64,000 nt of DNA from Bacteroidales bacterium. Lineage in GTDB: Bacteria > Bacteroidota > Bacteroidia > Bacteroidales > P3. Both the position numbers and the translations under genes were made by a program. Of the stretch, positions 1 through 64,000 are shown piece after piece (the stretch's first letter is position 1; every line of letters starts with the position of its first letter). The notes under the pieces are model-generated. The model saw nothing but the letters and a program-made list of their open reading frames with translations. It ran no database searches and was not told the DNA's origin. The stretch is from positions 5,272 to 69,271 of the forward strand of contig JAIRRI010000199.1 in NCBI GenBank assembly GCA_031256055.1, read 5' to 3'.

Positions 1-3000
1 GCCAAAATACCTTGCAAAAATCTTGAGCGATCTCTCCATGTTGATTTTGCCAACGAATCGTAATTCGCCAAAACCTCTGCCAAATCAGATGATATAGGAT
101 ATTCGTTTGCAAAATACATTCGCAAATACAGATACTGAATATCATTCGGAGAAAGCGATAGTTTGAAGTTTTTCGAGCCTACAAGTTTCATCGCATCTTG
201 ATACCTCTGAATATGCTGTTCATCACAGAAATTCAAGGCTTTTTGCAACATTTCTTGCAATTCGAAATTATTCCGCTCAATATCTCTTCGGTGCATTTTT
301 TGCAACCCGTGAACAATATATTGCGTATTCCACAAATCTCCTCTACCACCGGGATACCAAGTAAATCCGCCGTTCGGAAGTTGCAGTTCGCGCAAGCGTG
401 TCAATGCATCGCCTTGTAAATTGCGAACATTATTTTCATCGAAAAACAGCGCTATGTTTTGCTTTTGGCGTGCTTCGTTTTCAGCATCCAACACCCAAGG
501 TGTCTCATTCAATAACACTGATTTGAGGTCTTGATTGATTTCCAAATTCGACTTCAAGGTTTCGGAATCTGTCATTTTCCAACGATTGAACACGTCTTTA
601 ATTTCAGGATTTCGGTTCAAAATATCAATCGCCATCGCGTTCGAGAAATATGCACCAAACAACGCAATCGAATTTACGCTGTTCGGCAAACTCAATTCCG
701 GTAAGGCTTGCACGGCAAACCAAATCGGGTTGGAAGCCACTTCCAATACAAGACGATGGTTTGTTAACGTTTTCGAATTCGGTTTTGCTAATTTCGCAAA
801 TGTAAAGGTTCTGTTGGATTTCGGCGCTGCAAACATCGGCATGGTTTCCGTGAGCAATGCACGGTTGCTCAGTACAGGAATCATCTGCACTTCGCCATCG
901 GTGTGGTTTTCCGCCTTTGCCGAGAATGTCAAATTCAGCAAACCGACATGGTTAACTTTATATTGCCAACTTACAGACGTATTTTGCATCGAAGCAATCG
1001 AAAAGTCTTTTAACCACGTATCTTCCGTAGCAATTGGTCTGAATTGGGTAAACACTGTATAAGCAAGGTTGGCTTGTCCCGAAATTGGTTTGTCCGACAA
1101 ATTGATGATTCTTGCTTGAAGATGGATTTGGTCGCCCTCTCTCAAAAATCGTGGCACATTCGGATTTACCATTAACATTTTTTGTGTGATAGCAGACCAT
1201 TCGTCGATACCGATTTTCAAATCTCTGGTATGCGCTAAACCTTGAATTCGCCAGCGTGTCAGCGATTCGGGAACTGTAAATGAAACGGATATTTTTCCGT
1301 TTGCATCACTGCGTAAAAATGGATAGAAAAATGCGGTTTCGTTGAGGTTTGTTCGTGGTGTTAACATGCCTGGAGTCTGCGGTTCAGGCGAAGTTTCGGA
1401 TGTTTCCGAAAAACCCGAATCTTGCATTGTAGTAACAACAGCATCTTCCGCTACCATTTCTGCCGTTATTTCATTGTCTTCTGTCATCATTGCCGAACGC
1501 ATCAATCCTTTCGAAAACGGCGAAAACCTACCACCAAAAAATGGCGGCTCAAAATTAATTCTGTCGTATTGAATTGAAGGTGGTGAAGCCATGAAAAAAT
1601 CTGGAAATTTGAGTTGTTGCGATGATCGCACTCCAAAATTTCTCGGTAGCCAACGCGATGACCCGTGAAAAAATGGATCAAAATTCATGCGCCAATTATT
1701 TCTTTGAAACACATCCAACGAAGCATCATACATGCTTAGCAGCAATTCGCCTTGCAACGGTTTTTTATCGTTCGACAATAAGCGTAAGGTCCAATTTTCT
1801 TGGGTATTCGGCGTCAATTTTTCACGAAATGTTTCAAATGAGATATCAATTTTTCGGTTCGAAAACGGCACAAAAATCACCTCATTTGTAGTGTAAGTTC
1901 GATTATCTTTAACGCTCCAAATCTGTAAACTTAAATTACCGCGATGGTCCTCTTTAATTGGAAATTCAATACGTCTTTGCTCGTTGTTCAACGAAATGAC
2001 GCGTTGTTCAAGCACGCCATTCTTGCTACTAATTTCATAAAAAACGTCTATTTTTGACGCACTTCCGATGATCCAAAATGCAGTCTGCCCGGGTTCAAAC
2101 GTGTTGTTTGGAAAAATGGTATAGTAAAATTTTTCCAATGGGGATCTGTCCGACTTTGGCGAAAAAATCGTGAAAAAATTCACTCCTGTTACTGCATTTC
2201 CAAACACATCTTTCGTTTCGATTACATAATAATATTCGCCGGACTCCCACAGAGGCAAGCCGTCCAGAACTATTTTCGTGTTAAGTTCCGTGTTATATTC
2301 TTTTTCAAAACCAAATTCTTTGTCGCGATTTTCTGGCAAGTTTTCATTACTATACAAATCATTTGGAAAACGCTTTATAAATTCCGTTTTTGACAATTCA
2401 AACATATTCGGCACTTCCCACAATCTGTCGCGAAGTAAACGTCTGTCAGGGAGCAATCGAAATACCTTAATTACGCCTTTTGACGGCATGTTTTCGCCCG
2501 ACAAATTCGTTGATGAAATCTGCAAAACGCTGTCTTTAGTTTTATCTATAAACGGCTTGGTATTCAAACTCACTCTCAATGCTTTTTGTGATACAAAAAT
2601 GCGTTGAACATTCGACCGTGTTTCGCCTGAAACATCGGTTACATCAACGGTTACCGTAAATGTATACGTCGGATTTTGATTTGCCGGAATGCGCCTGTCG
2701 GAATGTGCAATGAACGAAATTTCAAATTGTCCGCTTTCGTCTGTCGTTGCTTCGCCATGTGTAATAACAGTTTCTCCACCTTGTGGACGGAAAAACATCG
2801 TTCTTCGCCACGTTGGAAATTGCGCCGAACGCATCACGGTATATTTTACTGTTGACCCTCCCAAACCTGCACCGGAATACGTGTTTGCAACACCTGTAAC
2901 GGTTAATTCTTGCTCTAATTGATATGCACTTTGTAAGGGATTAAATACTACTTCAAACGATGGCCGCTTGTATTCTTCTACCAAAAACCAACTTGAACCA

Positions 3001-4928
3001 AAGTCATTTCGTAAAAGAAACTGTCCGTTCAAACCTCTGCTTGGCAGCACAAAATGTCCGCTGAAACTACCGAATTCATTGGTGGTTACCTCAACTGCTG
3101 AAACTTCTTTGTGGTTTGCATCAAACAACCTCACGGTGGTTGACATATTAGTTACAATTTTACTTTCATCACCTTGTCGTTCGACTAAAATACCTTTGAA
3201 ATAAACCGTTTGACCGGGGCGATAAATTGCTCTGTCGGTAAATAAAAACAACTGCCTTCGCGCTCGTTCCGGTGTTCTTGCAGCATTGCGCAACCAGTGA
3301 CTTTCGTTTAGCGACAACAACATATCGGATTTATGTTGTAATTCCACTTGGATCGATTGCGATTGTATATCTTGTGGTAACGAATATTCAAATCGTCCGT
3401 TTTTCGGAGTTGTCAACTTCGCCAATTCGGTGATGGTTTCTTGACGGGTTCGCCAATCGAATGTTCTGGAAAACAACCGAATGTTTACACCTGCAAAAGG
3501 CTTTCCTGTTCGACGATTGAGAACAATGCCTTCGAGTTTTTCATCCGTCGAATTGGAAACCAAAGACAACTCGCTAACACCGAAAAACTGTGCTTCTAAG
3601 TCAATTCCGTTCGTTGAAATAACACCATTTGTTGAGGCAAATAACACGTAATATCCCACAGGAAGCGGCTGAAGTGACAATTCTATACGATGGATTTGAA
3701 AATCTCCAGGATTCGGAACTGTGGTTATCCATTGATTGTGAGAAGCACGTCCCGAAGTCAAATTCATGATAAAAAGTTGACGATCCTGTAAAAAATCAGC
3801 ACTTCTCAAATCCTCTTCAGACAAGCGATACAACCAAAAATAAACTTTTTCTGCATTCGCATAGCGCATCAAAAACAAATTGTGCTGATTTGGCAAAATA
3901 AGTTCTTGCATAGTCAACGAAATCGCCGGCAACTGAATTTGCTCCGCCAATGATTTTGCAGCATTTGCGAACGGCGTTTGAGTAAAACGGTTTTGCAAAA
4001 TTTCCGTATAACGCAAGGCTGCTTTTTTATCTAATCGAAAATCTTCTGATACCAGGTTATTGTGACGATTTCCGAGTTCGTTGTGAAATTCCGCCAAAGC
4101 CCAATAAATTTGTGCTGCGAACGTATCTTCAGGATTAGGAAAAAGCAGCACATAAGTTTCAAGTGCTTTTTGATAAAGGCTGTCTACATTTTCAAAAACC
4201 GCTTTTTTTCGAACCCACGCCATACGTTGTAAAGTCAAAGGAACTAAGACATCCCGATTATAGTCTCGAAGATGAAATTGACTCAACAATTGATAGGTTT
4301 TCAAAATTTGATAATCCAACGAAAGCGTGTCAATGCTTGGAATTTTAAGCGTTGCAAAAACACTGGATTGCGAAAAATACTGCTGATTATCCACCAAAAA
4401 TCCGTCTAAGGGTTGAGTGAGTCGCAAATCATCTTGGCTCCACGCGTTAATCGCACGATGTGCCAACAAATCGAACATTGTCGGACGTTGAATTTCGCTT
4501 TCATCATCACCCAATTCCAAAATGGCTTTATAATCCCGAACACGCAGATTTTGCAAGGCTTCGCGAGGTTGCAAAGAGGCTTGATAATAGGCAATCGTTT
4601 GTTGCAAAAGCAAACGCGTATCCCACGTACGAACGTCTGTTAAATCGGGATTTGCTAACGGCGTGCGTTCAAAAATTTCCCAACGATTTTGTTGCAAATA
4701 AGCCATCAAACATTCCGCAATCATCGAATTGACAATCGCTTGTTCAACCGTGTTGAATTTATTGATTTCCGATTGGAACAAGGCGATGGTTCTTACCAAA
4801 GGGTCTTCGTCTCTTTCGGCGATTAGTTTGGCAGATTCGATTAGGTTTACCAAATCTTTTGAGGGTTGTGAGAACGCTAATCCTGCGCTCAGGAAAATGG
4901 TGATTGCGGTGGTGATGATTTTTTTCAT
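1..4928 (-). CDS. alpha-2-macroglobulin family protein (MG2-domain), N-terminal ~1640 aa; 3' end lies beyond the window
   Basis: The minus-strand frame is uninterrupted from the ATG at 4928-4926 to the window edge. It is absent from the ORF track because no stop lies in the window. Hand translation gives the signal peptide MKKIITTTAITIFLSAGLAFSQ and the hallmarks FTDRAIYRPGQTVYFKG and VEEYKRPSFEV. A TED-like LPNGGFTWYPGG lies near the window edge. All listed + strand ORFs here are short shadows. Confidence 0.85.
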   Translation of the reverse strand, partial: MKKIITTAITIFLSAGLAFSQPSKDLVNLIESAKLIAERDEDPLVRTIALFQSEINKFNTVEQAIVNSMIAECLMAYLQQNRWEIFERTPLANPDLTDVRTWDTRLLLQQTIAYYQASLQPREALQNLRVRDYKAILELGDDESEIQRPTMFDLLAHRAINAWSQDDLRLTQPLDGFLVDNQQYFSQSSVFATLKIPSIDTLSLDYQILKTYQLLSQFHLRDYNRDVLVPLTLQRMAWVRKKAVFENVDSLYQKALETYVLLFPNPEDTFAAQIYWALAEFHNELGNRHNNLVSEDFRLDKKAALRYTEILQNRFTQTPFANAAKSLAEQIQLPAISLTMQELILPNQHNLFLMRYANAEKVYFWLYRLSEEDLRSADFLQDRQLFIMNLTSGRASHNQWITTVPNPGDFQIHRIELSLQPLPVGYYVLFASTNGVISTNGIDLEAQFFGVSELSLVSNSTDEKLEGIVLNRRTGKPFAGVNIRLFSRTFDWRTRQETITELAKLTTPKNGRFEYSLPQDIQSQSIQVELQHKSDMLLSLNESHWLRNAARTPERARRQLFLFTDRAIYRPGQTVYFKGILVERQGDESKIVTNMSTTVRLFDANHKEVSAVEVTTNEFGSFSGHFVLPSRGLNGQFLLRNDFGSSWFLVEEYKRPSFEVVFNPLQSAYQLEQELTVTGVANTYSGAGLGGSTVKYTVMRSAQFPTWRRTMFFRPQGGETVITHGEATTDESGQFEISFIAHSDRRIPANQNPTYTFTVTVDVTDVSGETRSNVQRIFVSQKALRVSLNTKPFIDKTKDSVLQISSTNLSGENMPSKGVIKVFRLLPDRRLLRDRLWEVPNMFELSKTEFIKRFPNDLYSNENLPENRDKEFGFEKEYNTELNTKIVLDGLPLWESGEYYYVIETKDVFGNAVTGVNFFTIFSPKSDRSPLEKFYYTIFPNNTFEPGQTAFWIIGSASKIDVFYEISSKNGVLEQRVISLNNEQRRIEFPIKEDHRGNLSLQIWSVKDNRTYTTNEVIFVPFSNRKIDISFETFREKLTPNTQENWTLRLLSNDKKPLQGELLLSMYDASLDVFQRNNWRMNFDPFFHGSSRWLPRNFGVRSSQQLKFPDFFMASPPSIQYDRINFEPPFFGGRFSPFSKGLMRSAMMTEDNEITAEMVAEDAVVTTMQDSGFSETSETSPEPQTPGMLTPRTNLNETAFFYPFLRSDANGKISVSFTVPESLTRWRIQGLAHTRDLKIGIDEWSAITQKMLMVNPNVPRFLREGDQIHLQARIINLSDKPISGQANLAYTVFTQFRPIATEDTWLKDFSIASMQNTSVSWQYKVNHVGLLNLTFSAKAENHTDGEVQMIPVLSNRALLTETMPMFAAPKSNRTFTFAKLAKPNSKTLTNHRLVLEVASNPIWFAVQALPELSLPNSVNSIALFGAYFSNAMAIDILNRNPEIKDVFNRWKMTDSETLKSNLEINQDLKSVLLNETPWVLDAENEARQKQNIALFFDENNVRNLQGDALTRLRELQLPNGGFTWYPGGRGDLWNTQYIVHGLQKMHRRDIERNNFELQEMLQKALNFCDEQHIQRYQDAMKLVGSKNFKLSLSPNDIQYLYLRMYFANEYPISSDLAEVLANYDSLAKSTWRDRSRFLQGIL

Positions 4929-4929
4929 T

Positions 4930-5766
4930 TTATATGGCTTTTAAACTTAAATCTAAACTCTGTATTTGATGGGTTAATGCGCCTACCGAAATATAATCCA
5001 CGCCTGTTTCGGCATATTTGCGAATGGTTTGTTCGGTGATACCTCCAGAGGCTTCGGTTTCGTAACGTCCTGCGATTAGGTCTACGGCTTTTTTCAAATC
5101 CGTTGGTGAAAAATTGTCCAACATAATTCTTTGAATTCCGCCTCTTTCCAATACTTGTGACAATTCATCAAAATTTCGAACTTCAATTTCTATGGCTAAT
5201 TTTTTCTGATTTTTTTGTAGATAATCGTGTGCTGCATTAATGGCTTGCTTGATTCCGCCCGCAAAATCAATGTGGTTGTCTTTGATCATCATCATGTCGT
5301 AAAGTCCGAAACGGTGATTGTCTCCGCCACCGATTTTGACAGCCATTTTTTCGATTAATCGTAGATTTGGCGAGGTTTTTCGGGTGTCTAAAATCTTTGC
5401 TTTTGTGCCGTTTAGCAAATCAACCATGCGTCGGGTTTGCGTGGCAATTCCACTCATGCGTTGCATGAAATTGAGGGCTAAACGTTCGCCTGTTAAAATT
5501 GAACGCGATGAGCCGCTTACTTCAAACGCTACATCTCCTGGTTTAATTCGAGTTCCATCATTCAAAAAAGTTTGAAACTTCAAGGTTGGATCGACTTGAA
5601 AAAACACCTGTTTTGCAACCTCAACGCCTGCTAAAACACCTGCTTCCTTAACTGATAAAATCGCTGAACCTTTTGCCGTTTCAGGAATACAAGCCAATGA
5701 CGTGTGATCGCCATCACCAACATCCTCTTGCAAGGCTTGTGCAATTATTTCGTCAAGCGAATGCAT
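4930..5766 (-). CDS. nadC: nicotinate-nucleotide diphosphorylase (quinolinate phosphoribosyltransferase)
   Basis: The 278-aa ORF has an N-terminus (IAQALQEDVGDGDHTS) and a C-terminal TIM-barrel region (IMLDNF, EASGGIT) typical of NadC. Confidence 0.9.
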   Translation of the reverse strand: MHSLDEIIAQALQEDVGDGDHTSLACIPETAKGSAILSVKEAGVLAGVEVAKQVFFQVDPTLKFQTFLNDGTRIKPGDVAFEVSGSSRSILTGERLALNFMQRMSGIATQTRRMVDLLNGTKAKILDTRKTSPNLRLIEKMAVKIGGGDNHRFGLYDMMMIKDNHIDFAGGIKQAINAAHDYLQKNQKKLAIEIEVRNFDELSQVLERGGIQRIMLDNFSPTDLKKAVDLIAGRYETEASGGITEQTIRKYAETGVDYISVGALTHQIQSLDLSLKAI

Positions 5767-6344
5767 TATTTTTTTCTGCGATTTTTGCTGTAGTCTGCAT
5801 TCATCGCCTCAAGAACGGCTTCGGTAATGTCCATAGATGGCAACGAATAAAGTACGCCGCTCGTACGCGCTTTTGACATGATGATGGAATAATTACCGTT
5901 TTCTTTATTGAATTCCTCAATGAACGAAAACATTTGGTCTTGCACCTCCTGATTTTTTTGTGCACGCGCTTCCATCAACTGTTGCATGTATCGTTGTTCC
6001 AACTGTTGTATTTCTTCCTGACGCTTTTGCAACTGTTCTTCTTTTTTTCTTTGTTCGCTCAACGTCATGGTTGCGCCAACTTTCAAATAATTTTCATAAT
6101 CGGTTTGAAAATTTCTGGCTTGGCGTTGCAAATCTTGTGTAAGTCTTTTTTCAATGGCTTCCAACTCGCTCATCACATCGGCAACCATGTCGTAGTTTTC
6201 GAAAATTACATCGGTGTCAATCATTGCGATCGTAATGCCTTCCACCGAACCTGCTGAAAAAACAGACGTTTCGGATGGTTTGGACTGACAACTCACGGCA
6301 ATTCCGCCGAAAATAAAGGCTGCATAAATTAAGGTTTTTTTCAT
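5766..6344 (-). CDS. OmpH/Skp family periplasmic chaperone
   Basis: 192 aa with a signal peptide and lipobox-like AVSCQ, followed by a long Q/E/K-rich coiled coil as in OmpH family proteins. Confidence 0.7.
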   Translation of the reverse strand: MKKTLIYAAFIFGGIAVSCQSKPSETSVFSAGSVEGITIAMIDTDVIFENYDMVADVMSELEAIEKRLTQDLQRQARNFQTDYENYLKVGATMTLSEQRKKEEQLQKRQEEIQQLEQRYMQQLMEARAQKNQEVQDQMFSFIEEFNKENGNYSIIMSKARTSGVLYSLPSMDITEAVLEAMNADYSKNRRKK

Positions 6345-6423
6345 AATATTTTTTTGTTTTTGTTTTGTAAAATTTTCATAGTTCGACCAGGCTCACTAAC
6401 CACTCATAACTCATCATTCATAA

Positions 6424-8604
6424 CTAAAATCCTACTTCCGTAAGATATTTCAAGCGCACCAAGCGCACTTCCTCCAACGTATATTCATTTTCATCGAGTT
6501 CTTTCAAACACTCTTCCGCACAATCACTTTCGGCTTCCGAAAAATAGTCGTAAATATCCTCAACATGGTATCTATCTAAGCACTCCTTGATGTAATAATT
6601 GATATTAATTTTTGTTCCGCTCGCCACAATACGCTCCATTTCTGTGATTAAATCGTCCATCGTCAAGCCTTTTGCTTTCGCAATATCCTCTAAAGGCAAT
6701 TTTCTGTCTATGTTTTGAATGATGTAAACTTTCAATCCCGATTTATTCACAATGGTTTTCACCACCAAATCTTGTGGACGTTCAATCTCGTTTTCTTCCA
6801 CATAACGCTTGATAATGTTGATAAATGACTGCCCGTATTTTGCTGCTTTCACGGCACCCATACCGGAAATTTGACTCATTTCCTCCATTGTAATCGGATA
6901 TTGCACCGTCATATCAATCAACGATGGCTCAGTCAAAATCGCCCACGAACTTACATTTTGTTTTTTGGCTAAAACTCTCAATTCTTCCTTTAAAAGCAGC
7001 AATAACTGTTCATCGCCTTCTTTTCCGATGAGTGTGATCGGCTCTTCGTCTTCAAAATTTCTATCTTTGGCAATCGTAATCGGATATGGGTTTCCCAAAT
7101 AATTTCGACCTTTTCCCGTCATCTTAACCGTGCCGTAATTCTCCATATCTTTTTCGATCAAATGCTCCATCAAACATTGACGAACTACTGAATTCCAATG
7201 CGAAATATCTTTTTCTTGACCTTGCCCGAACGCCGACAAATCATGGTGTTTGTGATTTTTGATTTGAGCAGTCGTTTGACCGATAATTACATGACAAATG
7301 TGTTTGGTTTTGTAGCCTTGCGTCATTTCTTCCATCGTTTCCAATATGGTCAACACATCTTCCGTAACATCTATTTTTTCCTTCGGATGCAAACAATTGT
7401 CGCAATACCCGCAATGTTTAATTTCGAATACTTCACCAAAATAATGCAAAATATTTTTTCGTCGACACATGCCCGTTTCCGCATACGACACGGTTTCAGC
7501 AATAAGTTGAATGGCTATTTCTTGATCCGCAATTCCTTTTTCTTTGCGAATGAAATTTTCCAACTTCATGATATCTTCATGGTTGAAAAACGCTATGCAA
7601 TGTCCTTCTCCGCCGTCGCGCCCCGCACGACCGGTTTCTTGATAATAACCCTCCAAACTTTTCGGCATGTTGTAATGAATCACAAATCGCACGTCGGGCT
7701 TGTCAATACCCATTCCGAACGCAATCGTCGCTACAATTACATTGACATCTTCATTCAAAAAACGGTCTTGATTTTCGGCTCGGACTTGTTGTTCAAGCCC
7801 CGCATGATAGGGCAAAGCCCTAATCCCGTTGGTTTGCAAAACTTGCGCAAATTCTTCCACACGTTTTCGACTCAAACAATATACAATGCCTGATTTTCCT
7901 GAGTTTTCACGAATATAGCGTACAACATCTTTGTCTATATTTTTCGTTTTCGGACGTACTTCATAATACAAATTCGGACGATTAAACGACGAAATAAACA
8001 CCTGTGCATTCTGCATATTCAAGTTTTTCTGAATATCTTTTTGAACTTTTGGCGTTGCTGTTGCTGTAAGTGCCATTACCGGGACAGTATGTCCAATCTC
8101 ATTAATCAGCGGTCGCAAACGACGATATTCCTGACGAAAATCGTGTCCCCATTCCGAAATACAATGCGCTTCGTCGATGGCATAAAACGAAACTTTTACC
8201 TTGCGAAAAAATACGACATTGTCTTTTTTCGTCAACGATTCGGGCGCTACATAAAGTAATTTGGTTTTTCCTTCCAAAATTTCTTCTTTCACTTTGGCCA
8301 TTTCTATTTTATTCAACGACGAGTTGAGATAATGCGCAACACCAAACTCCGAACCAAAATTTCGCACAGCATCCACTTGATTTTTCATCAACGAAATCAA
8401 TGGCGAAACGATCACCGCCGTTCCGGGCAAAAGCAATGCCGGCAATTGATAGCACAAGGATTTCCCGCCACCGGTAGGCATGATCACAAACGTGTCACGA
8501 CCCGCCAGCAAACTGCTGATCACCTCTTCCTGCGTCCCTTTGAATCGGTCAAATCCAAAAATACGTTTCAACTCCGAGTGTAAAATCTCCGACGAGAATT
8601 CCAT
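6424..8604 (-). CDS. recQ: ATP-dependent DNA helicase RecQ
   Basis: 726 aa with Walker A (MPTGGGKS), DEAH box ([16 protein letters not shown]), RecQ zinc-binding cysteines (CRRK...CGYCDNC) and a C-terminal HRDC-like region. Confidence 0.95.
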
Positions 8605-8621
8605 AATTCTAAAAAAATGCT

Positions 8622-8629
8622 TATCTTTG
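8622..8629 (+). promoter_or_regulatory. Bacteroidota sigma-A -7 box (TATCTTTG) upstream of the kpsF-like gene
   Basis: Exact match to TAnnTTTG, 50 nt upstream of the ATG at 8680. Confidence 0.5.
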
Positions 8630-8679
8630 TGGTTTGATTTCCCAAAGTTAATACTTTTTTTTCAAAAAACCAAATTTCT

Positions 8680-9651
8680 ATGGCAAAAACTCCGGAAAAT
8701 ATTCAAAACATCGCCAAAAAGACCATTCGCAACGAAGCGCAAGCCATTGCTAATCTTGAAAATTTCATTAATTCCGATTTCTCGGATGTGGTGAATTGCA
8801 TTCTCAACATGAAAGGTCGTTTGATTGTGAGTGGCATCGGCAAATCTGCGAATATCGGCACAAAACTTGTTTCCACATTGAATTCAACGGGAACACCTGC
8901 TGTATTTATGCACGCTGCAGACGCTATTCACGGCGATTTGGGCATGATACAGGACGGCGATGTGGTATTGTGTATTTCCAAAAGCGGAAATACGCCCGAA
9001 ATCAAAGTTTTGGTGCCTCTCATCAAAAATTTTGGAAATCCATTAATCGCTTTAGTTGGAAACACGACTTCGTATTTGGCGCAACACGCCGATTTCACAT
9101 TGAATTGTACCGTTGAATGTGAAGCCTGTCCGAATAATCTTGCTCCCACTGCAAGCACCACTGCGCAATTGGTTATGGGCGATGCCTTAGCCGTTGCTTT
9201 GCTTGAATGTCGCGGATTTACGGCTAAAGATTTTGGAAAGTATCACCCTGGCGGAGCGCTCGGAAAACAACTCTATTTGCGCATTTCAGACCTTTCGGCA
9301 AATAACGGAAAGCCGCATGTTTCACCCGAAACTCCATTAAAAGACGTCATTTTGGAAATGACGGGCAAACGCTTGGGGGTTACGGCAGTTGTCGAAAATA
9401 ACAAACTTGTCGGCGTCATCACCGATGGCGATTTGCGCCGACTCTTGCAAAAAAACCAACCGCTCGAACCCATTTTGGCTAAAGATTTTATGGGTGTTTC
9501 ACCGAAAACCATTTTGGATTCCGAAATGGCTGTGAACGCTGTCGAAATCATGCGAAAACACGGCATTTCGCAACTTTTGGTGGTGAATGACGCCAACGAA
9601 TATCATGGCGTAATTCATTTTCATGACTTGTTGAGAGAGGGGATTGTTTAA
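8680..9651 (+). CDS. KpsF/GutQ family arabinose-5-phosphate isomerase (SIS + tandem CBS)
   Basis: 323 aa with the SIS motif (VSGIGKS, ISKSGNT) followed by a CBS pair. Confidence 0.88.
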   Translation: MAKTPENIQNIAKKTIRNEAQAIANLENFINSDFSDVVNCILNMKGRLIVSGIGKSANIGTKLVSTLNSTGTPAVFMHAADAIHGDLGMIQDGDVVLCISKSGNTPEIKVLVPLIKNFGNPLIALVGNTTSYLAQHADFTLNCTVECEACPNNLAPTASTTAQLVMGDALAVALLECRGFTAKDFGKYHPGGALGKQLYLRISDLSANNGKPHVSPETPLKDVILEMTGKRLGVTAVVENNKLVGVITDGDLRRLLQKNQPLEPILAKDFMGVSPKTILDSEMAVNAVEIMRKHGISQLLVVNDANEYHGVIHFHDLLREGIV

Positions 9652-9692
9652 GAGTAAATTCAATAAAATTTTGTGAATTCATTTTTTTTTCG

Positions 9693-9700
9693 TATCTTTG
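9693..9700 (+). promoter_or_regulatory. -7 box (TATCTTTG) upstream of tRNA-Leu
   Basis: TAnnTTTG match 16 nt upstream of the tRNA 5' end. Confidence 0.5.
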
Positions 9701-9715
9701 CACCGCGAAAAAGTT

Positions 9716-9800
9716 GCCTTGGTGGTGGAATTGGTAGACACGCAGGACTTAAAATCCTGTTTCCGTTGAGGAAGTGCGGGTTCAAGTCCCGCCCGAGGTA
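9716..9800 (+). tRNA. tRNA-Leu (anticodon TAA), class II with long variable arm
   Basis: Hand-folded cloverleaf. Acceptor is GCCTTGG/CCGAGGT. The anticodon stem CAGGA/TCCTG carries the loop CTTAAAA. The T arm is GCGGG-TTCAAGT-CCCGC. CCA is not encoded. Confidence 0.9.
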
Positions 9801-9953
9801 CGAAAGGCAGAACGTGAAGTTGGGAAGAAAAATTGCAGGCATGTGAATTTTTGTACAGATAGATTTTTGAGGGGGCGAGAGCCTCTTTTTTGATAATGAT
9901 AAATGGTTAATGATTAATAAAAAATCACCATTAACCATTGACCACTTAAAAAA

Positions 9954-10421
9954 ATGATAAACGAACAACACATACGAACCTTAATCAACGAAAAACTCGC
10001 CAACAGCGACGTGTTTCTGGTGGATTGTCGCGTAAAAACCGACAACAAAATCCGCGTGTTCATTGATAGCGAACGTGGCGTAATGATTGAGGACTGCATT
10101 ACTTTAAGCCGTCATATTGAAGGAAATCTGGATAGAGAACAGGAGGATTTTGCATTGGATGTGTCGTCGGCAGGATTGGATTTGCCGTTGCGAATTCTGC
10201 GTCAATTCAAGAAAAATGTGGGTCGAAACGTGCAAGTGATTATGAATGATGGAACCGAAATCAAAGGCGAATTGATTGAAGCAACTGACGATTATTTTCG
10301 AGTTTTACCCGAAGTCAAAAAAAAGAAAAAAACAACAAAACAAGCGGAACCGGAGCTCACACAGCCTGTTTCCATCAAGTATACCGATCAAAAAGAAACA
10401 AAAATAGTATTAACATTTTAA
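9954..10421 (+). CDS. rimP: ribosome maturation factor RimP
   Basis: 155 aa in the conserved position immediately upstream of nusA-infB, with RimP-like size and sequence. Confidence 0.85.
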   Translation: MINEQHIRTLINEKLANSDVFLVDCRVKTDNKIRVFIDSERGVMIEDCITLSRHIEGNLDREQEDFALDVSSAGLDLPLRILRQFKKNVGRNVQVIMNDGTEIKGELIEATDDYFRVLPEVKKKKKTTKQAEPELTQPVSIKYTDQKETKIVLTF

Positions 10422-10433
10422 AAAGAACTCACC

Positions 10434-11672
10434 ATGGATAACATTAATTTGGTAGAGAGTTTCTCAGAATTTAAAGAGTTTAAAAACATCGATCGCGAAA
10501 CGATGATGCGTATTTTGGAAGACGTATTTAGAGGCATGTTGCAAAAAAAATACGGCACGGATGAAAATATTGATATCATTGTGAACATCGACAAGGGCGA
10601 TTTGGAAATTTATCGCAATTTGACCATCGTTGAAGATGATGAAATGGACGATGAAAACACACAAATCGAATATTCCAAAGCCATTAAAATCGAACCCGAT
10701 TTCGAAGTTGGCGAAGAAGTTTCGGAACAAATTTTCATGAAAGATTTCGGTCGTCGTGAGATTCTGTCTATTCGCCAAAATTTAGTTGGAAAAATCCAAG
10801 AATACGAAAAAAACAACGTTTATAAAAAATACAAAGAACGCATTGGCGAAGTGATGACGGGCGAAGTATATCAAGTTTGGAAACGTGAAATTTTAGTGCT
10901 CGACGATGAAGGTATCGAATTGATTTTGCCACGTGCTGAACAAATTCCTGCCGATTTTTATCGCAAAGGTGACACCATTCGTGCCATCGTTTTAAAAGTA
11001 GACATGCGAAACGGCACACCGCAAATTATTTTGTCCAGAACATCGCCTGTATTCCTTGAACGTTTGATGGAACAAGAGATTCCCGAGATTTTCGATGGAC
11101 TCATCACCATTAGACGTATCGAACGTGAACCGGGCGAACGTGCTAAAATCGCTGTTGAATCTTATGATGATCGTATTGATCCCGTAGGCGCTTGCGTAGG
11201 TGTGAAAGGTTCGCGAATTCACGGTATTGTAAGAGAATTACGCAACGAAAATATTGATGTCATTAATTGGACGAATAACTCCGAATTGTTGATTGCACGC
11301 GCATTGAGTCCTGCAAAAATTATCAGTATTAAACTGCATGAAGAAGATAAAACGGCTGATATCACCATGAAACCCGATCAAGTTTCGTTGGCTATCGGAA
11401 AAGGTGGACACAATATCAAACTCGCCGGTCGTTTGGCAGGCTATGAAATCAATGTGTATCGTGATACGGTTGATGTAGATTACGAAGACGTAGATTTGCA
11501 AGAATTTAACGATGAAATCGAACAGTGGGTTATTGACGCACTCACCGCTATCGGTTGCGATACGGCGAAAGATGTATTGGCAATTCCTGCGAAAGAACTT
11601 GAGAAACGTACGGATTTGGAGGAGGAAACCATTCAAGACGTATTGCGTGTTTTGCAAGCGGAATTTGAATAG
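10434..11672 (+). CDS. nusA: transcription termination/antitermination factor NusA
   Basis: 412 aa with S1 and KH domains (GACVGVKGSRI, AIGKGGHNIKLA). Confidence 0.95.
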   Translation: MDNINLVESFSEFKEFKNIDRETMMRILEDVFRGMLQKKYGTDENIDIIVNIDKGDLEIYRNLTIVEDDEMDDENTQIEYSKAIKIEPDFEVGEEVSEQIFMKDFGRREILSIRQNLVGKIQEYEKNNVYKKYKERIGEVMTGEVYQVWKREILVLDDEGIELILPRAEQIPADFYRKGDTIRAIVLKVDMRNGTPQIILSRTSPVFLERLMEQEIPEIFDGLITIRRIEREPGERAKIAVESYDDRIDPVGACVGVKGSRIHGIVRELRNENIDVINWTNNSELLIARALSPAKIISIKLHEEDKTADITMKPDQVSLAIGKGGHNIKLAGRLAGYEINVYRDTVDVDYEDVDLQEFNDEIEQWVIDALTAIGCDTAKDVLAIPAKELEKRTDLEEETIQDVLRVLQAEFE

Positions 11673-11754
11673 TCACACGTAAAGACTAGTATAAAGTAAG
11701 GGCGTTACGCGCAACGCCCCAACAAATAAAACAAATAAAAAAGAGGGAGGGAAT

Positions 11755-14670
11755 ATGTCAGAAGAAGTCAAAGGTATCAGGCTTTCAAAAGCAGCGAAAG
11801 AGTTTAATATCGCTGTAAATACGGTTATTGAGTTTTTGGAAAGCAAAGGATTTGAAGTCGATTCAAATCCAAATTCCAAACTTACTCCCGATATGTATGG
11901 AGCCTTGGAAAAACAATTTCAGGGTGACAAGAAAACCAAAGAAGCCGCAGAAAAAATCGCTTTGGAATATCAAAAGAAAGAAACGGTTACAATCAAAGAA
12001 ACTCCGAAAGTAGCAGAAAAAGAGGAAGAAGAGGAATATAACATCAAAAGTGCCACACTCGAAAAAAAGGCTAAACCTGCCGTTAAAACCAAAGAAAAAG
12101 ATGTTAAAGAAGAACCAATTGCTGAAACTCCCGAAAAGTCTGAAAAAATAGAACCTGAAAAAGAAGAACTCCAAAAGAAAACTGCAACAAAAAAGAAAAC
12201 TGAAGAAGAAATTATTGAAGAAAAAGTTGAAGAGGAAAATGTGGTTGAAGGTCCAAAAGTTCTTGGAAAAATAGATTTGAGTATTATCAATTCTAAAACA
12301 CGTCCCGACAAAAAATCCAAAAAAGAACTTGCAGAAGCTCGTGAAGCTAAGATAGCAGAGGAAAAAAAGAAAAAGAAAGACCCGAAAAAGCCCTCTGAAA
12401 AAGTAGAAAAAACAAAACAAAAACCGAAAGAAAAACCGATTGTCGAACCATCTGTTCAAGAGAAAACACCGGAACCGATTATTCCTCAGGCTGAAGAACG
12501 TGTTATCGAACACATCAAAACCGAATATAAAAAAGTTGAAGGTCCAAAAATGACAGGACAAACCATAGATTTGTCACAGTTCAATAAAAAGCCCTCCACG
12601 TCACCATCGCCAACAGGCAATTCTAAAAAGAAACGCGAACGCATTCGCAAAGACAAAAAGAAAAGTGTTGACATCAAAGAAGCCATAAAAAATGCCGAAA
12701 AAGCAGGTTGGAAAAAAGAAGCTAAACCCGCTAAACAAGGTAAGGCAAGACCGATTACAGAAGTTGACAACACCGAAATCGAAAAGCAAATTAAAGAAAC
12801 ATTGGCACGTTTAGGCGGGACAGGGAAATCCAAATTTTCTAAACACCGTCGCGAAAAACGCAGTCAAATTGCTGCTGAAAGACAAGAAGAAGCCGTGCGC
12901 GCTCAGCAAGAAGCAGGCGTTTTGAAAGTGACGGAATTTGTTACGGCGAATGAATTGGCACACATGATGAATGTTCCTGTTACGTCGATTATCGGAACGT
13001 GTATGTCGGTTGGACAGTTCGTATCCATCAACCAACGTCTGAACGCCGAAATTATTTCGCTTTTAGCCGATGAATACGGCTTTAAAATCGAGTTCGTTGG
13101 AGCAGAAGTTATGGAAACGCTTTCGGAAGTTGAAGAAGCCGACAATCCCGAAGATTTGAGACCTCGTGCGCCTATCGTTACCGTGATGGGACACGTTGAC
13201 CATGGAAAAACGTCGCTTTTGGATTATATTCGTCACGCCAACGTAATTGCAGGCGAAGCAGGCGGAATTACGCAGCACATCGGGGCTTACGAAGTAACGC
13301 TCGATGGTGGTCGTCAGATTACATTTTTGGATACGCCAGGCCACGAAGCGTTTACCGCGATGCGTGCACGTGGAGCAAAAATCACCGATATTGCAATTAT
13401 TGTAATTGCTGCGGACGACCGAATCATGCCTCAAACCATCGAAGCCATCAATCACGCACAAGCGGGTAATGTTCCGATTGTTTTTGCGATTAACAAAATT
13501 GATAAACCAACCGCAGATCCCACGCGTATCAAGCAAGCGCTTGCGGAAATGAATATTTTGGTAGAAGAATGGGGCGGAAAATATCAAAGTCAGGATATTG
13601 CTGCAAAAATTGGTACGGGTATTCCTGAATTGCTCGAAAAAGTGCTTTTGGAAGCCGATATTTTGGAGTTGAAAGCCAATCCTAAAAAACGTGCGAAAGG
13701 TACAATTATAGAGGCTTCGTTGGATAAAGGTCGCGGTTTTGTGGCTAATGTTCTAATCCAAGACGGAACTATTTCTGTAGGTGATGATATTTTGGCGGGA
13801 AGCACGTATGGTCGCGTGAAAGCGATGTTTAATGAGCGAAATCGTCCGATCCAAAAAGCCGGTCCTTCTCAACCGATTTTGTTGTTAGGTTTGAATGGTG
13901 CACCACAAGCGGGCGACGGGTTCAATGTTACGCCTTCCGACAAAGAAGCGAAAGATGTTGCTACTCGCCGTTTACAGTTGCAACGCGAGCAAGGTTTGCG
14001 AACGCATAAACATATCACATTGGATGAAATCGGCCGTCGTATTGCGATTGGCGATTTCAAAGAACTCAATGTTATCGTTAAAGGTGATGTGGACGGATCA
14101 GTTGAAGCATTAGCAGACTCTTTGTTGAAACTTTCAACACCGGAAGTTCAAGTGAAAGTGATTCACAAAGCCGTTGGACAAATCTCCGAAGGCGACGTGG
14201 TTCTTGCATCTGCATCGGATGCATTGATCATCGGGTTCCAAGTTCGTCCATCTGTTTCCGCTCGAAGATTAGCCGAAAGCGAACAAATCGACATTCGTTT
14301 GTATTCCGTAATTTACAAGGCAATCGAGGAAGTGAAAGATTCTCTCGAAGGTATGTTAGCGCCGGATGTTCAAGAAAAGATCACATGCAACCTCGAAGTC
14401 AAAGAGGTGTTCAAGATCACGAAAGTTGGCTCTATTGCAGGATGTATCGTTTTAGACGGCAAAATTCAACGCAGTACGAAAGTTCGAATTATCCGCGATG
14501 GGATTGTGGTTTATACAGGAAAACTCGGCTCTCTCAAACGTTTCAAAGACGATGTGAAAGAAGTTGTGTCGGGGCAAGATTGCGGTTTGAATATCGAAAA
14601 TTTCAATGACATCAAAGTTGGCGATATCATTGAAGGTTACGAAATTATTGAGACTAAACGGACGTTATAA
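11755..14670 (+). CDS. infB: translation initiation factor IF-2
   Basis: 971 aa with a K/E-rich N-terminus and a GTPase core ([26 protein letters not shown]). Confidence 0.97.
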
Positions 14671-14672
14671 AC

Positions 14673-14701
14673 GTAGGGGCGGGTTTCAAACCCGCCCCTA
14701 C
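14673..14701. terminator. bidirectional GC-rich hairpin (GTAGGGGCGGG-TTTCAAA-CCCGCCCCTAC) between convergent infB and desulfoferrodoxin
   Basis: An 11-bp perfect stem read directly from the sequence. It sits between two convergent stop codons. Confidence 0.7.
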
Positions 14702-14707
14702 AAAAAA

Positions 14708-15100
14708 TTATTTAATTTCTGTTTTCCATAAACCGTGTAGGTTACAATACTCGTAAACTGCAATAGGTTTGTGTTTGCACGTGCAAAATTCGGTTTCAGG
14801 TTTGCCGTTTACGTCTAACATAACATGTTCGCCACCGTCTTCTGTTTCGAGGTAAATAAACACGATGTGATGCTCCTCTAACATGGGATGAGGAACACTA
14901 CCGACTTCAATTTTCATGGTACAATCGTCGATTTTTGTCACAACCGGCAGGTGTTTCTCAACACTTGCTTCAATGGTATTCGGAATTAATTCTTGCATGG
15001 GTTCGCCACAGCAAACCATCTTAACACCTGAATCGACAATCTTTTCGGCGATATTTCCGCAATGGTTGCAGCGCCAAAATGTAAGAACTTGCTTTTTCAT
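14708..15100 (-). CDS. desulfoferrodoxin (class I superoxide reductase)
   Basis: 130 aa with an N-terminal desulforedoxin-type CxxC...CC (CNHCGN...VCCGEPM) and the SOR centre II motifs EKHLPV, HPM..EHHI and CNLHGLW. Confidence 0.9.
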   Translation of the reverse strand: MKKQVLTFWRCNHCGNIAEKIVDSGVKMVCCGEPMQELIPNTIEASVEKHLPVVTKIDDCTMKIEVGSVPHPMLEEHHIVFIYLETEDGGEHVMLDVNGKPETEFCTCKHKPIAVYEYCNLHGLWKTEIK

Positions 15101-15213
15101 AATTGTAGTTTTTTAGGGATTTGGTTTTGCAAAGATACGAAAATTTTCTTTATGTTCGTTTTTTTGGTCACAAAAAAATGAACATTGAAAAAAAAATCGT
15201 ATCTTTGCAAGTT

Positions 15214-16452
15214 ATGAAATCATTTTCATTGAATATTTCTGCATTAGTCGAACCTTCCGACCGTATTTTGGTAGCGGTTAGCGGAGGCTTGGATTCAGTA
15301 GTATTATTGGATTTATTGAATAAGCATGGAATGAACGATTTAGCAATTGTGCATTGCAATTTTCAATTGCGTGGAAAAGAGTCCGATGAAGATGAAAAAT
15401 TTGTGAAAAATTTGGCAAAATCTTATGGATTACCATTTTTTTGCAAACGTTTTGATACCGAAACCGAACAAAAAAAATCAAAACAATCTGTTCAAATGGT
15501 CGCCCGAAATCTGCGCTACACCTATTTTTCAGAACTATTGAAAAAAGAAAAATACAATTACGTTGCCGTTGCTCATCATGCCGATGATCAGATTGAAACA
15601 TTTTTTATAAATCTTTTGCGAGGAGCGGGTGTCAAGGGTTTGCGTGGTATGCTTCCGAAGCGTGAGCAAACTATTCGTCCATTGCTCAAATTTTCAAGAC
15701 AAGATTTGGAAAATTACGCCATCAAAAATAATCTCAAACACTGCGAAGACACAACCAATTCCGACGATTATTATTTGAGAAACAACATTCGCCACCATCT
15801 AATCCCATGTTTGGAAACGCTTGATAAATCAGCCAAAACAAGCATTTTGCAAAGTATGGAAAATTTGCAAGACCTCGAAACTCAATCTTTGCAAGATCTG
15901 GAAACTCTACAAAATTGTGGTTTTTCGGCAACCCAAATTCGTAACATTCAAAAAACACTTGATGGACAGTCTGGAAAGCAATTCATATCAAAAACACATC
16001 GCGCGATTACACACAACGGTCAATTAATCATTGAACCATTGTTTAATGCGGATTGTACGGGCGCACCCACGTGTGCGCCCCTGTCGGCAATTGTGACAAA
16101 TGATCACAAGGACGCACACGCGGGTGCGTCCCTACGGATTGACCTTGTAAACATCGAAAATTTCACCCTAAACACCAACCCAAACATTGCGCAATTAGAT
16201 TTCGACAAACTCCAATTTCCATTAACTTTACGCCGTTGGAAGAAGGGCGATTTTTTTGTTCCTTTCGGACAACGCGGCAAACAAAAATTAAGTGATTTTT
16301 TTATCAACCGAAAATTGTCTCGTTTTGAGAAAGAGCGAGTTTGGTTGCTCTGTTCGGGCGAAAATATTGTTTGGGTGGTGGGTTATCGAATCGATAACCG
16401 GTATCAGATTTCAGCAAAAACAGAGCAAGTTTTGATAATTGAAACTCTTTGA
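15214..16452 (+). CDS. tilS: tRNA(Ile)-lysidine synthetase TilS
   Basis: PP-loop motif VAVSGGLDSVVL. I trimmed the start from the track's 15121 to the ATG at 15214, because a TATCTTTG -7 box sits at 15200-15207. The start position is uncertain. Confidence 0.85.
   Translation: MKSFSLNISALVEPSDRILVAVSGGLDSVVLLDLLNKHGMNDLAIVHCNFQLRGKESDEDEKFVKNLAKSYGLPFFCKRFDTETEQKKSKQSVQMVARNLRYTYFSELLKKEKYNYVAVAHHADDQIETFFINLLRGAGVKGLRGMLPKREQTIRPLLKFSRQDLENYAIKNNLKHCEDTTNSDDYYLRNNIRHHLIPCLETLDKSAKTSILQSMENLQDLETQSLQDLETLQNCGFSATQIRNIQKTLDGQSGKQFISKTHRAITHNGQLIIEPLFNADCTGAPTCAPLSAIVTNDHKDAHAGASLRIDLVNIENFTLNTNPNIAQLDFDKLQFPLTLRRWKKGDFFVPFGQRGKQKLSDFFINRKLSRFEKERVWLLCSGENIVWVVGYRIDNRYQISAKTEQVLIIETL
16055..16135. 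repeat. 81-nt GC-rich double-palindrome element inserted in frame inside tilS
   Basis: The arms are GTACGGGCGCACCCACGTGTGCGCCCCTG (16055-16083) and CAAGGACGCACACGCGGGTGCGTCCCTAC (16107-16135). They are inverted copies of each other, and each is self-complementary. The element encodes ...CTGAPTCAPLSAIVTNDHKDAHAGASLRI... Confidence 0.75.
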
Positions 16453-16530
16453 TTTTAAGATGCTTTAAGTTTCGATTTCTAATTTTCAACTTTTTTTTGT
16501 ATCTTTGTCAGCTAATTTAACGATTGTTGT

Positions 16531-17367
16531 ATGATTCTTTGTCGAACAAAAACCGAACTTCAAGACGCATTAAAAGCGCAAGGCGCGAATCCGATTATTG
16601 GTTTTGTGCCGACGATGGGCGCTTTGCACGAAGGGCATTTATCGCTTGTGCGACAAGCCAGACGCGAGAATGAAGTGGTGGTGGTGAGTGTTTTTGTAAA
16701 CCCTATTCAATTCAATAATTCTGAGGATTTGGAGAAATATCCGAAGGATTTGGAATGTGATTTGGACTTACTAAAAGATGTTGGCAGTACGATTGTTTTC
16801 GCACCCGAAAACGCGGAAATGTATCCCGAAAACCCTACGGAAGTCTACAATTTCGGAACATTGGAAACGGTAATGGAAGGCGCATTTCGTCCGGGACATT
16901 TCAATGGAGTTGCGGTTGTTGTGAAACGTTTGTTTGATTTGGTAAAGCCGACTACAGCGTATTTCGGCGAAAAAGATTTTCAGCAATTGGCAATTATTCG
17001 TGCGTTAGTGGAACAGGAAAATTTGGCAGTGGAAATCGTTGGATGTCCTACAGTTCGTGAGCACGACGGCTTGGCGATGAGTTCGCGAAACACGCAATTA
17101 TCGGAAGAAGATCGTCGGATTGCTCCGCAAATACACAAAATTCTCAGAGATTGTCGAGATTTAATGGATGTATTTACACCTGCACAATTAAAAGAATTTG
17201 CAGAAGATCAACTCCAAAAAATTCCTCGCACCAAATTGGAATATTTCGAAATTGTGAATGCAAAAACTTTACAACCTATAGAAAAATGGAAGGATTGCCG
17301 ACGCCGTGTGGCGTGTGTGGCGATTTGGTTGGGGGATGTGAGGTTGATTGATAATGTGAAAATTTAA
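16531..17367 (+). CDS. panC: pantoate--beta-alanine ligase
   Basis: 278 aa with the motifs GFVPTMGALHEGHLSL, FGEKDFQQ and MSSRN. A -7 box TATCTTTG lies at 16500-16507. Confidence 0.95.
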   Translation: MILCRTKTELQDALKAQGANPIIGFVPTMGALHEGHLSLVRQARRENEVVVVSVFVNPIQFNNSEDLEKYPKDLECDLDLLKDVGSTIVFAPENAEMYPENPTEVYNFGTLETVMEGAFRPGHFNGVAVVVKRLFDLVKPTTAYFGEKDFQQLAIIRALVEQENLAVEIVGCPTVREHDGLAMSSRNTQLSEEDRRIAPQIHKILRDCRDLMDVFTPAQLKEFAEDQLQKIPRTKLEYFEIVNAKTLQPIEKWKDCRRRVACVAIWLGDVRLIDNVKI

Positions 17368-17397
17368 GCAGTTTGTGACGTTCATAAAGTTTATAAA

Positions 17398-18336
17398 ATG
17401 AAAAAAGCAGTAATTACAGTATTGGCAATGATTTTCGGTATTTCGGTTTGCATGGCGCAAAACTTAGATGGTTTTACTCAAACCAAAACCGGATTGCATT
17501 ATAAATTCCACATCAAAACCGACAATCCAAGAGCACAACTTGGCGACATTATTATTGCAGAAATTTGGGCGTATTTGGACGATGAGTTGGAATATGCCAA
17601 TATCGGTGGTCCTGAACCTATGTTTCAAGTGATGGAATCTCAACACCCCGGAGATTTGATGGAAGCCCTGCAAATGATTGGAAAAGGCGACAGCGTAACG
17701 TTTGTATTCAACATGGATACGTTGAGAAAATACAATCCGCCTGGTTCTCTTGATGGTATCAAATCTGTGTTTTATACAATTAAAGTAGAAGACGTTTATA
17801 CGGAAGACGAATTTTGGAAAAAAATGGAAGAAGATCAAATTAGAGGCGAAGCCGAAGAAGCGACAAAACTGAAAGCGTTTATTTCTGAACAAGGCATCAC
17901 TGTAGAACCTAATGATGACGGCGTTTTCGTGATCATTACAACTGAGGGAGACGGCAGACCAATAAGTAGAGGAGAAACTATTACGATAAATTATGTAGGT
18001 CGTTTTTTGGATGGAACTATTTTCGATACAAGCCTTGAAGACATCGCTAAAGAGCATGATATTTACAAATCGGACCGTTCGTATGAGCCACTTTCATTTC
18101 AAGTTGGCGCAGGACGAATAATCCCTGGTATGGACTATGCTGTTTTAGGTATGAAAACTGGCACCAAAGCAACCTTGATTATTCCATCGAATATGGCTTA
18201 TGGTTCTCGTGCTCAGGGAACGATTCCTGCGTTTTCAACTTTGATTTTCGATATTGAAATCGTTGATGTGACCTCAGGAACTTATTATGATCTAGAAGAG
18301 GAATGGTATTATGATGAAGATGAGGATTACGAATAA
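17398..18336 (+). CDS. secreted FKBP-type peptidyl-prolyl cis-trans isomerase
   Basis: 312 aa with a signal peptide and a C-terminal FKBP domain (YVGRFLDGTIFDTS...GAGRIIPGMDYAVLGMKTG...IPSNMAYG...LIFDIEIV). Confidence 0.88.
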   Translation: MKKAVITVLAMIFGISVCMAQNLDGFTQTKTGLHYKFHIKTDNPRAQLGDIIIAEIWAYLDDELEYANIGGPEPMFQVMESQHPGDLMEALQMIGKGDSVTFVFNMDTLRKYNPPGSLDGIKSVFYTIKVEDVYTEDEFWKKMEEDQIRGEAEEATKLKAFISEQGITVEPNDDGVFVIITTEGDGRPISRGETITINYVGRFLDGTIFDTSLEDIAKEHDIYKSDRSYEPLSFQVGAGRIIPGMDYAVLGMKTGTKATLIIPSNMAYGSRAQGTIPAFSTLIFDIEIVDVTSGTYYDLEEEWYYDEDEDYE

Positions 18337-18361
18337 ATTTTAACCAATCTAAAAATCAAAA

Positions 18362-20200
18362 ATGACGATAAACTACACCGAAGACAACATAAAATCCTTA
18401 GAATGGATTGAACACATCCGCAAACGCCCAGGGATGTACATTGGAAAATTGGGCGATGGCGCTTCGCACGATGATGGAATTTATGTGCTGTTGAAAGAAA
18501 TTATGGACAACAGTATCGACGAATTTGTGATGGGAAACGGTCGCACGATAGAAGTGAAAATTTCTGACGGAACCGTGACCATTCGCGACTACGGACGCGG
18601 AATTCCACTTGGAAAAATGGTGGAAAGTGTTTCAAAAATGAACACTTCAGGAAAATTCGATTCGGAGGCGTTTAAAAAATCCGTTGGATTGAACGGCGTT
18701 GGAGCGAAAGCTGTGAACGCGCTTTCGAGCTATTTTAAAGTGCAATCCGTTCGCGATGGAAAAACAAAAAAGGCCGAATTTTCGAAAGGTGTTATCACGA
18801 ATGACGAAAAAACTCAAGACAGCGGAAGTCTTCGCGATGGAACAAAAATTGTGTTTACGCCCGATGCGGAATTGTTCAAAAACTACTACTATCGCACGGA
18901 ATACGTTGAGAAGATGCTTTGGAATTATTGCTATCTCAACGCAGGATTGACCATAAAATTTAATGATCAAACGCTAATTTCAAAAAACGGTCTGTTCGAT
19001 TTGCTCACCAACAATTTGGATACCGAACCAATTTATCCGATTATTCACATTCAAGACGAGGATTTTGAATTTGCGATGACGCACCACCCGCGCCAGTATG
19101 GCGAGGATTATACGTCGTTTGTGAACGGTCAAAACACCACGCAAGGCGGAACCCATCTCATTGCTTTTCGCGAAGCAATTGTAAAAACGGTGCGCGAATT
19201 TTACAAAAAAGATTTCGAGCCGTCGGATGTTCGAGGAGCGATTGTGGCTGCGATTTGTTTGCGGATTCAAGAGCCTACCTTCGAAAGCCAGACCAAAACC
19301 AAACTCGGTTCAAACCATGTTTTGCCTGATGGTAAAGGCGAAACCATTCGAAACTACATCAACAATATTGTCAAAAAACACCTCGATAATTACCTCCATA
19401 TTCACAGCGAAACGGCTGAGGCTTTGCTCCAAAAAATCGTGCAAAACGAGAAGGAACGCAAGGGTATGGACAACATTAAAAAGTTGGCGCGCGAATCGGC
19501 AAAAAAAGTGAGTTTACACAACAAAAAACTCTGCGATTGCCGTGTTCACTACAATTCCAACGATGAGCGAAAATTGGAAACCACGCTGTTTATCACGGAG
19601 GGAGATTCTGCGGGAGGAAGCGTTACGAAAGTTCGCGATGTGAATACGCAAGCGGTTTTCAAACTCAAAGGAAAACCGTTGAACTGTTACGGTTTGACCC
19701 GAAAAATTGTTTACGAAAACGAAGAATTTAATTTGTTGCAAGCGGCTTTGAACATTAGCGATGACTTGGAAAATCTGCGTTACAACAATATCGTAATCGC
19801 TACTGATGCCGATGTTGACGGCATGCACATTCGTTTGCTTTTGCTCACATTTTTCTTGCAATTTTTTCCGGATTTAATTCGCAACGGACACGTGTATATC
19901 TTGCAAACACCGCTGTTTCGTGTGAGAAAGAAAGATCAAACGTTTTATTGTTACACCGATGAAGAACGTTTGACCGCTTTAGAAAAATTAGGTACAAACC
20001 CCGAAATTACCAGATTTAAAGGGCTTGGCGAAATTTCGCCCGACGAATTTAAAACGTTTATCGGCCCCGAAATGCGATTAGATCCGGTTATGATTTCCAA
20101 AGATTCCGGCATCAAAGAATTGTTGAGTTTTTACATGGGAAAAAACACACCCGAACGCCAAGAATTTATTATTGAAAATTTAGCAAGTGTAGACGTGTAG
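18362..20200 (+). CDS. parE: type IIA topoisomerase subunit B (topoisomerase IV ParE-type)
   Basis: 612 aa with a GHKL ATPase N-terminus ([19 protein letters not shown]) and a Toprim domain ([23 protein letters not shown]). The short length fits ParE rather than GyrB. Confidence 0.88.
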
Positions 20201-20240
20201 GGGCGTGGTTTGCGCGAAACGAGGCAGGCGAACCCCGCTC

Positions 20241-22085
20241 TTACTCCACTGTCACGGATTTCGCCAAATTCCGCGGCTGGTCAACATTGCAGCCTTTCAA
20301 AGTGGCAATGTGATACGCCAAAAGTTGCAACGGAATACACGCTAAAATCGGCACGAGCATTTCTTCCGTTTCCGGAATTTCGATGCAAAAATCCGAGATG
20401 TTTTTCACTGTAGTGTCGCCTTTTGTAACGATAGAAATGATGCGGGCTTTACGCGCTTTTACTTCTTGAATATTGCTCACGATTTTGTCGTAATGGCCTT
20501 TGTTAGTTGCAATCACAACCACGGGCATTTCGGAATCAATCAGCGCAATCGGGCCGTGTTTCATTTCGGCAGCAGGATAACCTTCGGCGTGAATGTAAGA
20601 AATTTCTTTAAGTTTTAGCGCACCTTCGAGAGCCAACGGATAATTGTAGCCGCGACCGAGATACAGGAAATTTTTCGAGTAGGTAAATATCTTTGAAAAA
20701 TCTTTAATCTGTTCGTTCAATTTTAAAGTTTCCTCAATCTTTTCAGGCATTTCCGAAAGGTCTTTGATGATTTCCAAATACCGTTCGTCGCTAATGGTTT
20801 TCATTTCTTTGGCTAAAACCAAACCGACCAATATCAATGCTGTAACTTGTGCAGTAAACGCTTTTGTGGACGCTACGCCGATTTCGGGACCTGCATGCAT
20901 ATACGTTCCGCTATCTGTCAAACGTGGAATTGACGAACCTACAACATTGCAAATACCATATACAAATGCGCCGGCTTTTTTCGCTAACTCGATCGCAGCA
21001 AGCGTATCCGCAGTTTCACCTGATTGCGAAATGGCAATCACCACATCATCTTTGTAGATGATCGGATTGCGATAACGAAATTCGGAAGCGTATTCCACCT
21101 CAACAGGAATTCGTGTCAATTCTTCAATGATGTATTCGCCTATAAGCCCTGCGTGCCAAGATGTTCCACAGGCTACAATTAAAATTCGACGAGCCTTCAT
21201 GAACTTATCTTTGTTATCGATAATTCCCGAAAGGGCAACCTGCGTGAGGTCTGTCGAAATTCGTCCACGCATGCTGTCACGCAACGTTTTCGGTTGTTCG
21301 AAAATTTCTTTCAGCATGAAATGCGGAAAATCGCCTTTTTCTAAGGCTTCCAAGCTCATTTCAAGTGTTTGTATGCGGGGTGTTTTTTTTACATTTTTGA
21401 GGGTTGTCACTTTTATTTTTTTGCCACGTTCCAAAACCACTATCTCTTCATCGTTGAGATACACGACATCTTTGGTGTATTCAACAATCGGCGATGCATC
21501 TGATCCAAGCAAAAACTCATCCTCACCAACGCCCACTACTAATGGACTTCCTTTACGAGCAGCAATTAGCATATCAGGATTTTCTTTACTCAAAATTGCG
21601 ATTGCATAAGCACCTGTAACTTGCGACAGCGCTAATTGAACGGCTCGAACCAAATCCGTTTTTTCGGTTACTTTAATGTAATCGATGAGTTGTACTAAAA
21701 CTTCCGTATCTGTATCGCTCTGAAACGTGCGTCCACGCGACATTAGCTCTTCTTTGAGAACACTGTAATTTTCAATAATTCCGTTGTGAATAAGTGCCAA
21801 ACATTCGTTTTCGGAAAAGTGTGGATGTGCATTTTTATCGTTGGGTTCACCGTGCGTGGCCCAACGCGTGTGAGCAATTCCAATGGTTCCCGAAATATTT
21901 TTATCTTTGATAAAATGTTCCAAATCGGCAACTTTTCCTTTGGTTTTGTAAACACTGAGTTGATGATTATCGTTAATCAAAGCAATGCCTGCGCTGTCAT
22001 ATCCACGATATTCCAAGCGTTTCAAGCCTTTGATCAAAATTGGATAGGCTTGTTTTTTTCCGATGTAGGCAACTATTCCGCACAT
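20241..22085 (-). CDS. glmS: glutamine--fructose-6-phosphate aminotransferase
   Basis: 614 aa with an N-terminal MCGIVAYIG Ntn amidotransferase domain, two SIS domains and a C-terminal NLAKSVTVE. Confidence 0.97.
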   Translation of the reverse strand: MCGIVAYIGKKQAYPILIKGLKRLEYRGYDSAGIALINDNHQLSVYKTKGKVADLEHFIKDKNISGTIGIAHTRWATHGEPNDKNAHPHFSENECLALIHNGIIENYSVLKEELMSRGRTFQSDTDTEVLVQLIDYIKVTEKTDLVRAVQLALSQVTGAYAIAILSKENPDMLIAARKGSPLVVGVGEDEFLLGSDASPIVEYTKDVVYLNDEEIVVLERGKKIKVTTLKNVKKTPRIQTLEMSLEALEKGDFPHFMLKEIFEQPKTLRDSMRGRISTDLTQVALSGIIDNKDKFMKARRILIVACGTSWHAGLIGEYIIEELTRIPVEVEYASEFRYRNPIIYKDDVVIAISQSGETADTLAAIELAKKAGAFVYGICNVVGSSIPRLTDSGTYMHAGPEIGVASTKAFTAQVTALILVGLVLAKEMKTISDERYLEIIKDLSEMPEKIEETLKLNEQIKDFSKIFTYSKNFLYLGRGYNYPLALEGALKLKEISYIHAEGYPAAEMKHGPIALIDSEMPVVVIATNKGHYDKIVSNIQEVKARKARIISIVTKGDTTVKNISDFCIEIPETEEMLVPILACIPLQLLAYHIATLKGCNVDQPRNLAKSVTVE

Positions 22086-22105
22086 ATTGTTAGGTATTTT
22101 TGGTT

Positions 22106-22169
22106 GTCATGTCGAACATAGTTGAAACATCCCATAGTAAGGGGATTCCTCAACTATGTTCGACATGAC
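22106..22169. repeat. long palindromic intergenic repeat (20-bp perfect arms) between glmS and the upstream gene
   Basis: GTCATGTCGAACATAGTTGA (22106-22125) pairs with TCAACTATGTTCGACATGAC (22150-22169). The loop contains a second small stem, ATCCC/GGGAT. The core is shared with the element at 45285-45365. Confidence 0.8.
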
Positions 22170-22171
22170 GG

Positions 22172-23665
22172 TTAGGGTAAAACTGAGTACACTATCTCTA
22201 ATCTCATACGTCTATCTCCGTGAGCTTTAGAAGGCCCGTAAATAGTCGTAATATCAGGAAGCGTATGCTGAGTGCTTGAAAAGAGTGTTAAAGGGACGTT
22301 TGGAGCGAGCGTATCTAACAAAAGGTTTTGGATGTGGCGGGTGAGAAAGATGCGATATTCAGACTTCTTTTCATTGAATTGTCCGCCTATAAATGAGCTG
22401 TGATCGCGTATGCCAAATATCGTGTCGGCAGCTACTCGATGTCCGATGTTGAGCTGTGTTGCTGGTTTGAAACGTTCTTCGGGTTTGACATTTATCACCA
22501 AACAAGCTTGGTTGATTACGATACTTTTATTATCATGCCTACTGCTAACAGTTTCTGCAAACTTACGAATGTCGGGCATTTGCACACGAACGAGCGAACC
22601 ATAAAACGATTGTAAAAAAACCATTTCTTGGCCCGAAGTTGTATCGCCTACAATCGTACCGTCACCAAGTTGAGCTCTAAGTAGGCTGTTGAGTTCTCCA
22701 GAGCCTTTAGTGTTATCTATGTTGATATAGTTGTAAGTCATACCTCCATTCCAAAAAAGATAAAACGAATAATCTCGATATCGCGATACTGTATCGCCTT
22801 CATTGCGATAAAACACTCGGATACCCGGAGTACCATGGTATTCAGTGGCAAAATTGAAACTGACAACATTTCCACGACCGGGCGATGTTTCGGGATGAGC
22901 TTCGAAATAAAGGCCGGGAATTTCTCTCAAAAATGTATTCAAGGGTTCGTCACTCGCACTCGGTAATGCTGCTTTTCGACTTGCTTCCAAAAGTTTTTTT
23001 GCATATTCTTTACCTTCGAAATGGTTGAGTGGAATTTTCAAAATCGGAAGTGGTAATTTGGTTTGACCGGATGTGTCTGAAGGGTCTACAACCGAATCTC
23101 GAAAATCAGAAGGATTGATGGTGTAATCTCGTAACAGCGAGCCTGATCTTTGGTCACGATACTGCTTGCTATAGTACTTGTTGTTGAATGTTGAGTCGTT
23201 ATTAAGCACGGGGTCTATAAGTTCGCCAATGTTTATTCTGATTGGATCCGTAGGAAAGCCATCTTCGGAAGGATACGATCGTCCGTATGCAAAAAGGATA
23301 AAAACCGAGTCAATATGTTCAGGTTCTTTTGTTACTGAGTCATGAGTAAGAAGATTGGGATCCCACATTTGGGTAATCAGGTTCACGGTGAGCGTTCCAA
23401 ACGTCTCACTGTTGTAACTCCCCAAAGAATAAACCGCCCGTCCGCTGGTTACGGCAGAATCATCGGCTATGGTATAGGCTACGAGTCGAAGGGAAGCCGT
23501 TGTATCGTCAAACACGGCAAAAATATATTCATCACCGGGTTGGAGCCCTCCGCCAATGATGGAGGCCAAGTCCTTTTTGCAAGATAGTAATGCTAAAGAA
23601 AGCGCGCAAACGAGAATAAGAAAACTAAAAAAAGAGTTATGTTTAATTCGATGAAAAATGGTCAT
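22172..23665 (-). CDS. lipoprotein, probably DUF4270 family
   Basis: 497 aa with the lipoprotein signal LALLSCKKD. Its position beside the short glycogen-synthase-like gene and glmS matches the usual Bacteroidota DUF4270 context. The family call is from memory of that synteny and was not searched. Confidence 0.5.
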   Translation of the reverse strand: MTIFHRIKHNSFFSFLILVCALSLALLSCKKDLASIIGGGLQPGDEYIFAVFDDTTASLRLVAYTIADDSAVTSGRAVYSLGSYNSETFGTLTVNLITQMWDPNLLTHDSVTKEPEHIDSVFILFAYGRSYPSEDGFPTDPIRINIGELIDPVLNNDSTFNNKYYSKQYRDQRSGSLLRDYTINPSDFRDSVVDPSDTSGQTKLPLPILKIPLNHFEGKEYAKKLLEASRKAALPSASDEPLNTFLREIPGLYFEAHPETSPGRGNVVSFNFATEYHGTPGIRVFYRNEGDTVSRYRDYSFYLFWNGGMTYNYINIDNTKGSGELNSLLRAQLGDGTIVGDTTSGQEMVFLQSFYGSLVRVQMPDIRKFAETVSSRHDNKSIVINQACLVINVKPEERFKPATQLNIGHRVAADTIFGIRDHSSFIGGQFNEKKSEYRIFLTRHIQNLLLDTLAPNVPLTLFSSTQHTLPDITTIYGPSKAHGDRRMRLEIVYSVLP

Positions 23666-23695
23666 GTCAAAAATCTTACAGGTAGTAATTGGTGC

Positions 23696-24502
23696 TTATT
23701 TCGAGAGAATTTTAGTATAGAATTTGGTTGCATTGGCAAAAAATGTTTCTTCGCCTTTGTAAGACATAACAGGCGTACGCGTTTTTTTCGCGTATGCGAT
23801 AAGTTCCGGATCAACGCCTTCTTCGGCAATGATGACGCCATCGGCCAAATCAATGGCGGCTTTCATCATATCCATGTAAGACGTGTCTTCATAGCGCGCC
23901 AAATCTTTTGTCGGAATATTATCAAACTTAAGTTTGTTGATCAATTTTTTATTGATTTTTCCTTTAAACGCGTCGTCGTAAAGAGAAATGATTATTTTCA
24001 CATCTTTGTATTTCGGGTTGTTTTTGTAAAACCTCCGAATATAAAGTGGCAATAGGCTTGCGAACCAACCTTTGATGTGCACCAAATCAGGTGTCCAGCC
24101 TAATTTAGTGGTTGTTTCAACCACACCGCGTGCGAAAAAAATCAGTTTGGTATCCGTATCATCGTAGGGCTTTCCCGTTTTGTCAAGATGGGCTTTTTTA
24201 CCGAAAAAATCTTCGTTATCTACAAAATAAATTTGCATCTTAGCAATCGGCAACGATGCTACTTTCATGATAAGCGGATAATCCACATCATTGATCACAA
24301 TGTTCATTCCCGAAAGCCGAATCACTTCATGAAGTTGATTTCGACGTTCGTTGATAACTCCGTATTTGGGCATGAATACACGGATGTCGCTTTGATTTTC
24401 TTGTGCGAATTGGGGCAAATGCCGTGCTGCAAGAGCCAATGAAGAGTCCTTAGTGTAAGGAACCATTTCTTGGCTTACATACAAGATTTTTGGTTTATCC
24501 AT
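23696..24502 (-). CDS. short glycogen/starch-synthase-like protein (GT5 N-terminal domain only)
   Basis: 268 aa. The opening MDKPKILYVSQEMVPYTK...LPQ resembles the GT5 N-terminal domain. A -7 box TAACTTTG lies at 24526-24533 on the minus strand. Confidence 0.6.
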   Translation of the reverse strand: MDKPKILYVSQEMVPYTKDSSLALAARHLPQFAQENQSDIRVFMPKYGVINERRNQLHEVIRLSGMNIVINDVDYPLIMKVASLPIAKMQIYFVDNEDFFGKKAHLDKTGKPYDDTDTKLIFFARGVVETTTKLGWTPDLVHIKGWFASLLPLYIRRFYKNNPKYKDVKIIISLYDDAFKGKINKKLINKLKFDNIPTKDLARYEDTSYMDMMKAAIDLADGVIIAEEGVDPELIAYAKKTRTPVMSYKGEETFFANATKFYTKILSK

Positions 24503-24636
24503 TATCGTCAGGGTATATCTTTCTGCAAAGTTACGAAAAATTATTGGATTTTCAAAATTTTAGAGGTTTTTTTGCTGTTAAAAAATTTTTGTTAACAAAA
24601 AACGAAACAAAATTTGTTTTTTTAAACTTAATTGCG

Positions 24637-24644
24637 TATTTTTG
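24637..24644 (+). promoter_or_regulatory. -7 box (TATTTTTG) upstream of the 2697-aa gene
   Basis: TAnnTTTG match 28 nt upstream of the ATG at 24672. Confidence 0.45.
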
Positions 24645-24671
24645 CAGCAATTTTAAAGGTGAAAAATAGTT

Positions 24672-27600
24672 ATGAAAATGCAATTTGTACGTAGATTTTT
24701 TTCTGCTTTGTGGCGTTCGAAGGCGTTGCGGGTGGGATATTTAACATTGGGACTCTTGTTAGTTGGCAGTGTGGGACTTGCGCAAACGATGAATTATAAC
24801 ATATTAACTTCCGGCGGACCACTTCTCAGTTCTCCGACATTTATAAATAATCAATTCTGCTTAAACAAAACGGGTACCGACCAGCATACGGTTCAAATCG
24901 CCATCGAACGACCCAACGACCCTGCGTTTATTAATTGGACAATCAACAATGCCAATTGGAGCGTTCCTGCACAATTTTCACCTCCCTCAACGACACTACT
25001 CCCAATTGAAGTTAATGGCATATTCTATGACAGGCTAAATCTTATTCTTACCTTCAATCCGGATATACGTGATGTTGAAATAGGCGGAACTTTTACCGCT
25101 ACATGGCAAGGGGGACAAACCACCCATATTGCTACAACGTCCTTCTACATGTTGCCCCCAACGTCAATGGTGGATACGATTATTATTGTTCCTTTACCGA
25201 TTTGCCAGGACAGCACGATTATATTCATAGCTCGAAATTACTCCGATGATAAAGCAAATTTGCCATACGGGGAGCTTACCTACGAATGGAAAGTTGAAAA
25301 TATCAACAACCCAATTACATCGTATGTGACTTCACAGAGCGGTACGATTACAGAATCATCCATCACTGTATCTAACTATCAACCTGAGTACACCAAAGTT
25401 ACAGTTCAGCGTGCGTTTTGCAATATTGATAATCTAAATACTCTGAAGAGAGAGCGGAATGTCGATCGCGGCATAGAGTTCAACGCCAATCCGCCATTGG
25501 ATACAACGAATAGCAACATGTATGGGCGGCGTCAAGATCAGATCCATCGAATGATTTGGTGGAACGACGATCCAGGTATACCCAATACCAGTAAAGAAGC
25601 ATTCGGTGATTGGAAAATGACTTCCATGAATATTCCGGTTTGTGTCAATTATTTGAACATGGGCGGAACGTATGGTCGTTTGCAGTCCGTTAGTAATAAT
25701 CTGGTCAACAATGGATTTGCAGCCACTGTTCTTGAAGGAGACCAAGGTCCGGAGCAAGCACAAGTTGCACAAGGATTTTTGTTTTTTCAAGTCGGCGATG
25801 CGCCTGATACGTCTGTGTCGTATGTTTGGATTTATGACACGGCATTAGTCGAACGTATGTATGTTGGAGCCGGTACTTCTTGGGGAGCAACAGATCCCGG
25901 TGTTAGTCCAAGGCGTTGGGCTTCGCCCGATCCGAAGATTCGACCTGGAGGCGGAGGCGGATTTGGCGACATTGTATTTGGCGATACGAATACGTTCCGT
26001 GCCATTTTCCGAATCAAAGCACATTCGCCTGAACGCAGAGCCGAACTTGCAGCACGATACCAAGGGGATGGAATTGAAATCAAGGTTGCGGCGATTGGTC
26101 GCAATTGTTCCGATCCAACTACGCCAAGCGGATTTTATCAAAATGATACGATAAGTACCGGAAACATCGGAGTAGCATGGGATACCACCAAACCCATGAA
26201 CAATTTTACAATTACAAAAATGACCACCAATAACTTTTTGGCAGAAGATGTATGGAATTCAAGTTGTCTTGAAACGGTGGCTTATTTTGCGATTAATCGC
26301 AGCAGCACTCAGACGCTTTGGGATTTGCAAAGTTTGAAAGATTCGTTCAACATTTCAAGGTTTGATGGTGGTGCAACTTCCGGAATTTCGGGTTATCCAA
26401 GATTTTCGGATTCTACAAGTACACAAGCAGGTCCACCTCTTGTGGTTCGTAGCTTCGTGCAAGTCAGTGATCCCACTTATGCTATACAGGAGCAAACCAC
26501 GACTTACTACAAATATGTGGTTGGAGCCAATCAGTGTTTCCATCGAAATGTGTCTGCCATTTCTATTCAAGGACAGTTTGCAAGTCCAAACGATACAAGT
26601 TGGGCTCGAATCCACGCATTCGATGTCCAAAAAAAGCCATTACGACCTCAAATTTTTGACATTTCAGGGTCATTACCGCGCCCCATAACGCCTTGTATTC
26701 CGGATCCGGAAAATCCCGATGAATATATATGCGGAACTCGACTTATAGATACACTTTTTATTTGTTGGAATCCGCTATTTGATAACACAGGTCAACCCAT
26801 GGGAAATCCGGGAGAATATTACGGTGTAAGGTATCTTTTAGCCAACGACAACGATAGTTTGTCGTCCAGTGGGAGTGTATTTAATCAGTTTGGTTCAACA
26901 CGATCTTTGATAAGCCCTATAGGTTTTGAATTTTTCCACGGATGGACTACACCTGTTGATAATGGCAGCGTTTTCGGGCGTCCACGCTTTATGGGTGCTC
27001 GTTTCCACGCTGACATGACAAATGGGCCAATAAACGTTCGTCGCTCTGAAGTGGAGATTTATGCTCAAAATCATAATGCCGATCCAGAGGGTTTTCTGAT
27101 GTTTGCGGCTCAAGGGATATGCGGAATTAGTGAACCGGTGATTGTTCCGTATGTCTTGAGAGATACGTTTAGCGAGCGTCTCCCCGTGCGTTATACGTTG
27201 ACCCCAACGATTGACGCCTCTTGGCAAAGTTGGGATGTTATGGCAGATCAGACCTTTTGTGAAGGCGGCGATATCTATTTTCAGGTTCCCGGAGACAAAT
27301 ATCGTCCTCTAAACCACACTGTGGTTTGTGAACATCCCAATTCGTGGAGAAGTTATCCCGGTACGCACACACCTGACGGTGAATTTTTACAGTTCAGAGT
27401 TACCGTAGGCAAGGATATCGGACGAGTTTCATTTCACACCGTTAATCAGTGTGGAGGAAATACAGGAGTATATTCGCCTGAAGTCAAGCCTATCGAGTAT
27501 TTTCGATTACCAAAAAACAAATGGGAACAGTTTTGGGATACCGTTTGTCAAGATGAAATTGTGTCTTACGTCTTACCATTCTCAAAAGACAGTATAATAA

Positions 27601-30600
27601 ATGGTGGCGGAGTTTTAGGGGACTTTTATATCCGATTTCCAAATGATTGGAGAATTTTGGGGTACAATTCTTTCGGAAGTTTACCTGTAGGACCTAATTT
27701 TGATACGATTTCACAAGGCAATTTATGGTTTTTTGGAAATGCATCGCCGCATATAAATTCGTTAAACTACAGGGTTGAAACAGGAGTGAGAAGCGGATTT
27801 GTTGAAGTCCGTTGGAAAGTTTTAGGTTGTGATCTTCAGCCCGAATATTACGGACTGCCCAGGATTCGACCTGCATGGTGGGACAGTATACCCGTGATCA
27901 CACATATCTACCCCAAAGCGCCTGATACAACGGGCGGAGGTTGGGCTGATACGGTTTGTGCAAGAACAGAACTTCAACTCAGCGTGAAAGCTGTTGGAGT
28001 CGACACCTTGCATGAAGTTAACAACTTCTATGCTTGGACACTTCCGAAGGAATGGGAGTTGTTAAGCGCAAATGAATTCAGGCAAATGCCCGACGGCTCA
28101 TTCCTGCCGATAGGAAAGACCGTAACCGTACTGACTGCACCAACGAAACAAGACGTATCCGATACAATTATTGTAAGAGCATACAGTCTTTGCGATGAAG
28201 AACATGAGCCTGTCGGAACGTTGAGGTGGCCTGTTTGGGTTTGGGATACCGTTCCGATACACAATAATATGATCTTCGACATATTCTTGGATCCAATAGG
28301 GCAAGTTCAAAGAAAACCTTGCGAAGATAGTATTTTGGGGCTTTTTGTAAACAATCTGCCCGCCAATGATGTGGAATCGGTTACTTGGTATTGGAGCACA
28401 AGCGGAAACATCAATAATCCTATTTGGACAAGTTACAACCCTGCTTGGGCATACGACCCTGCTGCCGACACGTTATTCAACTATTGGACGGTTTACGATT
28501 TTGAACTCGGTATGGAAGTTTCCGACACATTGAAATTCTTTTTGCAAGGCGGACAACCGCATGAGAACTACAAACCATTACATCTTCAAGTAGGCGTCAA
28601 TAATCGATGTGGCGCAAGCCGTTTGTCGATGGTGTTAGAACCGGGACAAGTGATTCCGAACACTGCTATACCCGTATTTTCAGCGTTTAAAGACACGTTT
28701 TGTTTTGGCGAGGAATTTGTATTCGCGATAGACACTTCAGGAGTCAACAGCATTTTCCAAAATGCCGACCATCTCATTTGGACGCTAACACAAAATAATG
28801 GAGCCAATACACTTTTTGAAACCACTATTTACGACTCGTATGAATTCAGACTGAGAGTAACAGACACAGGAGTATTGTCGGTAACGCCCAGAAACAATTG
28901 CAGCCCTGATACACGCTCTACCGACTCCACAATCCTTGAAGTGAGACGATCTACTTTTGCGCCGAGTTTGGCAGATTTCGCAGGATGGGGACGTGAAGTG
29001 TGGTCGAGCGGCAACTTGTTGTACGTGTTGGATACCGTATGTACATGGGAAAATTTCTCTTGGAAAGTTGTGCCAAATCTTAATGATTCGGAGTTAACGG
29101 ATTTTGAAAAATTTGAATGGATGATTTTAGACGATGATGTTACGCTCAACACTACGTTTTTCACTACGAGCAGCATTGCAAACGACTCTGTTCGTGTTGC
29201 CCTTGGCGCTAAGCCTCGTAATATGTGGGTTGGTGTTGCAGGTGTGCGAACAGGTTGTGTGGATATGTTTGGAAATGATGTAGTTGGAGACACATTGAAA
29301 ATTCAGTTGGTTTCGGTAGATACGGTTCAAGCACCTTCTGATTGGAGAATTCGAATTTCTGATGGCTCTATTTGTTCCGGTGATACGAGAAGGCTTTGTC
29401 ATATTTATCCTCTTAATGCCACAGATAACGATTTACCATTTGGTTATCGTTGGTATTGGTCGGCAAACAGCGATCCAACTTGGCAATTCGTAGGTGATAA
29501 CACTCAGGAATGCGTAGATGTTGTGGTTGGACAAACTCCTGGTACTCTTAATGTGGTATCAACAACAGGAAAGTATTGTTTACAGCCTTTACAAAATAGA
29601 GTTCCGAAGGTGACTGTGATTGATCCTGAACCGTTACCGGAATTAGACGGAATTACTGTCGGCTATGATGATGTTGTAAGCGATACGGTTTGTTCGTTGG
29701 CTGAACTGAAAATTGCGGCAGTTCCAAATTTTGAATCAAGGGTGCACGGCTACCGATTTACGCTGTATCAGCAAACAATCGATCCAAGGAATTTCAATGT
29801 TTCACCGAATTTCAGCATTTTGTCAGACGTTATTCAAACCGAAAATACGTTTACATTCCCAATTGAAGATTGGGCGTACAACAAAATCATTGTTGAGGTG
29901 CGGGCTATTGATAGCACCACTTGTGAGCGTCCGCAGTTTAGCGCACCATTGAGAGATACAGTTACGATTATAAACAGTCCAAGAATAGCACTCATAGGCG
30001 ATATGTCGCCTTGTATCGACAGTACGATAGTTTATACGGTGAAACGTTCCGATCCTTATGTAACGTTTGAGTTAGACTATACTAATAAAAGTGAAACTAT
30101 AATTGTTACACCTACTCCGCCTGACATGCCTGATATTATTGTTGTGGATTTCCTTCAAAGTACGGAGCCCGATAGAGACAGCGTACAATTTATATTTTCT
30201 AATATTCGAGGGTATTGTTCTGATGAGGATTATCCGAGAGAAGATCAAATTTATACCATTTATGCCGATACGTTCCCAACGATTAATTTTGAGGTATTTG
30301 AAAACAGGTCATTAACGTGTATGGACGATACGCTGATCATTACCGTTGAAAAATATACAGATTACAACGTGTATTTCAATTATAAATTTTCGACTGCCGC
30401 CGCTGATACAATCAGAGGTTGGAGAATGATTTATCACAGCGAAATTTATGACACGGTTGTGTTGCTTGCTCCGATCTATCGCAGTGGAGATTCTTGGATT
30501 GATACGATTCGCGTGAGCGCCGTCGGAAGTTGCGGAACGAGTGAAGCGAAAGTCCTTTTAGTTCCCGTTGAACGGCGAACAACCTATAACAACATCCTTA

Positions 30601-32765
30601 TTCAAACTGACCCAATCGGGCACAATGGAGCTTGTGAGAATTCGGCGCTGACGGCTTGGATAACAAGCATGTCCGCTGCTAATCCGCCTATGTCGTCAAA
30701 TACGTGGATTTGGTGGCAATGCGAGGATTGTCCCGATCAGCAATTGCAAACCATAGATGGAACATCGATATATGACAATAGGTTAAAGTTCATCGTGCCA
30801 AAAGGCAATCCACAAGACAGTATTACGCTTTCGGTTCGCTTTTATGATACAGCCCGTACTTGCGGATGGTCTATGCCGACTATACTTTCTGTACCTATTC
30901 AAAATCAACCTGCCATGCCTGAACTTGTGCAAAACCCATGGCCCTGTATGTATGTTGATCCTTTCGGAATGAGTCTTAAGTTCGACCGTTGGACGGATAT
31001 TTTTACATGGAATACGGTTGGTTATGCTCCTGCGTACAACATAGAAACCACTGAATTCGCAAGTAGTTTGGGACGTTTCATAAATGACTCAATCTACTTC
31101 CCAAATATAGGCGTAGACCCGTTCAGACTGACTGTTACGGCTTCCAATGCTTGCGGATCCAGACGAGATACATTTACGATTACGCCTGCCGATTCCATCC
31201 AGCCTTTACTCTATACGACGTTAGATGATTTTATTGCCGATATGCGCTTCTGTTTTAACAATATTGTGACAGGTAAGTTGAAAGTAGACCCTCAGTATGT
31301 TAACACCTTGCCGACGTTTGTATGGACATTCCCCGAGGATTGGATCATTGTCGATAACTTTATTGACAAGACTGACACAACGAATGTGGTGAGTTTTATC
31401 CCTGGTAGAGACAAAGGAACTATCAGCGTTTGGGCAAATTCCGGAACAGGTTGCGGAGTTACCAATACGATATATTCGCCCGAAGTGGAATCTGCGATCG
31501 TCCTGCGTAACGTCTTTCAATCGACAGATACAACGGTGTACAAAGATACAACGGTTTTCTTTTACATCAACTCTGTTGAATCCATCGGACAGGCAGCACC
31601 TCTTGATCTAAGCCACGCAATTGATTGGATACCTATAGGTCAATCTTGGTCGGAAAACCGATTCAACCTGTCGGAGAATGGTGATACGGCTCATTTAAGG
31701 ATTGCTTATGTGCCCATCGAAACCTTTGTGGTTCAAGTTACGGAAGTAAGTGACGATCTCATTGGACAAGCCTGTATAACAAGAGATACCATCTATTTGG
31801 TTGTTGAAGGGTCTTACAGTTTTGATGTGATACGCAGGGATTCGGTATGTTCAAATTCGGAATTCGAAATGGCGATTGAGCACAAGGGCGGAGAAGTAGG
31901 AAAATACCGACAAGAATGGTACACATTTAATCCTGCTAACGGTCGACATGAACTAATTGGCACCAGTCCTACAGTTCCGGATATCATATTCCGCAACCAA
32001 GAAATAAAATACTATTTTGTTACAGGATTTAATAATTTGCAAGTCAATCCCGAAGGAACAGAATTCGAGTGGATTTCCATTACCGATACATTTTGGATTA
32101 AAGCCATACCGCCGCTTACGGCAACCTTAACAAATGTTGATGTGATTAAAATAGTCAACGGTTGGCAAGAGCAAATTGTACGTGCACTCAACACCGAACA
32201 CGATTCCGTATGGTTAGGCGAGAAACTGCGTTTTGAAGCCGAAGTGACAGACGGAGGGTATCGTCCGAGCGATTATTCCTATTTTATTGACTGGGAAACT
32301 GAAGCCTTCTCACCGACTATATTCCCACGCTCCGATAATTCTCTTATTGCCTTTTCGGATTTGATTTTCAATTCTCAAATTTTCAAGATTGTTGTTTACG
32401 ATCCTAACGCAGATGCCTGTGAAACCAGAGATAGCGTCTTTATAGATATTCGTGTATTGGCAGGAAGTTCAAAAGATTTTGGACCTGTTCCGGGAGCCTT
32501 CACGCCTGTCAGCGGAGGTGTCAATAAAACGTTCATGGTAGGCGTTGATGAAATCACGATTCTCAACCGCTGGGGAGGTATCGTTTACGAAGCCAAGCGC
32601 ACACCTAATCGACAAGGAAAAACAGGTCAAGACGGATGGGACGGTCGCGACCAAAGAACGAACAGAATGGTTGACGGTGGTGATTACTTCTACATTATTT
32701 CCATTTGCAACGATGATAACTGTAATACTAAATCTACGAAAACAGGTGTAGTCTCTGTATTCTAA
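24672..32765 (+). CDS. giant (2697 aa) cell-surface protein with T9SS type B (gliding-motility-associated, CHU_C-type) C-terminal sorting domain
   Basis: It has an N-terminal signal peptide. The last ~90 aa (GAFTPVSGGVNKTF...ILNRWGGIVYE...GWDGRD...GGDYFYII...GVVSVF) fit the type B CTD pattern. The protein is Cys-rich, and I see no obvious internal tandem repeats by eye. Confidence 0.8.
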   Translation: MKMQFVRRFFSALWRSKALRVGYLTLGLLLVGSVGLAQTMNYNILTSGGPLLSSPTFINNQFCLNKTGTDQHTVQIAIERPNDPAFINWTINNANWSVPAQFSPPSTTLLPIEVNGIFYDRLNLILTFNPDIRDVEIGGTFTATWQGGQTTHIATTSFYMLPPTSMVDTIIIVPLPICQDSTIIFIARNYSDDKANLPYGELTYEWKVENINNPITSYVTSQSGTITESSITVSNYQPEYTKVTVQRAFCNIDNLNTLKRERNVDRGIEFNANPPLDTTNSNMYGRRQDQIHRMIWWNDDPGIPNTSKEAFGDWKMTSMNIPVCVNYLNMGGTYGRLQSVSNNLVNNGFAATVLEGDQGPEQAQVAQGFLFFQVGDAPDTSVSYVWIYDTALVERMYVGAGTSWGATDPGVSPRRWASPDPKIRPGGGGGFGDIVFGDTNTFRAIFRIKAHSPERRAELAARYQGDGIEIKVAAIGRNCSDPTTPSGFYQNDTISTGNIGVAWDTTKPMNNFTITKMTTNNFLAEDVWNSSCLETVAYFAINRSSTQTLWDLQSLKDSFNISRFDGGATSGISGYPRFSDSTSTQAGPPLVVRSFVQVSDPTYAIQEQTTTYYKYVVGANQCFHRNVSAISIQGQFASPNDTSWARIHAFDVQKKPLRPQIFDISGSLPRPITPCIPDPENPDEYICGTRLIDTLFICWNPLFDNTGQPMGNPGEYYGVRYLLANDNDSLSSSGSVFNQFGSTRSLISPIGFEFFHGWTTPVDNGSVFGRPRFMGARFHADMTNGPINVRRSEVEIYAQNHNADPEGFLMFAAQGICGISEPVIVPYVLRDTFSERLPVRYTLTPTIDASWQSWDVMADQTFCEGGDIYFQVPGDKYRPLNHTVVCEHPNSWRSYPGTHTPDGEFLQFRVTVGKDIGRVSFHTVNQCGGNTGVYSPEVKPIEYFRLPKNKWEQFWDTVCQDEIVSYVLPFSKDSIINGGGVLGDFYIRFPNDWRILGYNSFGSLPVGPNFDTISQGNLWFFGNASPHINSLNYRVETGVRSGFVEVRWKVLGCDLQPEYYGLPRIRPAWWDSIPVITHIYPKAPDTTGGGWADTVCARTELQLSVKAVGVDTLHEVNNFYAWTLPKEWELLSANEFRQMPDGSFLPIGKTVTVLTAPTKQDVSDTIIVRAYSLCDEEHEPVGTLRWPVWVWDTVPIHNNMIFDIFLDPIGQVQRKPCEDSILGLFVNNLPANDVESVTWYWSTSGNINNPIWTSYNPAWAYDPAADTLFNYWTVYDFELGMEVSDTLKFFLQGGQPHENYKPLHLQVGVNNRCGASRLSMVLEPGQVIPNTAIPVFSAFKDTFCFGEEFVFAIDTSGVNSIFQNADHLIWTLTQNNGANTLFETTIYDSYEFRLRVTDTGVLSVTPRNNCSPDTRSTDSTILEVRRSTFAPSLADFAGWGREVWSSGNLLYVLDTVCTWENFSWKVVPNLNDSELTDFEKFEWMILDDDVTLNTTFFTTSSIANDSVRVALGAKPRNMWVGVAGVRTGCVDMFGNDVVGDTLKIQLVSVDTVQAPSDWRIRISDGSICSGDTRRLCHIYPLNATDNDLPFGYRWYWSANSDPTWQFVGDNTQECVDVVVGQTPGTLNVVSTTGKYCLQPLQNRVPKVTVIDPEPLPELDGITVGYDDVVSDTVCSLAELKIAAVPNFESRVHGYRFTLYQQTIDPRNFNVSPNFSILSDVIQTENTFTFPIEDWAYNKIIVEVRAIDSTTCERPQFSAPLRDTVTIINSPRIALIGDMSPCIDSTIVYTVKRSDPYVTFELDYTNKSETIIVTPTPPDMPDIIVVDFLQSTEPDRDSVQFIFSNIRGYCSDEDYPREDQIYTIYADTFPTINFEVFENRSLTCMDDTLIITVEKYTDYNVYFNYKFSTAAADTIRGWRMIYHSEIYDTVVLLAPIYRSGDSWIDTIRVSAVGSCGTSEAKVLLVPVERRTTYNNILIQTDPIGHNGACENSALTAWITSMSAANPPMSSNTWIWWQCEDCPDQQLQTIDGTSIYDNRLKFIVPKGNPQDSITLSVRFYDTARTCGWSMPTILSVPIQNQPAMPELVQNPWPCMYVDPFGMSLKFDRWTDIFTWNTVGYAPAYNIETTEFASSLGRFINDSIYFPNIGVDPFRLTVTASNACGSRRDTFTITPADSIQPLLYTTLDDFIADMRFCFNNIVTGKLKVDPQYVNTLPTFVWTFPEDWIIVDNFIDKTDTTNVVSFIPGRDKGTISVWANSGTGCGVTNTIYSPEVESAIVLRNVFQSTDTTVYKDTTVFFYINSVESIGQAAPLDLSHAIDWIPIGQSWSENRFNLSENGDTAHLRIAYVPIETFVVQVTEVSDDLIGQACITRDTIYLVVEGSYSFDVIRRDSVCSNSEFEMAIEHKGGEVGKYRQEWYTFNPANGRHELIGTSPTVPDIIFRNQEIKYYFVTGFNNLQVNPEGTEFEWISITDTFWIKAIPPLTATLTNVDVIKIVNGWQEQIVRALNTEHDSVWLGEKLRFEAEVTDGGYRPSDYSYFIDWETEAFSPTIFPRSDNSLIAFSDLIFNSQIFKIVVYDPNADACETRDSVFIDIRVLAGSSKDFGPVPGAFTPVSGGVNKTFMVGVDEITILNRWGGIVYEAKRTPNRQGKTGQDGWDGRDQRTNRMVDGGDYFYIISICNDDNCNTKSTKTGVVSVF

Positions 32766-32776
32766 CACTAATAACC

Positions 32777-33775
32777 ATGAAACACATTCGATTCTATATT
32801 TTTGCTTTAGCCTTGTTTCTCGGTGTTTTTGCACGAGGACAACAGGATATTCAAATGAGTCAACAACTATTTTCGAGACTCAATAATAATCCTGCAGCAA
32901 CGGGACTTTCTAATTATGCTAACGCTTATCTGGTCGCTCGTCAACAATGGGCAGGTTTTGAAGGCGCTCCGCAAACCATCGTGTTCAATGCCAACACGTA
33001 TTTGGAGCAAATCCGTGCCGGTGTCGGGTTTTCCGCCCTCGGAGATAAAGTGGGGAACAATAACCTTTTCAACGTGAAAGCGGCTTATGCTTACCATGTC
33101 AGAATCGGTACTGAGCACTATCTCTCTTTGGGTATCGGTGCGGGCTTCATACATCGAAAATTCGGAGGTACAACGGTTAATGAACCGGAAATTGATCCCG
33201 ATATCATCCAAATGCTTATGGGACAATCCAGATGGAAAGCAGACGTGGATTTGGGTGTAACCTATTCAACACCCAAACTCATTGTCGGGCTTTCGGCAAC
33301 TCATGTTTCACGTTTCCTCTATACGAACGACAGAAATAGTCCGTTCGATTGGTTCAACCTTCCGATGAATGCTTATGGATTTGCCGAATACGCATTTGAT
33401 CTTAACCAAAATGTTCGACTCACGCCAAGAGCTCAAGTTTCAACAGTGTTTTCAACTCACAGAAACACGCACGGAAACGATACGCTCTCCATTATGGATA
33501 AAATCGACTGGTTTTACGAATTTGGAGCGCTTGTTGAATTCAAAAACAAGTTTTGGATTGGAGCAACCTTTCGAAACGATGAGGCTATTATTGCCATGCT
33601 CGGCATCCATTTAGGTCCAAACCTTCGAATTGGATATGCCTATGATTACAAGTATTTCGGAAAAACATTTGCAAACCGAAGAAGTTTCGGCTCACACGAA
33701 ATCATGGTTAACTATCGTGTCCGAATTTTCGGCAACGACGATAATGTTAATTTTGCTCCGAGGTTTTTTGATTAA
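32777..33775 (+). CDS. PorP/SprF family T9SS membrane protein
   Basis: 332 aa. It opens with a signal peptide and then QQDIQMSQQLFSRLNNNPAATG...RQQWAGFEGAPQT, the PorP/SprF signature. It lies 12 nt downstream of the type B cargo gene. Confidence 0.85.
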   Translation: MKHIRFYIFALALFLGVFARGQQDIQMSQQLFSRLNNNPAATGLSNYANAYLVARQQWAGFEGAPQTIVFNANTYLEQIRAGVGFSALGDKVGNNNLFNVKAAYAYHVRIGTEHYLSLGIGAGFIHRKFGGTTVNEPEIDPDIIQMLMGQSRWKADVDLGVTYSTPKLIVGLSATHVSRFLYTNDRNSPFDWFNLPMNAYGFAEYAFDLNQNVRLTPRAQVSTVFSTHRNTHGNDTLSIMDKIDWFYEFGALVEFKNKFWIGATFRNDEAIIAMLGIHLGPNLRIGYAYDYKYFGKTFANRRSFGSHEIMVNYRVRIFGNDDNVNFAPRFFD

Positions 33776-33834
33776 GCCTGTAATAATAACCTTTTTTGGA
33801 CAGTTTTTTGTTTGATTTAGGTTGTTTTTTTGCT

Positions 33835-34545
33835 TTACGATTCCAAATATTTTCGAACACCTTCAAATGAAAGTTCGGAGAGATTTAGTTCCGTGAAAGT
33901 TTCCCCAATGGTATCTAAAACATGCGCATCGGAACTTTGAATAAATTTGAATTTTTTCAGATACGCAAAGCGTTTGATGAATTTTTCTGGTGTATTGAAT
34001 TTGCTGAGTTCCATGCCGTCGGCTTTGATATCGGGAGGAACGAAACCCAATTGACTCATTAAACTTGTAGAAGGCTTATCAATATGCGCAGGAATAAAAA
34101 TTCCGCCCAAGCGGTGAATTTCATCATACAAATCGTCCAAACCAACGTCTAATGCAGAAATCAGTAAACGCGGTTCTTCATACACAATTTCTTCATTTTC
34201 ATCAACCACTACTTGAAACCCGAATTTGTCGGGATCGTTCGAAATATCGGGCAAATGTGCATCTAAAAACTTTTGAAACTCGTTCAACGTTTCATCATCT
34301 TTAAAAAATGCTAAACCATGCGCCTCTTCTTTACTCGTGACTTCACAACCGCATAACACCAATAATCCATGCTTTTCACCGATTTTTTTCACCAACGGCG
34401 CTTGTCGCGTGGAATTATGATCGGTAATGCCAATAATCTGCAAACCTCGCGAAAGCGCTGTATCCACAATATTTTGCGGGCTCATGCTCAAATCTCCGCA
34501 AGGCGAGAGGATGGTGTGGATATGCAAGTCTGCTTTGTACAACAT
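33835..34545 (-). CDS. PHP-domain phosphoesterase
   Basis: Motifs are DLHIHTILSPCGD, IGITDHN and a C-terminal SSDAH. I trimmed the start from the track's 34605 to the ATG at 34545, because the first 20 codons of the track ORF are encoded by an intergenic palindromic repeat. Confidence 0.8.
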   Translation of the reverse strand: MLYKADLHIHTILSPCGDLSMSPQNIVDTALSRGLQIIGITDHNSTRQAPLVKKIGEKHGLLVLCGCEVTSKEEAHGLAFFKDDETLNEFQKFLDAHLPDISNDPDKFGFQVVVDENEEIVYEEPRLLISALDVGLDDLYDEIHRLGGIFIPAHIDKPSTSLMSQLGFVPPDIKADGMELSKFNTPEKFIKRFAYLKKFKFIQSSDAHVLDTIGETFTELNLSELSFEGVRKYLES

Positions 34546-34586
34546 AAAGGTGCAAGATGGCTGGGTACGGGGTACGAGGGTGTGGC

Positions 34587-34626
34587 TTCGACTACGCTCA
34601 GCCACCGGTCGTTGAGCGTAGTCGAA
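34587..34626. repeat. palindromic repeat TTCGACTACGCTCA-N12-TGAGCGTAGTCGAA
   Basis: 14-bp arms read directly from the sequence. A near-identical copy lies at 44199-44249. Confidence 0.8.
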
Positions 34627-34641
34627 ACGACCTCATACCAC

Positions 34642-34974
34642 TTAAGAAATTACGGAATAAATTTTTCCTGTAATATCAAACGTCTGCTCATTTGTGCCGA
34701 GGATTGGAATCCCCTCCTCGTTGCTTTGTTTGATACAATCTTCATCGGGAGTGAATCCTTTTACCAAGATAATCGCGGCAAGTTCTTTGAGCGAAGCGAT
34801 AGCCATGATGTTTTTGTGCGTTTGCAGCGTAACCCAGACGTTGCCCATTTCGGCGTGTCCCATTACATCGCTGAGGAGGTCGGATACGTAGCCTCCGTCG
34901 ATGGTGTTGTCTAATCCGGCTTCACCGGAAAAAAGTTTGAGGTTTAGTTTTTCTTTTAGGTCTTTTACAGTCAT
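34642..34974 (-). CDS. DRTGG domain protein
   Basis: 110 aa with the motif YVSDLLSDVMGHA and a size typical of stand-alone DRTGG proteins. Confidence 0.75.
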   Translation of the reverse strand: MTVKDLKEKLNLKLFSGEAGLDNTIDGGYVSDLLSDVMGHAEMGNVWVTLQTHKNIMAIASLKELAAIILVKGFTPDEDCIKQSNEEGIPILGTNEQTFDITGKIYSVIS

Positions 34975-35001
34975 ATTTTTTAGTTTATAAAGTTTGCTTT
35001 T

Positions 35002-35087
35002 GAGTTAAAAACTAAGAGTTAAGAGCGGCTTTGCCTTATAGTTATGTTTTTTTCATAATGTAACTTTTAACTCTTAGTTCTTAACTC
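35002..35087. repeat. 24-bp-arm imperfect inverted repeat (22/24) between the HydA-like and DRTGG genes
   Basis: GAGTTAAAAACTAAGAGTTAAGAG (35002-35025) pairs with CTTTTAACTCTTAGTTCTTAACTC (35064-35087). Confidence 0.7.
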
Positions 35088-35092
35088 TTAAC

Positions 35093-36430
35093 TTATTTTT
35101 CTCCCCAGATTTTTCTGAATGTCTCCACCCGTTCTTTTGTGGTCATACTCCCTCGGCTTTCCATCGTGGTTTGAAGGAAAATGCAGTTCGTTAAAGTGGC
35201 TTCTACTTTGGCGATATCTTCGGCTAAAGCTTGACACGACGGCGCTCCGCACGTTCCGCAATCCACGCCCGGCAAGTGACTCATCAAATCGCGAATCAAC
35301 GCCATTTTTTTCATGGCAATGTTGCGATTTTCATCCAAACACATCATCGAACGCGGTAAAACTTTTTCTACGCCCATATTAGTGCGCATATAATCGGCAA
35401 TATCGGTGTCGATTTCAAAACGATTGTCAGAAGTTTCAGTTTTTTGAATGTCTTCCGCACGTTTTTTCATGCGTTCAACCGTCAAAAATCGGTTTCCCGT
35501 GAGGAGAATACCGCCCGCACAACTTTCATCGCAAGCCCTTAATTCCAAATAATCCACATCGGGAAGTTCGTCGTTTTCGACCTTTTCCAAAAATTCGCTG
35601 ATGTTATGAACGCCGTCAATTGCCAAGGCTCTGCCTAACATGTTTTTTTTCTCACCTTCCGTTGTACTCCAAAGCGAAGCACGTGATGAAATCTTAGATA
35701 ATTCAACGTTTTCAGCATCTACACGATGTTCCTCCTTGATTTTTCTCAACACCCGATTATAGATGAAATCCATATTGATAACACCGGTTACTTGAGAATG
35801 CTCCTCGCCTACGGGTGCTTTCAACGCAGCAATTTTCGCCGCACAAGGCGTGATGTAGAACAAGCCGATTTTATCTTCCGAAACACCTTGTTTTTTCAAA
35901 GTTTGTCTCCAATACATGGCTGCCAAATCAACAGGCGGTTTCAACAGCACCAAATTTTCGGTCAATGATGGAAACTTAACTTGTATCAATCGCACAATAG
36001 CCGGACAAAACGAGGAAATCAGCGGTTTTATGTGAGCATGTTCAACAGCATAGTTTCGAATTTCCTCAATCAAAAAATCCGCCATTTGTTCGATTTCGAA
36101 AATATGCGTAAAACCGAGTTCTTTGATCACTTGGTAAATCAGAGGCGTAGGGATATCGTCTTTAAATTGATTGATCAAAACGGCGGGAACGAGAGCAATG
36201 CGATAATCGTAGTTAAAAATAGCGTTCAAGTCATCATGTTCAATGTATATCGCGCTATGCGGACAAGCATCGAAACATTCGCCGCAATCAATACAACAAT
36301 TCGCCGAAATTTTAGCTTTTCCGCTACGCATACGAATAGCCTGCGTGGGACATTTTTTCAAGCAGTGCATACAGCCTGTACAAATGTCCTCGTTGACTTT
36401 TAAAGCATGATGAAAAAATGATTTTGGCAT
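35093..36430 (-). CDS. [FeFe]-hydrogenase-like protein (2x[4Fe-4S] ferredoxin + Fe_hyd_lg_C-like + C-terminal 4-Cys FeS domain), probable sensory type
   Basis: 445 aa with two CxxCxxCxxxCP ferredoxin motifs at the N-terminus. The H-cluster-like motifs are SSFCPA (L1), ITPCAAK (L2) and ELRACDESCAGG (L3). The C-terminal motif is VDCGTCGAPSCQALAEDI. Confidence 0.75.
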   Translation of the reverse strand: MPKSFFHHALKVNEDICTGCMHCLKKCPTQAIRMRSGKAKISANCCIDCGECFDACPHSAIYIEHDDLNAIFNYDYRIALVPAVLINQFKDDIPTPLIYQVIKELGFTHIFEIEQMADFLIEEIRNYAVEHAHIKPLISSFCPAIVRLIQVKFPSLTENLVLLKPPVDLAAMYWRQTLKKQGVSEDKIGLFYITPCAAKIAALKAPVGEEHSQVTGVINMDFIYNRVLRKIKEEHRVDAENVELSKISSRASLWSTTEGEKKNMLGRALAIDGVHNISEFLEKVENDELPDVDYLELRACDESCAGGILLTGNRFLTVERMKKRAEDIQKTETSDNRFEIDTDIADYMRTNMGVEKVLPRSMMCLDENRNIAMKKMALIRDLMSHLPGVDCGTCGAPSCQALAEDIAKVEATLTNCIFLQTTMESRGSMTTKERVETFRKIWGEK

Positions 36431-36470
36431 AATTTTTGGTATTAAAAATGGTTCAAGATTACTTTGATGA

Positions 36471-39400
36471 TTATCGTACTACAATAATCTGCTCCCTTAC
36501 TAATTCTCCTGCGCCTTCTACGTGCAGGTAGTAGGTGCCCGGAGGTAACGAATACGTGTTAAATTTTATAGGACGGGGTTTGCCATCGCGATGGCGATGT
36601 CTGAAACGGGTTTGTCTTGGAACATTACCAAGATTATCAAAAAGTTTGACGGTATATTCTTCCGGCTCGTCGGTATCGGGGAGTTGGTCGAACTCAATAG
36701 TAATTTCATCGGTTGTAGGATTGGGTGAATAGGTAATTTTGAGACACGGTGGACAGGGTACCGGCTCTCCTATGCCAAGACAGTGGAAACCGGGCCTATA
36801 CTCTATCACTTTCCAGTCACTCCAACCACAGGTATTTTGCAAACGAGCCTCAATGCGGGCTAATCCACTGTTAAACTGACTTGCCAGCAATTGACAACTG
36901 GTTATTCCAAGATACGTGGGCGCAGAGTAATTGCGAAACAAAACTTCAGTGGTTTTTTTCCATTCACCTTGCGAAATTCCATTTAGCACATTTGCTCCAT
37001 TCGGGATAATGCCGTTATAAGTGAGTGTATCCAAGAAAAAACATTCCGGTCGTCCCCAAGTTACTGTATCTTCGTGGCGGCGACTGCCTATGAGATTGGC
37101 ATCAGGGGTATAACCAACAAGTATTTCTTTTTCAAAAACAGTTGGACACCTGTCGTTGAATGTAACAATTGCTCTTAACCTTGTCGGCCCACAATAATTG
37201 CTACTTGCATCAAATTGGACACAAATTGGATTTTGATTGAGAGACGGACTGCAGCTCGCCAAACCGCTTCCGACTTGCCACGATACTGTTGCACCGGAAG
37301 GCAAATTTAAAACTTCGTATTGAGTTTGAGATACAATACCTCCGGGTACACTTACCATTTCATCAGGTCCGAAAATAAATCCGGTAGTCCAATCACAGGC
37401 TTTAATAGGGATAGATATATCAATTCCATTGGTCATTGTTGCTGTGAGGTTTCCGCTTTGTCCTCTTGGACAAGCAATAACTGTTGCCGAGTAAGCATCA
37501 GAATGAGCAATAGTGAAAGCACCGGTAGACCCTGCATACCAAGAAGAAACTAAATTATCACTGTTACCTAACCAATAAGTAGCAGCAGCACAAATGACTT
37601 CAGGCCCGTCTATACCCCCAATCAAATGCCTTTGAAGGAACCGTGCAGACGAATTGAAACGTGTATGCAATTCATTTGTGCTTGGCACAAATCTAGAATG
37701 AAACGAAGGTGAGTTTACATTTGTTAACGGGTGCATTAACCACGTTTCCCAATTGGACAAAGCAAGAGCACTTACGGTGGGAACAAAACAAAAATCAGGA
37801 ACACTAATATTAACATTTATACCAAAAGGTTTAAATATAAACTCAATAGGTTTTACCCCCATGGCCTCCATAGAATATAATCCTCCCGGGGCACCATCAA
37901 CTGCATACATGCTTGAAGTGCTAGTTATCTTCCTATTTTCGAGATCGATGTTAATGGGGAGCAAAAAGAACAGCTTCCTGCGAACATATATTCTACCGTG
38001 ATATATTGTTGAAGCACTTAGGTTTTTTAAGGCATTTATTTCAATATCTACTTTTAAGTGATTAGACCCTATCCCGAAGTTCAAAAATAATAATTGTGGA
38101 TAGTTTGTTAAAATAGACAATGAAGCCCATGTCGAGGAAGTGAGACTTAGCAGCACATTGACCCAACCATTAGACTCACTTTGTTTAACTAAGTGACTCC
38201 CAGGAGGTATAGATTGAGTACCCCTATTGCTACCGTTGGAAATAGCTATATTCTCTGTCTGTTCCGGAAAGCCAAGCAGATCAAGTTCTTGCTTGAACAC
38301 ATCACCAACCGGATTATCAAAATTGTATCCTTTATCAATGGTATAAATAAGCATTTGTTTTGCTGCAGGGCTGTTTAGCAAAGCAATAGCCCCTGCTATA
38401 TCTTTTATATCTCTTATAGTATTGGGACTTCCGCCAAGAGAAGTAAACACATTTTTTATAAACGGTGCAAGCCATTCTATATTTTCCAAATGCCTTACCA
38501 GCGCTTGAACGCCCAACGGCACGTTAGCCCCCTTGTGCGGACTGTCCATTGAAATATAGGTTTTGGTTTCATGATCTACATTGTCATTTTCCATTTGCCG
38601 CAAAGCAATGCGAGCCACCAAGCCACCCATGCTGACGCCCATGACTACATTTGGCTCCGCATCTTTGGCCTTGTTTGCATTCACCCATTCAATCACTTCT
38701 CTGAACAATTTTGCATTGCGCCAAATGCAATCTACGCCATCAAAGTAATCCAAATAAATGATGTCGTATCCGGCGAGGTCGAGGTCGTCAAGGAGATTGC
38801 CTGTCCCGTTGTGATAAGGGACATTGATTGTTCCTAAATGGGTAACCACTGTATCATAAGTACCATCATCGTATTCGTAGATAGTAGTGTCGCTCATAAA
38901 ATCTCTAAGAGTCACATTAGTCCACCTTTTATCCTCTCCGTGTATTATACGCCAAGCATCAAACCCTTCTGCAACAATCAATGGTTTTCTAATAATTTCT
39001 GCTCCTACATTGTCTGAATTATAACTAATTTGTATTTCTCCGCCGGAATGTTCAGCTGTTGAATCTATCGGTACTCTCATATCTATCCTTCTGTTGCCAA
39101 GTGATTTCGAGTTATTCCTTATTCCCAGTCCTACAAAGATATTAGTTTGACCTGTATAAGAGGTTCCATCCGTATAGGTTAGTCGGAAGTAAATTGTTTT
39201 TACTCCATCACTTTTAAACGTGTAATCAATCGGCTCGTCCCAGTTGGTTTTAATATAGCCCGATTCGTTATTGAAATTGATTTCTAAGTTTTCGATCGTG
39301 TTTTTCACATTTTCAAACCAAAGATCGGAATCAAAAACAAAACTTACCGTTTCATCCCCAAATATCACGCCTTTCGGTGCTACAGCAAACAAATGCTTGG

Positions 39401-39857
39401 TAAGATAAAGCGAAGCCTCTGTTGCTCCTCTGACTTCGAACACCTGTTCGGCAATAGTGTCCACTATCCAGTCCGGAGAATGTTCATTGAGAGCATTGTA
39501 TTGATAATGCATCATCGCCACCGGCACAGCAGTGGGGTGTATGGCTTTGTCTATTTGCTTGAAAACATCATCAGGCAAAGCCATTTTGATGTTAGTGTTT
39601 ATTTGAGATTCAAACAGCCCGTCATACAACATTTTCCAGGTGAGCATATCTACATAGGTGCTATCGCTCAGTGTGCCGTTAAAAACCTCCGGCTCTACTA
39701 ACCACAACCCATAATCGCTAAGTAAACCTGTTGCAATTTTATTTTTGTCAACATATTGAAAAATATGGTTCATCCGATTAGTAAACTCCGATTTTTGTGC
39801 GAAAGTTTGATGTAATAGAATTACACACAAAACAATTAAAGTGATTATTTTTTTCAT
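36471..39857 (-). CDS. secreted alpha/beta-hydrolase (lipase/esterase-like) with T9SS type A C-terminal sorting domain
   Basis: 1128 aa with a signal peptide and the GxSxG nucleophile elbow in VVMGVSMGGLVARIAL. The C-terminus (ITYSPNPTTDEITIEF...YTVKLFDNLGN...GTYYLHV) fits a Por_Secre_tail. Confidence 0.65.
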   Translation of the reverse strand: MKKIITLIVLCVILLHQTFAQKSEFTNRMNHIFQYVDKNKIATGLLSDYGLWLVEPEVFNGTLSDSTYVDMLTWKMLYDGLFESQINTNIKMALPDDVFKQIDKAIHPTAVPVAMMHYQYNALNEHSPDWIVDTIAEQVFEVRGATEASLYLTKHLFAVAPKGVIFGDETVSFVFDSDLWFENVKNTIENLEINFNNESGYIKTNWDEPIDYTFKSDGVKTIYFRLTYTDGTSYTGQTNIFVGLGIRNNSKSLGNRRIDMRVPIDSTAEHSGGEIQISYNSDNVGAEIIRKPLIVAEGFDAWRIIHGEDKRWTNVTLRDFMSDTTIYEYDDGTYDTVVTHLGTINVPYHNGTGNLLDDLDLAGYDIIYLDYFDGVDCIWRNAKLFREVIEWVNANKAKDAEPNVVMGVSMGGLVARIALRQMENDNVDHETKTYISMDSPHKGANVPLGVQALVRHLENIEWLAPFIKNVFTSLGGSPNTIRDIKDIAGAIALLNSPAAKQMLIYTIDKGYNFDNPVGDVFKQELDLLGFPEQTENIAISNGSNRGTQSIPPGSHLVKQSESNGWVNVLLSLTSSTWASLSILTNYPQLLFLNFGIGSNHLKVDIEINALKNLSASTIYHGRIYVRRKLFFLLPINIDLENRKITSTSSMYAVDGAPGGLYSMEAMGVKPIEFIFKPFGINVNISVPDFCFVPTVSALALSNWETWLMHPLTNVNSPSFHSRFVPSTNELHTRFNSSARFLQRHLIGGIDGPEVICAAATYWLGNSDNLVSSWYAGSTGAFTIAHSDAYSATVIACPRGQSGNLTATMTNGIDISIPIKACDWTTGFIFGPDEMVSVPGGIVSQTQYEVLNLPSGATVSWQVGSGLASCSPSLNQNPICVQFDASSNYCGPTRLRAIVTFNDRCPTVFEKEILVGYTPDANLIGSRRHEDTVTWGRPECFFLDTLTYNGIIPNGANVLNGISQGEWKKTTEVLFRNYSAPTYLGITSCQLLASQFNSGLARIEARLQNTCGWSDWKVIEYRPGFHCLGIGEPVPCPPCLKITYSPNPTTDEITIEFDQLPDTDEPEEYTVKLFDNLGNVPRQTRFRHRHRDGKPRPIKFNTYSLPPGTYYLHVEGAGELVREQIIVVR

Positions 39858-39892
39858 AACTTTTTATTTTTAGTTCGTTAATGTTTTTTCAG

Positions 39893-40483
39893 TTAATATC
39901 GCCAATGCCAAGAAAAAATCATGTCAAGTCTACCCTTGGAAAATCTAACATCAAATCTACCGCTGGTGATTTGAATTTTCAGAACATTGCGTTCCTCATC
40001 GTTAAAGCACTGGGCGCAATGTCCTGAAAATTCAAATCTACCGCTGGCGATGTTGTTTATGGTGTCGAATCTTGTGAAAAAAACATGACCACTATCATAA
40101 GAATCATAACACGTGTTACCAAATTCAAAGCATGTGCGCCAAATCACTTCTGTTAAGTCCAATATGGAAAAAGAAAGGTATTCGTTTTCTCGAGGATTAT
40201 CTATGATAAAAAACATTTCCTGATAGTTTCTATTGGTTGATTTTGATCCAATAGCAAACTGATTTGTTTCCGGATCATAACCTGCAAATAAGAGCAGTCG
40301 ACTATTAGAAGTTGGTCTTCTTGGAACAAAAAGTTCGTCATTCACGTAACAGCCGAAAGTATGTGCTCCGGTTTGTGTTTCGGGTGGCAACTCTGTAATG
40401 GGTGGTTCTTTTTCGCATTGTGTTGCTGTGCAAAGCCAAGCAATGACAACAGCAAATAAAACGGTGAATGTTGTTTTTTTCAT
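39893..40483 (-). CDS. hypothetical lipoprotein
   Basis: 196 aa. The signal peptide has two candidate lipobox Cys (AWLCTATQC). I recognise no domain. Confidence 0.5.
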   Translation of the reverse strand: MKKTTFTVLFAVVIAWLCTATQCEKEPPITELPPETQTGAHTFGCYVNDELFVPRRPTSNSRLLLFAGYDPETNQFAIGSKSTNRNYQEMFFIIDNPRENEYLSFSILDLTEVIWRTCFEFGNTCYDSYDSGHVFFTRFDTINNIASGRFEFSGHCAQCFNDEERNVLKIQITSGRFDVRFSKGRLDMIFSWHWRY

Positions 40484-40606
40484 AATGTTTAGTTTTTTAG
40501 TTTATATTTGGTTTTCATTTTTTCGATTTAGGTTGGATAGGTAGAACCTATCTTCATAATCGGACTGAAGCTGGAGCCCAACGGGGCGTGTGTTGAATCT
40601 TCTTTT

Positions 40607-42010
40607 CTATTGTTTGGCAATTTTCGCCACCCGATTACCAATTCGCAGAATATAATTTCCTTGTTGAAATGCCGACATATCAATCGTTGTGTTTCCGTTG
40701 GCACGAGTGGAATATACACGCCTGCCATTCATATCAAATAACTCTACCATATCGCTTTGTTGCCAATCGTAATTTGTAATGTGTAGTTCGTGGAATACAG
40801 GATTTGGATAAACTTGAATTTGTTTTGTTGAAATAAATTGAGTATTTGATGTTTCGTCTATTGCATTTATGCACTCAAAATCGTTCCAAACATTTGTTTC
40901 ATTATACAAATCAATACTTTCAGGCAATACATACAAGCAACAGTTTTTTTTGTTGACACCAACAAAAGCGGTAGCATCAACACTAGGCGGAATAGGAGAC
41001 AAAACGATTACAGAAGTAAGCTTGCGACAATAAGCAAACGCCCAATATCCAATAGTTTCCACACTACGGGGAATGGTTACAGAAGCAAAGTCGCAAAAAT
41101 AAAACGCAGCTTCTCCAATAGATTTTACATTGTTACCAATAGTTATCGAAGTAAGATTCCAACAAGTATAAAATGCACGATCTCCGATTGATGTTACGCT
41201 ATTAGGAATGACCACAGAAGCGAGTTGTTTACATTCGGCAAATGCAGCTTCTCCGATGGATATTACGCCTTCTCCAATGGTTAAAGAAGCAAGTTGCCAA
41301 CTATGGCAAAATGCAGCAACTCCGATAGATGTTACACTATTTGGAATGGCAACGAAAATAAGATTTGAACACCAGAACGAATAATCTCCGATAGATATAA
41401 CGCCGTTAGGAATGGTTACAGAGGTAAATTTAGCGTAGGCAAATGCAGAATTTCCGATAGATGTCACGCTGTTAGGGATGGTGTATGTACTTTGTTGCTT
41501 ACCTGTTGGATATTGTATTAAAAGAGTTTGGTTTTTATTGAAAAGTACGCCATTTATTGAACTAAAATTAGGGTTATTTGCTTCCACATTTATGGAAGTG
41601 AGATAATAGCAGTGATCAAACGCCCAATCTCCAATAAATGTTACGCTGTTAGGAATGGTTACAGAAACGAGACCGCTATATCGAAATGCCTCCTCCCCAA
41701 TAGATATTACGCTATTGGAAATAGTTACCGATGTTAGACTCCCATAATAAGCAAACGCATAGTCACCAATAGATGTTACTCCATTGCTAATAATTACTGT
41801 TTTTATTGATTCACGAGCACTAAACCAAGGAGGAGTATTATTGACATGCCAATTTTTCATATCTCCCGTTCCGCTAATCGTAAGCACGCTGTCGTTCAGC
41901 GTAGCAGTTACGGAAACACTATCAGCACCTACACCGATGTTCCAAGTTTGTGCATTAAGATTTACGGAGCAAAGTAGTCCGCAAAGTAAAATTAAATAGA
42001 TTTTTTTCAT
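40607..42010 (-). CDS. BspA-type leucine-rich-repeat protein with T9SS type A C-terminal sorting domain
   Basis: 467 aa with a signal peptide and about 10 repeats of IPNSVTSIGxxAFxxCxxLTSVTI. The C-terminus is VYPNPVFHELHI...GNYILRI. Confidence 0.85.
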   Translation of the reverse strand: MKKIYLILLCGLLCSVNLNAQTWNIGVGADSVSVTATLNDSVLTISGTGDMKNWHVNNTPPWFSARESIKTVIISNGVTSIGDYAFAYYGSLTSVTISNSVISIGEEAFRYSGLVSVTIPNSVTFIGDWAFDHCYYLTSINVEANNPNFSSINGVLFNKNQTLLIQYPTGKQQSTYTIPNSVTSIGNSAFAYAKFTSVTIPNGVISIGDYSFWCSNLIFVAIPNSVTSIGVAAFCHSWQLASLTIGEGVISIGEAAFAECKQLASVVIPNSVTSIGDRAFYTCWNLTSITIGNNVKSIGEAAFYFCDFASVTIPRSVETIGYWAFAYCRKLTSVIVLSPIPPSVDATAFVGVNKKNCCLYVLPESIDLYNETNVWNDFECINAIDETSNTQFISTKQIQVYPNPVFHELHITNYDWQQSDMVELFDMNGRRVYSTRANGNTTIDMSAFQQGNYILRIGNRVAKIAKQ

Positions 42011-42036
42011 AGTTTTAAGTTTTTATATTTTGAATC

Positions 42037-42450
42037 TTAAAAATTCACAACTAATTCCACCGTTGTTCCCACACCCACTTCACTTTTCACATTCAGATAA
42101 TCCACATTATTTTTGATATTCGGAAGTCCCATTCCCGCACCAAATCCCATTTCCCGAACGTGTGGCGAAGCGGTTGAATAACCTACGGTCATGGCTAAAT
42201 CAATGTCGGGAATACCCGGACCTTCATCTTCTAATTTTATGGCGATTTTATCATTGTCTACCGTTACATAAATCATACCTTTGTGAGCATGCGCCACAAT
42301 GTTTACTTCGGCTTCGTAAAGCGCCACCACTACGCGTTTGATGATAGCAGGGTCAACATTGAGTTGTTTCAATGTTTTTTTTACTTGTGAAGATGCAAAC
42401 CCCGCATTGGTGAAATCGCCGGGCTGCACTTGATATTCAAATGTCATCAT
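42037..42450 (-). CDS. HATPase_c-type anti-sigma-factor-like serine kinase (RsbW/SpoIIAB-like)
   Basis: 137 aa with the motifs EAEVNIVAHA, DEGPGIPD and GFGAGMGLPNI. Confidence 0.75.
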   Translation of the reverse strand: MMTFEYQVQPGDFTNAGFASSQVKKTLKQLNVDPAIIKRVVVALYEAEVNIVAHAHKGMIYVTVDNDKIAIKLEDEGPGIPDIDLAMTVGYSTASPHVREMGFGAGMGLPNIKNNVDYLNVKSEVGVGTTVELVVNF

Positions 42451-42451
42451 G

Positions 42452-42796
42452 TCAAAAAACGGGTTTTATGCCGGCTTCCCAAAGAACACCGGCGGTTCTA
42501 AACATGGAATACTCGGTTTGCAAAACAATCATATCGTTTTCTCGTGCAATGTCAATCATATCTTCGGTAACTTTTTTGCCGCGAACAAAAATAACGGTGT
42601 TCAAATCGGCCATTTCCATCGTTCGGATGGTTTGAATGTTGCAAAGTCCGGTAATCAGCATGATTTGGTTGGACTTCAATGTTAATACGTCGCTCATGAG
42701 GTCGGAAGCGAAGGCACGGTCAACGGTTTGCGAGATTTTGTCTTCTCCGCAGATGATTTCTGCGTTTAAAAGGGTTTGGATTTCAGATATAGTCAT
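42452..42796 (-). CDS. DRTGG domain protein
   Basis: 114 aa with the motif FASDLMSDVL. It is a paralogue of the 34642-34974 product. Its stop lies 1 nt from the HATPase start. Confidence 0.75.
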   Translation of the reverse strand: MTISEIQTLLNAEIICGEDKISQTVDRAFASDLMSDVLTLKSNQIMLITGLCNIQTIRTMEMADLNTVIFVRGKKVTEDMIDIARENDMIVLQTEYSMFRTAGVLWEAGIKPVF

Positions 42797-42818
42797 TGGT
42801 TTATAATATATGTTGCCA

Positions 42819-42826
42819 CAAAGATA
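42819..42826 (-). promoter_or_regulatory. -7 box (TATCTTTG) for the DRTGG/HATPase operon
   Basis: TAnnTTTG on the minus strand, 23 nt upstream of the ATG at 42796. Confidence 0.5.
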
Positions 42827-42873
42827 AAAAAATTGTTTGACATAAAAAAGTTGTCAAATTGAAAAAAAATTCG

Positions 42874-42881
42874 TAACTTTG
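42874..42881 (+). promoter_or_regulatory. -7 box (TAACTTTG) upstream of tRNA-Leu(GAG)
   Basis: TAnnTTTG match 18 nt upstream of the tRNA 5' end. Confidence 0.5.
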
Positions 42882-42898
42882 CAGTCCTTTTCAAAAAA

Positions 42899-42982
42899 GC
42901 CCGGATGGTGGAATTGGTAGACATACCACTTTGAGGGGGTGGCGCCGGTTACGGTGTGCAAGTTCGAATCTTGTTCCGGGCA
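42899..42982 (+). tRNA. tRNA-Leu (anticodon GAG), class II
   Basis: Hand-folded. Acceptor is GCCCGGA/TCCGGGC. The anticodon stem CCACT/GGTGG carries the loop TTGAGGG. There is a long variable arm and a T loop TTCGAAT. Confidence 0.9.
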
Positions 42983-42991
42983 CGGAAAATA

Positions 42992-43018
42992 AAAAAAGCG
43001 GTTTAAAACCGCTTTTTT
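42992..43018 (+). terminator. rho-independent terminator after tRNA-Leu(GAG)
   Basis: AAGCGGTTT-A-AAACCGCTT stem followed by TTTTT. Confidence 0.75.
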
Positions 43019-43154
43019 GCATATTTTGAAAAAAATTATGCAGAAGTGAAACTTTTTGTGTTTAGTTGCGTAAATTTAGATAAACAAAACACAGACATTG
43101 TGAGAACATTATTTAATCGAAAAAATTGTTAGTTAATATATTTGGTTTGGTGCA

Positions 43155-43180
43155 TAGGGGTCGAAAATTTTCGACCCCTA
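43155..43180. terminator. perfect palindrome TAGGGGTCGAAAATTTTCGACCCCTA followed by a T-run on the + strand
   Basis: Read directly from the sequence. It lies 8 nt from the stop of the minus-strand OmpA-family gene and belongs to the TAGGGG...CCCCTA hairpin class. Confidence 0.6.
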
Positions 43181-43187
43181 CGTTTTT

Positions 43188-44162
43188 TTAATTCCCCAAA
43201 ATATTGAACAATTCATCTAATCTTGGTGTCAAAATAATTTCTGTTCGACGGTTTCTGGCTCTATTTTCAGGTGTATCATTTGCAACTATGGGCATCCATT
43301 CTCCACGACCTGCGGAAACCACCCGTGAAGGTGAAACACCTTTGTTTTCAAGCAAAATACGCGTAATCGCCGTTGCGCGCATCACACTCAAATCCAAATT
43401 ATCTCTCACATCGCCTCTACCTCTCATCGGAACATTGTCCGTATGCCCTTCAACCATAACACTGATTTCAGGATTTTGCGCCAAAATCGTAGCCACTTGG
43501 CGAACTGCTCTTTGACCTTCTGCATTCACTTGCCACTGACCGGAAGCAAAAAGCAATCGTTCATCCATCGAAACATAGACTTTTCCATCTTTTGTGTAAA
43601 CTGTCAAACCTCTGTCGGTAAAGCCGAGTAGGGCTTCCATAACTTTGTCGCGCAAGGCTCTCATCTCCGATTCACTTTTGTCCAAAATGGCTTGAAGTTC
43701 GTTTACACGTTGTTCTTTTTCGCGAAATTCAGCCATCAAGCGATTTAATTCGCGTTGTTGGTCTTGCAATTCGGCTTCGCGTTTCAACAGATTATCGCGA
43801 GAGGCTTGCAATTCCTGCAAAAGTTTTTGGTTTTCTTGGCGATTTCCGGCAACGGCAGTAGCAAATCTGGTGCTTAGATCGTCGTATTCGGATTGCAGAC
43901 TTTCCAAATTCGCTTTGGCCAATCTATAATCGGTTTCCATGTCGTCATACTCTTTTTGCAGTTTGGCTAACTGATTGGTTAATCGTGCAATCTCGGCTTT
44001 CAACTCATTGATTTGAATGCTTTGATTCAAATTGTCTTGCTCTAATTTCGCCGCTCTCGACGAGGTTTCGTTGTACTTTGTTTCCAAATCTCTGAACTTT
44101 TGCATACTTACGCAAGAGGTGAAAACAAAAATGATTGCTGATAAGGTTAAGATTTTTTTCAT
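43188..44162 (-). CDS. OmpA/MotB-family lipoprotein with long coiled coil
   Basis: 324 aa with the lipobox FTSC and a coiled-coil middle. The C-terminal OmpA-like domain carries GHTD...RA..V...L, NRRTEI. Confidence 0.85.
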   Translation of the reverse strand: MKKILTLSAIIFVFTSCVSMQKFRDLETKYNETSSRAAKLEQDNLNQSIQINELKAEIARLTNQLAKLQKEYDDMETDYRLAKANLESLQSEYDDLSTRFATAVAGNRQENQKLLQELQASRDNLLKREAELQDQQRELNRLMAEFREKEQRVNELQAILDKSESEMRALRDKVMEALLGFTDRGLTVYTKDGKVYVSMDERLLFASGQWQVNAEGQRAVRQVATILAQNPEISVMVEGHTDNVPMRGRGDVRDNLDLSVMRATAITRILLENKGVSPSRVVSAGRGEWMPIVANDTPENRARNRRTEIILTPRLDELFNILGN

Positions 44163-44198
44163 ATTTTTGATTTTTTAGTTGTTTAATTGGGCATGGGC

Positions 44199-44249
44199 GT
44201 TTCGACTACGCTCAACCACCGCAGCACGGTCGTTGAGCGTAGTCGAAAC
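44199..44249. repeat. palindromic repeat GTTTCGACTACGCTCAAC-N15-GTTGAGCGTAGTCGAAAC
   Basis: 18-bp perfect arms of the same family as 34587-34626. Confidence 0.8.
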
Positions 44250-45017
44250 CTAAATTTTCAATTCTGCTTCCACCGGACAGTGGTCGGAATGCATCGCCTC
44301 AGGCATGATAGACGCTGAAACCAGATTTTTTTCAAGGTTTTTGGTAAGCATGATATAATCAATCCGCCAGCCTTTATTGTTGGATCGGGCATTGAAGCGA
44401 TATGTCCACCACGAATATTGGTGTTTGGAGTCAGGATTCAGAAAACGAAAGGTATCAACAAATCCATCTTCGATAAATTCACTCATCCATTCGCGTTCTT
44501 CCGGTAAAAATCCCGAATTTTTGGTGTTGCCTTTCGGATCATGGATGTCAATCGGTTCGTGGGCAATGTTGAAGTCTCCGCAAATTACTAATTTTTTACG
44601 AGTGGTTTCAAGTTGTTTGATATAGTGATGAAAATCATCTAACCACTGCATTTTGAAGGATTGGCGGTGATCACCCGATGTTCCCGACGGGTGATACACG
44701 CTAATCACTGAAACATCGCCGAAATCCGCACGAATTAAACGACCTTCACTGTCGTATTTATCCATATTCATGCCATATTCAACATGAGTTGGCTCTTGTT
44801 TCGTCAAAATCGCCACACCGCTGTACCCTTTTTTTTGTGCCGAAAAATAATAGCAATGATAGCCCAAACTTTGAAAATCCAGCGTTGGAATTTGATCGGG
44901 TTGCGCCTTAGTTTCTTGCAAACAAACCACATCGGGATTGACGTTTTCCAACCAATCCAAAAATCCCTTTCCAATAGCAGCTCGAATTCCGTTTACGTTG
45001 TAAGATATTATTTTCAT
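44250..45017 (-). CDS. xth: exodeoxyribonuclease III
   Basis: 255 aa with the motifs MKIISYNVNGIRA, CLQETK, GDFNIAH and SDHCPV. Confidence 0.93.
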   Translation of the reverse strand: MKIISYNVNGIRAAIGKGFLDWLENVNPDVVCLQETKAQPDQIPTLDFQSLGYHCYYFSAQKKGYSGVAILTKQEPTHVEYGMNMDKYDSEGRLIRADFGDVSVISVYHPSGTSGDHRQSFKMQWLDDFHHYIKQLETTRKKLVICGDFNIAHEPIDIHDPKGNTKNSGFLPEEREWMSEFIEDGFVDTFRFLNPDSKHQYSWWTYRFNARSNNKGWRIDYIMLTKNLEKNLVSASIMPEAMHSDHCPVEAELKI

Positions 45018-45147
45018 ATCACAAAATTACGCAAAAAAATAAGAAGATTTTAGTATATTAAGTGTTGGTTTCTAACAAAAGATTGTTAAAACGGAAAAAC
45101 TCTTATCTTTGTGTATGAAATTAGCTATTAAAGACCATCTTTCTAAG

Positions 45148-45221
45148 TGGAGAGTAACGGAATCGAACCGTCGACCTTTTGACTGCCAGTCAAACGCTCT
45201 AGCCAACTGAGCTAACCCCCC
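45148..45221 (-). tRNA. tRNA-Ala (anticodon GGC)
   Basis: The reverse complement is GGGGGGTTAGCTCAGTTGGCTAGAGCGTTTGACTGGCAGTCAAAAGGTCGACGGTTCGATTCCGTTACTCTCCA. It carries the G3:U70 identity pair and the anticodon loop CTGGCAG. A -7 box TATCTTTG lies at 45241-45248 on the minus strand. Confidence 0.9.
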
Positions 45222-45284
45222 ATTCCTAAATTTTGGAATGCAAAGATACAAAAATTATTTGAGATGTCAAAATTTAATTTTATG

Positions 45285-45365
45285 CTGTCATTCCGGGCAT
45301 AGTCGAGGAATCCCCCTTGCTATGGGATGTTTCGACTACGCTTCGCTCTGCTCAACATGACAACA
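45285..45365. repeat. composite GC-rich intergenic repeat
   Basis: GTCATTCCGGGCATAGTCGAGGAATCCCCCTTGCTATGGGATGTTTCGACTACGCT... shares its core with 22106-22169 (reverse orientation). It shares GTCATTCCG..GAGGAATC with 60869-60912 and TCGAGGAATCCCC with 62671-62722. It shares TTTCGACTACGCT with 34587 and 44199. Confidence 0.7.
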
Positions 45366-45396
45366 CCTCGTATTTTTTTTGTATCTTTGCAAAATT

Positions 45397-45915
45397 ATGA
45401 GCAAAACCATTTTTTACAACCATACTCCAATAACTCTTGACAAATCGAGTTTTAAATCGCTTGAAAAAGCATTCAAAACGATTAAAGCCGGAGGTGGATT
45501 GGTCAAAAATTCAAAAGGCGAGTTTTTGCTGATTTTTCGAAAAGGACATTGGGATTTACCGAAAGGAAAATTGGATAAAGGTGAAACTATCGAAACTTGC
45601 GCACTTCGCGAAGTACAAGAAGAAACGGGCATTTTAAAGTTGTCGATCGTGAAGAAACTACCCAAAACGTATCATCTTTTCACCGATGTAAACGGTGAAA
45701 TTATTCTAAAAAAATGCTACTGGTTTGAGATGGAAACCGATGATGAACATCCTCTAAAACCTCAACTTGAAGAAGAGATTTCAGAAGCGGTTTGGTGTTC
45801 ACAAGAAAAAATAAATTCTCTCAAACCATTGATGTTTCCAACAATTCGACAATGCTTCGAATACTATTTCTCAACCTCGAAAATCAGTTTTTGGAACCGA
45901 TTATTCAGAAGTTAG
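45397..45915 (+). CDS. NUDIX hydrolase
   Basis: It carries the Nudix box GKLDKGETIETCALREVQEETG. The start is set at the ATG at 45397, just after the -7 box TATCTTTG at 45382-45389. Confidence 0.85.
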   Translation: MSKTIFYNHTPITLDKSSFKSLEKAFKTIKAGGGLVKNSKGEFLLIFRKGHWDLPKGKLDKGETIETCALREVQEETGILKLSIVKKLPKTYHLFTDVNGEIILKKCYWFEMETDDEHPLKPQLEEEISEAVWCSQEKINSLKPLMFPTIRQCFEYYFSTSKISFWNRLFRS

Positions 45916-47289
45916 CTGTCGAAGAGTTAACTCTAAACGTTGACTTGGCAGTTGAAAATAAAACGATTGAATAATATTGTCGGAATCTAACCAAACAGCC
46001 GTTGGATAATCTGAAATACCAAGTGCTTCAAGCGTTTCAAAATCTTTATTGAAACATAGGTAAGTAATATTTCGCAAGTTTCTCGGCTTGTTGCGCAGGC
46101 AACGATTGGGTTCGTAATCGCAATTCACAACATAAAAATCTACCGTATTTCTGAACTTTCCGGCAATATCTTGCAGGGTTCTTATTTCTGCATCGCACGA
46201 CTCGCAAAGACCATTCACAAATAAAATATATTTGTAATTTGACGATTTGGAGAAATCGTAAATCGTATTTCGCTCCGGATCCCAAAACCTGAAATTGGCT
46301 TGATGAATGCCTGGTTCATAGCGCACTAAGGTTCGAATAATAGCATCTGCCAAGTCCACATGTTCGGGGAATTTGGTTGTGGTTTCTATCGTGTGTAGCA
46401 ATCTCAAAATAGATAATTTAGAAAAATCGCTGTTGTTGTACATCTCTCTTAAGCCTAATAAAAACACGAATTCGCGAAATTTTTCGTTTTGCAAAGTGGT
46501 GTCTCGTCCCAACGAATCCAAAATAGCCGACAAATCATCAGCGCGATTAATTTGATCAATAAATTCATTGCGATTATACCTTACTTGGTTCGGAAAATAA
46601 GCCAAGTAATATTCTGTGATAAAGTCTGCAAATCCTACGTTATTATAGAGAATTGGCTTGTCTTGAAGATAGGTAAAAAACAGATTTGCCGGTGATATTA
46701 AATTGAAAATACGTTCCATATCTGCAAGGGCATAAGTCATGTAGGCATTGAAGTATTGGTGTCCGGAGTAGGCAAATGTTTCCTCAATTTGCCTTCTGAA
46801 GTGGTTGTAAGCTTCGCGAGATATACCGTCGTTGCTATAGTAGTTTAGGAGAAAATCATCATATATATTTTCGAATCGCCAAATGAGTCGGTTGAGTTCG
46901 TTCGAATCGGGTTCTTCAAAACGGTAAGATAAATACTGATCCAGTATTTGCGGATTGATCCGTTCGTCAATTCGAAAATCGAATGGATTGTAGATAATAC
47001 GATAGTTTTCACCAGGCTCAAGATAGATGTAAGTTTGATAAAAATCAATTTTGATGATGGCTCTTTGTGTTTCAAAAAATTCGGCTGTTAGTTGAAAACA
47101 ACCGTTTTTGTCAATCAATTGCTCATCAACTTTCCATTGAAATTTAGTGATTGCATCTTCCAAATACAGGCGTGCAATGCGGTTTTCAGCGCCTTTGGCG
47201 CAAGCATTAATTGTTGTTGTTTCTACGTTTTGCGCTTGTGCGAAACATACACCTGCGCATAGCAATAAGAAAAGGGAAATTTTTTTCAT
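45901..47289 (-). CDS. secreted thioredoxin-fold (TlpA/redoxin-like) protein with large N-terminal domain
   Basis: It has a signal peptide (MKKISLFLLLCAGVCFAQA) and a C-terminal LFVNGLCESCDAE CxxC in a thioredoxin-like context. I trimmed the start to the ATG at 47289, because the -7 box TAACTTTG at 47305-47312 overlaps the track start. Confidence 0.45.
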   Translation of the reverse strand: MKKISLFLLLCAGVCFAQAQNVETTTINACAKGAENRIARLYLEDAITKFQWKVDEQLIDKNGCFQLTAEFFETQRAIIKIDFYQTYIYLEPGENYRIIYNPFDFRIDERINPQILDQYLSYRFEEPDSNELNRLIWRFENIYDDFLLNYYSNDGISREAYNHFRRQIEETFAYSGHQYFNAYMTYALADMERIFNLISPANLFFTYLQDKPILYNNVGFADFITEYYLAYFPNQVRYNRNEFIDQINRADDLSAILDSLGRDTTLQNEKFREFVFLLGLREMYNNSDFSKLSILRLLHTIETTTKFPEHVDLADAIIRTLVRYEPGIHQANFRFWDPERNTIYDFSKSSNYKYILFVNGLCESCDAEIRTLQDIAGKFRNTVDFYVVNCDYEPNRCLRNKPRNLRNITYLCFNKDFETLEALGISDYPTAVWLDSDNIIQSFYFQLPSQRLELTLRQLTSE

Positions 47290-47396
47290 GGGTGGGTTTT
47301 TTTGCAAAGTTACAAAAAAAAATACAAATGGAATACTTTTTTTAATTTTTTTTGCAAATATTTAACTTCGTTGAGCTCGCACTGGTCTTTATAACT

Positions 47397-47493
47397 AATT
47401 CCATAGTCAAAGTTAAGGTTTTTTGTGCTCTGTTCTCTGTGTACGGAGTTAGTTAGGAAGTCCACAGACTAAAATAACTATAATCTTTTTCAT
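47397..47493 (-). pseudogene. vestige of an immunity-like gene 3' end plus its downstream flank
   Basis: 47397-47463 aligns at about 75% identity with 53753-53818, the last codons and 3' flank of the 53804-54469 gene. A 14-codon ORF (47449-47493, MKKIIVILVCGLPN*) ends with the same GLPN-stop. Confidence 0.6.
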
Positions 47494-47508
47494 TTTGTTT
47501 TCTTTCTA

Positions 47509-48150
47509 CTATCGTTGGAAACAGTAACGTTTACGAGTGTGTGCGTCAGAAGGCACTGTTAATTCTCTAACAAAATAATATAGATTTTTCAGTAAATCAT
47601 CATTTGGAAATGTCATAGCCGGCAACCTATATTCTCCATATCTTTTTTTGTTTTCATCTTTCAGCACAAAGTATGTAGAAATTGGAGTGCCATATATGTT
47701 AGTTTCTTTTGCTTCAACATACGTTACAAAATCAGTGCTATACAGGTCCGTGCTAAACGCATTTTCTACCGCTTGCTTGTCGCTTTTTAAACGTTCTAAA
47801 CATTCTCGTTTTTGCTTTGAAAGAAATCTCTTTGCTTTCAGCTTCACAATTTCTTTGTTGATATTATTGTAACTGTTTCGCTTTTCTAGCTTCACTACAT
47901 TACAAAATTCGTCTATGTGCACAACATATTCCTTGTAATTGTTATTTTCTTGAATTATAACATAATATTCTCTATCTAAATGTGAATATAGTATTTTTTT
48001 ACCAGATATTGTATCAAATTTAGATAGCACAACATCTGCTTTTGCGCGACTCACCATAGCCAAAGAATCGTTTTCTATCTTCCAGTCACACTGAGCATAA
48101 CAAAAGCTCGCAAAAAAGAGAGCTATGCAAATTGTTACAATTTTTCTCAT
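47509..48150 (-). CDS. signal-peptide protein, candidate immunity protein for the upstream HExxH protein
   Basis: It has the signal peptide MRKIVTICIALFFASFCYAQ and no recognisable domain. It lies directly downstream of the toxin-like gene. The start is set at 48150, because a -7 box overlaps the track start at 48180. Confidence 0.45.
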   Translation of the reverse strand: MRKIVTICIALFFASFCYAQCDWKIENDSLAMVSRAKADVVLSKFDTISGKKILYSHLDREYYVIIQENNNYKEYVVHIDEFCNVVKLEKRNSYNNINKEIVKLKAKRFLSKQKRECLERLKSDKQAVENAFSTDLYSTDFVTYVEAKETNIYGTPISTYFVLKDENKKRYGEYRLPAMTFPNDDLLKNLYYFVRELTVPSDAHTRKRYCFQR

Positions 48151-48177
48151 TATAATTATTTTTCCCTTACTGACCGA

Positions 48178-48185
48178 CAAAGATA
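48178..48185 (-). promoter_or_regulatory. -7 box (TATCTTTG) dedicated to the immunity-like gene
   Basis: TAnnTTTG on the minus strand, 28 nt upstream of the ATG at 48150. Confidence 0.5.
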
Positions 48186-48203
48186 CGAAAATAATAATAA
48201 TAA

Positions 48204-48235
48204 AACAAGGCGACCTTGAAAAAAGTCGCCTTGTT
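48204..48235 (-). terminator. hairpin (11-bp stem AACAAGGCGAC/GTCGCCTTGTT) followed by a T/A-rich tract, between toxin-like and immunity-like genes
   Basis: Perfect stem read from the sequence. On the minus strand it is followed by TTTATTATTATTATTTT. Confidence 0.55.
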
Positions 48236-48262
48236 GTTGTAATTTCGCAGTTGACATTTTTT

Positions 48263-49390
48263 TCATTTTGTTATTGGAAGTTGGTATGGATCTCCCAAAT
48301 TACCATATCCGGCATGACCTCTCCCATCCCATCTTGGCATACCCAATATTCGTCTAATTAAATTATCAGTACGAACTGCATTTGCATTGTTTTCATCACC
48401 GAATATACCTCTTGCGGCAGGAATGCCATGACCAAAAACTTCATGTCCAAAAATTACAGCTCTTTTTTTAGGTTCTAATCCTCTCATTATAAAAAAATGC
48501 AAGTTTTCTTCTGTTAGTATACTTAGCCCATCTCCTCCTTCATTTTTTATCCAACTAGCATGTACGTTATCATCTTTAAATAATGTTTTAGCCGTCTCTT
48601 CGCCCCATTTTTTAATCTGTTCTTTTATAAATAATTTTGCACCTTCCGAAGAAATATTGCTTCCTTCTGTAACATATTCGACCTTGAATATTTTTTCTGA
48701 ATTAATGGTGTTTACCACCATGTTAATATAAGTTGCTTCATTCGGATCTTGTATTTTTGCTAATATAGGCGCTAATTCATCGTTGTTGATTTTTTTTAAA
48801 GTTTTTCCTTCTGTTACTATCAATGCACGAACATCTGAAAATTTATTGTTTGCTAATACTCTATGTATATCATCTTTCATTTTCTTTGCATCATCTGCAG
48901 ATATTCCCCAAATTCCACCATTGTTTTCCTTTAATACATTTTTGCCTTCTACATTTTTACCTTCGTAATATGCCGTAATTTTAACCACTCTATTTGTGTT
49001 ATTCGGATTTTTCTTGTCTTTTTCAAATTTGAACGCATTTTTTATAATTAAAGTATCGTCTTTTTCTTTAGTTTTTGTACGTTCGGTTTCAAAAATCTTT
49101 CCATTTATTTCCTCTATTTTGATTTTGATTTTATCGCCTCTTTGAAAGCCTTTGGTTTCTATTTTCACACTTACCCATTTATTAGAAAGTGTTTGGTTTA
49201 TTTCTTTTTTCGTGTTGCCATTATCAACCCATTTCACAGAAATAATATCTTTTTCTTTTTTACCGACATTTTTTTCTTCTTTACCAGCATTTTTGAGTGT
49301 TTCTTCCGCTTCCTCTTCTGCCTTAGTGTCAATAAAACGTTGGTACTTCCCATCGGTTAATTCTAAAGCTATTTCTTCGTATGTTTTCAT
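48263..49390 (-). CDS. HExxH zinc-metallopeptidase-like protein (toxin-like, here called P1) with the shared N-terminal leader
   Basis: 375 aa with no signal peptide. It has the N-terminal leader KTYEEIALEL...YQRFIDTKAEEEAEE, a beta-rich middle, and a C-terminal VIFGHEVFGHGIP (HExxH). Confidence 0.6.
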   Translation of the reverse strand: MKTYEEIALELTDGKYQRFIDTKAEEEAEETLKNAGKEEKNVGKKEKDIISVKWVDNGNTKKEINQTLSNKWVSVKIETKGFQRGDKIKIKIEEINGKIFETERTKTKEKDDTLIIKNAFKFEKDKKNPNNTNRVVKITAYYEGKNVEGKNVLKENNGGIWGISADDAKKMKDDIHRVLANNKFSDVRALIVTEGKTLKKINNDELAPILAKIQDPNEATYINMVVNTINSEKIFKVEYVTEGSNISSEGAKLFIKEQIKKWGEETAKTLFKDDNVHASWIKNEGGDGLSILTEENLHFFIMRGLEPKKRAVIFGHEVFGHGIPAARGIFGDENNANAVRTDNLIRRILGMPRWDGRGHAGYGNLGDPYQLPITK

Positions 49391-49424
49391 AATATTTTAT
49401 TTTTTAATTGTTAAACAAAAACAA

Positions 49425-49454
49425 AAGAGTGCCTGCCCTGCTGCAAGCACTCTT
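49425..49454 (-). terminator. GC-rich hairpin (AAGAGTGC/GCACTCTT) followed by a T-rich tract, downstream of the 1172-aa gene
   Basis: 8-bp stem. On the minus strand it is followed by TTGTTTTTGTTT. Confidence 0.55.
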
Positions 49455-49467
49455 CTTGCAGTTTAGG

Positions 49468-52400
49468 TTAGTTGTTTTTTTCGTTACCATTACCTAATTC
49501 GGCGTTGCTGCCTTTTATTGCATCGGCGTCAAGCACCGGCAACCCTTCGGCATCTATTGCCACACCGCCTCTTTGCAAGGCTATCAGGTTGGTCGGCAGC
49601 ATGGTTTCCCAAGAATCCTCTATTTCGTATTCCTGTTCTTTGAGCTCATCTACAATAGATAGATACAGCGAGTCGCCAATAACCGGCATTGCGCCTCCAT
49701 CCCATATCTGCCCTTTTGTCATATAGAGCGCTACTGCATCTTCGAAGCCCGGTCTCACCGTTACAACTACTCTTGCCATTCCCGCTTGCATGAAACTGCG
49801 GAACGTAGCATCGTCGCTGTCGAATTTGTATAGGTTTGCCCACTCATTTTTGTTTGCCCAGTAATAAGGATAGAACGAGTAACTCATCAATTCCCAATCA
49901 AATGCCTGCTCCATAAATTTTACAAAACTGCTGTAGTCATCCATTTTTTTGGTTAAATTAACTTGATGTTCGGTTAATGTCGTCCCACTGTACATTTCTA
50001 ATCCAAATTTTTTCACGGAATTTGGATTTTTGTGGTCTAGAAGATAGGAAATGCAGTTTTTTCTTAATACGGTTTGTTCTATCTGACGGTAAAACATTGG
50101 ATTGCTGTCTAATATTTGTACGCCTATCTCCTTTTTTTCAGCAAGAGATTGATTGTAGGTAGCCAACTGACGCTCGTATCCTTCCATAATTCTTTCAAAA
50201 GTTTCTCTTTTCCATTGCTCTATTTTTGTATCATCTAATTTAAGATTAATAGAAAAGGCAATACCAAAAGACATATAATTCAAAAGACTATAGCTGAAAG
50301 AAATACTATCTTTATATCCAACCAAAGAATATTTATCATTCCAATTTCTGCCAATCAGGTTAAATTCTGTAAGATCCTTCCTTATTAGGTTTTCGGTATG
50401 AGCATACAGTCCAATATCACCGAATGCTATGTTTACAGCGTGTCGTTGTCCAGAATTGTCCTGATCCCATTTGGCAGAAAATTTCAGTGAAGCATCCACC
50501 GTGATATAACCTTCGGGCAATTGAATGTCTGCTGTACCTTCATGCATCTCGTTGGCTCCTGCTTCTACTCCTGCAAAAGATTTACTCACACTTAAAGTTT
50601 CTTTTGGATATTCATTAACCGAAGCACCGTATTTTGCAGCCAACTCTTGATAGTTATTTTTAGTAATTTTGGTAAAATCAGAGTATTTATCTCTCGGGTC
50701 TATTGGTTCTTCCAACGTTACAGTATTACTATCACTATTACTGCTCACTGTCATAGCAATTTGATGCAGTTTGCCCGGCTGAGGTACCATAAATTCATAC
50801 ATCAACCGCTTGCCGTAATTGAAAATACGGTTTTTGTAAATAGCATTGATAAACCTGTATACACCTGAAACGTGTTCGCCGCTTTTTGTGTTATCAAAAA
50901 GATGTTTGTTTGTTTCCGTAAACTCTTCGGTCGTACTTACCGTTTTTTCATTTTTCACTCTTGCAAGAATACGCTCCGAAGCTCGCTGTGTAATTTCTTT
51001 AGCCTGACTAATCGCCTGTCTGTTGCTCTCCTGTTTTGAAACACTTGATGCGTAACTCGCTCCGGCGTTGATAGTTGCAGCCCCCCATTTAGCACTCACA
51101 TTAGCGTAAGCGGAAACTTGCCGGTCTTCCTGCAATAGTTTTGAAATTTCGTTTTGCATTTCAAACCTTTCGGCAGAAGAGGTATCGGTTATTTTTTCGG
51201 TTTCTATCTCTTGGCTGTTTGTTTCTACGATTTGTCTTTGATGGAATCGTTTTGTAGATTTCTCTCTGAGTTCGCGAGCCATTACATTTTCTATATGTGC
51301 CACCTCACCTGCTTCGTATCGGCATACTTTCGATACTACTTTTTGGTAATCGGCAATACCTAATCTGCGGTATCCAAATGTATTCGGTTGAAAATCTTTT
51401 TCTGTATCAAGTTTCTTTGTCCCAAAATTTTCCAACCTGCCACCAGCCGGAGTCGCGGAATTGATACTTGTTGCAAATGCTTGTACTTGTCCATTTGTAA
51501 ACGTAATTTTGCCTGACATACCTGTTGCTTGAGTAGAAGCCGGCAGGGTGTTGTTAAACAGATTGCTTAAAGTCACCACATTTCCATTAGACGATGAATT
51601 AAAATAACTGTCAGTAATGCCGCCGCCGTTTTTGCTGCCGTTATCTAAAGTATATGCAATTTTTTGTACATCGTAGCCGTTTGGCAATAGAATATTCATA
51701 CACATGCCGACATTGCCATTTATCAACTTACTGCTGCAAATTTGGAATTTGAACAGATCTTGCGCAGGAACAAAATTGCCTGCTTGAATGGCAGTGTCGC
51801 CAAAAACTACTATCTGTTCTGAAGTTTTTATTTTTTTTACAGCCTGCTGTTCTACATTTTCTAATTGACTTGTCAAAACTTGCTTTAATTTAGTACAAGA
51901 TGCAATATTTTTCAATTCCCCGACCTGAGTTGAAAGTATAGCAAGAGAATCAGCTGAAAGTTTTGTCTGCACTGTTGACATATCCGGTTCCTGTGGATAT
52001 TCAAATACAAATTCTGGCAGTTCGGGATATTCCACATCCGGCTGGTTGTAAGGTCTATCGCGGAGGTCGTGTTGAGAGCTGCCATACTTTGCGTCTAACT
52101 GGTTGTCAATCTCCCTTAACTGCTCATTATATGTCTTTTGATAGTTAGAAATCAGTTCTTTTATTTTTCCGTGATTCTCTTTTTGAAATTCCGCCAATTC
52201 TTTTTTATATGCTATTTCCCCTTCTTCGCGATGATTAGCCTCTATTTCGTTCAGTTCAGACAAAATACCTTCAATATTAGCTGTTGCAATTCTTGCTTCC
52301 TCTATCTGTTGTGCATCCACAAGTTCTTTGGGTACAATACCGTCATACTCTCCTTCCTCGTCTGCAATTGTGGCATTTTGCATTAATGCAAGTTCGTCAA

Positions 52401-52986
52401 AGAGTTCAGCCGGCAGCACTACCCTTGCCGAAAGCAGTTGTTTTGTTTCTTCTTCATCACGAAGTTCAGTAAAAACATCTTTGTTTCTCAGAATATTTTG
52501 CAAAACAAGCAACTGCATAACCGCCTCTTTTACATAAAAATCCTTTTGCGTAAGCACCTGATAATACAAATTATCCCAAAGTTCAACCTCGTCAGAAGGT
52601 TTCAGCTCTCCTAACCCGTCTAATTTTTCTACTAAATCAGTTGAATTAAGAATAGCTCTGTTTCGGGTAATCCAGTCGGCTAACTCAAGATGTTGCGGAT
52701 ACAAATCTGCTATTTCTTTTTCATTTTGAAAAGCAGGAAAGGTTTCTGCTGCAGAAACCATTGTATCCCATTTAGTAGAATTTTTTTCTTTTTCATTTAA
52801 AGGGAGAACTATTGTATCCCCTTTAAGGTTTTTCGTTCCATTCTGTGCTGCAGGATAAAAAACTCCGCCAACAGGGTCAGGATTTAAAACAAAACGTCTG
52901 TCTTGATTTTCTTTTTTTGTTAATTCAGGGCTTCGCAAACTTACTAAGCGGAATAACGTGTTTTGATTGTTTAGGTCTTGATTCAT
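49468..52986 (-). CDS. 1172-aa protein of unknown function (no signal peptide, no TM, acidic, coiled-coil-rich N-terminal third)
   Basis: It is a long uninterrupted ORF with coding-like composition. I recognise no catalytic or structural family. Notable motifs are YEAGEVAHIENVMARE and YSFYPYYWANKNEW...ARVVVTVRPGFEDA. Confidence 0.8.
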   Translation of the reverse strand: MNQDLNNQNTLFRLVSLRSPELTKKENQDRRFVLNPDPVGGVFYPAAQNGTKNLKGDTIVLPLNEKEKNSTKWDTMVSAAETFPAFQNEKEIADLYPQHLELADWITRNRAILNSTDLVEKLDGLGELKPSDEVELWDNLYYQVLTQKDFYVKEAVMQLLVLQNILRNKDVFTELRDEEETKQLLSARVVLPAELFDELALMQNATIADEEGEYDGIVPKELVDAQQIEEARIATANIEGILSELNEIEANHREEGEIAYKKELAEFQKENHGKIKELISNYQKTYNEQLREIDNQLDAKYGSSQHDLRDRPYNQPDVEYPELPEFVFEYPQEPDMSTVQTKLSADSLAILSTQVGELKNIASCTKLKQVLTSQLENVEQQAVKKIKTSEQIVVFGDTAIQAGNFVPAQDLFKFQICSSKLINGNVGMCMNILLPNGYDVQKIAYTLDNGSKNGGGITDSYFNSSSNGNVVTLSNLFNNTLPASTQATGMSGKITFTNGQVQAFATSINSATPAGGRLENFGTKKLDTEKDFQPNTFGYRRLGIADYQKVVSKVCRYEAGEVAHIENVMARELREKSTKRFHQRQIVETNSQEIETEKITDTSSAERFEMQNEISKLLQEDRQVSAYANVSAKWGAATINAGASYASSVSKQESNRQAISQAKEITQRASERILARVKNEKTVSTTEEFTETNKHLFDNTKSGEHVSGVYRFINAIYKNRIFNYGKRLMYEFMVPQPGKLHQIAMTVSSNSDSNTVTLEEPIDPRDKYSDFTKITKNNYQELAAKYGASVNEYPKETLSVSKSFAGVEAGANEMHEGTADIQLPEGYITVDASLKFSAKWDQDNSGQRHAVNIAFGDIGLYAHTENLIRKDLTEFNLIGRNWNDKYSLVGYKDSISFSYSLLNYMSFGIAFSINLKLDDTKIEQWKRETFERIMEGYERQLATYNQSLAEKKEIGVQILDSNPMFYRQIEQTVLRKNCISYLLDHKNPNSVKKFGLEMYSGTTLTEHQVNLTKKMDDYSSFVKFMEQAFDWELMSYSFYPYYWANKNEWANLYKFDSDDATFRSFMQAGMARVVVTVRPGFEDAVALYMTKGQIWDGGAMPVIGDSLYLSIVDELKEQEYEIEDSWETMLPTNLIALQRGGVAIDAEGLPVLDADAIKGSNAELGNGNEKNN

Positions 52987-53069
52987 TTTTTTAATGTTTA
53001 ATGATTTTTAATTTTTTTTTAACTGATTTTAATTTTTTTTGATTGCGCAATGTTTTTTTAGTTATGAAT

Positions 53070-53118
53070 TATGGTTGCCGAGCTTTGGTCACTGAGCTTG
53101 TCGAAGTGCCGAAGCATG
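53070..53118. repeat. GC-rich intergenic repeat (..CCGAGCTTTGGTCACTGAGCTTGTCGAAGTGCCGAAG..)
   Basis: It stands out against the AT-rich island. It is related in wording to the element at 6377-6424 and is flanked by AGTTATGAAT on both sides. Confidence 0.55.
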
Positions 53119-53120
53119 AG

Positions 53121-53615
53121 TTATGAATGTATTTTCTTTTTTAAGAATGGGAAAATAATGAGAAAAACGATACTGATTAGGATTAGCCAAAATGTTAAAC
53201 CCAAACCAAGCTTTCCGCCGACTTGTTTGTCGGTTTTGGTAATTGTTTGCTCGGTGCTGTTTTCATGGGTTTGTTTATTTTGATTGGTTTCAATGTTGGT
53301 TTGTATATTGATTTCGGTTTGCGTATTGGTTTTGGTTTGTTTTTGTGTGCTTGTTGTTGTGCGTTGTTTGAGAGGGGGTGCTTTGGTGGTTGGGTCAATC
53401 GGTTTGTCTGTATCAAAAATTTCAACAACAGTGGTAATTTCAACATCTGTTTCGGTATTTGTTGTTTGGGCGATTTGAACCGCTTGAATTGTTGTTATGG
53501 TTGTTTGCTCTATTTCCGTTTTTGTGGTTTCCTGCGCGGTTTCGCTTATGCGTTTAACTGAACCGCAACCGCACAGCAACAAACTAATGAGTAGTATGGT
53601 AAATATTTTTTTCAT
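53121..53615 (-). CDS. T/Q-rich lipoprotein with C-terminal transmembrane anchor (unimolecular-spanin-like architecture)
   Basis: 164 aa with an N-terminal lipobox (LLLCGCGS), a low-complexity T/Q/E/N middle, and the C-terminal TM LGLGLTFWLILISIVFLIIFPFL followed by KKK. Confidence 0.55.
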   Translation of the reverse strand: MKKIFTILLISLLLCGCGSVKRISETAQETTKTEIEQTTITTIQAVQIAQTTNTETDVEITTVVEIFDTDKPIDPTTKAPPLKQRTTTSTQKQTKTNTQTEINIQTNIETNQNKQTHENSTEQTITKTDKQVGGKLGLGLTFWLILISIVFLIIFPFLKKKIHS

Positions 53616-53803
53616 TTGCTATTTTTTTTGATTTTTTTGATAATAAATGTAACGCTATAGGCATGGCTTAGCCAAGGCATGGGTTATAAACCCGCGCTTG
53701 CAGAGAGGCAGTATCGGTTTCGAGACAGCCTCTATTTGCTTTTTGAATGTGAAATTCCGAGTCGGAGATGAGAGTTTTTAGGCTCTATTCTTTGTAGTCG
53801 GAA

Positions 53804-54469
53804 TTAGTTAGGAAGTCCTGTCCATTCCTGCTCTTTATTCAATAATAATTCAAACTCCAGAGGAATAGAATTTATTCTAATAAGTGAGTCAAAATAAGTA
53901 TAACCTGATACATTTTCCATCCTTACAAGGATGAAAGATTTGTCATAAAAGATTCTATGTAAAGGAGCATCTTCCGCTAACCCAATTTTATAATAAAACT
54001 CATAGGTTTCAATATAATTATTTTCACCTAACTTTATTTTTTTTTCTCCGATAAAACAATGAGTTTTTGCAGCAAAGCTGTTGTCAATAAAGTAGTCGTT
54101 TGGTTCAACAGGAGGAATCCATACTATACAAGAATCTACATACTTTGTTGATAAATATAAACTCTTTGTACCATCCGCTTTTTTCGGCACAAACATACAG
54201 TTCTTCGTTAATATGAAATAGTCAATTTCTTTTTTTGTTATTTCTTTTGCGAAATCACTATATCTATACGTTATTTGTTTTCTTCTATTGCCTTTGTCAA
54301 TAGTTTTGGTTGCCAGATAGGAAGTAGGGTTTGAACTTCCAAAAGTATAATTTTCATAATAGTGTTCTTTTGTTATAGTTCGCTCTTTACAAGCAGTAAA
54401 TAACAAAAGAAAAATAGAAATAAATAGAGACCTATTTATTACGTAGGTGTGAACGTAGTGAGTCATCAT
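53804..54469 (-). CDS. lipoprotein-signal protein, candidate immunity protein for P2
   Basis: 221 aa with the hydrophobic leader FISIFLLLFTAC. It overlaps the 3' end of P2 by 38 nt. I recognise no domain. Confidence 0.45.
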   Translation of the reverse strand: MMTHYVHTYVINRSLFISIFLLLFTACKERTITKEHYYENYTFGSSNPTSYLATKTIDKGNRRKQITYRYSDFAKEITKKEIDYFILTKNCMFVPKKADGTKSLYLSTKYVDSCIVWIPPVEPNDYFIDNSFAAKTHCFIGEKKIKLGENNYIETYEFYYKIGLAEDAPLHRIFYDKSFILVRMENVSGYTYFDSLIRINSIPLEFELLLNKEQEWTGLPN

Positions 54470-55475
54470 GGCTTTTTTTTGCTTTATCTATATTTGTGGA
54501 ATTAAAAAACTTTTTTAACTGCAAAATATAATTGTTAAATTTTTTAAGTTGTGGATGTGTTCCTTTAAAGTAACTTGTATGTTCTGCCTCTCCGCGTCCG
54601 CGTATTTGTGCCAGTTTATTATATGCGTCCTTACCCCCTTTGTTATATGCGTCTATAAATTGAGGAGCCTGATTATCCATATGAAGAAATGCTTCATGTC
54701 CAATAACTATTGCATAAGATTCTTTACCCAAACCATCCTTGTTATCATTCATAGGATCGACATTTAACAAAATATCAAATTCTAAATTATTTTTTCCTGC
54801 TCTATGGCGAAACTCCCCTTCACTTCCAGAGTTTTGGTCTTGTTCAATAATATTAAGGCTATGGTTGGAGTATTTTCCATTTTCTTTAAATTCGACACTG
54901 CCGATTTTTTGCCCTTTTGTTGCATATTGGGATAAGAATGCGTATCCTTCTTTTGTTTTAGCAAAGATTTCTAATAGTTCTGCCGTTTGATTATTTAAAT
55001 GTCCCAGATGGTATTTTCCCCATTCATTTCCGTCATGTACATAATGCCATATACGAAGATTTCCTTTAACAGAATTTGACACACATTCCAACTCAAACGG
55101 CTCAGAGTCTGCCGACACTCCATCGCATACAATAGTTACAGTGTATTTAGATTTTGGAGTTATTAGGTTTTGAGGAACAGGTACGGTTATTTGCTTCTGA
55201 CCCTTGGGGTTTATAAAGTAAGATATAAAAGGTATACGCCTCCCATTAACCAAAGCCGTAGCTCTGTCTGTTTTCAAATTTTTTGCAGTAACGTTGAACG
55301 TTACTTCGACTGTTTTAGCTTCCTTTTCAGAAGGTTTACATCCGATATATTTTATAGAAAGTCCTTTGGGGTTGTTTTTTGCTTCTTCCGCTTCTTCCTC
55401 TGCCCTTCTGTTAATAAAGCATTGGTACGTAGGGTTTAATTTTAAAGCTATTTGTTCGTATGTTTTACTTGGCAT
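54432..55475 (-). CDS. HExxH zinc-metallopeptidase-like protein (toxin-like, here called P2) with the shared N-terminal leader
   Basis: 347 aa with no signal peptide. It has the N-terminal leader KTYEQIALKL...YQCFINRRAEEEAEE, an Ig-like beta-rich middle, and VIGHEAFLHMD (HExxH). Confidence 0.6.
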   Translation of the reverse strand: MPSKTYEQIALKLNPTYQCFINRRAEEEAEEAKNNPKGLSIKYIGCKPSEKEAKTVEVTFNVTAKNLKTDRATALVNGRRIPFISYFINPKGQKQITVPVPQNLITPKSKYTVTIVCDGVSADSEPFELECVSNSVKGNLRIWHYVHDGNEWGKYHLGHLNNQTAELLEIFAKTKEGYAFLSQYATKGQKIGSVEFKENGKYSNHSLNIIEQDQNSGSEGEFRHRAGKNNLEFDILLNVDPMNDNKDGLGKESYAIVIGHEAFLHMDNQAPQFIDAYNKGGKDAYNKLAQIRGRGEAEHTSYFKGTHPQLKKFNNYILQLKKFFNSTNIDKAKKSHDDSLRSHLRNK

Positions 55476-55515
55476 GATATTTTATTTTTTTAATTGTTAA
55501 ACTGTTTTTTTATAA

Positions 55516-55647
55516 CTAATTCAACACACAAAGATAAGAATTTTTATTTGATTTAAACAATTTATTCTGCAAATTCTTTCGCGTGTTTGTTGTTGTGCGT
55601 TGTTTGAGGGGGGGCGCTCTGGAGATCGGCGCAATCATTTTTTTCAT
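55516..55647 (-). pseudogene. internally deleted vestige of the u-spanin-like lipoprotein gene
   Basis: This 43-codon ORF (MKKMIAPISRAPPLKQRTTTNT...) retains the start region and about 35 nt near-identical to 53351-53386 (APPLKQRTTT). It has lost the lipobox and the TM. Confidence 0.6.
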
Positions 55648-55964
55648 TTGCTAATTTTTTTGATTTCTGTTGTGAGTTGATCGATTTGTTTTTGTAAATT
55701 TTCTACTTTGTCAGCAAGTCTTGAATTTTCTAACCACAAGGAGCGGTTTTTTGCTTGTTCTTTAACGAGCTTGTCAATAGTTTCAGTGTTATGGTGGCTC
55801 AAATCTGTGATTGATTTTAACAACGGTGCAATAGCTTTGTTGATAAGGTCTAAATCGGTTGCTTTTTTTTCGCGCGGAGTTTTGATTTTGGAAAACAACC
55901 AGCCCAAAGCACCTGCAACAAATGTGATTGCTGTATATTTTAATATGTCAAGTGCTAATTCCAT
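55644..55964 (-). CDS. small membrane protein, N-terminal TM + coiled coil (i-spanin-like or holin-like)
   Basis: 106 aa with the TM segment YTAITFVAGALGWLF followed by a heptad-rich coiled coil. Its start abuts the endolysin stop (TAAATG). Confidence 0.5.
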   Translation of the reverse strand: MELALDILKYTAITFVAGALGWLFSKIKTPREKKATDLDLINKAIAPLLKSITDLSHHNTETIDKLVKEQAKNRSLWLENSRLADKVENLQKQIDQLTTEIKKISK

Positions 55965-56447
55965 TTAGATAATAGTTTTTATTTCTTGAGAAATTCCGAT
56001 TGACCTCAACCACGTTTGCACATCGAACGAAGGACAAGCCTTTTTTGCAACTTCGTTGTGTCCGATAATGCGAACGGTTGGATGTTTGGCGTGAAAATCT
56101 TTGACGTATTTTTCGAGACTTATGCGTTGCGCAGCGGTTCGCGTATCTTTTGCAGATTTACCATCGGCTGTTAAACCACCAACGTAAACAATATGACGAC
56201 TTATGTCGTTGTATCCAACCGCGCCGTTGGTAATTTCCCACGCATCTACAAAAGCATCATCGTTGTTTTCAACAAGTCTTTCAATTGTTCCGTCCAAATG
56301 GAACATATCCGTATAACCGACTTGTTTCCAACCGTTGCCTTTTGGTGGAGGCGAGGTGTGCCACGTTCTAATATCTGAGGCTTTCACGTTTTGGTTTTCG
56401 GGCGTGGCTGTACAGTGGATTATTAGGTATTTTAGAGCTTTTTTCAT
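55965..56447 (-). CDS. N-acetylmuramoyl-L-alanine amidase (Amidase_2/PGRP, T7-lysozyme-like endolysin)
   Basis: 160 aa with the motifs IIHCTATPE, GYTDMFHLDG, IGHNEV and KACPSF. There is no signal peptide. Confidence 0.85.
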   Translation of the reverse strand: MKKALKYLIIHCTATPENQNVKASDIRTWHTSPPPKGNGWKQVGYTDMFHLDGTIERLVENNDDAFVDAWEITNGAVGYNDISRHIVYVGGLTADGKSAKDTRTAAQRISLEKYVKDFHAKHPTVRIIGHNEVAKKACPSFDVQTWLRSIGISQEIKTII

Positions 56448-56509
56448 TTTTCAACTTTTTTATTAGAATTTGAATTGTAATTATATTTGTCTATTTCATT
56501 TTTTTTTTG

Positions 56510-56557
56510 TAACTTTGCAAATCGTTAGTGTATTATTAGAAATTTTCTACAAAATTA
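56510..56557. promoter_or_regulatory. face-to-face divergent -7 boxes with a central palindrome (candidate genetic switch)
   Basis: TAACTTTG lies on the + strand at 56510-56517, and TAATTTTG on the - strand at 56550-56557. The palindrome TAGAAA-T-TTTCTA at 56537-56549 lies between them. Confidence 0.45.
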
Positions 56558-56625
56558 CAAAAAATATTTGATATAACCAAACTTTTTAGAAGAAAAATTA
56601 AATAAAAACTTAAATAATTTTCACT

Positions 56626-57366
56626 ATGGCTGATTTTCAAATTAATGAAAGGTTAGAAAAATTTATTAAAGAAGGATTAAAAATTACTCCTTTTGCTTTT
56701 TCAAAGTCTATAAATGATACTGGCGGTGTAAAAATATCAAAAATAATTAACAAAAAATACGGTGTTTCTAATAAAATATTAGATTTAGTGTGTGAAGCAC
56801 ATCCGGAAGTGAATCGTAGTTGGTTACTTACCGGAGAAGGGAATATGCTGAAATCCGATCCGTCCAAGCAACCCATTCAATTTTTCGATCCCGAAAATGC
56901 ACCGCATAACAAGCGATTGATACCGCTCTACGATGATGTCCTAACAGTAGGAGGAACGGATACCGTAGCACTAACCGAGGCTAATAGAGCGCCTGCCGAA
57001 TGGATTGATCCGGGCGATTGGTTTAAACCTGCAACACACGCCATTCGTCATTATGGTGAAAGTATGGTGGAATATCCAAAAGGCTGCATTCTTGCTTTGA
57101 AAGAAGTGCAAGATCGCCGTTTGGTTGTTCCGGGACAGGATTACGTTATTCAAACAAGCGAATATCGCGTAACTAAAAAAATACAACTTGGCAACAGTCC
57201 CGAATACATCATAGCACATAGCACAAATTACGAACGCTATGATGACCATTCGCTAATCCACCAACCATTCAATATCTATTGGGAGTTAATTACCAATATT
57301 TATGAGGTGCTTGGCTATGTTGTAAAAAAAGGTAGCGGAACAATTGTACTTAGTAATCAAAGATAG
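56626..57366 (+). CDS. cI/LexA-type repressor (N-terminal phage-repressor HTH + C-terminal S24 peptidase)
   Basis: 246 aa. The HTH region ends in the typical NRSWLLTGEGNM. The C-terminal domain has GESMVEYPKG (Ser nucleophile) and a downstream Lys (RVTKKIQ). Confidence 0.8.
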   Translation: MADFQINERLEKFIKEGLKITPFAFSKSINDTGGVKISKIINKKYGVSNKILDLVCEAHPEVNRSWLLTGEGNMLKSDPSKQPIQFFDPENAPHNKRLIPLYDDVLTVGGTDTVALTEANRAPAEWIDPGDWFKPATHAIRHYGESMVEYPKGCILALKEVQDRRLVVPGQDYVIQTSEYRVTKKIQLGNSPEYIIAHSTNYERYDDHSLIHQPFNIYWELITNIYEVLGYVVKKGSGTIVLSNQR

Positions 57367-57389
57367 TGCGAGTTGCACAAAAAAAACGA

Positions 57390-58907
57390 TTATAAAAACA
57401 AAACAATATTCGCTATCGTCAACGTGATAATTCCGCCAATCATCGGAATTGCTGTTCGTTTCACCACATCAACGGGATTTACCCCGGCAATTGCCGAAAC
57501 GGCAACAACCACAGCAGTTATCGGTGAAAACGATCGTGCCAACGAACTGCTAATCTGCATCGGCATGAGCACCGTTATAGACTCTACATTGAAATGTTCT
57601 GCAACCATTGTGCCAACGCTCATAAACGAAAAAATCGCCGCATCGCCCGAACCCATCAAAACACTTGAAACGGCAATCAAACCTTGCATAAAAATCGAGA
57701 TGGGACTTACACCCGCTCCAGCATCTCCGGCAAATCCCAAAAGCGTGTTGACTGAACCTGTTGCTAAAAGCCCCGTTGCAAAAACTTCTCCTGCTACAAT
57801 CAACGTTACAACTGTGGCAAAAGCAAAGCCCATTCCATCGAAAACCGTTTGGATACTGTCAAAAACTTTTTTGGCATTGAACGAACGAATGTATTCAACA
57901 ATCATAACCAAAAACACACTCAACAGAATGGCAGTTACCAATCCCATTGTTTTTGGAGGAATGGCAAATGATAAGCCCATTGCAGCGAATCCATTGTTGA
58001 TACCAATCAACACAGCTTCGTTGAAAATAAAGACTAAAAGCAAAGGTATAAGTGGAAAAATCGCATAGTAAGAAGGTGCGGGATTCTCGTCTTTATCTGT
58101 ATTTTCAACTGTTTGGTTAAATTGAACTTTATAACCTTCTTTTTTATCAAACCAACGTTGGACTACAAAATGTAAACTTGCCACTACCGCAAGAACAGGA
58201 ATAGCAAGGGGAAGCTGATAGGTGAAAAAGAATCTTGCCATGTCAGCTTTTCCATCAGACGTTAAAATTCCCGCTGCTTCTGCTACGGCAACGCCTGTGC
58301 CTGTAGCCGGTCCCAAGTCGATACAGCCTGTGGTTGCAATAACGGCTGTTGCCGTCAATCGCGAAACACCGAGTCTAAGCAAAATCGGGTACATCGTTGC
58401 CATCAAAAGCACACCAAGTCCTGCAGCGCTTGTAATTGCCATTTTCATGGTTTGTCCCAGCAAAAAAGCCAAAACGATAACCACATAAGGCGATTTGATG
58501 AACTGTAAAGGTTTAACACCAATGCGAACCAATGCTTTGTTTGCACCAATCGCGTCCATGTATTTCACAAATCCCATCACAGACATGATGATCAATCCGA
58601 GACCTGCTACACGAGTACTGAATATTTGCCCTTGACCTGCAAAAATGTCCAAAAAAGGATTGCCTAATGTTTTCACTCGATTGAAAACATGCTCAGGTGG
58701 AAGATTCGGATTACCGATAAGGTTTGTAGGCTGTCCCCAAAGCCAATTAATCAAAATAACCAGCGTAAGCAATATAATCCCTCCAAAAAGCAACACGGCT
58801 TGCGGTTTGTATTTTTTCAATATCAAACGCGCAACCCAAGTGCTAACCAAAAGGGATACAATAATGCCAAGACCTTGTGGAGAGACTAAAAACGATAAAA
58901 AGTTCAT
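57390..58907 (-). CDS. dcuC: DcuC-family anaerobic C4-dicarboxylate transporter
   Basis: 505 aa and polytopic. From memory it aligns with E. coli DcuC over GANKALVRIGVKPLQFIKSPYVV, SAAGLGVLLMAT, IRSFNAKKVF and NPVDVVKRTAIP. Confidence 0.8.
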   Translation of the reverse strand: MNFLSFLVSPQGLGIIVSLLVSTWVARLILKKYKPQAVLLFGGIILLTLVILINWLWGQPTNLIGNPNLPPEHVFNRVKTLGNPFLDIFAGQGQIFSTRVAGLGLIIMSVMGFVKYMDAIGANKALVRIGVKPLQFIKSPYVVIVLAFLLGQTMKMAITSAAGLGVLLMATMYPILLRLGVSRLTATAVIATTGCIDLGPATGTGVAVAEAAGILTSDGKADMARFFFTYQLPLAIPVLAVVASLHFVVQRWFDKKEGYKVQFNQTVENTDKDENPAPSYYAIFPLIPLLLVFIFNEAVLIGINNGFAAMGLSFAIPPKTMGLVTAILLSVFLVMIVEYIRSFNAKKVFDSIQTVFDGMGFAFATVVTLIVAGEVFATGLLATGSVNTLLGFAGDAGAGVSPISIFMQGLIAVSSVLMGSGDAAIFSFMSVGTMVAEHFNVESITVLMPMQISSSLARSFSPITAVVVAVSAIAGVNPVDVVKRTAIPMIGGIITLTIANIVLFL

Positions 58908-58910
58908 TTT

Positions 58911-59258
58911 TTATACTCCGAAGTCAATGTCGTCCAATTTCGCAGTGTATTTGTTTTCGTTTTCTTGCGAATAGGATTGTTCTTCCGGCTCTTCGGGCGG
59001 ACGTTCGCCGGTGTTGATAAAATGAATGGTTTGGTTCAGTCCGGTCATGAATTTTTCAAAATCTTCTTGATACAAGAAAATTTTGTGTTTTTCGTAAATA
59101 AATTTGCCTTGATCTTCGAGAAACTTGCGTTTACTCTCTGTAATTGCCAAGTAGCGATCACCTGACTTCATCTCTTTCACGTCCAAAAAATACGTGCGTT
59201 TGCCTGCTCTTATGGCTTTTGAGAAAATTTCTCCTCTGCCATGTTCCATGTCTTCCAT
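58911..59258 (-). CDS. PUR-alpha-like (DUF3276) nucleic-acid-binding protein
   Basis: The repeats IFSKAIRAGKRTYFLDVK..GDRYLAITESKR and HKIFLYQEDFEKF are typical of this family. The track ORF begins at a TTG (59327), so I set the start at the first ATG (59258). A -7 box TATTTTTG lies at 59333-59340 on the minus strand. Confidence 0.7.
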   Translation of the reverse strand: MEDMEHGRGEIFSKAIRAGKRTYFLDVKEMKSGDRYLAITESKRKFLEDQGKFIYEKHKIFLYQEDFEKFMTGLNQTIHFINTGERPPEEPEEQSYSQENENKYTAKLDDIDFGV

Positions 59259-59384
59259 GCGTTTTTTGTTTTTATTATTTGTTGGACGAGTGTGAAACTC
59301 GCCCTTACGTTTTAATTTATGCCACAAAAATACGCATTTATTTGGAAACCTCGGTCTGTTTGTTAATAATTGGTAATATCTTTT

Positions 59385-59969
59385 TTACAATCCAAACACA
59401 ACTCCAATGCGAAAAATCGGATTTTGACCATAAACAGACCAATCTGTATCATTCAAATTCCACAGCAATGATGCAGATAATCCACCGCTTTGTCCAATCG
59501 GCATAAACACACCTCCACCTACCAATGGGTATTGCACCCATTCGTTTCTTCTGTTTCCCCAGAAATCAACTTCTTGATTTAAAATGCCGTATTCAGCACG
59601 TAAAAAGAAGAATTTAATCGGACTGAATTGAACATACGAATTTCCACCGATGGCACTCATGGAAAATTTCCTGCCATCGAGCAATCTCTCAGAATAATAA
59701 TTGTAGATAACACCCACGCCCAACTGAAACATGGGCGTGAATTGATAACCCACGGTCGGCGAAATATCAATTATCGTAATATCCCCAAACATCAAGCCAA
59801 AAGTTCCGCCAAAACGTAAATTTCCTCTTTGAAAACCTGTTCCTTGGTCGTTTGGAGTGTTTTGGTAAGACGGATTGTTTGAAAAGCTGCTTACATTACC
59901 GCTTTGTGTTTGTGCGTTTAGCAAAAGTGAAGCCGAAATTAGGGTTGAGAGAAGGAGATTTTTTTTCAT
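59385..59969 (-). CDS. small outer-membrane beta-barrel protein
   Basis: 194 aa with a signal peptide, alternating G/aromatic beta-strand pattern, and a C-terminal aromatic-rich strand. Confidence 0.6.
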   Translation of the reverse strand: MKKNLLLSTLISASLLLNAQTQSGNVSSFSNNPSYQNTPNDQGTGFQRGNLRFGGTFGLMFGDITIIDISPTVGYQFTPMFQLGVGVIYNYYSERLLDGRKFSMSAIGGNSYVQFSPIKFFFLRAEYGILNQEVDFWGNRRNEWVQYPLVGGGVFMPIGQSGGLSASLLWNLNDTDWSVYGQNPIFRIGVVFGL

Positions 59970-59984
59970 CTTGTATAATTTTAA

Positions 59985-60590
59985 TTAATAATTAAAAAAA
60001 TCAAAAATTGGTTTAGCCCAAGAATAAGATTTCAACGAAAAATATCGTTTGTAAATCTTTCCATCGGACAATCGAAACAATAATTTTGCCTCTTCGTTGT
60101 TTTCGGAATTATCATAAAAATAAGCACGATCGGCAACTTTTGCAATATCTACTGCGTTTTCCGTAGATTTACTGTAACGACTGATAATTTTAGAAATTGG
60201 CACATCGTGTCCGCCTTTCAAAACACGTGCTGCAACTCGAAAAGCATTGATTTTTGGGGAATTTGTACAAACAAAAAACAATCGTACGAAATAACCTTTT
60301 TTCTTGGCTTGAGCAATAAAATCAACCTTTTCCTGTGTTGATAAAACCGTTTCAAAAATCAAATTTTCGTTGTTTGCTATACATTGTTCGCGCTGTTTTT
60401 GAGCAAATACAACGGCTTTTTTAACAGCCTCGGGCGAATTCCAATCGCCAAATTTCTCTTGTGCAATAACATTAGGATTGATATAAGCGCACGACTCTGT
60501 CCATTCGTGTTTTAAAATTTTAGATGTGATAGACGTTTTTCCCGACCCGTTTGGACCTGCTATCACAATAAGGACAGTTTTTTTTTTCAT
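59985..60590 (-). CDS. zeta-toxin family P-loop kinase
   Basis: 201 aa with Walker A (IAGPNGSGKTS) and a size and layout matching the zeta toxin/AAA_33-like kinase fold. Confidence 0.7.
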   Translation of the reverse strand: MKKKTVLIVIAGPNGSGKTSITSKILKHEWTESCAYINPNVIAQEKFGDWNSPEAVKKAVVFAQKQREQCIANNENLIFETVLSTQEKVDFIAQAKKKGYFVRLFFVCTNSPKINAFRVAARVLKGGHDVPISKIISRYSKSTENAVDIAKVADRAYFYDNSENNEEAKLLFRLSDGKIYKRYFSLKSYSWAKPIFDFFNY

Positions 60591-60757
60591 TACTTACGTT
60601 TCTTATTGATACGTTCTGTTATTTCGCGAAAAAATCGTTGTTCGGCAATTTTTGAGGTTTCTCTTGCCTCAATAGCCAATTCTTTCATAATCATCGAAAG
60701 TTCTCGCAAAGACGGCTCTTTCAACGAAACAAAGCGGTATGTTGATTTTTGTTGCAT
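60590..60757 (-). CDS. 55-aa ORF, candidate antitoxin of the zeta-toxin gene (not in the ORF track)
   Basis: Hand translation gives MQQKSTYRFVSLKEPSLRELSMIMKELAIEARETSKIAEQRFFREITERINKKRK. Its stop overlaps the toxin start (TAATG). A -7 box TACCTTTG lies at 60771-60778 on the minus strand. Confidence 0.5.
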   Translation of the reverse strand: MQQKSTYRFVSLKEPSLRELSMIMKELAIEARETSKIAEQRFFREITERINKKRK

Positions 60758-60815
60758 AATCAAATTTTTGCAAAGGTACGAAAAAAAATTGAAACGTGTT
60801 TCATTTTTTTAGCTT

Positions 60816-60860
60816 ATAAAGTTTGTAAAGTTTGTAAAGTTCATAAAGTTTATAAAGTGG
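60816..60860. repeat. 5 tandem copies of a 9-bp unit (ATAAAGTTT/GTAAAGTTT/GTAAAGTTC/ATAAAGTTT/ATAAAGTGG)
   Basis: Read directly from the sequence. The 17-mer TTCATAAAGTTTATAAA recurs exactly at 17381-17397. Confidence 0.85.
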
Positions 60861-60868
60861 CTTTTATA

Positions 60869-60912
60869 CCGTCATTCCGAACGAAGTGAGGAATCGTCTT
60901 GCTATTTGAGAT
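60869..60912. repeat. degenerate copy of the GTCATTCCG...GAGGAATC repeat family
   Basis: CCGTCATTCCGAACGAAGTGAGGAATCGTCTTGCTATTTGAGAT matches the left half of 45285-45365. Confidence 0.6.
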
Positions 60913-61067
60913 TTTTTTTGTGTCTTTGCGCGTATTTTTGAGTTAGAGGCAACGCACGGACAACAGCGGTGGCAACATGGTAACGGGACAGTCAACAACA
61001 AAACAGACAATTTACAATAGTCTTCACGGACACAATATATTGATAGTACAACAAAATTTAAAATTTA

Positions 61068-61838
61068 ATGGAAGCATTATTCATAGTCGTTTTCGTACTT
61101 TTAATCGTTTTAAGTTTCCTTTTTAAATCCTCAAAAACGAAAGGGGGAATTTTCCCAAAATGGAAAGGAGAAGTTTGCGCAACAAGGAAAGGAGAAATTG
61201 GCGAAATGATAGTAGGATCAAATTTGGGAGATAACATAACAAGCGAAAAATATGTTATCAACGATTTATTGCTATTTAGCGAAGGAAGATCATATCAAAT
61301 AGACCATTTAGTTATACGCAAAACAGGAATATTTGTAGTTGAAACCAAAAACTATTCAGGTTTGATTTACGGCGATGACAAGCGTAAAGAGTGGACACAA
61401 GTCCTGAATTACGGTAAAATGAAAAACAAATTTTATAATCCAATTCTACAAAATAAGAGCAAAATTTATGCATTAAGCAAAATTATTGGTAGAAAAGATT
61501 GTTTCATATCTATCATTTGTTTTCCAGAAGCCGAAATAATGACAAATTTCAACGAGAAAGTCGGTTCAATTTCAGATATGAGAAAATGGCTCAATCAAGA
61601 CATGGATGAAATACTTACCTCGACAGAAATAGATAATTTTTATCAAAGATTAATTGATTGTAAGAATAACCCGAAACTAACAAACGAAAAACACGTAGAC
61701 AATATTTACAGATTACAGCGAAGAATAGCGAACAACATTTGTCCGAGATGTGTTAAAATACTTATGTTACGAGAGGGCAAATATGGTTCATTTTACGGTT
61801 GTAGCGGATATCCATATTGCAAATTTGTAAAAAAATAG
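61068..61838 (+). CDS. NERD-domain protein with N-terminal TM and C-terminal topoisomerase-type C4 zinc ribbon
   Basis: 256 aa with the NERD core QIDHLVIRKTGIFVVETKNYSG...NPILQN and the C-terminal CPRC...CSGYPYCKF. Confidence 0.8.
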   Translation: MEALFIVVFVLLIVLSFLFKSSKTKGGIFPKWKGEVCATRKGEIGEMIVGSNLGDNITSEKYVINDLLLFSEGRSYQIDHLVIRKTGIFVVETKNYSGLIYGDDKRKEWTQVLNYGKMKNKFYNPILQNKSKIYALSKIIGRKDCFISIICFPEAEIMTNFNEKVGSISDMRKWLNQDMDEILTSTEIDNFYQRLIDCKNNPKLTNEKHVDNIYRLQRRIANNICPRCVKILMLREGKYGSFYGCSGYPYCKFVKK

Positions 61839-61924
61839 TTTTGAACATAAAAAACACTATTTTTGCAAATGAAAAATAACAGAGTTACGGAGAAGTCAAT
61901 AATATAACTATTTTGTATCTTTTT

Positions 61925-62236
61925 TTATCCAACGCTTACATTAATATTAGGTAGTTCAACTTGCAGTTTAATTTTTGCTTTTAAGGCGGTAAAGACTTTC
62001 AATAAGGTGTTCATCGTTACATTGCTTGTATGGTTCTCAATTCGTGAGATTTGAGATTTTTGAACACCAATAAGTTTTCCCAATTCCTCTTGGGTCATAT
62101 TGCGTTCTTGGCGTGTTTGTTTGATGGCAGAGCCTATCAAATCCATTTGGAGTTCGTACTCATATTGGTCGCGTCTTGGAGTTCCGATTTTGCCGATAAG
62201 TTCGTCTTGTACCTCGTCTAAAGTGTAAGTTTTCAT
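61925..62236 (-). CDS. XRE-family HTH antitoxin (HigA-like)
   Basis: 103 aa with the HTH MTQEELGKLIGVQKSQISRIEN. It pairs with the upstream Gp49-like toxin. Confidence 0.8.
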   Translation of the reverse strand: MKTYTLDEVQDELIGKIGTPRRDQYEYELQMDLIGSAIKQTRQERNMTQEELGKLIGVQKSQISRIENHTSNVTMNTLLKVFTALKAKIKLQVELPNINVSVG

Positions 62237-62588
62237 CTCTCTTTGTTTTTTGTTGTTTATCTTTAAAATATTTTGCTCGACTTTGATGTGCTTTTTGAAT
62301 TTCTTGGTTGGGAACTTTGCTCTGTTTTTTGATAAATCCGTGAGTTGAAATTACCAATGTTTCTGTTGTAGAGGTCTTGTCCCAAAAGGCAAGAAGCCGA
62401 TATTGCATGCCTTCATACAGAGTTCTAAATTCCCAAATGTCGTCCGTCAACTTTTTGAAAAGTTCGGGATCGTTTTCCACTTGTGTTTTACGAATATTGT
62501 AAAGTATTTTTTCGTGGTGTTTATCGTCTAAACTTCGCAAAAAATCACGAACTTCATCTAACAATATAACTTCAAATCTTTTTTTCAT
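62160..62588 (-). CDS. Gp49/RelE-superfamily toxin (HigB-like) with an unusual 3' extension
   Basis: The body, MKKRFEVILLDEVRDFL...IWEFR...YRLLAFWDK...VISTHGFIKK, is typical of Gp49-like toxins. The start is set at the ATG at 62588, after the -7 box TATCTTTG at 62607-62614. The frame runs 77 nt into the antitoxin gene. Confidence 0.7.
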   Translation of the reverse strand: MKKRFEVILLDEVRDFLRSLDDKHHEKILYNIRKTQVENDPELFKKLTDDIWEFRTLYEGMQYRLLAFWDKTSTTETLVISTHGFIKKQSKVPNQEIQKAHQSRAKYFKDKQQKTKRDENLHFRRGTRRTYRQNRNSKTRPI

Positions 62589-62670
62589 TTTTATAGTTTG
62601 ACAATGCAAAGATACGAAAAGTTTCTTTAAAAGTAAACTTTTTTGTGATTTTTTTTTGCATAATCATAAT

Positions 62671-62722
62671 AGCAAGGGGATGTCGAGCGAAACGAAGTGT
62701 GCGAAGTCGAGGAATCCCCATG
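62671..62722. repeat. copy of the GAGGAATCCCC repeat family
   Basis: GCAAGGGGATGTCGAGCGAAACGAAGTGTGCGAAGTCGAGGAATCCCCATGC, with the terminal inverted pair GGGGAT/ATCCCC. Confidence 0.6.
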
Positions 62723-62762
62723 CCATTTTCAACTTTTTTCGTACCTTTGCAAAAAAGAAAAA

Positions 62763-63251
62763 ATGACAAATTTAAAAATCCGTCCAATTTCAGACCATGA
62801 ATATCCAATTTTAGAGGACTTTCTATACAACTCGATTTTTCTACCGCCTGGAGAAGAATTGCTACCACGTGAAATAATTTTTGAACCGGAAATCTTTATT
62901 TATATCAGGGATTTCGGTGGAAAAGATGATTGTTGTGTGGTAGCGGAATTAGATGGAAAAATAGTTGGTGCAGCGTGGACACGGATAATTCCCGCATACG
63001 GAAACATTGATGACCAAACACCCGAACTTGCAATTTCCGTTTTGCCGAATTGGCGGGGACATGGAATTGGGAGCAAAATGATGAAAACTCTTTTCGAGTT
63101 GCTACAGAAGCGTGGATATGAACGAACTTCGCTTTCCGTGCAAAAAAATAATCCTGCCGTGCGTTTTTACGAACGATTAGGATATGACATTGCGGGAGAA
63201 CGGGTCGACCATGCCAATCACGAGGATTATTTAATGGTAAAAAAGTTATAA
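62763..63251 (+). CDS. GNAT-family N-acetyltransferase
   Basis: It has the acetyl-CoA motif VLPNWRGHGIGSKMM. The start is set at the ATG at 62763, after the -7 box TACCTTTG at 62742-62749. The upstream 22 codons of the track ORF are repeat-encoded. Confidence 0.85.
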   Translation: MTNLKIRPISDHEYPILEDFLYNSIFLPPGEELLPREIIFEPEIFIYIRDFGGKDDCCVVAELDGKIVGAAWTRIIPAYGNIDDQTPELAISVLPNWRGHGIGSKMMKTLFELLQKRGYERTSLSVQKNNPAVRFYERLGYDIAGERVDHANHEDYLMVKKL

Positions 63252-63252
63252 T

Positions 63253-64000
63253 TTAGCAAACTTTTGCTATTACATCAAAAGCGTCGGCTTCTGTGATTTC
63301 TACATCATAAAATTTTCCGAGTTCAACAACCTCATCTTCATCTAAAATCAGCACTTCATTATCTACTTCGGGAGAATCCTGCATGGTGCGTCCTACAACG
63401 TATTCGCCCTCGAAACGATCGGTTAAAACATGGAGTTTTTTGCCGATTTTGTTTTGATTTTTTTGAAGTGAAATTTCTTGTTGGATTTCCATGAGTTCAT
63501 CCATTCGCTCTTGTTTTAACTCTTCCGAGATATCGTCTTCCAACTCAAATGCTGATGTTCCTTCTTCCGCAGAGTATTTGAAAACGCCCAAGCGATCGAA
63601 TTTTACATCGTTCACAAAGGTTTTCAATTCTTCAAATTCTTCTTCGGTTTCACCAGGATAGCCTACGATTAGCGTAGTTCGCAAGGCTGCATTCGGCAAT
63701 TTTTCGCGAATGGTTTGGATTAAATTGTAGGTTTCTTCTTTCGTTGAAGCCCGTTTCATGGATTGCAAAATTCGTGTGGAAATATGTTGAAACGGAATGT
63801 CGATATATTTGCAAACTTTCGGATTTTCAACCATTACGTCCAATAAATCTATCGGGAATTGATGTGGATACAAATAATTCAACCGCACCCATTCGATACC
63901 ATCCACTTCGGAAATTTTTTGCGTGAGTTCAGCGATTTTTTTCGAACCGTACAAATCCACACCGTAATACGTAACATCTTGCGAAATCAAAATGATTTCC
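63253..64000 (-). CDS. rimO: ribosomal protein S12 methylthiotransferase RimO, C-terminal part (5' end beyond the window)
   Basis: It has the radical-SAM distal region (YIDIPFQHISTRILQSMKR) and a C-terminal TRAM domain. The frame stays open to the window edge. Confidence 0.88.
   Translation of the reverse strand, partial: EIILISQDVTYYGVDLYGSKKIAELTQKISEVDGIEWVRLNYLYPHQFPIDLLDVMVENPKVCKYIDIPFQHISTRILQSMKRASTKEETYNLIQTIREKLPNAALRTTLIVGYPGETEEEFEELKTFVNDVKFDRLGVFKYSAEEGTSAFELEDDISEELKQERMDELMEIQQEISLQKNQNKIGKKLHVLTDRFEGEYVVGRTMQDSPEVDNEVLILDEDEVVELGKFYDVEITEADAFDVIAKVC

Follow-up and report, generated by a model that had tools for sequence, protein, structure and literature searches.

A putative polymorphic-toxin locus with phage-type lysis genes and a large conserved protein in a Bacteroidales genome

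The polymorphic toxin systems defined by Zhang et al. 2012 (PMC3482391), which include RHS, CdiA/CDI, T6SS cargo effectors and MafB, are among the closest described relatives of the locus analysed here, a chromosomal island of ~10 kb (positions 47397-57366) in a 64-kb stretch of Bacteroidales DNA, referred to as the window. The toxins of the island share with these systems tips that are common to RHS proteins, a partner gene directly 3′, a constant N-terminal part joined to variable tips, orphan tip/immunity arrays in sister loci and conserved DNA handles that permit cassette exchange. In contrast, they have neither a signal peptide nor any recognised trafficking domain, be it RHS, filamentous, LXG, PAAR or another, but bear a leader of ~35 residues, and an unannotated protein of 1,100-1,400 aa, here called BIG, is encoded just upstream. 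The searched parts of PMC3482391 contain no trafficking mode that combines a leader with BIG.

Colicin and S-pyocin operons likewise pair a signal-less toxin with an immunity gene, encode lysis at the same site, follow an SOS-type repressor logic (S24 family) and presumably sacrifice part of the population to release their toxin. Unlike these operons, the island lies on the chromosome of a member of the Bacteroidales, its lysis genes encode a phage endolysin and membrane proteins rather than a small bacteriocin-release lipoprotein, and a dedicated CI-like repressor takes the place of host LexA boxes. Moreover, its toxins are short cassettes that lack receptor or translocation domains of the colicin type and are accompanied by the separate, giant and conserved BIG. 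Type 10 secretion, or lysis-cassette release, has been described for Serratia ChiWXYZ, Yersinia entomophaga Tc toxin release, Salmonella TtsA and C. difficile TcdE/TcdL (PMC10847048, PMC10101115). It shares with the island a domesticated phage lysis enzyme beside large signal-less cargo, spanin-like architecture and the absence of virion genes, whereas the island has no recognisable holin, is controlled by an S24 repressor and would release antibacterial polymorphic toxins with immunity genes instead of anti-host toxins or chitinases. The leading papers on type 10 secretion do not mention Bacteroidota, and in the searched literature such an arrangement is not described for this phylum, in line with an earlier interpretation made from the letters alone (the sequence-only reading), which knew of none.

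We favour the view that the island belongs to a widespread, so far undescribed type of polymorphic-toxin locus, with BIG as its hallmark and with toxins released by lysis, and put its probability at about one half. All nine ORFs listed earlier were recovered with the same coordinates and order. A scan of every island ORF against PHROGs and Pfam detected no integrase and no virion family, as had been supposed. The G+C content is 35.9% in the island and 40.5% elsewhere in the window, which replaces an earlier, erroneous estimate of 20-30% against 47%. The island is the G+C minimum among 10-kb stretches of the window, ~2 sd under the mean; its AT-richness is thus real and modest.

From their gene content, these 10 kb appear to be a bacterial warfare locus with two swappable toxin-antidote pairs around BIG. 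P1 (375 aa, 48263..49390, minus strand) comprises a leader of ~35 aa, a middle region and a predicted C-terminal HExxH toxin domain (HEVFGH), and has neither a hydrophobic segment nor a signal peptide. Many RHS repeat-associated proteins have tips with 42-50% identity to its C-terminal ~58% (~220 residues). P2 (347 aa, 54432..55475, minus strand) is built similarly from a leader, an Ig-like middle region and a C-terminal HExxH domain (HEAFLH), again with no signal peptide. Its residues 131-347 match the tail of the RHS protein P0093 with 46% identity (E 8e-51), and the matching segment of P0093 starts right after the end of the RHS core ('...YVDPDGRK'). P1 and P2 are therefore best described as putative signal-less polymorphic toxins whose tips recur on RHS proteins.

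Each toxin gene has a partner that is predicted to be directed to the periplasm. LipoA (223-aa ORF, 47509..48180, minus strand; the ATG at 48150, giving 213 aa, is the more likely true start) has an N-terminal signal peptide (KD 2.18). Since its gene lies directly 3′ of P1, like the signal-peptide partners of toxins in related loci, it is a candidate periplasmic immunity protein for P1. LipoB (221 aa, 53804..54469, minus strand) is a lipoprotein with the lipobox LFTA|C whose start overlaps the 3′ end of P2 by 38 nt, a position that makes it a candidate periplasmic immunity protein for P2. Neither protein matches a family in Pfam, PHROGs, NCBIfam or PADLOC. The sequence-only reading had proposed both HExxH motifs, the signal peptide and lipobox of the partners and the toxin-like character of the pairs, and on these points our analysis agrees with it. 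The leader is common to P1, P2 and about 25 proteins encoded beside BIG elsewhere. Between P1 and P2 the leader DNA is 82-94% identical while the remainder of the two genes is unrelated. The toxin cassettes are flanked by conserved 5′ and 3′ DNA, and repeat and alignment analysis reveals insertion scars.

BIG (1172 aa, 49468..52986, minus strand) has no signal peptide and no TM segment; a hydrophobicity scan found no hydrophobic N-terminus in BIG, P1 or P2, as stated before. The predicted layout starts with a helical region containing a helix of ~80 residues and a beta-sandwich, continues with a highly conserved core (residues ~520-760) and ends with a jelly-roll-like beta-sandwich and a helical or alpha/beta region. 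BIG matches nothing in Pfam, PHROGs, NCBIfam, PADLOC or PDB sequences. AF2 models (pLDDT 64 and 68) gave only weak jelly-roll matches in Foldseek, and the fold thus offers no functional clue, which counts against the favoured reading. The protein had been taken for an orphan and for a further released cargo. It belongs instead to a very large uncharacterised family, for which one search found 88 relatives, species genomes yielded at least 544 loci and clustering at 50% identity gave at least 4,151 clusters, and it is the conserved hallmark of this kind of locus. Outside Bacteroidota, the C-terminal half of BIG is also present in Firmicutes, Actinobacteria, Proteobacteria, one cyanobacterium and one haloarchaeon. 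The Gram-positive and archaeal loci with this module have no recognisable toxins alongside, and the presence of the module there fits poorly with a Gram-negative-specific delivery role.

Within Bacteroidota, BIG homologues almost always precede toxin arrays: in 64 of 67 informative loci the 6 kb downstream of BIG include a toxin-class gene. Known toxin domains among the long-class genes are Tox-MPTase4 (9 members), Gln_amidase (4), CdiA_C (2), YwqJ-deaminase, Ntox28 and EndoU, and the short-class genes include GH108, GH19 and a Tle1-like phospholipase. SUKH immunity domains occur near BIG loci, and sister loci contain arrays of orphan toxin fragments and small genes. Other neighbours are a nucleotidyltransferase-like gene that follows BIG in 18 loci, a patatin-like phospholipase that adjoins it in Bacteroidota and in one haloarchaeon, and defence genes (MmeI, SIR2, NERD, Mrr) near some loci.

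These last three kinds of neighbour, together with a pan-prokaryotic BIG core followed by variable partners, could also point to intracellular conflict of the abortive-infection type, with BIG as sensor or scaffold and the toxins, phospholipase and hydrolase as phage-triggered suicide effectors. PADLOC gave no match, however, and SUKH immunity genes, arrays of orphan toxins and dedicated 3′ partners that carry export signals are hallmarks of inter-bacterial conflict rather than suicide. In addition, periplasm-acting effectors that lack a signal peptide would have no access to their target in the producing cell. We regard intracellular conflict as highly improbable, the least likely of the readings considered.

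The lysis genes start with an Amidase_2 protein (160 aa, 55965..56447, minus strand) that is T7-lysozyme-like and has neither a signal peptide nor a SAR segment. It matches Pfam Amidase_2 (2.2e-9) and phrog_822 'amidase' (8.5e-51) and reaches 72.7% identity with endolysins annotated in Porphyromonas phages, which upholds its earlier assignment as an endolysin; on this sequence evidence it is a phage-derived N-acetylmuramoyl-L-alanine amidase. TMCC (106 aa, 55644..55964, minus strand) had been described as a TM plus coiled-coil protein. The C-terminal coiled coil is borne out, but the N-terminal helix is only moderately hydrophobic, with every 19-residue window below KD 1.6. TMCC matches PHROG_1009 (3e-7), PHROG_3671 (7.7e-6) and the 'hol-like' PHROG_2658 (3e-5), has no tblastn match in phage genomes and no similarity to the holin next to the homologous phage endolysin; it is a candidate holin-like or i-spanin-like lysis accessory. 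LipoTM (164 aa, 53121..53615, minus strand) combines a lipobox (LCG|C), a Thr/Gln-rich linker and a C-terminal TM helix (KD 2.78), as proposed earlier. Its PHROG matches are weak (Rz-like spanins, E 0.08-0.1; Cor, 4e-4), and by architecture only it is a putative unimolecular spanin. A canonical multi-TM holin is not recognisable in the island, which counts against release by lysis.

The divergently oriented repressor candidate (246 aa, 56626..57366, plus strand) combines an N-terminal DNA-binding region with a divergent S24-like C-terminal domain. It matches PHROG_4 'transcriptional repressor' (6.4e-11) and Flavobacterium proteins (1e-10 to 1e-13) that themselves match Peptidase_S24 at 4.2e-14, and its GESM and Lys align with GDSM and K of these homologues. 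Identity to annotated Porphyromonas and Bacteroides phage repressors is 26%. The protein itself has no Pfam HTH or S24 match, and Val-Gly-Gly replaces Ala-Gly at the cleavage site; both points count against the favoured reading. Hence, of the autocleavable HTH plus S24 repressor suggested before, the S24 relationship is retained, with the protein as a candidate family member, while its own domain matches and the Ala-Gly site are not. The control region between repressor and amidase (56448..56625) spans 178 nt, has 16% G+C and contains inverted repeat I1. Bacteroides promoters follow a Bacteroidetes-type consensus, TTTG-N20-TAnnTTTG. Matches to it point toward the repressor (56486-56517, plus strand) and toward the amidase (56581-56550, minus strand) and face each other; the window contains 8 matches where 3.7 are expected, 2 of them in the control region.

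The amidase, TMCC, lipoTM and repressor might alternatively be leftovers of a deleted temperate phage, beside or inside which the BIG/toxin genes merely landed, and not release genes. Temperate Porphyromonas/Bacteroides siphophages (e.g. PP754930.1) do contain source-like relatives of the amidase (73%) and, more distantly, of the repressor (26%), both in one Porphyromonas phage group. There the two genes lie ~17 kb apart, with the endolysin between capsid and holin genes. Against leftovers, the promoter matches of repressor and amidase in the island face each other within only 178 nt. Capsid, tail, terminase, integrase and phage-type holin genes are absent from the island, every retained gene is an intact ORF, and ORF, PHROG and repeat analysis revealed no att-like flanking repeat and no structural-gene remnant. 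Consistent with a scar, a cassette breaks a former junction of lysis genes: a truncated second lipoTM 5′ region (55577..55650, minus strand), defined by direct repeats D1 (65 nt, 80%) and D6 (30 nt, 97%), follows and overlaps the TMCC stop codon (ATGA overlap). These repeats indicate that lipoTM was formerly coupled directly to the TMCC gene and that the P2-lipoB cassette was inserted into this junction.

Comparison with other BIG loci bears on the same alternative. In 17 of 80 genome loci, signal-less Peptidase_M15_4 and patatin pairs share the strand of BIG and either precede or follow the array. Such pairs also occur in L083, L087 and three IMG/VR loci; in L082 a LysM-CHAP protein holds the position of M15_4. 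Signal-less wall hydrolases of three folds (Amidase_2, Peptidase_M15_4, LysM-CHAP) thus recur at the edges of BIG/toxin loci and are conserved where the toxins are variable, and in six Flavobacterium loci S24 repressor homologues are the immediate divergent neighbours of BIG. On the other hand, such hydrolases are found in only about a quarter of the loci. No M15 or Amidase_2 hydrolase is present within 10 kb of BIG in 63 of 80 genome loci, and no wall hydrolase is among the 25 Pfam families listed for 112 other small neighbours. The lysis genes are therefore accessory, not constant, and their absence from most loci would also suit a scar. The co-occurrence anticipated in the sequence-only reading is accordingly found in part, and a functional link between lysis genes and BIG/toxins is partly supported. 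As independent BIG lineages carry non-homologous hydrolases (M15_4, CHAP) and S24 repressors in equivalent positions, chance scars are an unlikely source, and we consider the phage-leftover explanation unlikely, though the strongest of the alternatives.

In three Chryseobacterium loci the M15-patatin-BIG-toxin block stands back-to-back with a contractile-tail cluster (sheath, tube, tape-measure and baseplate genes), which could again reflect phage leftovers, and tail-fibre or tail-spike-like proteins flank BIG in this genus. R-type tailocins and extracellular contractile injection systems resemble the BIG loci in these respects, but neither the window nor most BIG loci contain a tail gene, and BIG matches no tail, sheath or baseplate family. 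The same arrangement would suit an island of orphan effectors for a contact-dependent machine whose genes lie elsewhere (such as T6SSiii or a phage-tail-like particle). BIG would then serve as adaptor or carrier in the loading of leader-bearing effectors, and the amidase and TMCC would form a third effector-immunity pair. T6SSiii is known from Bacteroidales, Flavobacterium and Chryseobacterium, and both the RHS-type toxin tips and the Tle1-like, GH108 and GH19 effectors of sister loci are in keeping with this idea. Against it, Pfam and PHROGs detect no secretion-machine or tail gene in the island, such genes do not form a conserved neighbour cluster of BIG in the 17 loci mapped, and BIG-like proteins occur in Firmicutes, Actinobacteria and an archaeon, all without T6SS. 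Moreover, the effector leader is missing from the amidase, which is not polymorphic but conserved and nearly identical to genuine phage endolysins. An effector island is decidedly unlikely, more so than phage leftovers.

Toxin pairs beside phage-derived lysis genes and a phage-type repressor suggest release by controlled self-lysis, which we consider plausible. Of the domesticated, toxin-releasing lysis cassette first envisaged, the phage-derived amidase and the toxins with their partners stand; a recognisable holin is absent, and a hydrolase is not constant among BIG loci. In the favoured reading the phage-derived S24 repressor would hold the leftward promoter silent. Upon induction, possibly via DNA damage, the amidase, TMCC, the spanin-like lipoTM, P2 and BIG would be made, and lysis of a subset of cells would set free BIG and the toxins, proteins that could not use Sec. 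Kin would be protected by the periplasmic partners. Outside the producer BIG may act as carrier, docking platform or translocator, and the conserved toxin leader may be the handle for it. Terminator-like hairpins on the minus strand, each with a 14-bp stem and a T-run, lie just 3′ of the BIG stop codon (49423..49456, 6 GC pairs) and in the gap between P1 and lipoA (48204..48235). They argue against a single simple operon, and expression of P1 may come by read-through.

The analysis points to a polymorphic-toxin locus built around the 1172-aa protein (BIG, 49468-52986, minus strand) and equipped with regulated lytic release, a combined explanation to which we assign a probability of roughly 0.5. 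All nine ORFs of the island (47397-57366) have the coordinates and order given in the sequence-only reading. The AT-richness noticed there holds in that the island is the stretch of 10 kb with the lowest G+C content in the window, although the values are 35.9% against 40.5% elsewhere and not 20-30% against 47%. No island ORF matched an integrase, terminase, portal, capsid or tail family in Pfam or PHROGs, in agreement with the earlier impression that virion genes are absent, and no att-like direct repeats were found at the island boundaries. A tRNA-Ala(GGC) gene at 45147-45221 (minus strand) was considered as integration site and rejected as non-adjacent, since two intact genes, for a 178-aa protein and for a 468-aa protein with a signal peptide, separate it from the island, whose left end is 2.2 kb away. 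The HExxH proteins P1 (375 aa) and P2 (347 aa), BIG and the amidase all lack a hydrophobic N-terminus, as had been read from the sequence for the first three. The product of lipoA, the partner gene of P1, has a signal peptide, and those of lipoB, the partner gene of P2, and of the 164-aa gene have lipoboxes.

P1 and P2 had been described as toxin-immunity-like modules, and their toxin nature is borne out by C-terminal tips that match RHS tips, a polymorphic toxin class. Residues 131-347 of P2 match the C-terminal tail that directly follows the '...YVDPDGRK' end of the core in an RHS-repeat protein (46% identity, E 8e-51). For P1, dozens of RHS repeat-associated proteins have tips that share 42-50% identity with its C-terminal ~58%. 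The HExxH motif reads HEVFGH in P1 and HEAFLH in P2; apart from its immediate neighbourhood the two proteins have in common only an N-terminal leader of ~35 residues, which recurs in about 25 BIG-adjacent proteins with differing C-termini. Their N-terminal parts have no match in Pfam, NCBIfam or PHROGs and contain neither a recognised trafficking domain nor a signal peptide. Directly downstream of both genes lie ORFs with signal or lipoprotein peptides, which are candidate immunity genes. We consider it very probable that P1 and P2 are polymorphic toxins linked to the BIG family. As in known polymorphic toxin systems, tips occur on unrelated N-terminal delivery regions, a conserved N-terminus is combined with variable tips and cassettes are replaced, but P1 and P2 differ from these systems in having no recognised trafficking domain (signal peptide, RHS, LXG, PAAR or TPS). 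The island is also unlike a colicin-type operon, as P1 and P2 show no colicin or pyocin domain matches and the lysis function is an endolysin. Alternatively, the island could hold effectors of a contact-dependent machine encoded elsewhere, a reading that we regard as improbable.

The DNA around the two toxin genes carries traces of cassette exchange. The leader together with ~35 nt upstream is 82-94% identical at the DNA level between P1 and P2 (49298-49416 versus 55380-55502), the remainder of the genes being unrelated, and the 3' flanks past lipoA and lipoB are 76% identical (47405-47463 and 53760-53818). Judging from these alignments, leader DNA and 3' flanks are the conserved recombination handles expected for exchangeable toxin cassettes. 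Orphan toxin fragments are present in sister BIG loci. A 30-nt junction occurs twice with 97% identity (53605-53634 and 55637-55666): one copy spans the stop of the gene for the 106-aa protein (55644-55964, minus strand) and overlaps an ATG, the other is located just 5' of the intact gene for the 164-aa protein (53121-53615, minus strand). Directly past the 106-aa gene there is a truncated pseudo-copy of the 5' part of the 164-aa gene (repeat 53341-53405 and 55577-55641). The junction repeats and the truncated copy thus indicate an ancestral order of amidase, 106-aa gene and 164-aa gene, with the last two translationally coupled, and the P2-lipoB cassette is, by this sequence evidence, a later insertion into their junction.

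The assignment of the 160-aa protein (55965-56447, minus strand) as an Amidase_2 endolysin was confirmed by Pfam (2.2e-9) and PHROG (phrog_822, 8.5e-51) matches and by up to 72.7% identity to annotated Porphyromonas phage endolysins. No small multi-TM ORF that could be a holin is found in the island. The 106-aa protein shows only weak 'hol-like' PHROG matches and was rejected as the phage holin, since it has no resemblance to the one encoded after the homologous endolysin in the phages. Its description as a TM plus coiled-coil protein stands for the ORF and the coiled coil, but the TM segment is only moderately hydrophobic. Similarly, the 164-aa protein has the lipobox and strong C-terminal TM helix of unimolecular-spanin architecture, yet its PHROG spanin matches reach only E 0.002-0.1. 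Relatives of the amidase and, more remotely, of the repressor are encoded by the same Porphyromonas phages, where ~17 kb separate the endolysin and repressor genes. Next to the endolysin gene, on its downstream side, these phages encode a multi-TM holin, which is absent from the island; the island therefore contains phage-derived parts in a non-phage arrangement. A prophage scar, in which these genes are simply what a decayed phage has left behind, would share this ancestry, and we judge it unlikely.

The putative repressor (246 aa, 56626-57366, plus strand) matches PHROG_4 'transcriptional repressor' over residues 6-237 (6.4e-11) and is 26% identical to annotated phage repressors. It had been read as an autocleavable S24 protein. 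The S24 assignment is supported indirectly by its GESM and Lys, opposite which Flavobacterium homologues with Peptidase_S24 matches (4.2e-14) have GDSM and K in the alignment; however, the repressor has no Pfam S24 match of its own, and the expected Ala-Gly self-cleavage site is Val-Gly-Gly where the homologues have Val-Ala-Gly. Homologues of the repressor are immediately divergent to BIG in six Flavobacterium loci. The divergent 237-aa gene of the metagenomic locus L083 was ruled out as a further homologue by alignment. Within the 178-nt control region (56448-56625) between repressor and amidase, two matches to the Bacteroidetes promoter consensus, one of them at 56550-56581, stand face to face, out of only eight in the 64 kb. 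Terminator-like hairpins after BIG and after P1 count against a link of these genes to lysis. Many toxin arrays of Chryseobacterium end with a gene for a WYL/WCX-domain regulator (L078, 17415-18332), and a polymerase-like gene (phrog_1268 'DNA polymerase', 3.8e-120; L027, 5965-7233), perhaps encoding a Y-family enzyme, lies just upstream of the M15-patatin pair. The two genes may hint at DNA-damage-linked regulation or may reflect mere synteny.

BIG itself had been taken for an orphan. It instead belongs to a large family, with 88 close relatives, at least 544 loci in a one-genome-per-species collection and at least 4,151 clusters at 50% identity. Searches with the single sequence and with a profile gave no match to Pfam, PHROGs, NCBIfam, PADLOC or PDB sequences. 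We clustered the neighbours of BIG in 80 genome loci, 67 of which have enough downstream DNA, and found a toxin-class gene within 6 kb downstream in 64 of the 67, a linkage that would still want explaining even if lytic release fails. One class consists of long toxins (~650-950 aa) with Tox-MPTase4, Gln_amidase, CdiA_C, YwqJ-deaminase, Ntox28, EndoU and similar domains; downstream of them lie small genes and orphan toxin fragments. The other resembles P1 and P2, with the same leader and GH108, GH19 or Tle1-like phospholipase domains, followed by signal-peptide partners. SUKH immunity domains occur among the small neighbours in sister loci.

The proposed co-occurrence of BIG homologues with lysis and S24 genes is found in part of the family. 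A signal-less Peptidase_M15_4 protein and a patatin-like phospholipase are encoded on BIG's strand in 17 of the 80 genome loci. In Chryseobacterium the pair immediately precedes BIG, and in Flavobacterium it closes the toxin array at its 3' end. The metagenomic relatives L083 and L087 have this pair or M15_4 alone, and in L082 a LysM-CHAP protein takes the equivalent position. As these hydrolases are conserved where toxins vary and have neither signal peptide nor toxin leader, they are what would be expected of a core lysis function and not of cargo. In contrast, the other 63 loci have no M15 or Amidase_2 gene within 10 kb. Scanning one representative per cluster (130-300 aa, BIG's strand) in these loci, we saw no wall hydrolase among the 25 families listed of the 71 matched by 112 small neighbours. 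Overall, we put regulated lytic release through a phage-derived module at somewhat short of even odds.

Two AlphaFold2 models of BIG, based on 30 and 78 sequences (pLDDT 64 and 68), predict a helical N-terminal region with a helix of ~80 residues, two beta-sandwiches and a helical or alpha-beta C-terminus. The core is highly conserved and poorly resolved, with very long predicted beta-hairpins in the second model. In three Foldseek searches BIG matched only jelly-roll beta-sandwiches, and these weakly (STMV, tymovirus and circovirus coats; TM ~0.3-0.4); we do not take them to indicate a capsid protein. The reading of BIG as an ordinary structural protein of a phage was rejected as well, with no match in 50,697 phage records and only five IMG/VR loci, three of which are Chryseobacterium chromosomal loci beside a tail cluster.

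In three Chryseobacterium loci the M15-patatin-BIG-toxin block stands back-to-back with a contractile-tail cluster comprising sheath (phrog_907, 1e-39), tube, tape measure, baseplate and fibres; the arrangement is recorded for the IMG/VR contigs L092, L095, L096 and L102, with Chryseobacterium-type gene order. No head genes were seen on the 33-kb contig, so that the tail cluster may belong to a tailocin or eCIS. In some lineages BIG may be linked to particles resembling tails. Large proteins encoded immediately beside BIG in Chryseobacterium show local PHROG matches to tail fibre, tail spike and minor tail proteins (L030, 13608-18389; L044, 7718-9886; L060, 6641-9784; L074, 6315-9707).

The family extends beyond Bacteroidota. 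Proteins of Bacillus thuringiensis, Tsukamurella, Sinorhizobium/Ensifer, Cupriavidus, Streptomyces and the haloarchaeon Natronorubrum share 26-34% identity with the C-terminal ~600 residues of BIG, with a weaker match (~24%) in the cyanobacterium Aulosira, and an N-terminal LFRFVxLR-like motif is recognisable in several of the BIG-like proteins of other phyla. Plasmid records (L097-L101) represent B. thuringiensis, S. meliloti, Tsukamurella, Natronorubrum and Streptomyces. The next gene after each BIG-like gene is unrelated and unannotated, and in Natronorubrum encodes a patatin-like phospholipase; the partners are homologous neither to each other nor to the Bacteroidota neighbours and have no Pfam matches. 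So wide a distribution is not what a purely Gram-negative delivery role would lead one to expect, and it leaves a role in intracellular conflict standing as a rival. Such an abortive-infection-type system is favoured by the spread of the C-terminal part across phyla and into a haloarchaeon; set against the toxin locus with lytic release, it appears very unlikely.

Tentatively, BIG could be an unrecognised pan-prokaryotic machine that in Bacteroidota would serve as extracellular carrier, particle or translocon for leader-tagged toxins, released by programmed lysis of a producer subpopulation. No description of the arrangement or of the BIG family was found in the literature searched. If the carrier reading is true, it would constitute a new mode of toxin trafficking, a modular hybrid on the chromosome that joins the cassette exchange of polymorphic toxins to lysis release as in colicins, and one added to polymorphic toxin systems in a dominant phylum of gut, soil and aquatic microbiomes. 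A family of thousands of unannotated proteins would also gain a first functional handle, and lysis-cassette (type-10-like) release would reach Bacteroidota and toxins directed at other bacteria instead of hosts. With leader and BIG gene as simple markers, genomes can be mined for new toxin and immunity domains, and the modular cassettes are a possible engineering scaffold.

A genome may carry BIG as two tandem copies (L018, 159-3827 and 9986-13816) or at more than one locus, every copy having a toxin array of its own; several Chryseobacterium species are examples (L006/L043; L053/L065). Between BIG and the long toxin gene, 18 loci (L016, 13948-14310, and 17 others) have a gene for a 120-aa Pol-beta-type nucleotidyltransferase-like protein, whose Pfam Polbeta match (4e-4) is below the family's curated cut-off and whose start and stop codons often overlap with those of its neighbours. 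In 16 loci BIG is followed by a member of a ~520-aa family whose N-terminus reads 'MSNIGKIIRVNALPP...NVIYQVA'. Finally, a conserved protein of ~240 aa that starts with 'MASTSETGH.KN.ANF' and has no family match is found at differing positions in BIG loci (L083, 8643-9356, minus strand; L087, 10311-11051, plus strand).

Follow-up and report, generated by a model that had tools for sequence, protein, structure and literature searches.

Polymorphic toxins are classed by their N-terminal domain, that is, by the route they take out of the cell. The trafficking classes recognized in the 2012 survey of these proteins comprise T2SS, T5SS, T6SS, T7SS, PVC, TcdB/TcaC, PrsW, and MuF (Zhang et al. 2012, PMC3482391). 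The locus described here, from a Bacteroidales bacterium, resembles these toxins, and especially the Rhs/YD-repeat proteins of Bacteroidota, in having a constant N-terminus joined to swappable C-terminal toxin domains, a candidate immunity gene immediately downstream, and cassette arrays that include remnants of replaced cassettes; Rhs tips also bear these same toxin-immunity pairs. However, the constant part is about 30 residues long, sometimes with an added Ig-like domain, there are no Rhs repeats, and the leader matches none of the trafficking domains listed in the survey. The large conserved component is, moreover, a separate polypeptide and is not fused to the toxin.

In type 10 secretion, as described for the Yersinia entomophaga Tc toxin (PMC10847048), and in the SOS-induced release of colicins and pyocins, big cytoplasmic toxin components without signal peptides are likewise encoded beside a cassette of phage-type endolysin and membrane protein and a repressor, and kin are protected by immunity proteins. 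The present locus nonetheless has no homology to Tc, colicin, or pyocin proteins, its holin and spanin are candidates by topology, and lysis genes are absent from many related loci. Colicins and pyocins combine receptor-binding, translocation, and cytotoxic domains in one polypeptide under SOS control, whereas here the cytotoxic module, in contrast to type 10 secretion as well, is a separate tagged protein; a CI-like repressor is present.

The cargo signals of eCIS/PVC particles and the MIX, FIX, RIX, and WHIX markers of T6SS effectors offer a further parallel, being short N-terminal marks that are independent of toxicity and are borne by diverse effectors beside a delivery component. Unlike these, the leader described here has no DUF4157 or other Pfam marker, its partner is a single uncharacterized protein, and no sheath, tube, or baseplate operon is linked to it, save for the sheath, tube, and tape-measure genes of an opposite-strand prophage tail module in three contigs (L021, L023, and L024). 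The stretch analyzed here has itself no contractile-injection operon (sheath, tube, baseplate, AAA ATPase). The MuF toxins of temperate phages (PMC12226406) share with this locus toxin-immunity modules near prophage regions, with release or delivery tied to the phage cycle, but here there is no MuF domain, most loci lie outside prophages, and toxin and large protein are separate chains.

Results

Two predicted effectors share a leader and its 5' segment

The window, by which we mean the whole 64,000-nucleotide stretch analyzed, carries on its minus strand the genes for two predicted effectors, P1 (48263-49390, 375 aa) and P2 (54432-55475, 347 aa), both confirmed as ORFs. The proteins begin with MKTYEEIALELTDGKYQRFIDTKAEEEAEE and MPSKTYEQIALKLNPTYQCFINRRAEEEAEE, respectively. 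A first-pass annotation made from the DNA letters had proposed that they share an N-terminus of about 30 residues and a 26-27 nt 5' leader, and both features proved real. The divergence claimed past the leader was also borne out, as BLASTP aligned only the leader (13 of 23 residues identical, E 0.003) and a weak stretch around the HExxH motif (8 of 18 identical, E 0.022), the remainder being unrelated. The motif itself lies in the C-terminal region of both proteins as predicted, reading GHEVFGH in P1 and GHEAFLH in P2.

P1 consists of the leader (aa 1-30), a Lys/Glu-rich linker, a middle read as beta-rich, and the HExxH toxin domain (about aa 160-375). In P2, a helical leader (aa 1-34), modeled by AF2 as two helices, is followed by an Ig-like sandwich (38-123) and the HExxH toxin domain (140-346). 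The beta-rich middle had been claimed for both proteins; structural support was obtained for that of P2, where the sandwich is seen in the AF2 model (pLDDT 87). No signal peptide or transmembrane segment was found in P1, P2, or the neighboring 1172-aa protein. The constant part had been said to contain no known trafficking domain, and indeed no curated library matched the N-terminal regions of P1 and P2. Neither Pfam nor NCBIfam matched these regions in P1, P2, and 17 related effectors, and none of these proteins has an N-terminal PAAR, VgrG, LXG/WXG, TPS, MuF, PrsW, SpvB, PVC-metallopeptidase, or TANFOR domain.

The 5' leader precedes P1 at 49391-49416 (26 nt, GTTTAACAATTAAAAAATAAAATATT) and P2 at 55476-55502 (27 nt, GTTTAACAATTAAAAAAATAAAATATC), both on the minus strand and exactly as first quoted. 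The window has exactly two occurrences of the 17-mer GTTTAACAATTAAAAAA, compared to 0.01 expected from shuffles. DNA homology between P1 and P2 is limited to about -27 to +90 from each ATG, and within the leader 17 codons are identical, 2 differ synonymously, and 9 differ non-synonymously. The patch is therefore the product of a recent duplication or gene conversion and not of convergence. The copy before P1 is conserved in the orthologous loci L119 and L029. This segment is native to the junction at which the first effector follows the large gene, and P2 received a copy of it. About 50 nt upstream of the P2 ATG lies a Bacteroidota -7 box (TATCTTTG). Two 14-bp terminator-like hairpins were found on the minus strand, one between the large gene and P1 (49423-49456) and the other between P1 and its candidate immunity gene (48204-48235). 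The former is kept in L119 and L029, and most loci have a hairpin analogous to it.

The toxin domains and their candidate immunity proteins are shared with Rhs proteins

Both C-terminal HExxH domains also occur at the tips of Bacteroidota Rhs proteins, and the polymorphic-toxin layout suggested at first reading holds. Over its C-terminal 58%, P1 shares 42-52% identity with the C-termini of RHS-core proteins, and an ortholog of P1 (P0091) has the same body but the common leader type described below. The C-terminal 200 residues of P2 were found in more than 140 clusters, including Rhs/DUF6443 proteins of 1169-2027 aa in which the domain lies directly past the Rhs DPxG motif; the N-terminus (aa 1-134) and C-terminus (aa 140-345) of P2 matched disjoint sets of proteins. 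P1 and P2 are themselves without the YD repeats, RHS core, and DPxG of their Rhs-borne homologs.

A peptidase fold found remote support in the P2 family, 7 of whose 57 members matched Peptidase_M91 (best E 2e-6). In the AF2 model of P2, three strands precede a long helix holding HEAFLH, and Foldseek with the full-length model returned Ig-fold matches only. Beyond its HExxH motif, the P1 toxin family showed no sign of a peptidase fold, with no relative in Pfam or the PDB; its E317 and H321 are invariant, and H316 is present in at least 90% of the sequences. P1 and P2 are probably two unrelated antibacterial toxins under one N-terminal tag.

Each gene had been reported to be followed by one for a small exported protein, and this was confirmed on the minus strand in both cases. 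The gene after P2 (53804-54469), overlapping the end of P2 by 38 nt, encodes a 221-aa protein with a lipoprotein signal, imm221. In L116 (E 4e-27) and L117 (E 7e-17), it has homologs encoded by ORFs that likewise overlap the end of a P2-like toxin borne on an Rhs tip. The gene after P1 (47509-48180) encodes imm223, a protein with a signal peptide that is 223 aa long from the listed TTG start and 213 aa if begun at the first ATG. In L026, the ORF directly 3' of an Rhs-orphan P1-like toxin encodes a protein with 47% identity to it (E 1e-59). As these exported proteins travel with the toxin domains, they are candidate immunity proteins.

Further traces of cassette insertion were found on the minus strand. 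A 59-nt repeat at the end of imm221 (53760-53818) has its partner downstream of imm223 (47405-47463), the two 3' flanks being 76% identical with one exact 15-mer. Upstream of P2, at 55577-55666, lies the remnant of a second copy of a 164-aa lipoprotein gene, whose start region is 97% identical to 53605-53634 and of which 65 nt are 80% identical to 53341-53405. This remnant marks the insertion site of the P2 cassette, and shows the ancestral order to have been amidase, TM protein, lipoprotein, and large gene.

The leader is linked to a family of large conserved proteins

The 1172-aa protein, proposed here as a carrier or delivery component, is encoded at 49468-52986 on the minus strand, and had no match in Pfam, NCBIfam, PHROG, PADLOC, or the PDB. 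Its AF2 model (pLDDT 62) has two jelly-roll domains with the most conserved half poorly modeled, and a fold search with this model gave no informative match. We identified 88 protein-cluster homologs and 378 metagenome relatives, the family having a size of about 1,150 residues. Hundreds of these relatives are in Bacteroidota of soil, freshwater, and gut. Relatives of the C-terminal half were found in Actinomycetota, Bacillota, Pseudomonadota, cyanobacteria, and a haloarchaeon, and a two-gene core of the large protein and a variable partner recurs across phyla, the partner in an archaeon being a patatin.

The leader had been thought private to P1 and P2, which proved incorrect: the same leader type was found in at least four other protein clusters (MASKTFEELALAKNPLYQRIIDMKAREEAEKA). 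A search for the leader with a survey of its neighbors had been suggested, and we ran it with an HMM on 1,497 ORFs in 103 loci. It recovered 26 leader ORFs in 18 related loci, every one of them on the same strand as the gene for a 1172-aa protein homolog; 16 are the first gene downstream of it, 6 are further downstream, 3 are upstream, and one adjoins a truncated large gene. Eight loci have two leader copies each. The common form of the module is typically MTKEQLArWRxLGFxFDdFYDtiA, and the P1/P2 leader appears to be a divergent local variant of this family-wide N-terminal module. In genome, metagenome, and assembly loci alike, the first gene 3' of the large gene carries a related leader at its start. 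The proposed tie between the leader and the neighboring 1172-aa protein is thus upheld at the genetic level, by tight linkage to its family in other genomes.

When the first 19 loci and the window were clustered all against all, only the leader-bearing and large-protein families were widely conserved, with two small immunity-like families additionally present in 3-4 loci. Other leader-bearing proteins carry GH19, GH108, DUF6402, or PG_binding_3 as cargo domains. Leaders are homogenized within loci, in L029 over 45 aa and also in L017, L031, L004, L010, and L011, for which gene conversion alone could be the cause. In more distant clades, the partners of the large protein begin differently, and the leader is therefore not universal. 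On the short contigs L114, L115, and L118, leader-bearing genes are present with no large gene tied to them.

A divergent repressor and candidate lysis genes accompany the locus

Divergent from the operon, on the plus strand, is a gene (56626-57366) for a 246-aa protein like phage CI-type repressors. It matched PHROG phrog_4 (transcriptional repressor, E 6e-11), with a GESMVEYP motif visible, and had no match in Pfam or the PDB. Ten related loci have a homolog, in every case divergent from the large gene and 214-403 nt 5' of it.

Adjoining the cargo genes is a minus-strand gene (55965-56447) for a 160-aa endolysin-type N-acetylmuramoyl-L-alanine amidase (Pfam Amidase_2, E 2e-9; PHROG phrog_822, lysis, E 8.5e-51) having neither signal peptide nor leader; in L057, L059, and L062, a homolog immediately precedes the large gene. 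The next gene (55644-55964, minus) encodes a 106-aa protein with an N-terminal TM helix (hydropathy peak at residues 3-21) and a coiled coil, which is holin-like or i-spanin-like by topology and matched phrog_1009 (E 3e-7) and, weakly, an Rz-like spanin in PHROG. A third gene (53121-53615, minus) encodes the Thr/Gln-rich lipoprotein of 164 aa, with a lipobox at its N-terminus and a C-terminal TM helix (hydropathy peak of 2.8 at residues 136-158), a topology suggestive of a unimolecular spanin. The 106-aa and 164-aa proteins had no homologs in the other loci.

Leaderless proteins encoded on the strand of the large gene include M15 peptidases (17 loci), patatins (18), amidases (4), and another lysin (6). 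About 28 related loci have M15, amidase, or other lysins on that strand. In prophage-like contigs, the large gene comes after the genes for tail fibres and lysis. Neither the closest relatives, L029 and L030, nor most Flavobacterium loci have kept the lysis genes; release by lysis may therefore be locus-specific, or the adjacency coincidental.

Discussion

We propose, with a probability of about 0.5, that this locus encodes a polymorphic toxin in two parts, controlled by the repressor and freed by lysis, in which the tag serves to dock interchangeable effectors on a conserved carrier. P1 and P2 would be the interchangeable effectors of a single locus, each paired with a periplasmic immunity protein encoded downstream. 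The leader would be the local version of an adaptor module that, within one Bacteroidota clade, marks effectors beside the protein of about 1,150 residues, and would dock each effector non-covalently on that protein as a common carrier serving in target binding and/or translocation. In this genome the complex may be freed by the adjacent phage-type lysis module of amidase, membrane protein, and spanin-like lipoprotein, under control of the divergent CI-like repressor, and the effectors would then act in the periplasm of neighboring cells. The 5' segment is presumably the slot's native translation-initiation region, copied along with the leader as the P2-immunity cassette came to lie upstream, and cassettes may be exchangeable by recombination via the conserved 5' and 3' flanks. 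A bolder version, put forward only tentatively, is that the large protein and leader form an undescribed, self-contained route of toxin delivery by docking helix, conserved carrier, and regulated lysis, with a carrier core that spans phyla and archaea.

The effectors could instead be cargo of an apparatus encoded elsewhere, likeliest a Bacteroidota T6SS, with the leader as loading signal and the large protein as a cytoplasmic adaptor or chaperone, or a spike-associated component, that is not released. Cell-wall hydrolases and Rhs-shared toxins whose immunity proteins are periplasmic are what a T6SS typically carries, and adaptor genes are usually directly 5' of effectors, as is the large gene. 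We nonetheless consider this unlikely: in about 100 loci, surveyed over 8-10 kb, no conserved gene of a T6SS (VgrG, Hcp, PAAR, adaptor), a T9SS, or another apparatus turned up, the conserved half of the large protein has Gram-positive and haloarchaeal homologs, and the locus is associated with a repressor and lysis-type enzymes. It is also rather improbable that the leader and UTR are a mere recombination frame for cassette swaps, with no role in docking or targeting and the large protein an unrelated neighbor. The patch of low synonymous divergence, the common 3' flank, and the lipoprotein-gene remnant would be so explained, as would the fragment of the large gene's 3' end that precedes a third cassette in L012 and the hairpin and UTR repeated before the second cassette in L017. 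However, the leader is kept as protein across Flavobacterium, Chryseobacterium, and Bacteroidales loci in which the DNA has diverged, it forms two predicted helices, and the leader ORFs from the HMM search are all linked to one large family, whereas a pure recombination site needs no translation. The frame and docking roles are, in any case, not exclusive.

A prophage remnant, in which the large protein would be a tail-tip or host-specificity-like virion protein to which the leader attaches wall-degrading enzymes for infection, has little probability in our estimation. In four IMG/VR contigs the large gene neighbors sheath, tube, and tape-measure genes or comes after those for tail fibres and lysis, the best BFVD matches of the 1172-aa model are tail and host-specificity proteins (at very low TM-scores), and the window holds both an endolysin and a CI-like repressor. 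Against this, most loci have no phage genes near the large gene, and 50,697 phage records contain no homolog; among the cargo, furthermore, are Rhs-type toxins that have immunity proteins of their own, of which virion lysins have no need. The two-gene core across phyla, including the archaeal patatin partner, and the prophage and mobile regions near the locus would also fit an intracellular abortive-infection or defence module, in which the large protein, on sensing infection, would switch on envelope-degrading effectors and so kill the producer. This we regard as very improbable. PADLOC gave no convincing match at the locus, with none for the large protein and only a weak one for P2 (E 8e-4), and the candidate immunity proteins are exported and belong to pairs that exported Rhs toxins have as well, which points to an attack from outside.

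For the favored reading, a two-part toxin with a docking tag, the recurrence of the tag on toxin genes beside an uncharacterized protein of about 1,150 residues suggests an undescribed toxin-delivery system. Leader module and partner protein are in none of Pfam, NCBIfam, PHROGs, PADLOC, or the 2012 trafficking survey. If the bolder version is correct, polymorphic toxins would gain a new trafficking class, one whose cargo interface is modular by nature and works as a plug-in. The cross-phylum core, in which the large protein is always followed by a variable partner, suggests a wider two-gene system. The tag could aid in annotating many "hypothetical" effector-immunity pairs and, being small, natural, and swappable, could be used in engineering to load proteins onto a carrier. 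Antagonism among Bacteroidota is currently thought to be dominated by T6SS and a few diffusible toxins. If the tag does dock cargo on a released carrier, these bacteria would have an extra delivery route for interbacterial antagonism.

P1 and P2 share a leader and the DNA preceding it

The two HExxH proteins P1 (48263-49390, minus strand; 375 aa, beginning MKTYEEIALELTDGKYQRFIDTKAEEEAEE) and P2 (54432-55475, minus strand; 347 aa, beginning MPSKTYEQIALKLNPTYQCFINRRAEEEAEE) aligned by BLASTP over their N-terminal leaders, with 13 of 23 residues identical, and weakly around the HExxH motifs (GHEVFGH in P1 and GHEAFLH in P2), and nowhere else. This confirmed the proposal of the first-pass annotation that the proteins have a leader in common and have otherwise diverged, and the 26 and 27 nt preceding the two ATG codons also matched the sequences it had quoted. 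The DNA similarity begins exactly at -27 and fades past about +90, and the 17-mer GTTTAACAATTAAAAAA occurs twice in the 64 kb, compared to 0.01 occurrences expected. Compared codon by codon, the translated portion of the patch has 17 identical positions, 2 synonymous differences, and 9 non-synonymous ones; the few synonymous differences indicate that the two copies arose recently from one DNA sequence.

Upstream of P1 lies the large gene (49468-52986, minus strand), encoding a protein of 1172 aa. The junction hairpin between the two genes and the sequence TTAACAATT...AAAA...TAAATATT-ATG are kept among the window and the related loci L119 and L029, whose large proteins are 74% (C-terminus) and 63% identical to that of the window, respectively. 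Both loci have another leader type, indicating that the 26-27 nt are the native junction of the first effector slot and its probable native translation-initiation region. The P2 copy lacks the hairpin and lies behind its own Bacteroidota -7 box, as read from the sequence. Analogous hairpins separate the large gene from the first effector in most loci, and in L017 hairpin and UTR are repeated ahead of the second cassette. A second strong terminator-like hairpin of 14 bp (48204-48235) separates P1 from its candidate immunity gene, an unusual place if the two must be co-expressed.

The leader is a separable module linked to the large gene

The leader had been taken as private to P1 and P2, a claim that did not survive, as related peptides open effector genes in many other loci. 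The gene directly 3' of the large gene nearly always opens with such a peptide (15 genome and five assembly loci). The window leader, EEIALELTDGK-YQRFIDTKA, could be aligned with the Flavobacterium type (MTKEQLARWRxLGFxFDDFYDTIA), with the leaders of Bacteroidales-type contigs (MTSEKLAEFRDKGMLLDPKFDRLA and MTREDLERYKAMGVHV), and with that of L010 (MSKKMFDLLKDNGIQIDD); the window-type leader MASKTFEELALAKNPLYQRIIDMKAREEAEKA is present in at least four other clusters.

The suggested tie between the leader and the 1172-aa protein was borne out at the level of gene linkage, with leader ORFs tracking the large gene across loci. A leader HMM matched 26 of the 1,497 ORFs in 103 loci, and every one shared the strand of the large gene. 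Sixteen were the first ORF downstream of it, less than 200 nt away, and six were further downstream; three were upstream (P2 of the window and one each in L029 and L030, the nearest relatives), and one adjoined a truncated large gene. Two leader copies are present in each of eight loci. When the first 19 loci and the window were clustered all-against-all, the only two widely conserved families were the large protein and the leader-bearing proteins, and two small immunity-like families also recurred in 3-4 loci. By reverse look-up, the leader-bearing protein P0213 was found directly 3' of a large gene; for the remaining proteins looked up, the contigs were too short to decide or a large gene was not within reach. 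A profile of the N-terminal module (alignment A4) searched against an index of 5.8 billion proteins returned nine short fragments only, the word index being limiting, and so yielded no catalogue of cargo domains.

Partners of distant large-protein clades (30-37% identity) have different N-termini, so the leader is confined to one clade of the large-protein family. A common "D-D-F-Y" motif in these partners was considered and dropped, with 4 of 41 matching. In the metagenome loci of the distant clades (L033-L108), a 520-aa protein starting MSNIGKIIRVNALPP is a recurrent downstream partner; others are a protein of 115 aa containing LFGSRGR, which by eye resembles a nucleotidyltransferase, and proteins of 600-900 aa starting MSTNNFPLVWN..EADDGLLGSLF or MYKINELIEFLRLDRRYDEA.

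The leader is a separable module. P2 residues 1-134 matched nine clusters with differing C-termini, and residues 140-345 matched more than 140 clusters with differing N-termini. The AF2 model of P2 (pLDDT 87) has helices at 6-13 and 15-34, an Ig-like sandwich at 38-123, and an alpha/beta domain at 140-346. P0091, an ortholog of P1 (41% identity over 88% of P1), keeps the middle and toxin parts and starts with the common leader type, MFTTEKLEKYRKLGIPIDDG, unlike P1. Inside single loci, leaders are far more alike than the rest of the proteins bearing them, as in L029, where they are identical over 45 aa, and in L017, L031, L004, L010, and L011. In L030, a second leader variant, GNSIFYFEQEAGIDS, precedes the same Ig-like domain.

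Toxin domains and immunity partners

Over its last 58%, P1 shares 42-52% identity with the C-terminal ends of RHS-core proteins from Prevotella, Mangrovibacterium, and Myroides, and the P1 family profile aligns where TccC/Rhs cores end, immediately before the toxin. The toxin domain of P2 terminates Rhs/DUF6443 proteins of 1169-2027 aa, right behind the DPxG motif. The gene imm223, downstream of P1, encodes a 223-aa protein with a signal peptide that is 47% identical (E 1e-59) to an ORF behind an Rhs-orphan P1-like toxin. The product of imm221, a 221-aa lipoprotein whose gene overlaps the end of P2, has counterparts in ORFs overlapping the ends of P2-like toxins on Rhs tips (E 4e-27 and 7e-17). 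These similarities bear out the polymorphic-toxin layout proposed earlier, and identify the C-termini of P1 and P2 as predicted toxins and the exported downstream proteins as their predicted immunity partners. Other leader-bearing proteins carry GH108, GH19, DUF6402, or PG_binding_3 domains, and L013 (Chitinophagales) has a leaderless 841-aa partner with a YwqJ deaminase domain. The exported immunity proteins and the wall-degrading cargo suggest that the toxins would act in the periplasm of other cells.

As to the peptidase activity implied by the HExxH motifs, 7 of 57 members of the P2 family matched Peptidase_M91 (best E 2e-6), and the P2 model has the order strand-strand-strand-helix(HExxH). 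Foldseek matches of full-length P2 were dominated by the Ig-like domain, masking the question of a peptidase fold. In the P1 family, E317 and H321 are invariant and H316 is present in at least 90% of sequences; the designation of P1 as a putative HExxH peptidase is drawn entirely from these three residues.

The large protein

The 1172-aa protein has neither a signal peptide nor a transmembrane segment, and had no match in Pfam, NCBIfam, PHROGs, PADLOC, or the PDB sequences, the last including a profile search. Its homologs form 88 clusters from Bacteroidales, Flavobacterium, and Chryseobacterium, all annotated as "hypothetical", and a metagenome scan added 378 relatives. In the AF2 model (pLDDT 62), the N-terminal region is helical, one helix runs for 80 residues, and two domains are beta-sandwiches; the best-conserved parts (about 523-760 and 955-1172) are poorly modelled. 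Searched with Foldseek against PDB and BFVD, the model showed no more than local jelly-roll similarity (STMV capsid, Cry domains), with BFVD matches to phage tail/J (host-specificity) proteins, all with TM-scores below 0.1, and a fold assignment from these local matches was rejected.

In a tblastn search of plasmids, the stretch of about residues 535-1140 aligned at 26-30% identity with hypothetical proteins in several phyla (Tsukamurella, Ensifer/Sinorhizobium, Bacillus thuringiensis, Cupriavidus, Streptomyces, and the haloarchaeon Natronorubrum); a match in Aulosira was weaker (24%). The replicons with these 24-30% homologs, among loci L109-L113, thus span Actinomycetota, Bacillota, Alpha- and Betaproteobacteria, cyanobacteria, and a haloarchaeon. 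An unannotated gene follows the homolog in all four distant-phylum loci examined, and in Natronorubrum the next gene but one encodes a patatin-like phospholipase.

Gene order and cassette footprints in the window

A CI-like repressor (56626-57366, plus strand; phrog_4, E 6e-11) is encoded divergently from the cluster. No LexA/CI match to it was found among PDB sequences, and its S24 autocleavage is putative. The first gene downstream of it encodes an Amidase_2 endolysin (55965-56447, minus strand), and the minus-strand order continues with a 106-aa TM/coiled-coil protein (55644-55964), a lipoprotein-gene remnant (55577-55666), P2, imm221, a 164-aa lipoprotein with a C-terminal TM (53121-53615), the large gene, a hairpin, P1, a hairpin, and imm223. 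Repressor homologs occur in 10 other loci, invariably divergent from the large gene at a distance of 214-403 nt. Genes for leaderless M15 peptidase (17 loci), patatin (18), amidase (4), or another lysin (6) are always on the strand of the large gene. Both the repressor and the leaderless-hydrolase elements are missing from L029, L030, and most Flavobacterium loci. An M15 metallopeptidase that lacks the leader is paired with a patatin-like phospholipase in L017, L021, L023, L024, L112, and about 13 metagenome loci; the pair shares the strand of the large gene and lies just upstream of it or closes the cassette array on its downstream side.

The remnant derives from a copy of the 164-aa lipoprotein gene by deletion: its start region is 97% identical to 53605-53634, and a 65-nt internal piece is 80% identical to 53341-53405. 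It thus indicates that endolysin, TM protein, lipoprotein, and large gene once followed one another in that order, and that the P2-imm221 cassette was inserted among them. A 59-nt repeat (47405-47463 and 53760-53818; 76% identical, with the exact 15-mer GGACTTCCTAACTAA) spans the last imm221 codons, its second copy being intergenic, 46 nt past imm223; together with the shared 5' patch, it gives both cassettes common 5' and 3' flanks. In L012, an ORF just before the third effector cassette (8300-8746) joins an M15-peptidase-like N-terminus to a duplicated large-protein C-terminal fragment (LYLSIVDELKEQEY...LPTQLIALQ) and looks like a recombination scar.

The G+C content is 0.31-0.38 over 45-57 kb (45000-57400) versus about 0.41 on either side, suggesting an acquired island. 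A tRNA-Ala(GGC) gene lies at the edge of the region (45147-45221); neither att-type repeats flanking the island beside it nor an integrase was found. Behind the P1 cassette and on its strand, a 468-aa signal-peptide protein (45901-47307) has a weakly thioredoxin-like C-terminus (E 0.01), and upstream of the region is a plus-strand ORF of 2697 aa (24672-32765).

Discussion

The evidence best supports a two-part polymorphic toxin, in which interchangeable effectors marked by a helical adaptor are paired with a conserved large partner. The leader would dock an effector on the large protein, which would serve as the carrier, and the phage-type lysis module and CI-like repressor would give regulated release in this genome. 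Such release would resemble that of colicins and pyocins, and the Yersinia entomophaga Tc toxin is likewise lysis-released (PMC10847048).

Four other readings fit the whole pattern less well than a two-part toxin: delivery by a secretion apparatus encoded elsewhere, for example a T6SS (the likeliest of the four); use of the leader and flanks purely as a frame for recombination; a role associated with the virion; and abortive infection. The common cassette flanks speak for the recombination frame, and the strict linkage of leader to large gene speaks against it. In favour of a virion role, the large gene lies beside prophage tail genes, or behind tail-fibre and lysis genes, in four IMG/VR contigs; against it, no homolog was found in the phage records searched. 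An encapsulin-like shell was ranked low, there being no HK97 or encapsulin match. Anti-phage defence was also ranked low, as PADLOC gave nothing convincing and export of the immunity proteins argues for attack from outside.

Neither the leader nor the large protein of the proposed two-part toxin belongs to any trafficking class of a 2012 survey (PMC3482391), and no curated family was found to cover either, in keeping with the initial view that the leader lies outside recognised trafficking domains; searches of the literature turned up no account of such a system. We class the locus as a polymorphic toxin system whose delivery-associated module is new and split and which, if the carrier idea is confirmed, may represent a new delivery route.

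Follow-up and report, generated by a model that had tools for sequence, protein, structure and literature searches.

Gene content of the island

The window (the whole stretch of 64,000 nucleotides that was analysed) contains a low-GC island encoded on a single strand. It comprises a large gene, here termed BIG, two genes for leader-bearing toxins with their immunity partners, and genes for an amidase endolysin, a holin-like and a u-spanin-like protein. BIG (49468..52986, minus strand) is a real gene: the very long, clean ORF of the preliminary description was confirmed as an ATG ORF of 1172 aa, and its product belongs to a large unnamed family. As had been judged by eye, the protein has neither a TM segment nor a signal peptide (maximum 19-residue Kyte-Doolittle mean of 1.26). 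BIG is positioned between two pairs of toxin and lipoprotein-immunity genes, and the toxins of these pairs have a common N-terminal leader. A 14-bp stem-loop with a T-run (49413..49456, minus strand, the hairpin being at 49423-49456; z = -4.9 versus shuffled sequences), already described as a terminator hairpin, separates BIG from the first downstream toxin gene. In about 35 of the 37 related loci with a gap of at least 45 nt, a hairpin of different sequence is found at the same position.

The downstream toxin-like protein, P1 (48263..49390, minus strand; 375 aa), carries the motif HEVFGH near its C-terminus, and its N-terminal leader of 23 aa is 57% identical to the leader of P2. No family or PDB match was obtained for P1. 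A second terminator-like hairpin lies 3' of P1 (48204..48235, minus strand), followed by the immunity-like partner of P1, a 223-aa signal-peptide protein with an N-terminal hydrophobic segment (47509..48180, minus strand). This gene is placed like the second gene of the toxin-lipoprotein pairs in relatives. On the other side of BIG, P2 (54432..55475, minus strand; 347 aa), likewise leader-bearing and toxin-like, contains HEAFLH. The metal motif of these neighbours is thus HExxxH and not HExxH, as had been proposed. The end of P2 is overlapped by the gene of its immunity-like partner, a lipoprotein with an LFTAC lipobox (53804..54469, minus strand). Residues 30-131 of P2 are 57% identical to toxin-type partners from Paludibacter. 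Over residues 3-131, P2 shares 50% identity with a partner in L092, the locus of P0004, beyond which the two proteins diverge.

Between BIG and the P2 pair lies the u-spanin-like gene (53121..53615, minus strand), the product of which has a lipobox (LLCGC) and a C-terminal TM segment (residues 140-158, KD 2.78); PHROG gave only weak matches to Rz-like spanins. Both immediate neighbours of BIG, this gene and P1, were as described before. The holin-like protein (55644..55964, minus strand) combines an N-terminal TM segment with a coiled coil and matches phrog_1009 (3e-07) and the 'hol-like' phrog_2658 (3e-05). Adjacent to it is the gene of an endolysin-type N-acetylmuramoyl-L-alanine amidase (55965..56447, minus strand; Pfam Amidase_2, 2.2e-09; phrog_822 amidase, 8.5e-51). 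An HTH repressor with a LexA/CI-like G-x-S-M motif (56626..57366, plus strand; phrog_4 transcriptional repressor, 6.4e-11) is encoded divergently. At 12 other loci, S24-like relatives of this repressor are encoded upstream of BIG in divergent orientation; G144, S146 and M147 are invariant. Genes that resemble TA genes by eye adjoin the island in the window.

Domain layout and conservation of BIG

The extreme N-terminus of BIG holds a motif that is kept across phyla, TLFRLVSLRSPEL (residues 10-22; 52921..52959, minus strand). R18 is invariant in A1, and T10, L11, R13 and L22 are nearly so. The motif is also present in homologues from Bacillus, Sinorhizobium, Tsukamurella and Streptomyces, as well as Paenibacillus, Mesorhizobium, Chimaeribacter and Micromonospora. 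It is followed by an acidic, mostly helical region (residues 23-389; 51820..52920, minus strand; pI 4.6, AF2 pLDDT 73-89). The acidic, helix-rich character that had been assigned to the N-terminal third is borne out by a pI of 4.6-4.7 and a net charge of -29 over residues 1-390 and by a confidently predicted helix of 77 residues (220-296). Residues 23-389 are poorly conserved and substituted in some relatives, several relatives align to BIG only over its C-terminal ~53%, and conservation of the N-half is about 3-fold below that of the C-half.

The Gly/Asn/Ser-rich middle noted earlier corresponds to a variable all-beta domain (residues 390-525; 51412..51819, minus strand), in which Gly, Asn, Ser and Thr together make up 41% of the residues and AF2 predicts strands (pLDDT ~80). 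The relative P0133 has two fn3 domains in its middle region (residues 558-730), which may correspond in position to BIG 390-525. Extracellular-type modules, namely fn3 (1e-16), TIG and discoidin-like domains, are found in some family members.

Most of the invariant columns fall into the first part of the conserved core (residues 526-760; 50707..51411, minus strand), which is 26-30% identical in other phyla and an archaeon. Its elements are GIADY...GEVAHIENVMA, a T.T.S.E.E.E strand, an RFEMQ helix, a hairpin, ExNxHxFDN and GVYRW..NYGKR..EF..P.P. AF2 draws strands of 28-29 residues here with low confidence, and the best-conserved segments of BIG are modelled only as long beta-strands with both faces polar and low pLDDT. 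The hairpin (residues 620-650; 51037..51129, minus strand) is variable and Ala/Gly/Ser-rich with alternating hydrophobic residues. A high period-2 hydrophobic moment and low charge, seen in 39 members, make it a candidate membrane-inserting beta-hairpin.

A variable jelly-roll-like beta-sandwich with a long helix follows (residues 761-960; 50107..50706, minus strand; AF2 pLDDT >90). This block has the lowest conservation in the C-half, and in Foldseek it weakly resembles jelly-roll domains of capsids and domains by which phages recognise their hosts; it is a candidate target-binding domain. The second core part (residues 961-1150; 49537..50106, minus strand), kept across phyla, has the highest conservation of the family and is rich in aromatic residues (FMEQAFEW..YxFYPYYW..FMQAGMARV.VTV.PGFE..IWNGG). 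The motifs quoted in the preliminary description lie at residues 537, 706, 1036 and 1065, inside the most conserved blocks.

The BIG family and its linkage to toxin genes

BIG had been called an orphan, yet its family profile matches 4,145 protein clusters (50% identity), and 88 close clusters were found. At least 567 loci were confirmed in species-representative genomes. Family members occur in Bacteroidota, Bacillota, Actinomycetota, Proteobacteria, cyanobacteria and one haloarchaeon. The earlier impression of similar motifs in large, uncharacterised proteins from other phyla was correct. The parts that recur across phyla are the C-terminal ~600 residues and the short N-terminal motif (LFRFVSLRP-like). 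To leave BIG unassigned was also appropriate, as no match in Pfam, NCBIfam, PHROG, PADLOC, PDB or Foldseek explains the conserved core. A known family such as a phage tail fibre, a tape measure or an enzyme had been suggested as a check; neither sequence nor Foldseek searches gave a confident match, and no description of the family was found in the literature searched.

In more than 80 Bacteroidota loci an array of polymorphic toxin and immunity genes starts directly downstream of BIG. First come toxins of the families c1, c7 or c5 plus c1, and after these small genes of immunity-like type together with orphan fragments of toxins. The question raised earlier, whether homologues elsewhere are linked to toxins, is thereby answered: at nearly every Bacteroidota locus toxin-immunity genes lie directly downstream. 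The c1 toxins contain Tox-MPTase4 (2.9e-11) and CdiA_C (1.4e-21) domains, and a small downstream immunity-like gene gave a weak, sub-threshold match to SUKH-1 (SMI1_KNR4; 8e-4, 20.5 bits against a cut-off of 25.4). At one locus two toxins share 93.5% identity over 154 residues and diverge thereafter. The BIG core is strongly conserved, in contrast to these polymorphic partners. Outside Bacteroidota the gene after BIG encodes a PT-TG toxin, a patatin or a flavin amine oxidase. A cell-wall hydrolase is encoded within 10 kb of the BIG homologue in ~37% of long loci, and a pair of VanY/M15 peptidase and patatin genes lies beside BIG in 22 loci.

A putative carrier of swappable toxins

Since homologues are linked to toxin genes and no known family was matched with confidence, comparative genomics supports a joint function of BIG with the leader-bearing toxins and the lysis genes. 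The preliminary description had offered three roles, a carrier or translocator, a large bacteriocin, or a scaffold. The partnership common to them is supported; as to the specific role, we favour a carrier or translocator, and a scaffold or shell is possible. Because the family is nearly always found just upstream of swappable toxin genes, BIG may be the carrier in a toxin-delivery system that has not been reported. With a probability somewhat below even, BIG is the conserved, non-toxic carrier/translocator subunit of a two-part protein toxin released by lysis. In favour of this reading are the linkage to toxin genes, the contrast between a conserved core and polymorphic partners, the variable jelly-roll and extracellular-type modules, the lysis and repressor genes in the window and at other loci, and the hairpin after BIG. 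Stress would relieve the repressor, and BIG and the toxins, all devoid of signal peptides, would build up in the cytoplasm and associate via the common N-terminal leader/beta-domain of the toxins. The hairpin after BIG would reduce read-through, so that the carrier would be made in excess over the toxin. Lysis of some producer cells would release BIG and the toxins. Outside the cell, the variable beta-sandwich domains of BIG would bind the target, and the conserved core may oligomerise, possibly as a beta-barrel, and pass the toxin across the target envelope; immunity proteins would protect kin. Low-confidence models and the hydrophobic-moment profile hint at such a barrel or oligomer, but ordinary beta-sandwich strands can give the same profile. 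Several results count against a carrier. BIG has no sequence or structural similarity to known translocators, pore-forming toxins or carriers; none of the long family members checked was a fusion of BIG with a toxin; no recognised toxin domain was detected in P1 and P2; and no adjacent immunity genes are evident for the partners outside Bacteroidota. With the seeds used, a cell-wall hydrolase was not seen in ~63% of long loci, and the full holin/endolysin/spanin cassette is seen only in the present window.

It is rather unlikely that BIG instead forms, by self-assembly, a particle or lattice in which the toxins are packaged by means of their leaders as cargo-loading peptides and which is freed by lysis. 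Leaders are common to P1, P2 and the c7 toxins, but the c1 toxins (700-950 aa) have no common leader. The low monomer confidence of the conserved parts suggests a structure adopted only in an oligomer, the hairpin points to an excess of BIG over toxin, and occurrence in bacteria and archaea recalls encapsulins. However, no HK97/encapsulin fold or family match was found, and the jelly-roll that resembles viral capsid proteins belongs to the variable, not the conserved, part of BIG and reaches TM-scores of only 0.35-0.5. Equally doubtful is an intracellular adaptor, chaperone or component of an export route on the producer side, as opposed to an extracellular carrier. VgrG/adaptor genes precede effectors in orphan T6SS islands, and BIG holds the same position relative to effector-immunity arrays; it lacks a signal peptide, and in some clades BIG is separated from the toxin gene by small accessory genes (c4 NTase-like, c5, c12). 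Yet BIG has no VgrG/Phage_GPD, PAAR or other secretion-system domain, the fn3/TIG modules and variable surface domain are of extracellular type, and no such common secretion machine is shared by the Bacillota, Actinomycetota, cyanobacteria and haloarchaeon that encode BIG.

There is little likelihood that BIG acts in anti-phage defence or abortive infection, as a sensor that would switch on an exchangeable effector, encoded downstream, within the producing cell. The horizontal spread of two-gene modules whose partners are of various effector types (patatin, metallopeptidase, nuclease), Mrr, NERD, SIR2, MmeI R-M or Cas3 genes near some loci and the TA-like genes beside the island fit this idea. 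Dedicated immunity genes and orphan toxin/immunity cassette arrays are, however, hallmarks of antagonism between cells and not of suicide effectors, as are PT-TG, CdiA_C and the weak SUKH-like match. The lipoprotein or signal peptides of the immunity partners indicate an extracytoplasmic site of action, PADLOC has no match to BIG, no NTPase or nucleic-acid-binding domain is present in it, and family members carry fn3/TIG modules. A comparably low chance applies to BIG itself being a large pore-forming bacteriocin, with the adjacent toxins as independent cargo of the island. The candidate amphipathic beta-hairpin and a lysis cassette with an SOS-type repressor, as at colicin/pyocin loci, would agree with it. 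Of the three roles proposed earlier, a bacteriocin alone is nevertheless the least likely, because BIG is far more conserved than usual conflict toxins, its core being strongly conserved across phyla unlike diversifying killing domains, and because no immunity-like gene was found consistently paired with BIG across loci. Its tight, near-universal adjacency to polymorphic toxins also argues for a common function. A structural protein of a defective prophage (tail fibre, tape measure or similar) is very improbable: genes of phage type (endolysin, holin-like, spanin-like, CI-like repressor) lie nearby and the jelly-roll gives weak Foldseek matches to phage tail and host-specificity proteins, but tblastn of BIG against 50,697 phage genomes gave 0 matches, only 4 BIG-family loci occur among 2.9 million viral contigs, PHROG has no match, and other virion genes are absent from the island.

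Comparison with known toxin systems

If BIG is indeed a carrier, the system would be a toxin-delivery system for which the literature searched gave no description. The framework of polymorphic toxin systems is said to go back to Zhang, Aravind and colleagues in 2012. As in such systems, the partners of BIG are conserved towards the N-terminus and exchange their toxin domains (Tox-MPTase4, CdiA_C, PT-TG) at the C-terminus; the toxin is directly followed by its immunity gene (weak SUKH-like match, lipoproteins), and orphan toxin/immunity cassettes are present. In contrast to them, BIG loci have no T5SS/CdiB, T6SS VgrG/PAAR, T7SS WXG/LXG, Rhs, TANFOR/T9SS, MuF or PVC components and encode a separate conserved protein of ~1,000-1,400 aa without a known domain. 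The window resembles the loci of SOS-regulated, lysis-released bacteriocins (colicins, S-type pyocins) in its toxin-immunity pairs, the lysis functions in the same operon, the adjacent LexA/CI-type repressor and the lack of signal peptides in BIG and the toxins. Colicins combine receptor binding, translocation and killing in a single polypeptide, whereas here BIG and the toxins have separate genes, and the searches revealed no domain of colicins or pyocins.

In the Tc toxins of Yersinia and Photorhabdus a large, conserved 'A' subunit is paired with a toxic subunit that varies, a division similar to that between BIG and its toxins, but BIG has no TcA/TcB/TcC, VRP1, SpvB or RHS domains. Binary AB toxins of the anthrax protective antigen type use a non-toxic, pore-forming B subunit with interchangeable enzymatic subunits. 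BIG would share with them a putatively non-toxic large subunit, interchangeable toxins with an N-terminal docking segment and a predicted amphipathic beta-hairpin between long polar strands; homology or a fold match to PA14/Binary_toxB is lacking. Serratia ChiW/ChiX exemplify type 10 secretion (PMC4259817). Lysis cassettes also release large toxin complexes such as the Tc toxins. At the BIG locus, too, large signal-less proteins are encoded beside a holin, a peptidoglycan hydrolase and a spanin, and the VanY/M15 peptidase of the 22 related loci belongs to the same broad class as ChiX. Unlike in type 10 secretion or Tc toxins, the cargo at BIG loci consists of antibacterial-type polymorphic toxins with immunity genes. 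The secreted umbrella toxin particles of Streptomyces, built from UmbA lectins, UmbB and the toxin-bearing UmbC, deliver a polymorphic toxin by an extracellular assembly whose diversified binding modules set the target range (PMC11062931). BIG has no domain in common with them and the toxins at its loci are separate, much smaller proteins, but the umbrella particles are a recent example of a delivery particle whose existence had not been suspected (PMC11062931).

A large family of BIG proteins in several phyla

The 1172-aa protein BIG is encoded on the minus strand of the window (49468..52986) by a long, clean ORF of 1172 codons with an ATG start. As the preliminary description had proposed, neither a signal peptide nor a membrane segment is present, since the maximum 19-residue Kyte-Doolittle mean reaches only 1.26. 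The N-terminal third is indeed acidic (residues 1-390, pI ~4.6) and was modelled by AlphaFold2 as helices, including a 77-residue helix at positions 220-296. The middle part that had been called Gly/Asn/Ser-rich corresponds to a beta domain with 41% Gly/Asn/Ser/Thr (residues 390-525). All four motifs quoted in that description could be located, starting at residues 537, 706, 1036 and 1065, and the hairpin reported downstream of the gene was recovered as a 14-bp stem with a T-run, 12 nt past the stop codon (window positions 49423-49456). The label "orphan", however, has to be withdrawn: word-seeded, profile and tblastn searches revealed many relatives in several phyla.

A word-seeded search in Bacteroidota yielded 88 clusters of full-length relatives, one of which is a protein identical to BIG from a Bacteroidales MAG. 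All 88 clusters were annotated as 'hypothetical', and none carried a Pfam domain. When a 39-member BIG profile was run against 1.84 billion representatives, 4,145 clusters were matched at E <= 1e-3 and 2,535 at E <= 1e-30; the best 150 of the 4,145 matches were inspected. A scan of species-representative genomes confirmed at least 567 BIG loci, the best 80 of which belong to Flavobacterium, Chryseobacterium, Kordia, Psychroserpens, Ferruginibacter, Paludibacter and others. By tblastn against plasmids, residues ~535-1140 of BIG were found to be conserved (26-30% identity) in Tsukamurella, Ensifer/Sinorhizobium, Bacillus thuringiensis, Cupriavidus, Streptomyces, Aulosira, Nonomuraea and the haloarchaeon Natronorubrum. 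Searches seeded with these plasmid homologues retrieved a form of ~970 aa from Paenibacillus, Mesorhizobium, Micromonospora, Solirubrobacterales, cyanobacteria, Chimaeribacter and Pantoea. Members of this form from different phyla are 45-60% identical, an indication of horizontal spread. The family is most abundant in Bacteroidota, including gut and termite Bacteroidales, Flavobacterium and Chryseobacterium; when the Bacteroidota alignment served as query for another large-database search, no new relatives were added.

The extreme N-terminus of the family bears a motif, TLFRLVSLRSPEL in the window protein and [DE]LF[KR]F[VI]A[IV]RP elsewhere, which was found in all phyla examined with the exception of the N-terminus of the haloarchaeal homologue. 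A hydrophobic region is absent after this motif, and BIG was rejected as a Tat or Sec substrate. It was likewise rejected as T9SS cargo, its C-terminus being, as judged by eye, unlike a T9SS C-terminal sorting domain. On the Natronorubrum bangense plasmid (locus L099), a 71-aa ORF at 9701-9916, located after the archaeal homologue, is matched by the C-terminal ends of family members, and the gene therefore appears to be split or frameshifted in that record. Two BIG paralogues per genome were seen in Chryseobacterium luteum (loci L012 and L046) and C. defluvii (L056, L067 and L080), and also for L014 and L051.

BIG genes are linked to diversifying effector-type genes

To characterize the neighbours of BIG, ORFs were called at 87 loci and the neighbouring proteins were clustered. 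Three arrangements recur. In the first, a c1 protein of 700-950 aa follows BIG, at times preceded by a small Pol-beta-like nucleotidyltransferase (c4). In another, BIG is followed by c5 (~520 aa), c12 (159 aa) and c1. The relatives closest to the window have a c7 protein of ~400 aa together with a lipoprotein, often as two successive pairs. The C-termini are the least conserved portion of c1 and belong to recognised polymorphic-toxin types (Tox-MPTase4, 2.9e-11; CdiA_C, 1.4e-21). Small genes follow c1, one of them with a weak SUKH-1 match (E 8e-4; 20.5 bits against a Pfam cut-off of 25.4), and beyond it come short orphan fragments of c1, again accompanied by small genes. The two c7 toxins of locus L001 share 93.5% identity in residues 1-154 and are unrelated thereafter. 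Lipoprotein partners were recorded after each c7 toxin and also after P1 and P2, the toxin-like neighbours of BIG in the window.

Outside Bacteroidota, where about a dozen neighbourhoods were inspected, the two-gene rule of BIG followed by a partner holds, with unrelated partners. In Paenibacillus a PT-TG pre-toxin protein (1.3e-08) overlaps the BIG stop codon; the gene after the BIG homologue encodes a patatin-like phospholipase in Natronorubrum and a flavin amine oxidase in Micromonospora. The remaining partners are uncharacterised proteins of 330-750 aa. Two distant partners gave no match in the PDB. None of the Pfam domains for CdiB, VgrG/PAAR, WXG/LXG, Rhs, TANFOR or MuF was detected in BIG, P1, P2 or the sampled partners, and no fused toxin domain was found in the long BIG members examined. 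Co-variation of the N-terminal half of BIG with partner type is confounded by phylogeny. Of the results obtained, the coupling of BIG to diversifying effector-type proteins is the most robust, and it is very probable that BIG is functionally coupled to the toxins encoded downstream.

The intervening genes vary. In Kordia and Chryseobacterium, the gene inserted between those of BIG and the c1 toxin encodes c4 (L021, 13948-14310; L004, 14113-14481; 19 other loci), a Pol-beta-like nucleotidyltransferase of ~120 aa with a GS...DxD motif (Pfam Polbeta, 4e-4). Its place is taken by the pair of c5 (520 aa) and c12 (159 aa) in a further clade of Chryseobacterium. Where BIG paralogues coexist they differ in partner type, one being c7-type and the other c5+c1-type in C. 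luteum, which suggests several independent toxin sets per strain. The middle regions of c1 from L019, L021 and L038 gave weak PHROG tape-measure matches (E 1e-6 to 1e-3), which probably reflect composition or a Gly-rich hydrophobic segment, not homology.

A positionally conserved hairpin and a peptidase-lipase pair at BIG loci

Where the spacer after BIG measures at least 45 nt, a strong stem-loop with a T-run was found in about 35 of 37 loci (z -3.5 to -9). Position and structure of these stem-loops are conserved and their sequences differ (e.g. L001 at 13637-13702, L014, L009, L010 and L019, and the window at 49413-49456); the element is absent where c4 or c5 begins within 36 nt of BIG. Such an arrangement would fit attenuation, by which more BIG than toxin may be made.

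A cell-wall hydrolase lies within 10 kb of BIG in 25 of 68 long Bacteroidota loci, and in 22 of these 25 the enzyme is of the VanY/M15 peptidase type and forms a pair with a patatin-like lipase. The pair was recorded at L001, L004, L023, L024, L031, L034, L040, L047, L050, L055, L056, L061, L062, L067, L076, L079, L080, L084, L085, L087, L089, L090 and L107. It accompanies BIG on either side, upstream in Chryseobacterium and downstream in L001, and is also located beside BIG on a mobilizable plasmid. Possibly, it serves as a lysis or release module.

Organization of the island in the window

All genes of the island lie on the minus strand. An Amidase_2 endolysin (55965-56447; Amidase_2 2.2e-09, phrog_822 8.5e-51) is followed by a holin-like one-TM protein (55644-55964), which matched PHROGs of unknown or 'hol-like' function at 3e-07 to 3e-05. 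Then come P2 (54432-55475), a lipoprotein overlapping the end of P2 (53804-54469) and a protein of u-spanin architecture (53121-53615) with a lipobox and a C-terminal TM, for which Rz-like PHROGs were matched only at E 0.08-0.1. BIG, its hairpin and P1 (48263-49390) are next and, beyond a second hairpin, a signal-peptide protein (47509-48180).

P1 and P2 have in common an N-terminal leader of 23 residues (57% identity) and an HExxxH region, and are otherwise unrelated. The motif had been read as HExxH, which is incorrect: the sequences are HEVFGH in P1 and HEAFLH in P2. Neither protein matched a family in Pfam, NCBIfam, PHROGs or PADLOC, metallopeptidase families included, or any entry of the PDB. 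Residues 3-137 of P2 are 50-57% identical to the c7-type partners of Paludibacter and of locus L092, after which the sequences diverge; P2 therefore belongs to the usual partner class of the BIG family. Of P1, the leader alone is shared.

Divergently from the operon, an HTH repressor-like protein of 246 aa is encoded (56626-57366; phage-repressor phrog_4, 6.4e-11). In 12 other loci, HTH proteins that resemble it and bear a G[DNE]SM motif are encoded upstream of BIG in divergent orientation, with GxSM invariant. By its sequence, this motif is the pattern of a putative self-cleaving repressor of the LexA/CI type. The window repressor matched neither Pfam Peptidase_S24 nor the PDB, and a search of the 56448-56625 spacer for operators gave many AT-rich repeats, none of them convincing.

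Searches for known families and folds

No match to BIG was obtained in Pfam, NCBIfam, PHROGs or PADLOC (library of 2023), and no family recurred when the 39 aligned members were compared with Pfam at E <= 1. PDB sequence searches were empty for BIG alone, for the full-length family profile and for a cross-phylum profile of the core only. The Tc toxin components TcA (VRP1/TcdA), TcB (SpvB/TcdB) and TcC (RHS) were matched neither in Pfam (39 members, E <= 1) nor in the PDB or by Foldseek, and no homology or fold match linked BIG to PA, aerolysin, haemolysin or MACPF. In the libraries searched, the family has no name, domain model or structure, and the literature searched, including a paper on PT-TG contexts, contained no published description of it.

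AlphaFold2 models were generated for the full length with 39 sequences and for the C-terminal half with 80 sequences. Confident regions are the N-terminal helices, the beta domain at 390-520, and a beta-sandwich with a long helix at 761-960 (pLDDT above 90). The best-conserved segments (526-760 and ~1027-1150) remained below pLDDT 50 in both runs and were drawn as beta-strands of 28-29 residues alternating with helices. Foldseek searches against the PDB (twice) and BFVD matched only the variable beta-sandwich, to generic jelly-rolls with TM-scores of 0.35-0.5; these were small plant-virus capsids and phage host-recognition domains. The sandwich at 761-960 is the least conserved portion of the conserved half, a variability that would be expected of a target-recognition domain. 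Two fn3 domains (1e-16) occur in one member of the family and a TIG domain in another, and the C-terminus of a B. thuringiensis paralogue is weakly discoidin-like. Modules of these kinds are typical of extracellular binding proteins.

Both faces of the conserved core strands (...S.E.T.T.S.E.E.E... and ...E.N.H.FDN...) are polar, and between these strands lies a variable Ala/Gly/Ser-rich hairpin at residues 620-650. Throughout the family this hairpin exhibits a high period-2 moment, alternating hydrophobics and low charge; a jelly-roll strand scores higher. Hypothetically, strands and hairpin would be in keeping with a stem whose stability requires an oligomeric barrel.

A possible role of BIG in toxin delivery

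Gene context and low-confidence models lead us to a tentative reading, the best supported of those considered but somewhat short of an even chance, in which BIG is a constant, non-toxic carrier or translocator of interchangeable toxins. In the window, the toxins would be produced under a stress-responsive repressor and released through lysis of some producer cells. It is more doubtful whether BIG represents a conserved translocator of a hitherto unrecognised, contact-independent delivery route used by many bacterial phyla and at least one archaeon. Along this route, a signal-less carrier of ~1,000 aa would be released (by lysis in the window), bind its target via swappable beta-sandwich, fn3 or TIG modules, oligomerise through a core of ~600 residues, possibly as a long beta-barrel, and move separately encoded peptidases, tRNases, lipases and oxidases across the target envelope.

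Other roles were considered. BIG might form a shell or scaffold in which toxins are packaged, which we regard as unlikely; a comparison with the HK97 fold/encapsulin family gave no match. An adaptor for export on the producer side is equally unlikely, and the presence of the family in Gram-positives, cyanobacteria and an archaeon argues against it. We give still less weight to an anti-phage sensor with swappable effectors, against which the immunity genes and orphan cassettes at BIG loci, the periplasm-directed immunity partners and the extracellular-type modules speak. That BIG is itself a stand-alone pore-forming bacteriocin is just as improbable, as it is strongly conserved and has no paired immunity gene. 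A structural protein of a prophage is scarcely credible; as a phage tail fibre, tape measure or virion protein, BIG was rejected, since PHROGs gave no match, a search of 50,697 phage genomes gave none either, and 2.9 million viral contigs contained 4 loci.

The classification of polymorphic toxins follows their delivery (CDI, T6SS, T7SS, Rhs/Tc, umbrella particles), and to our knowledge many have no known delivery route. BIG loci show what defines a polymorphic toxin system, namely a constant N-part with a variable C-part, toxin domains, an immunity gene and orphan cassettes; recognised C-terminal toxin domains occur in the partners of BIG's relatives and are absent from P1 and P2. They differ in having no known trafficking module. 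Immunity, lysis and the putative LexA/CI-type regulation at the BIG locus recall a colicin or pyocin locus, but no colicin or pyocin family was detected and each function has a gene of its own. BIG resembles Tc toxins and T10SS cargo in being large, signal-less and encoded beside a candidate lysis cassette, and the endolysin-type peptidoglycan hydrolase of the window is a likeness to T10SS and phage-type lysis cassettes. BIG nevertheless belongs to none of the colicin/pyocin, Tc toxin or T10SS groups and has no domain or fold in common with them. With anthrax-type binary toxins and Streptomyces umbrella particles, the analogy is purely functional.

The family lacks a counterpart in the libraries and literature searched, and its consistent toxin pairing suggests a delivery component of a new kind, for which a mechanism is proposed from gene context and low-confidence models. 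The family comprises thousands of clusters and is tied to toxin-immunity arrays with unusual consistency. If BIG is a carrier or translocator, a new delivery mechanism would be defined, the access of many 'trafficking-domain-less' toxins to their targets would be explained, and a modular scaffold of swappable binding domain and toxin, of potential use in engineered antibacterials, would be provided. Whatever the mechanism, the family constitutes a large, now testable blind spot in genome annotation.

Surroundings of the island

The GC content of the island genes is 0.33-0.38, compared to about 0.41 over most of the window, and the low-GC segment extends from 46000 to 56000; the lower GC fits acquisition by horizontal transfer. 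An integrase was not observed. A tRNA-Leu(gag) (42899-42983) and a tRNA-Ala(ggc) (45147-45221) lie a few kb from its low-coordinate edge. Further along, the gene at 40607-42010 encodes a signal-peptide protein of 467 aa, which contains leucine-rich-repeat-like repeats and, by eye, a T9SS-sorting-domain-like C-terminus. Beyond the island, inspection by eye revealed genes for a zeta-toxin-like P-loop protein (59985-60590), for a zinc-ribbon-containing NERD-like protein (61068-61838) and for a HigB/HigA-like pair (61925-62609), which suggests a variable TA/defence neighbourhood at 59985-62609.
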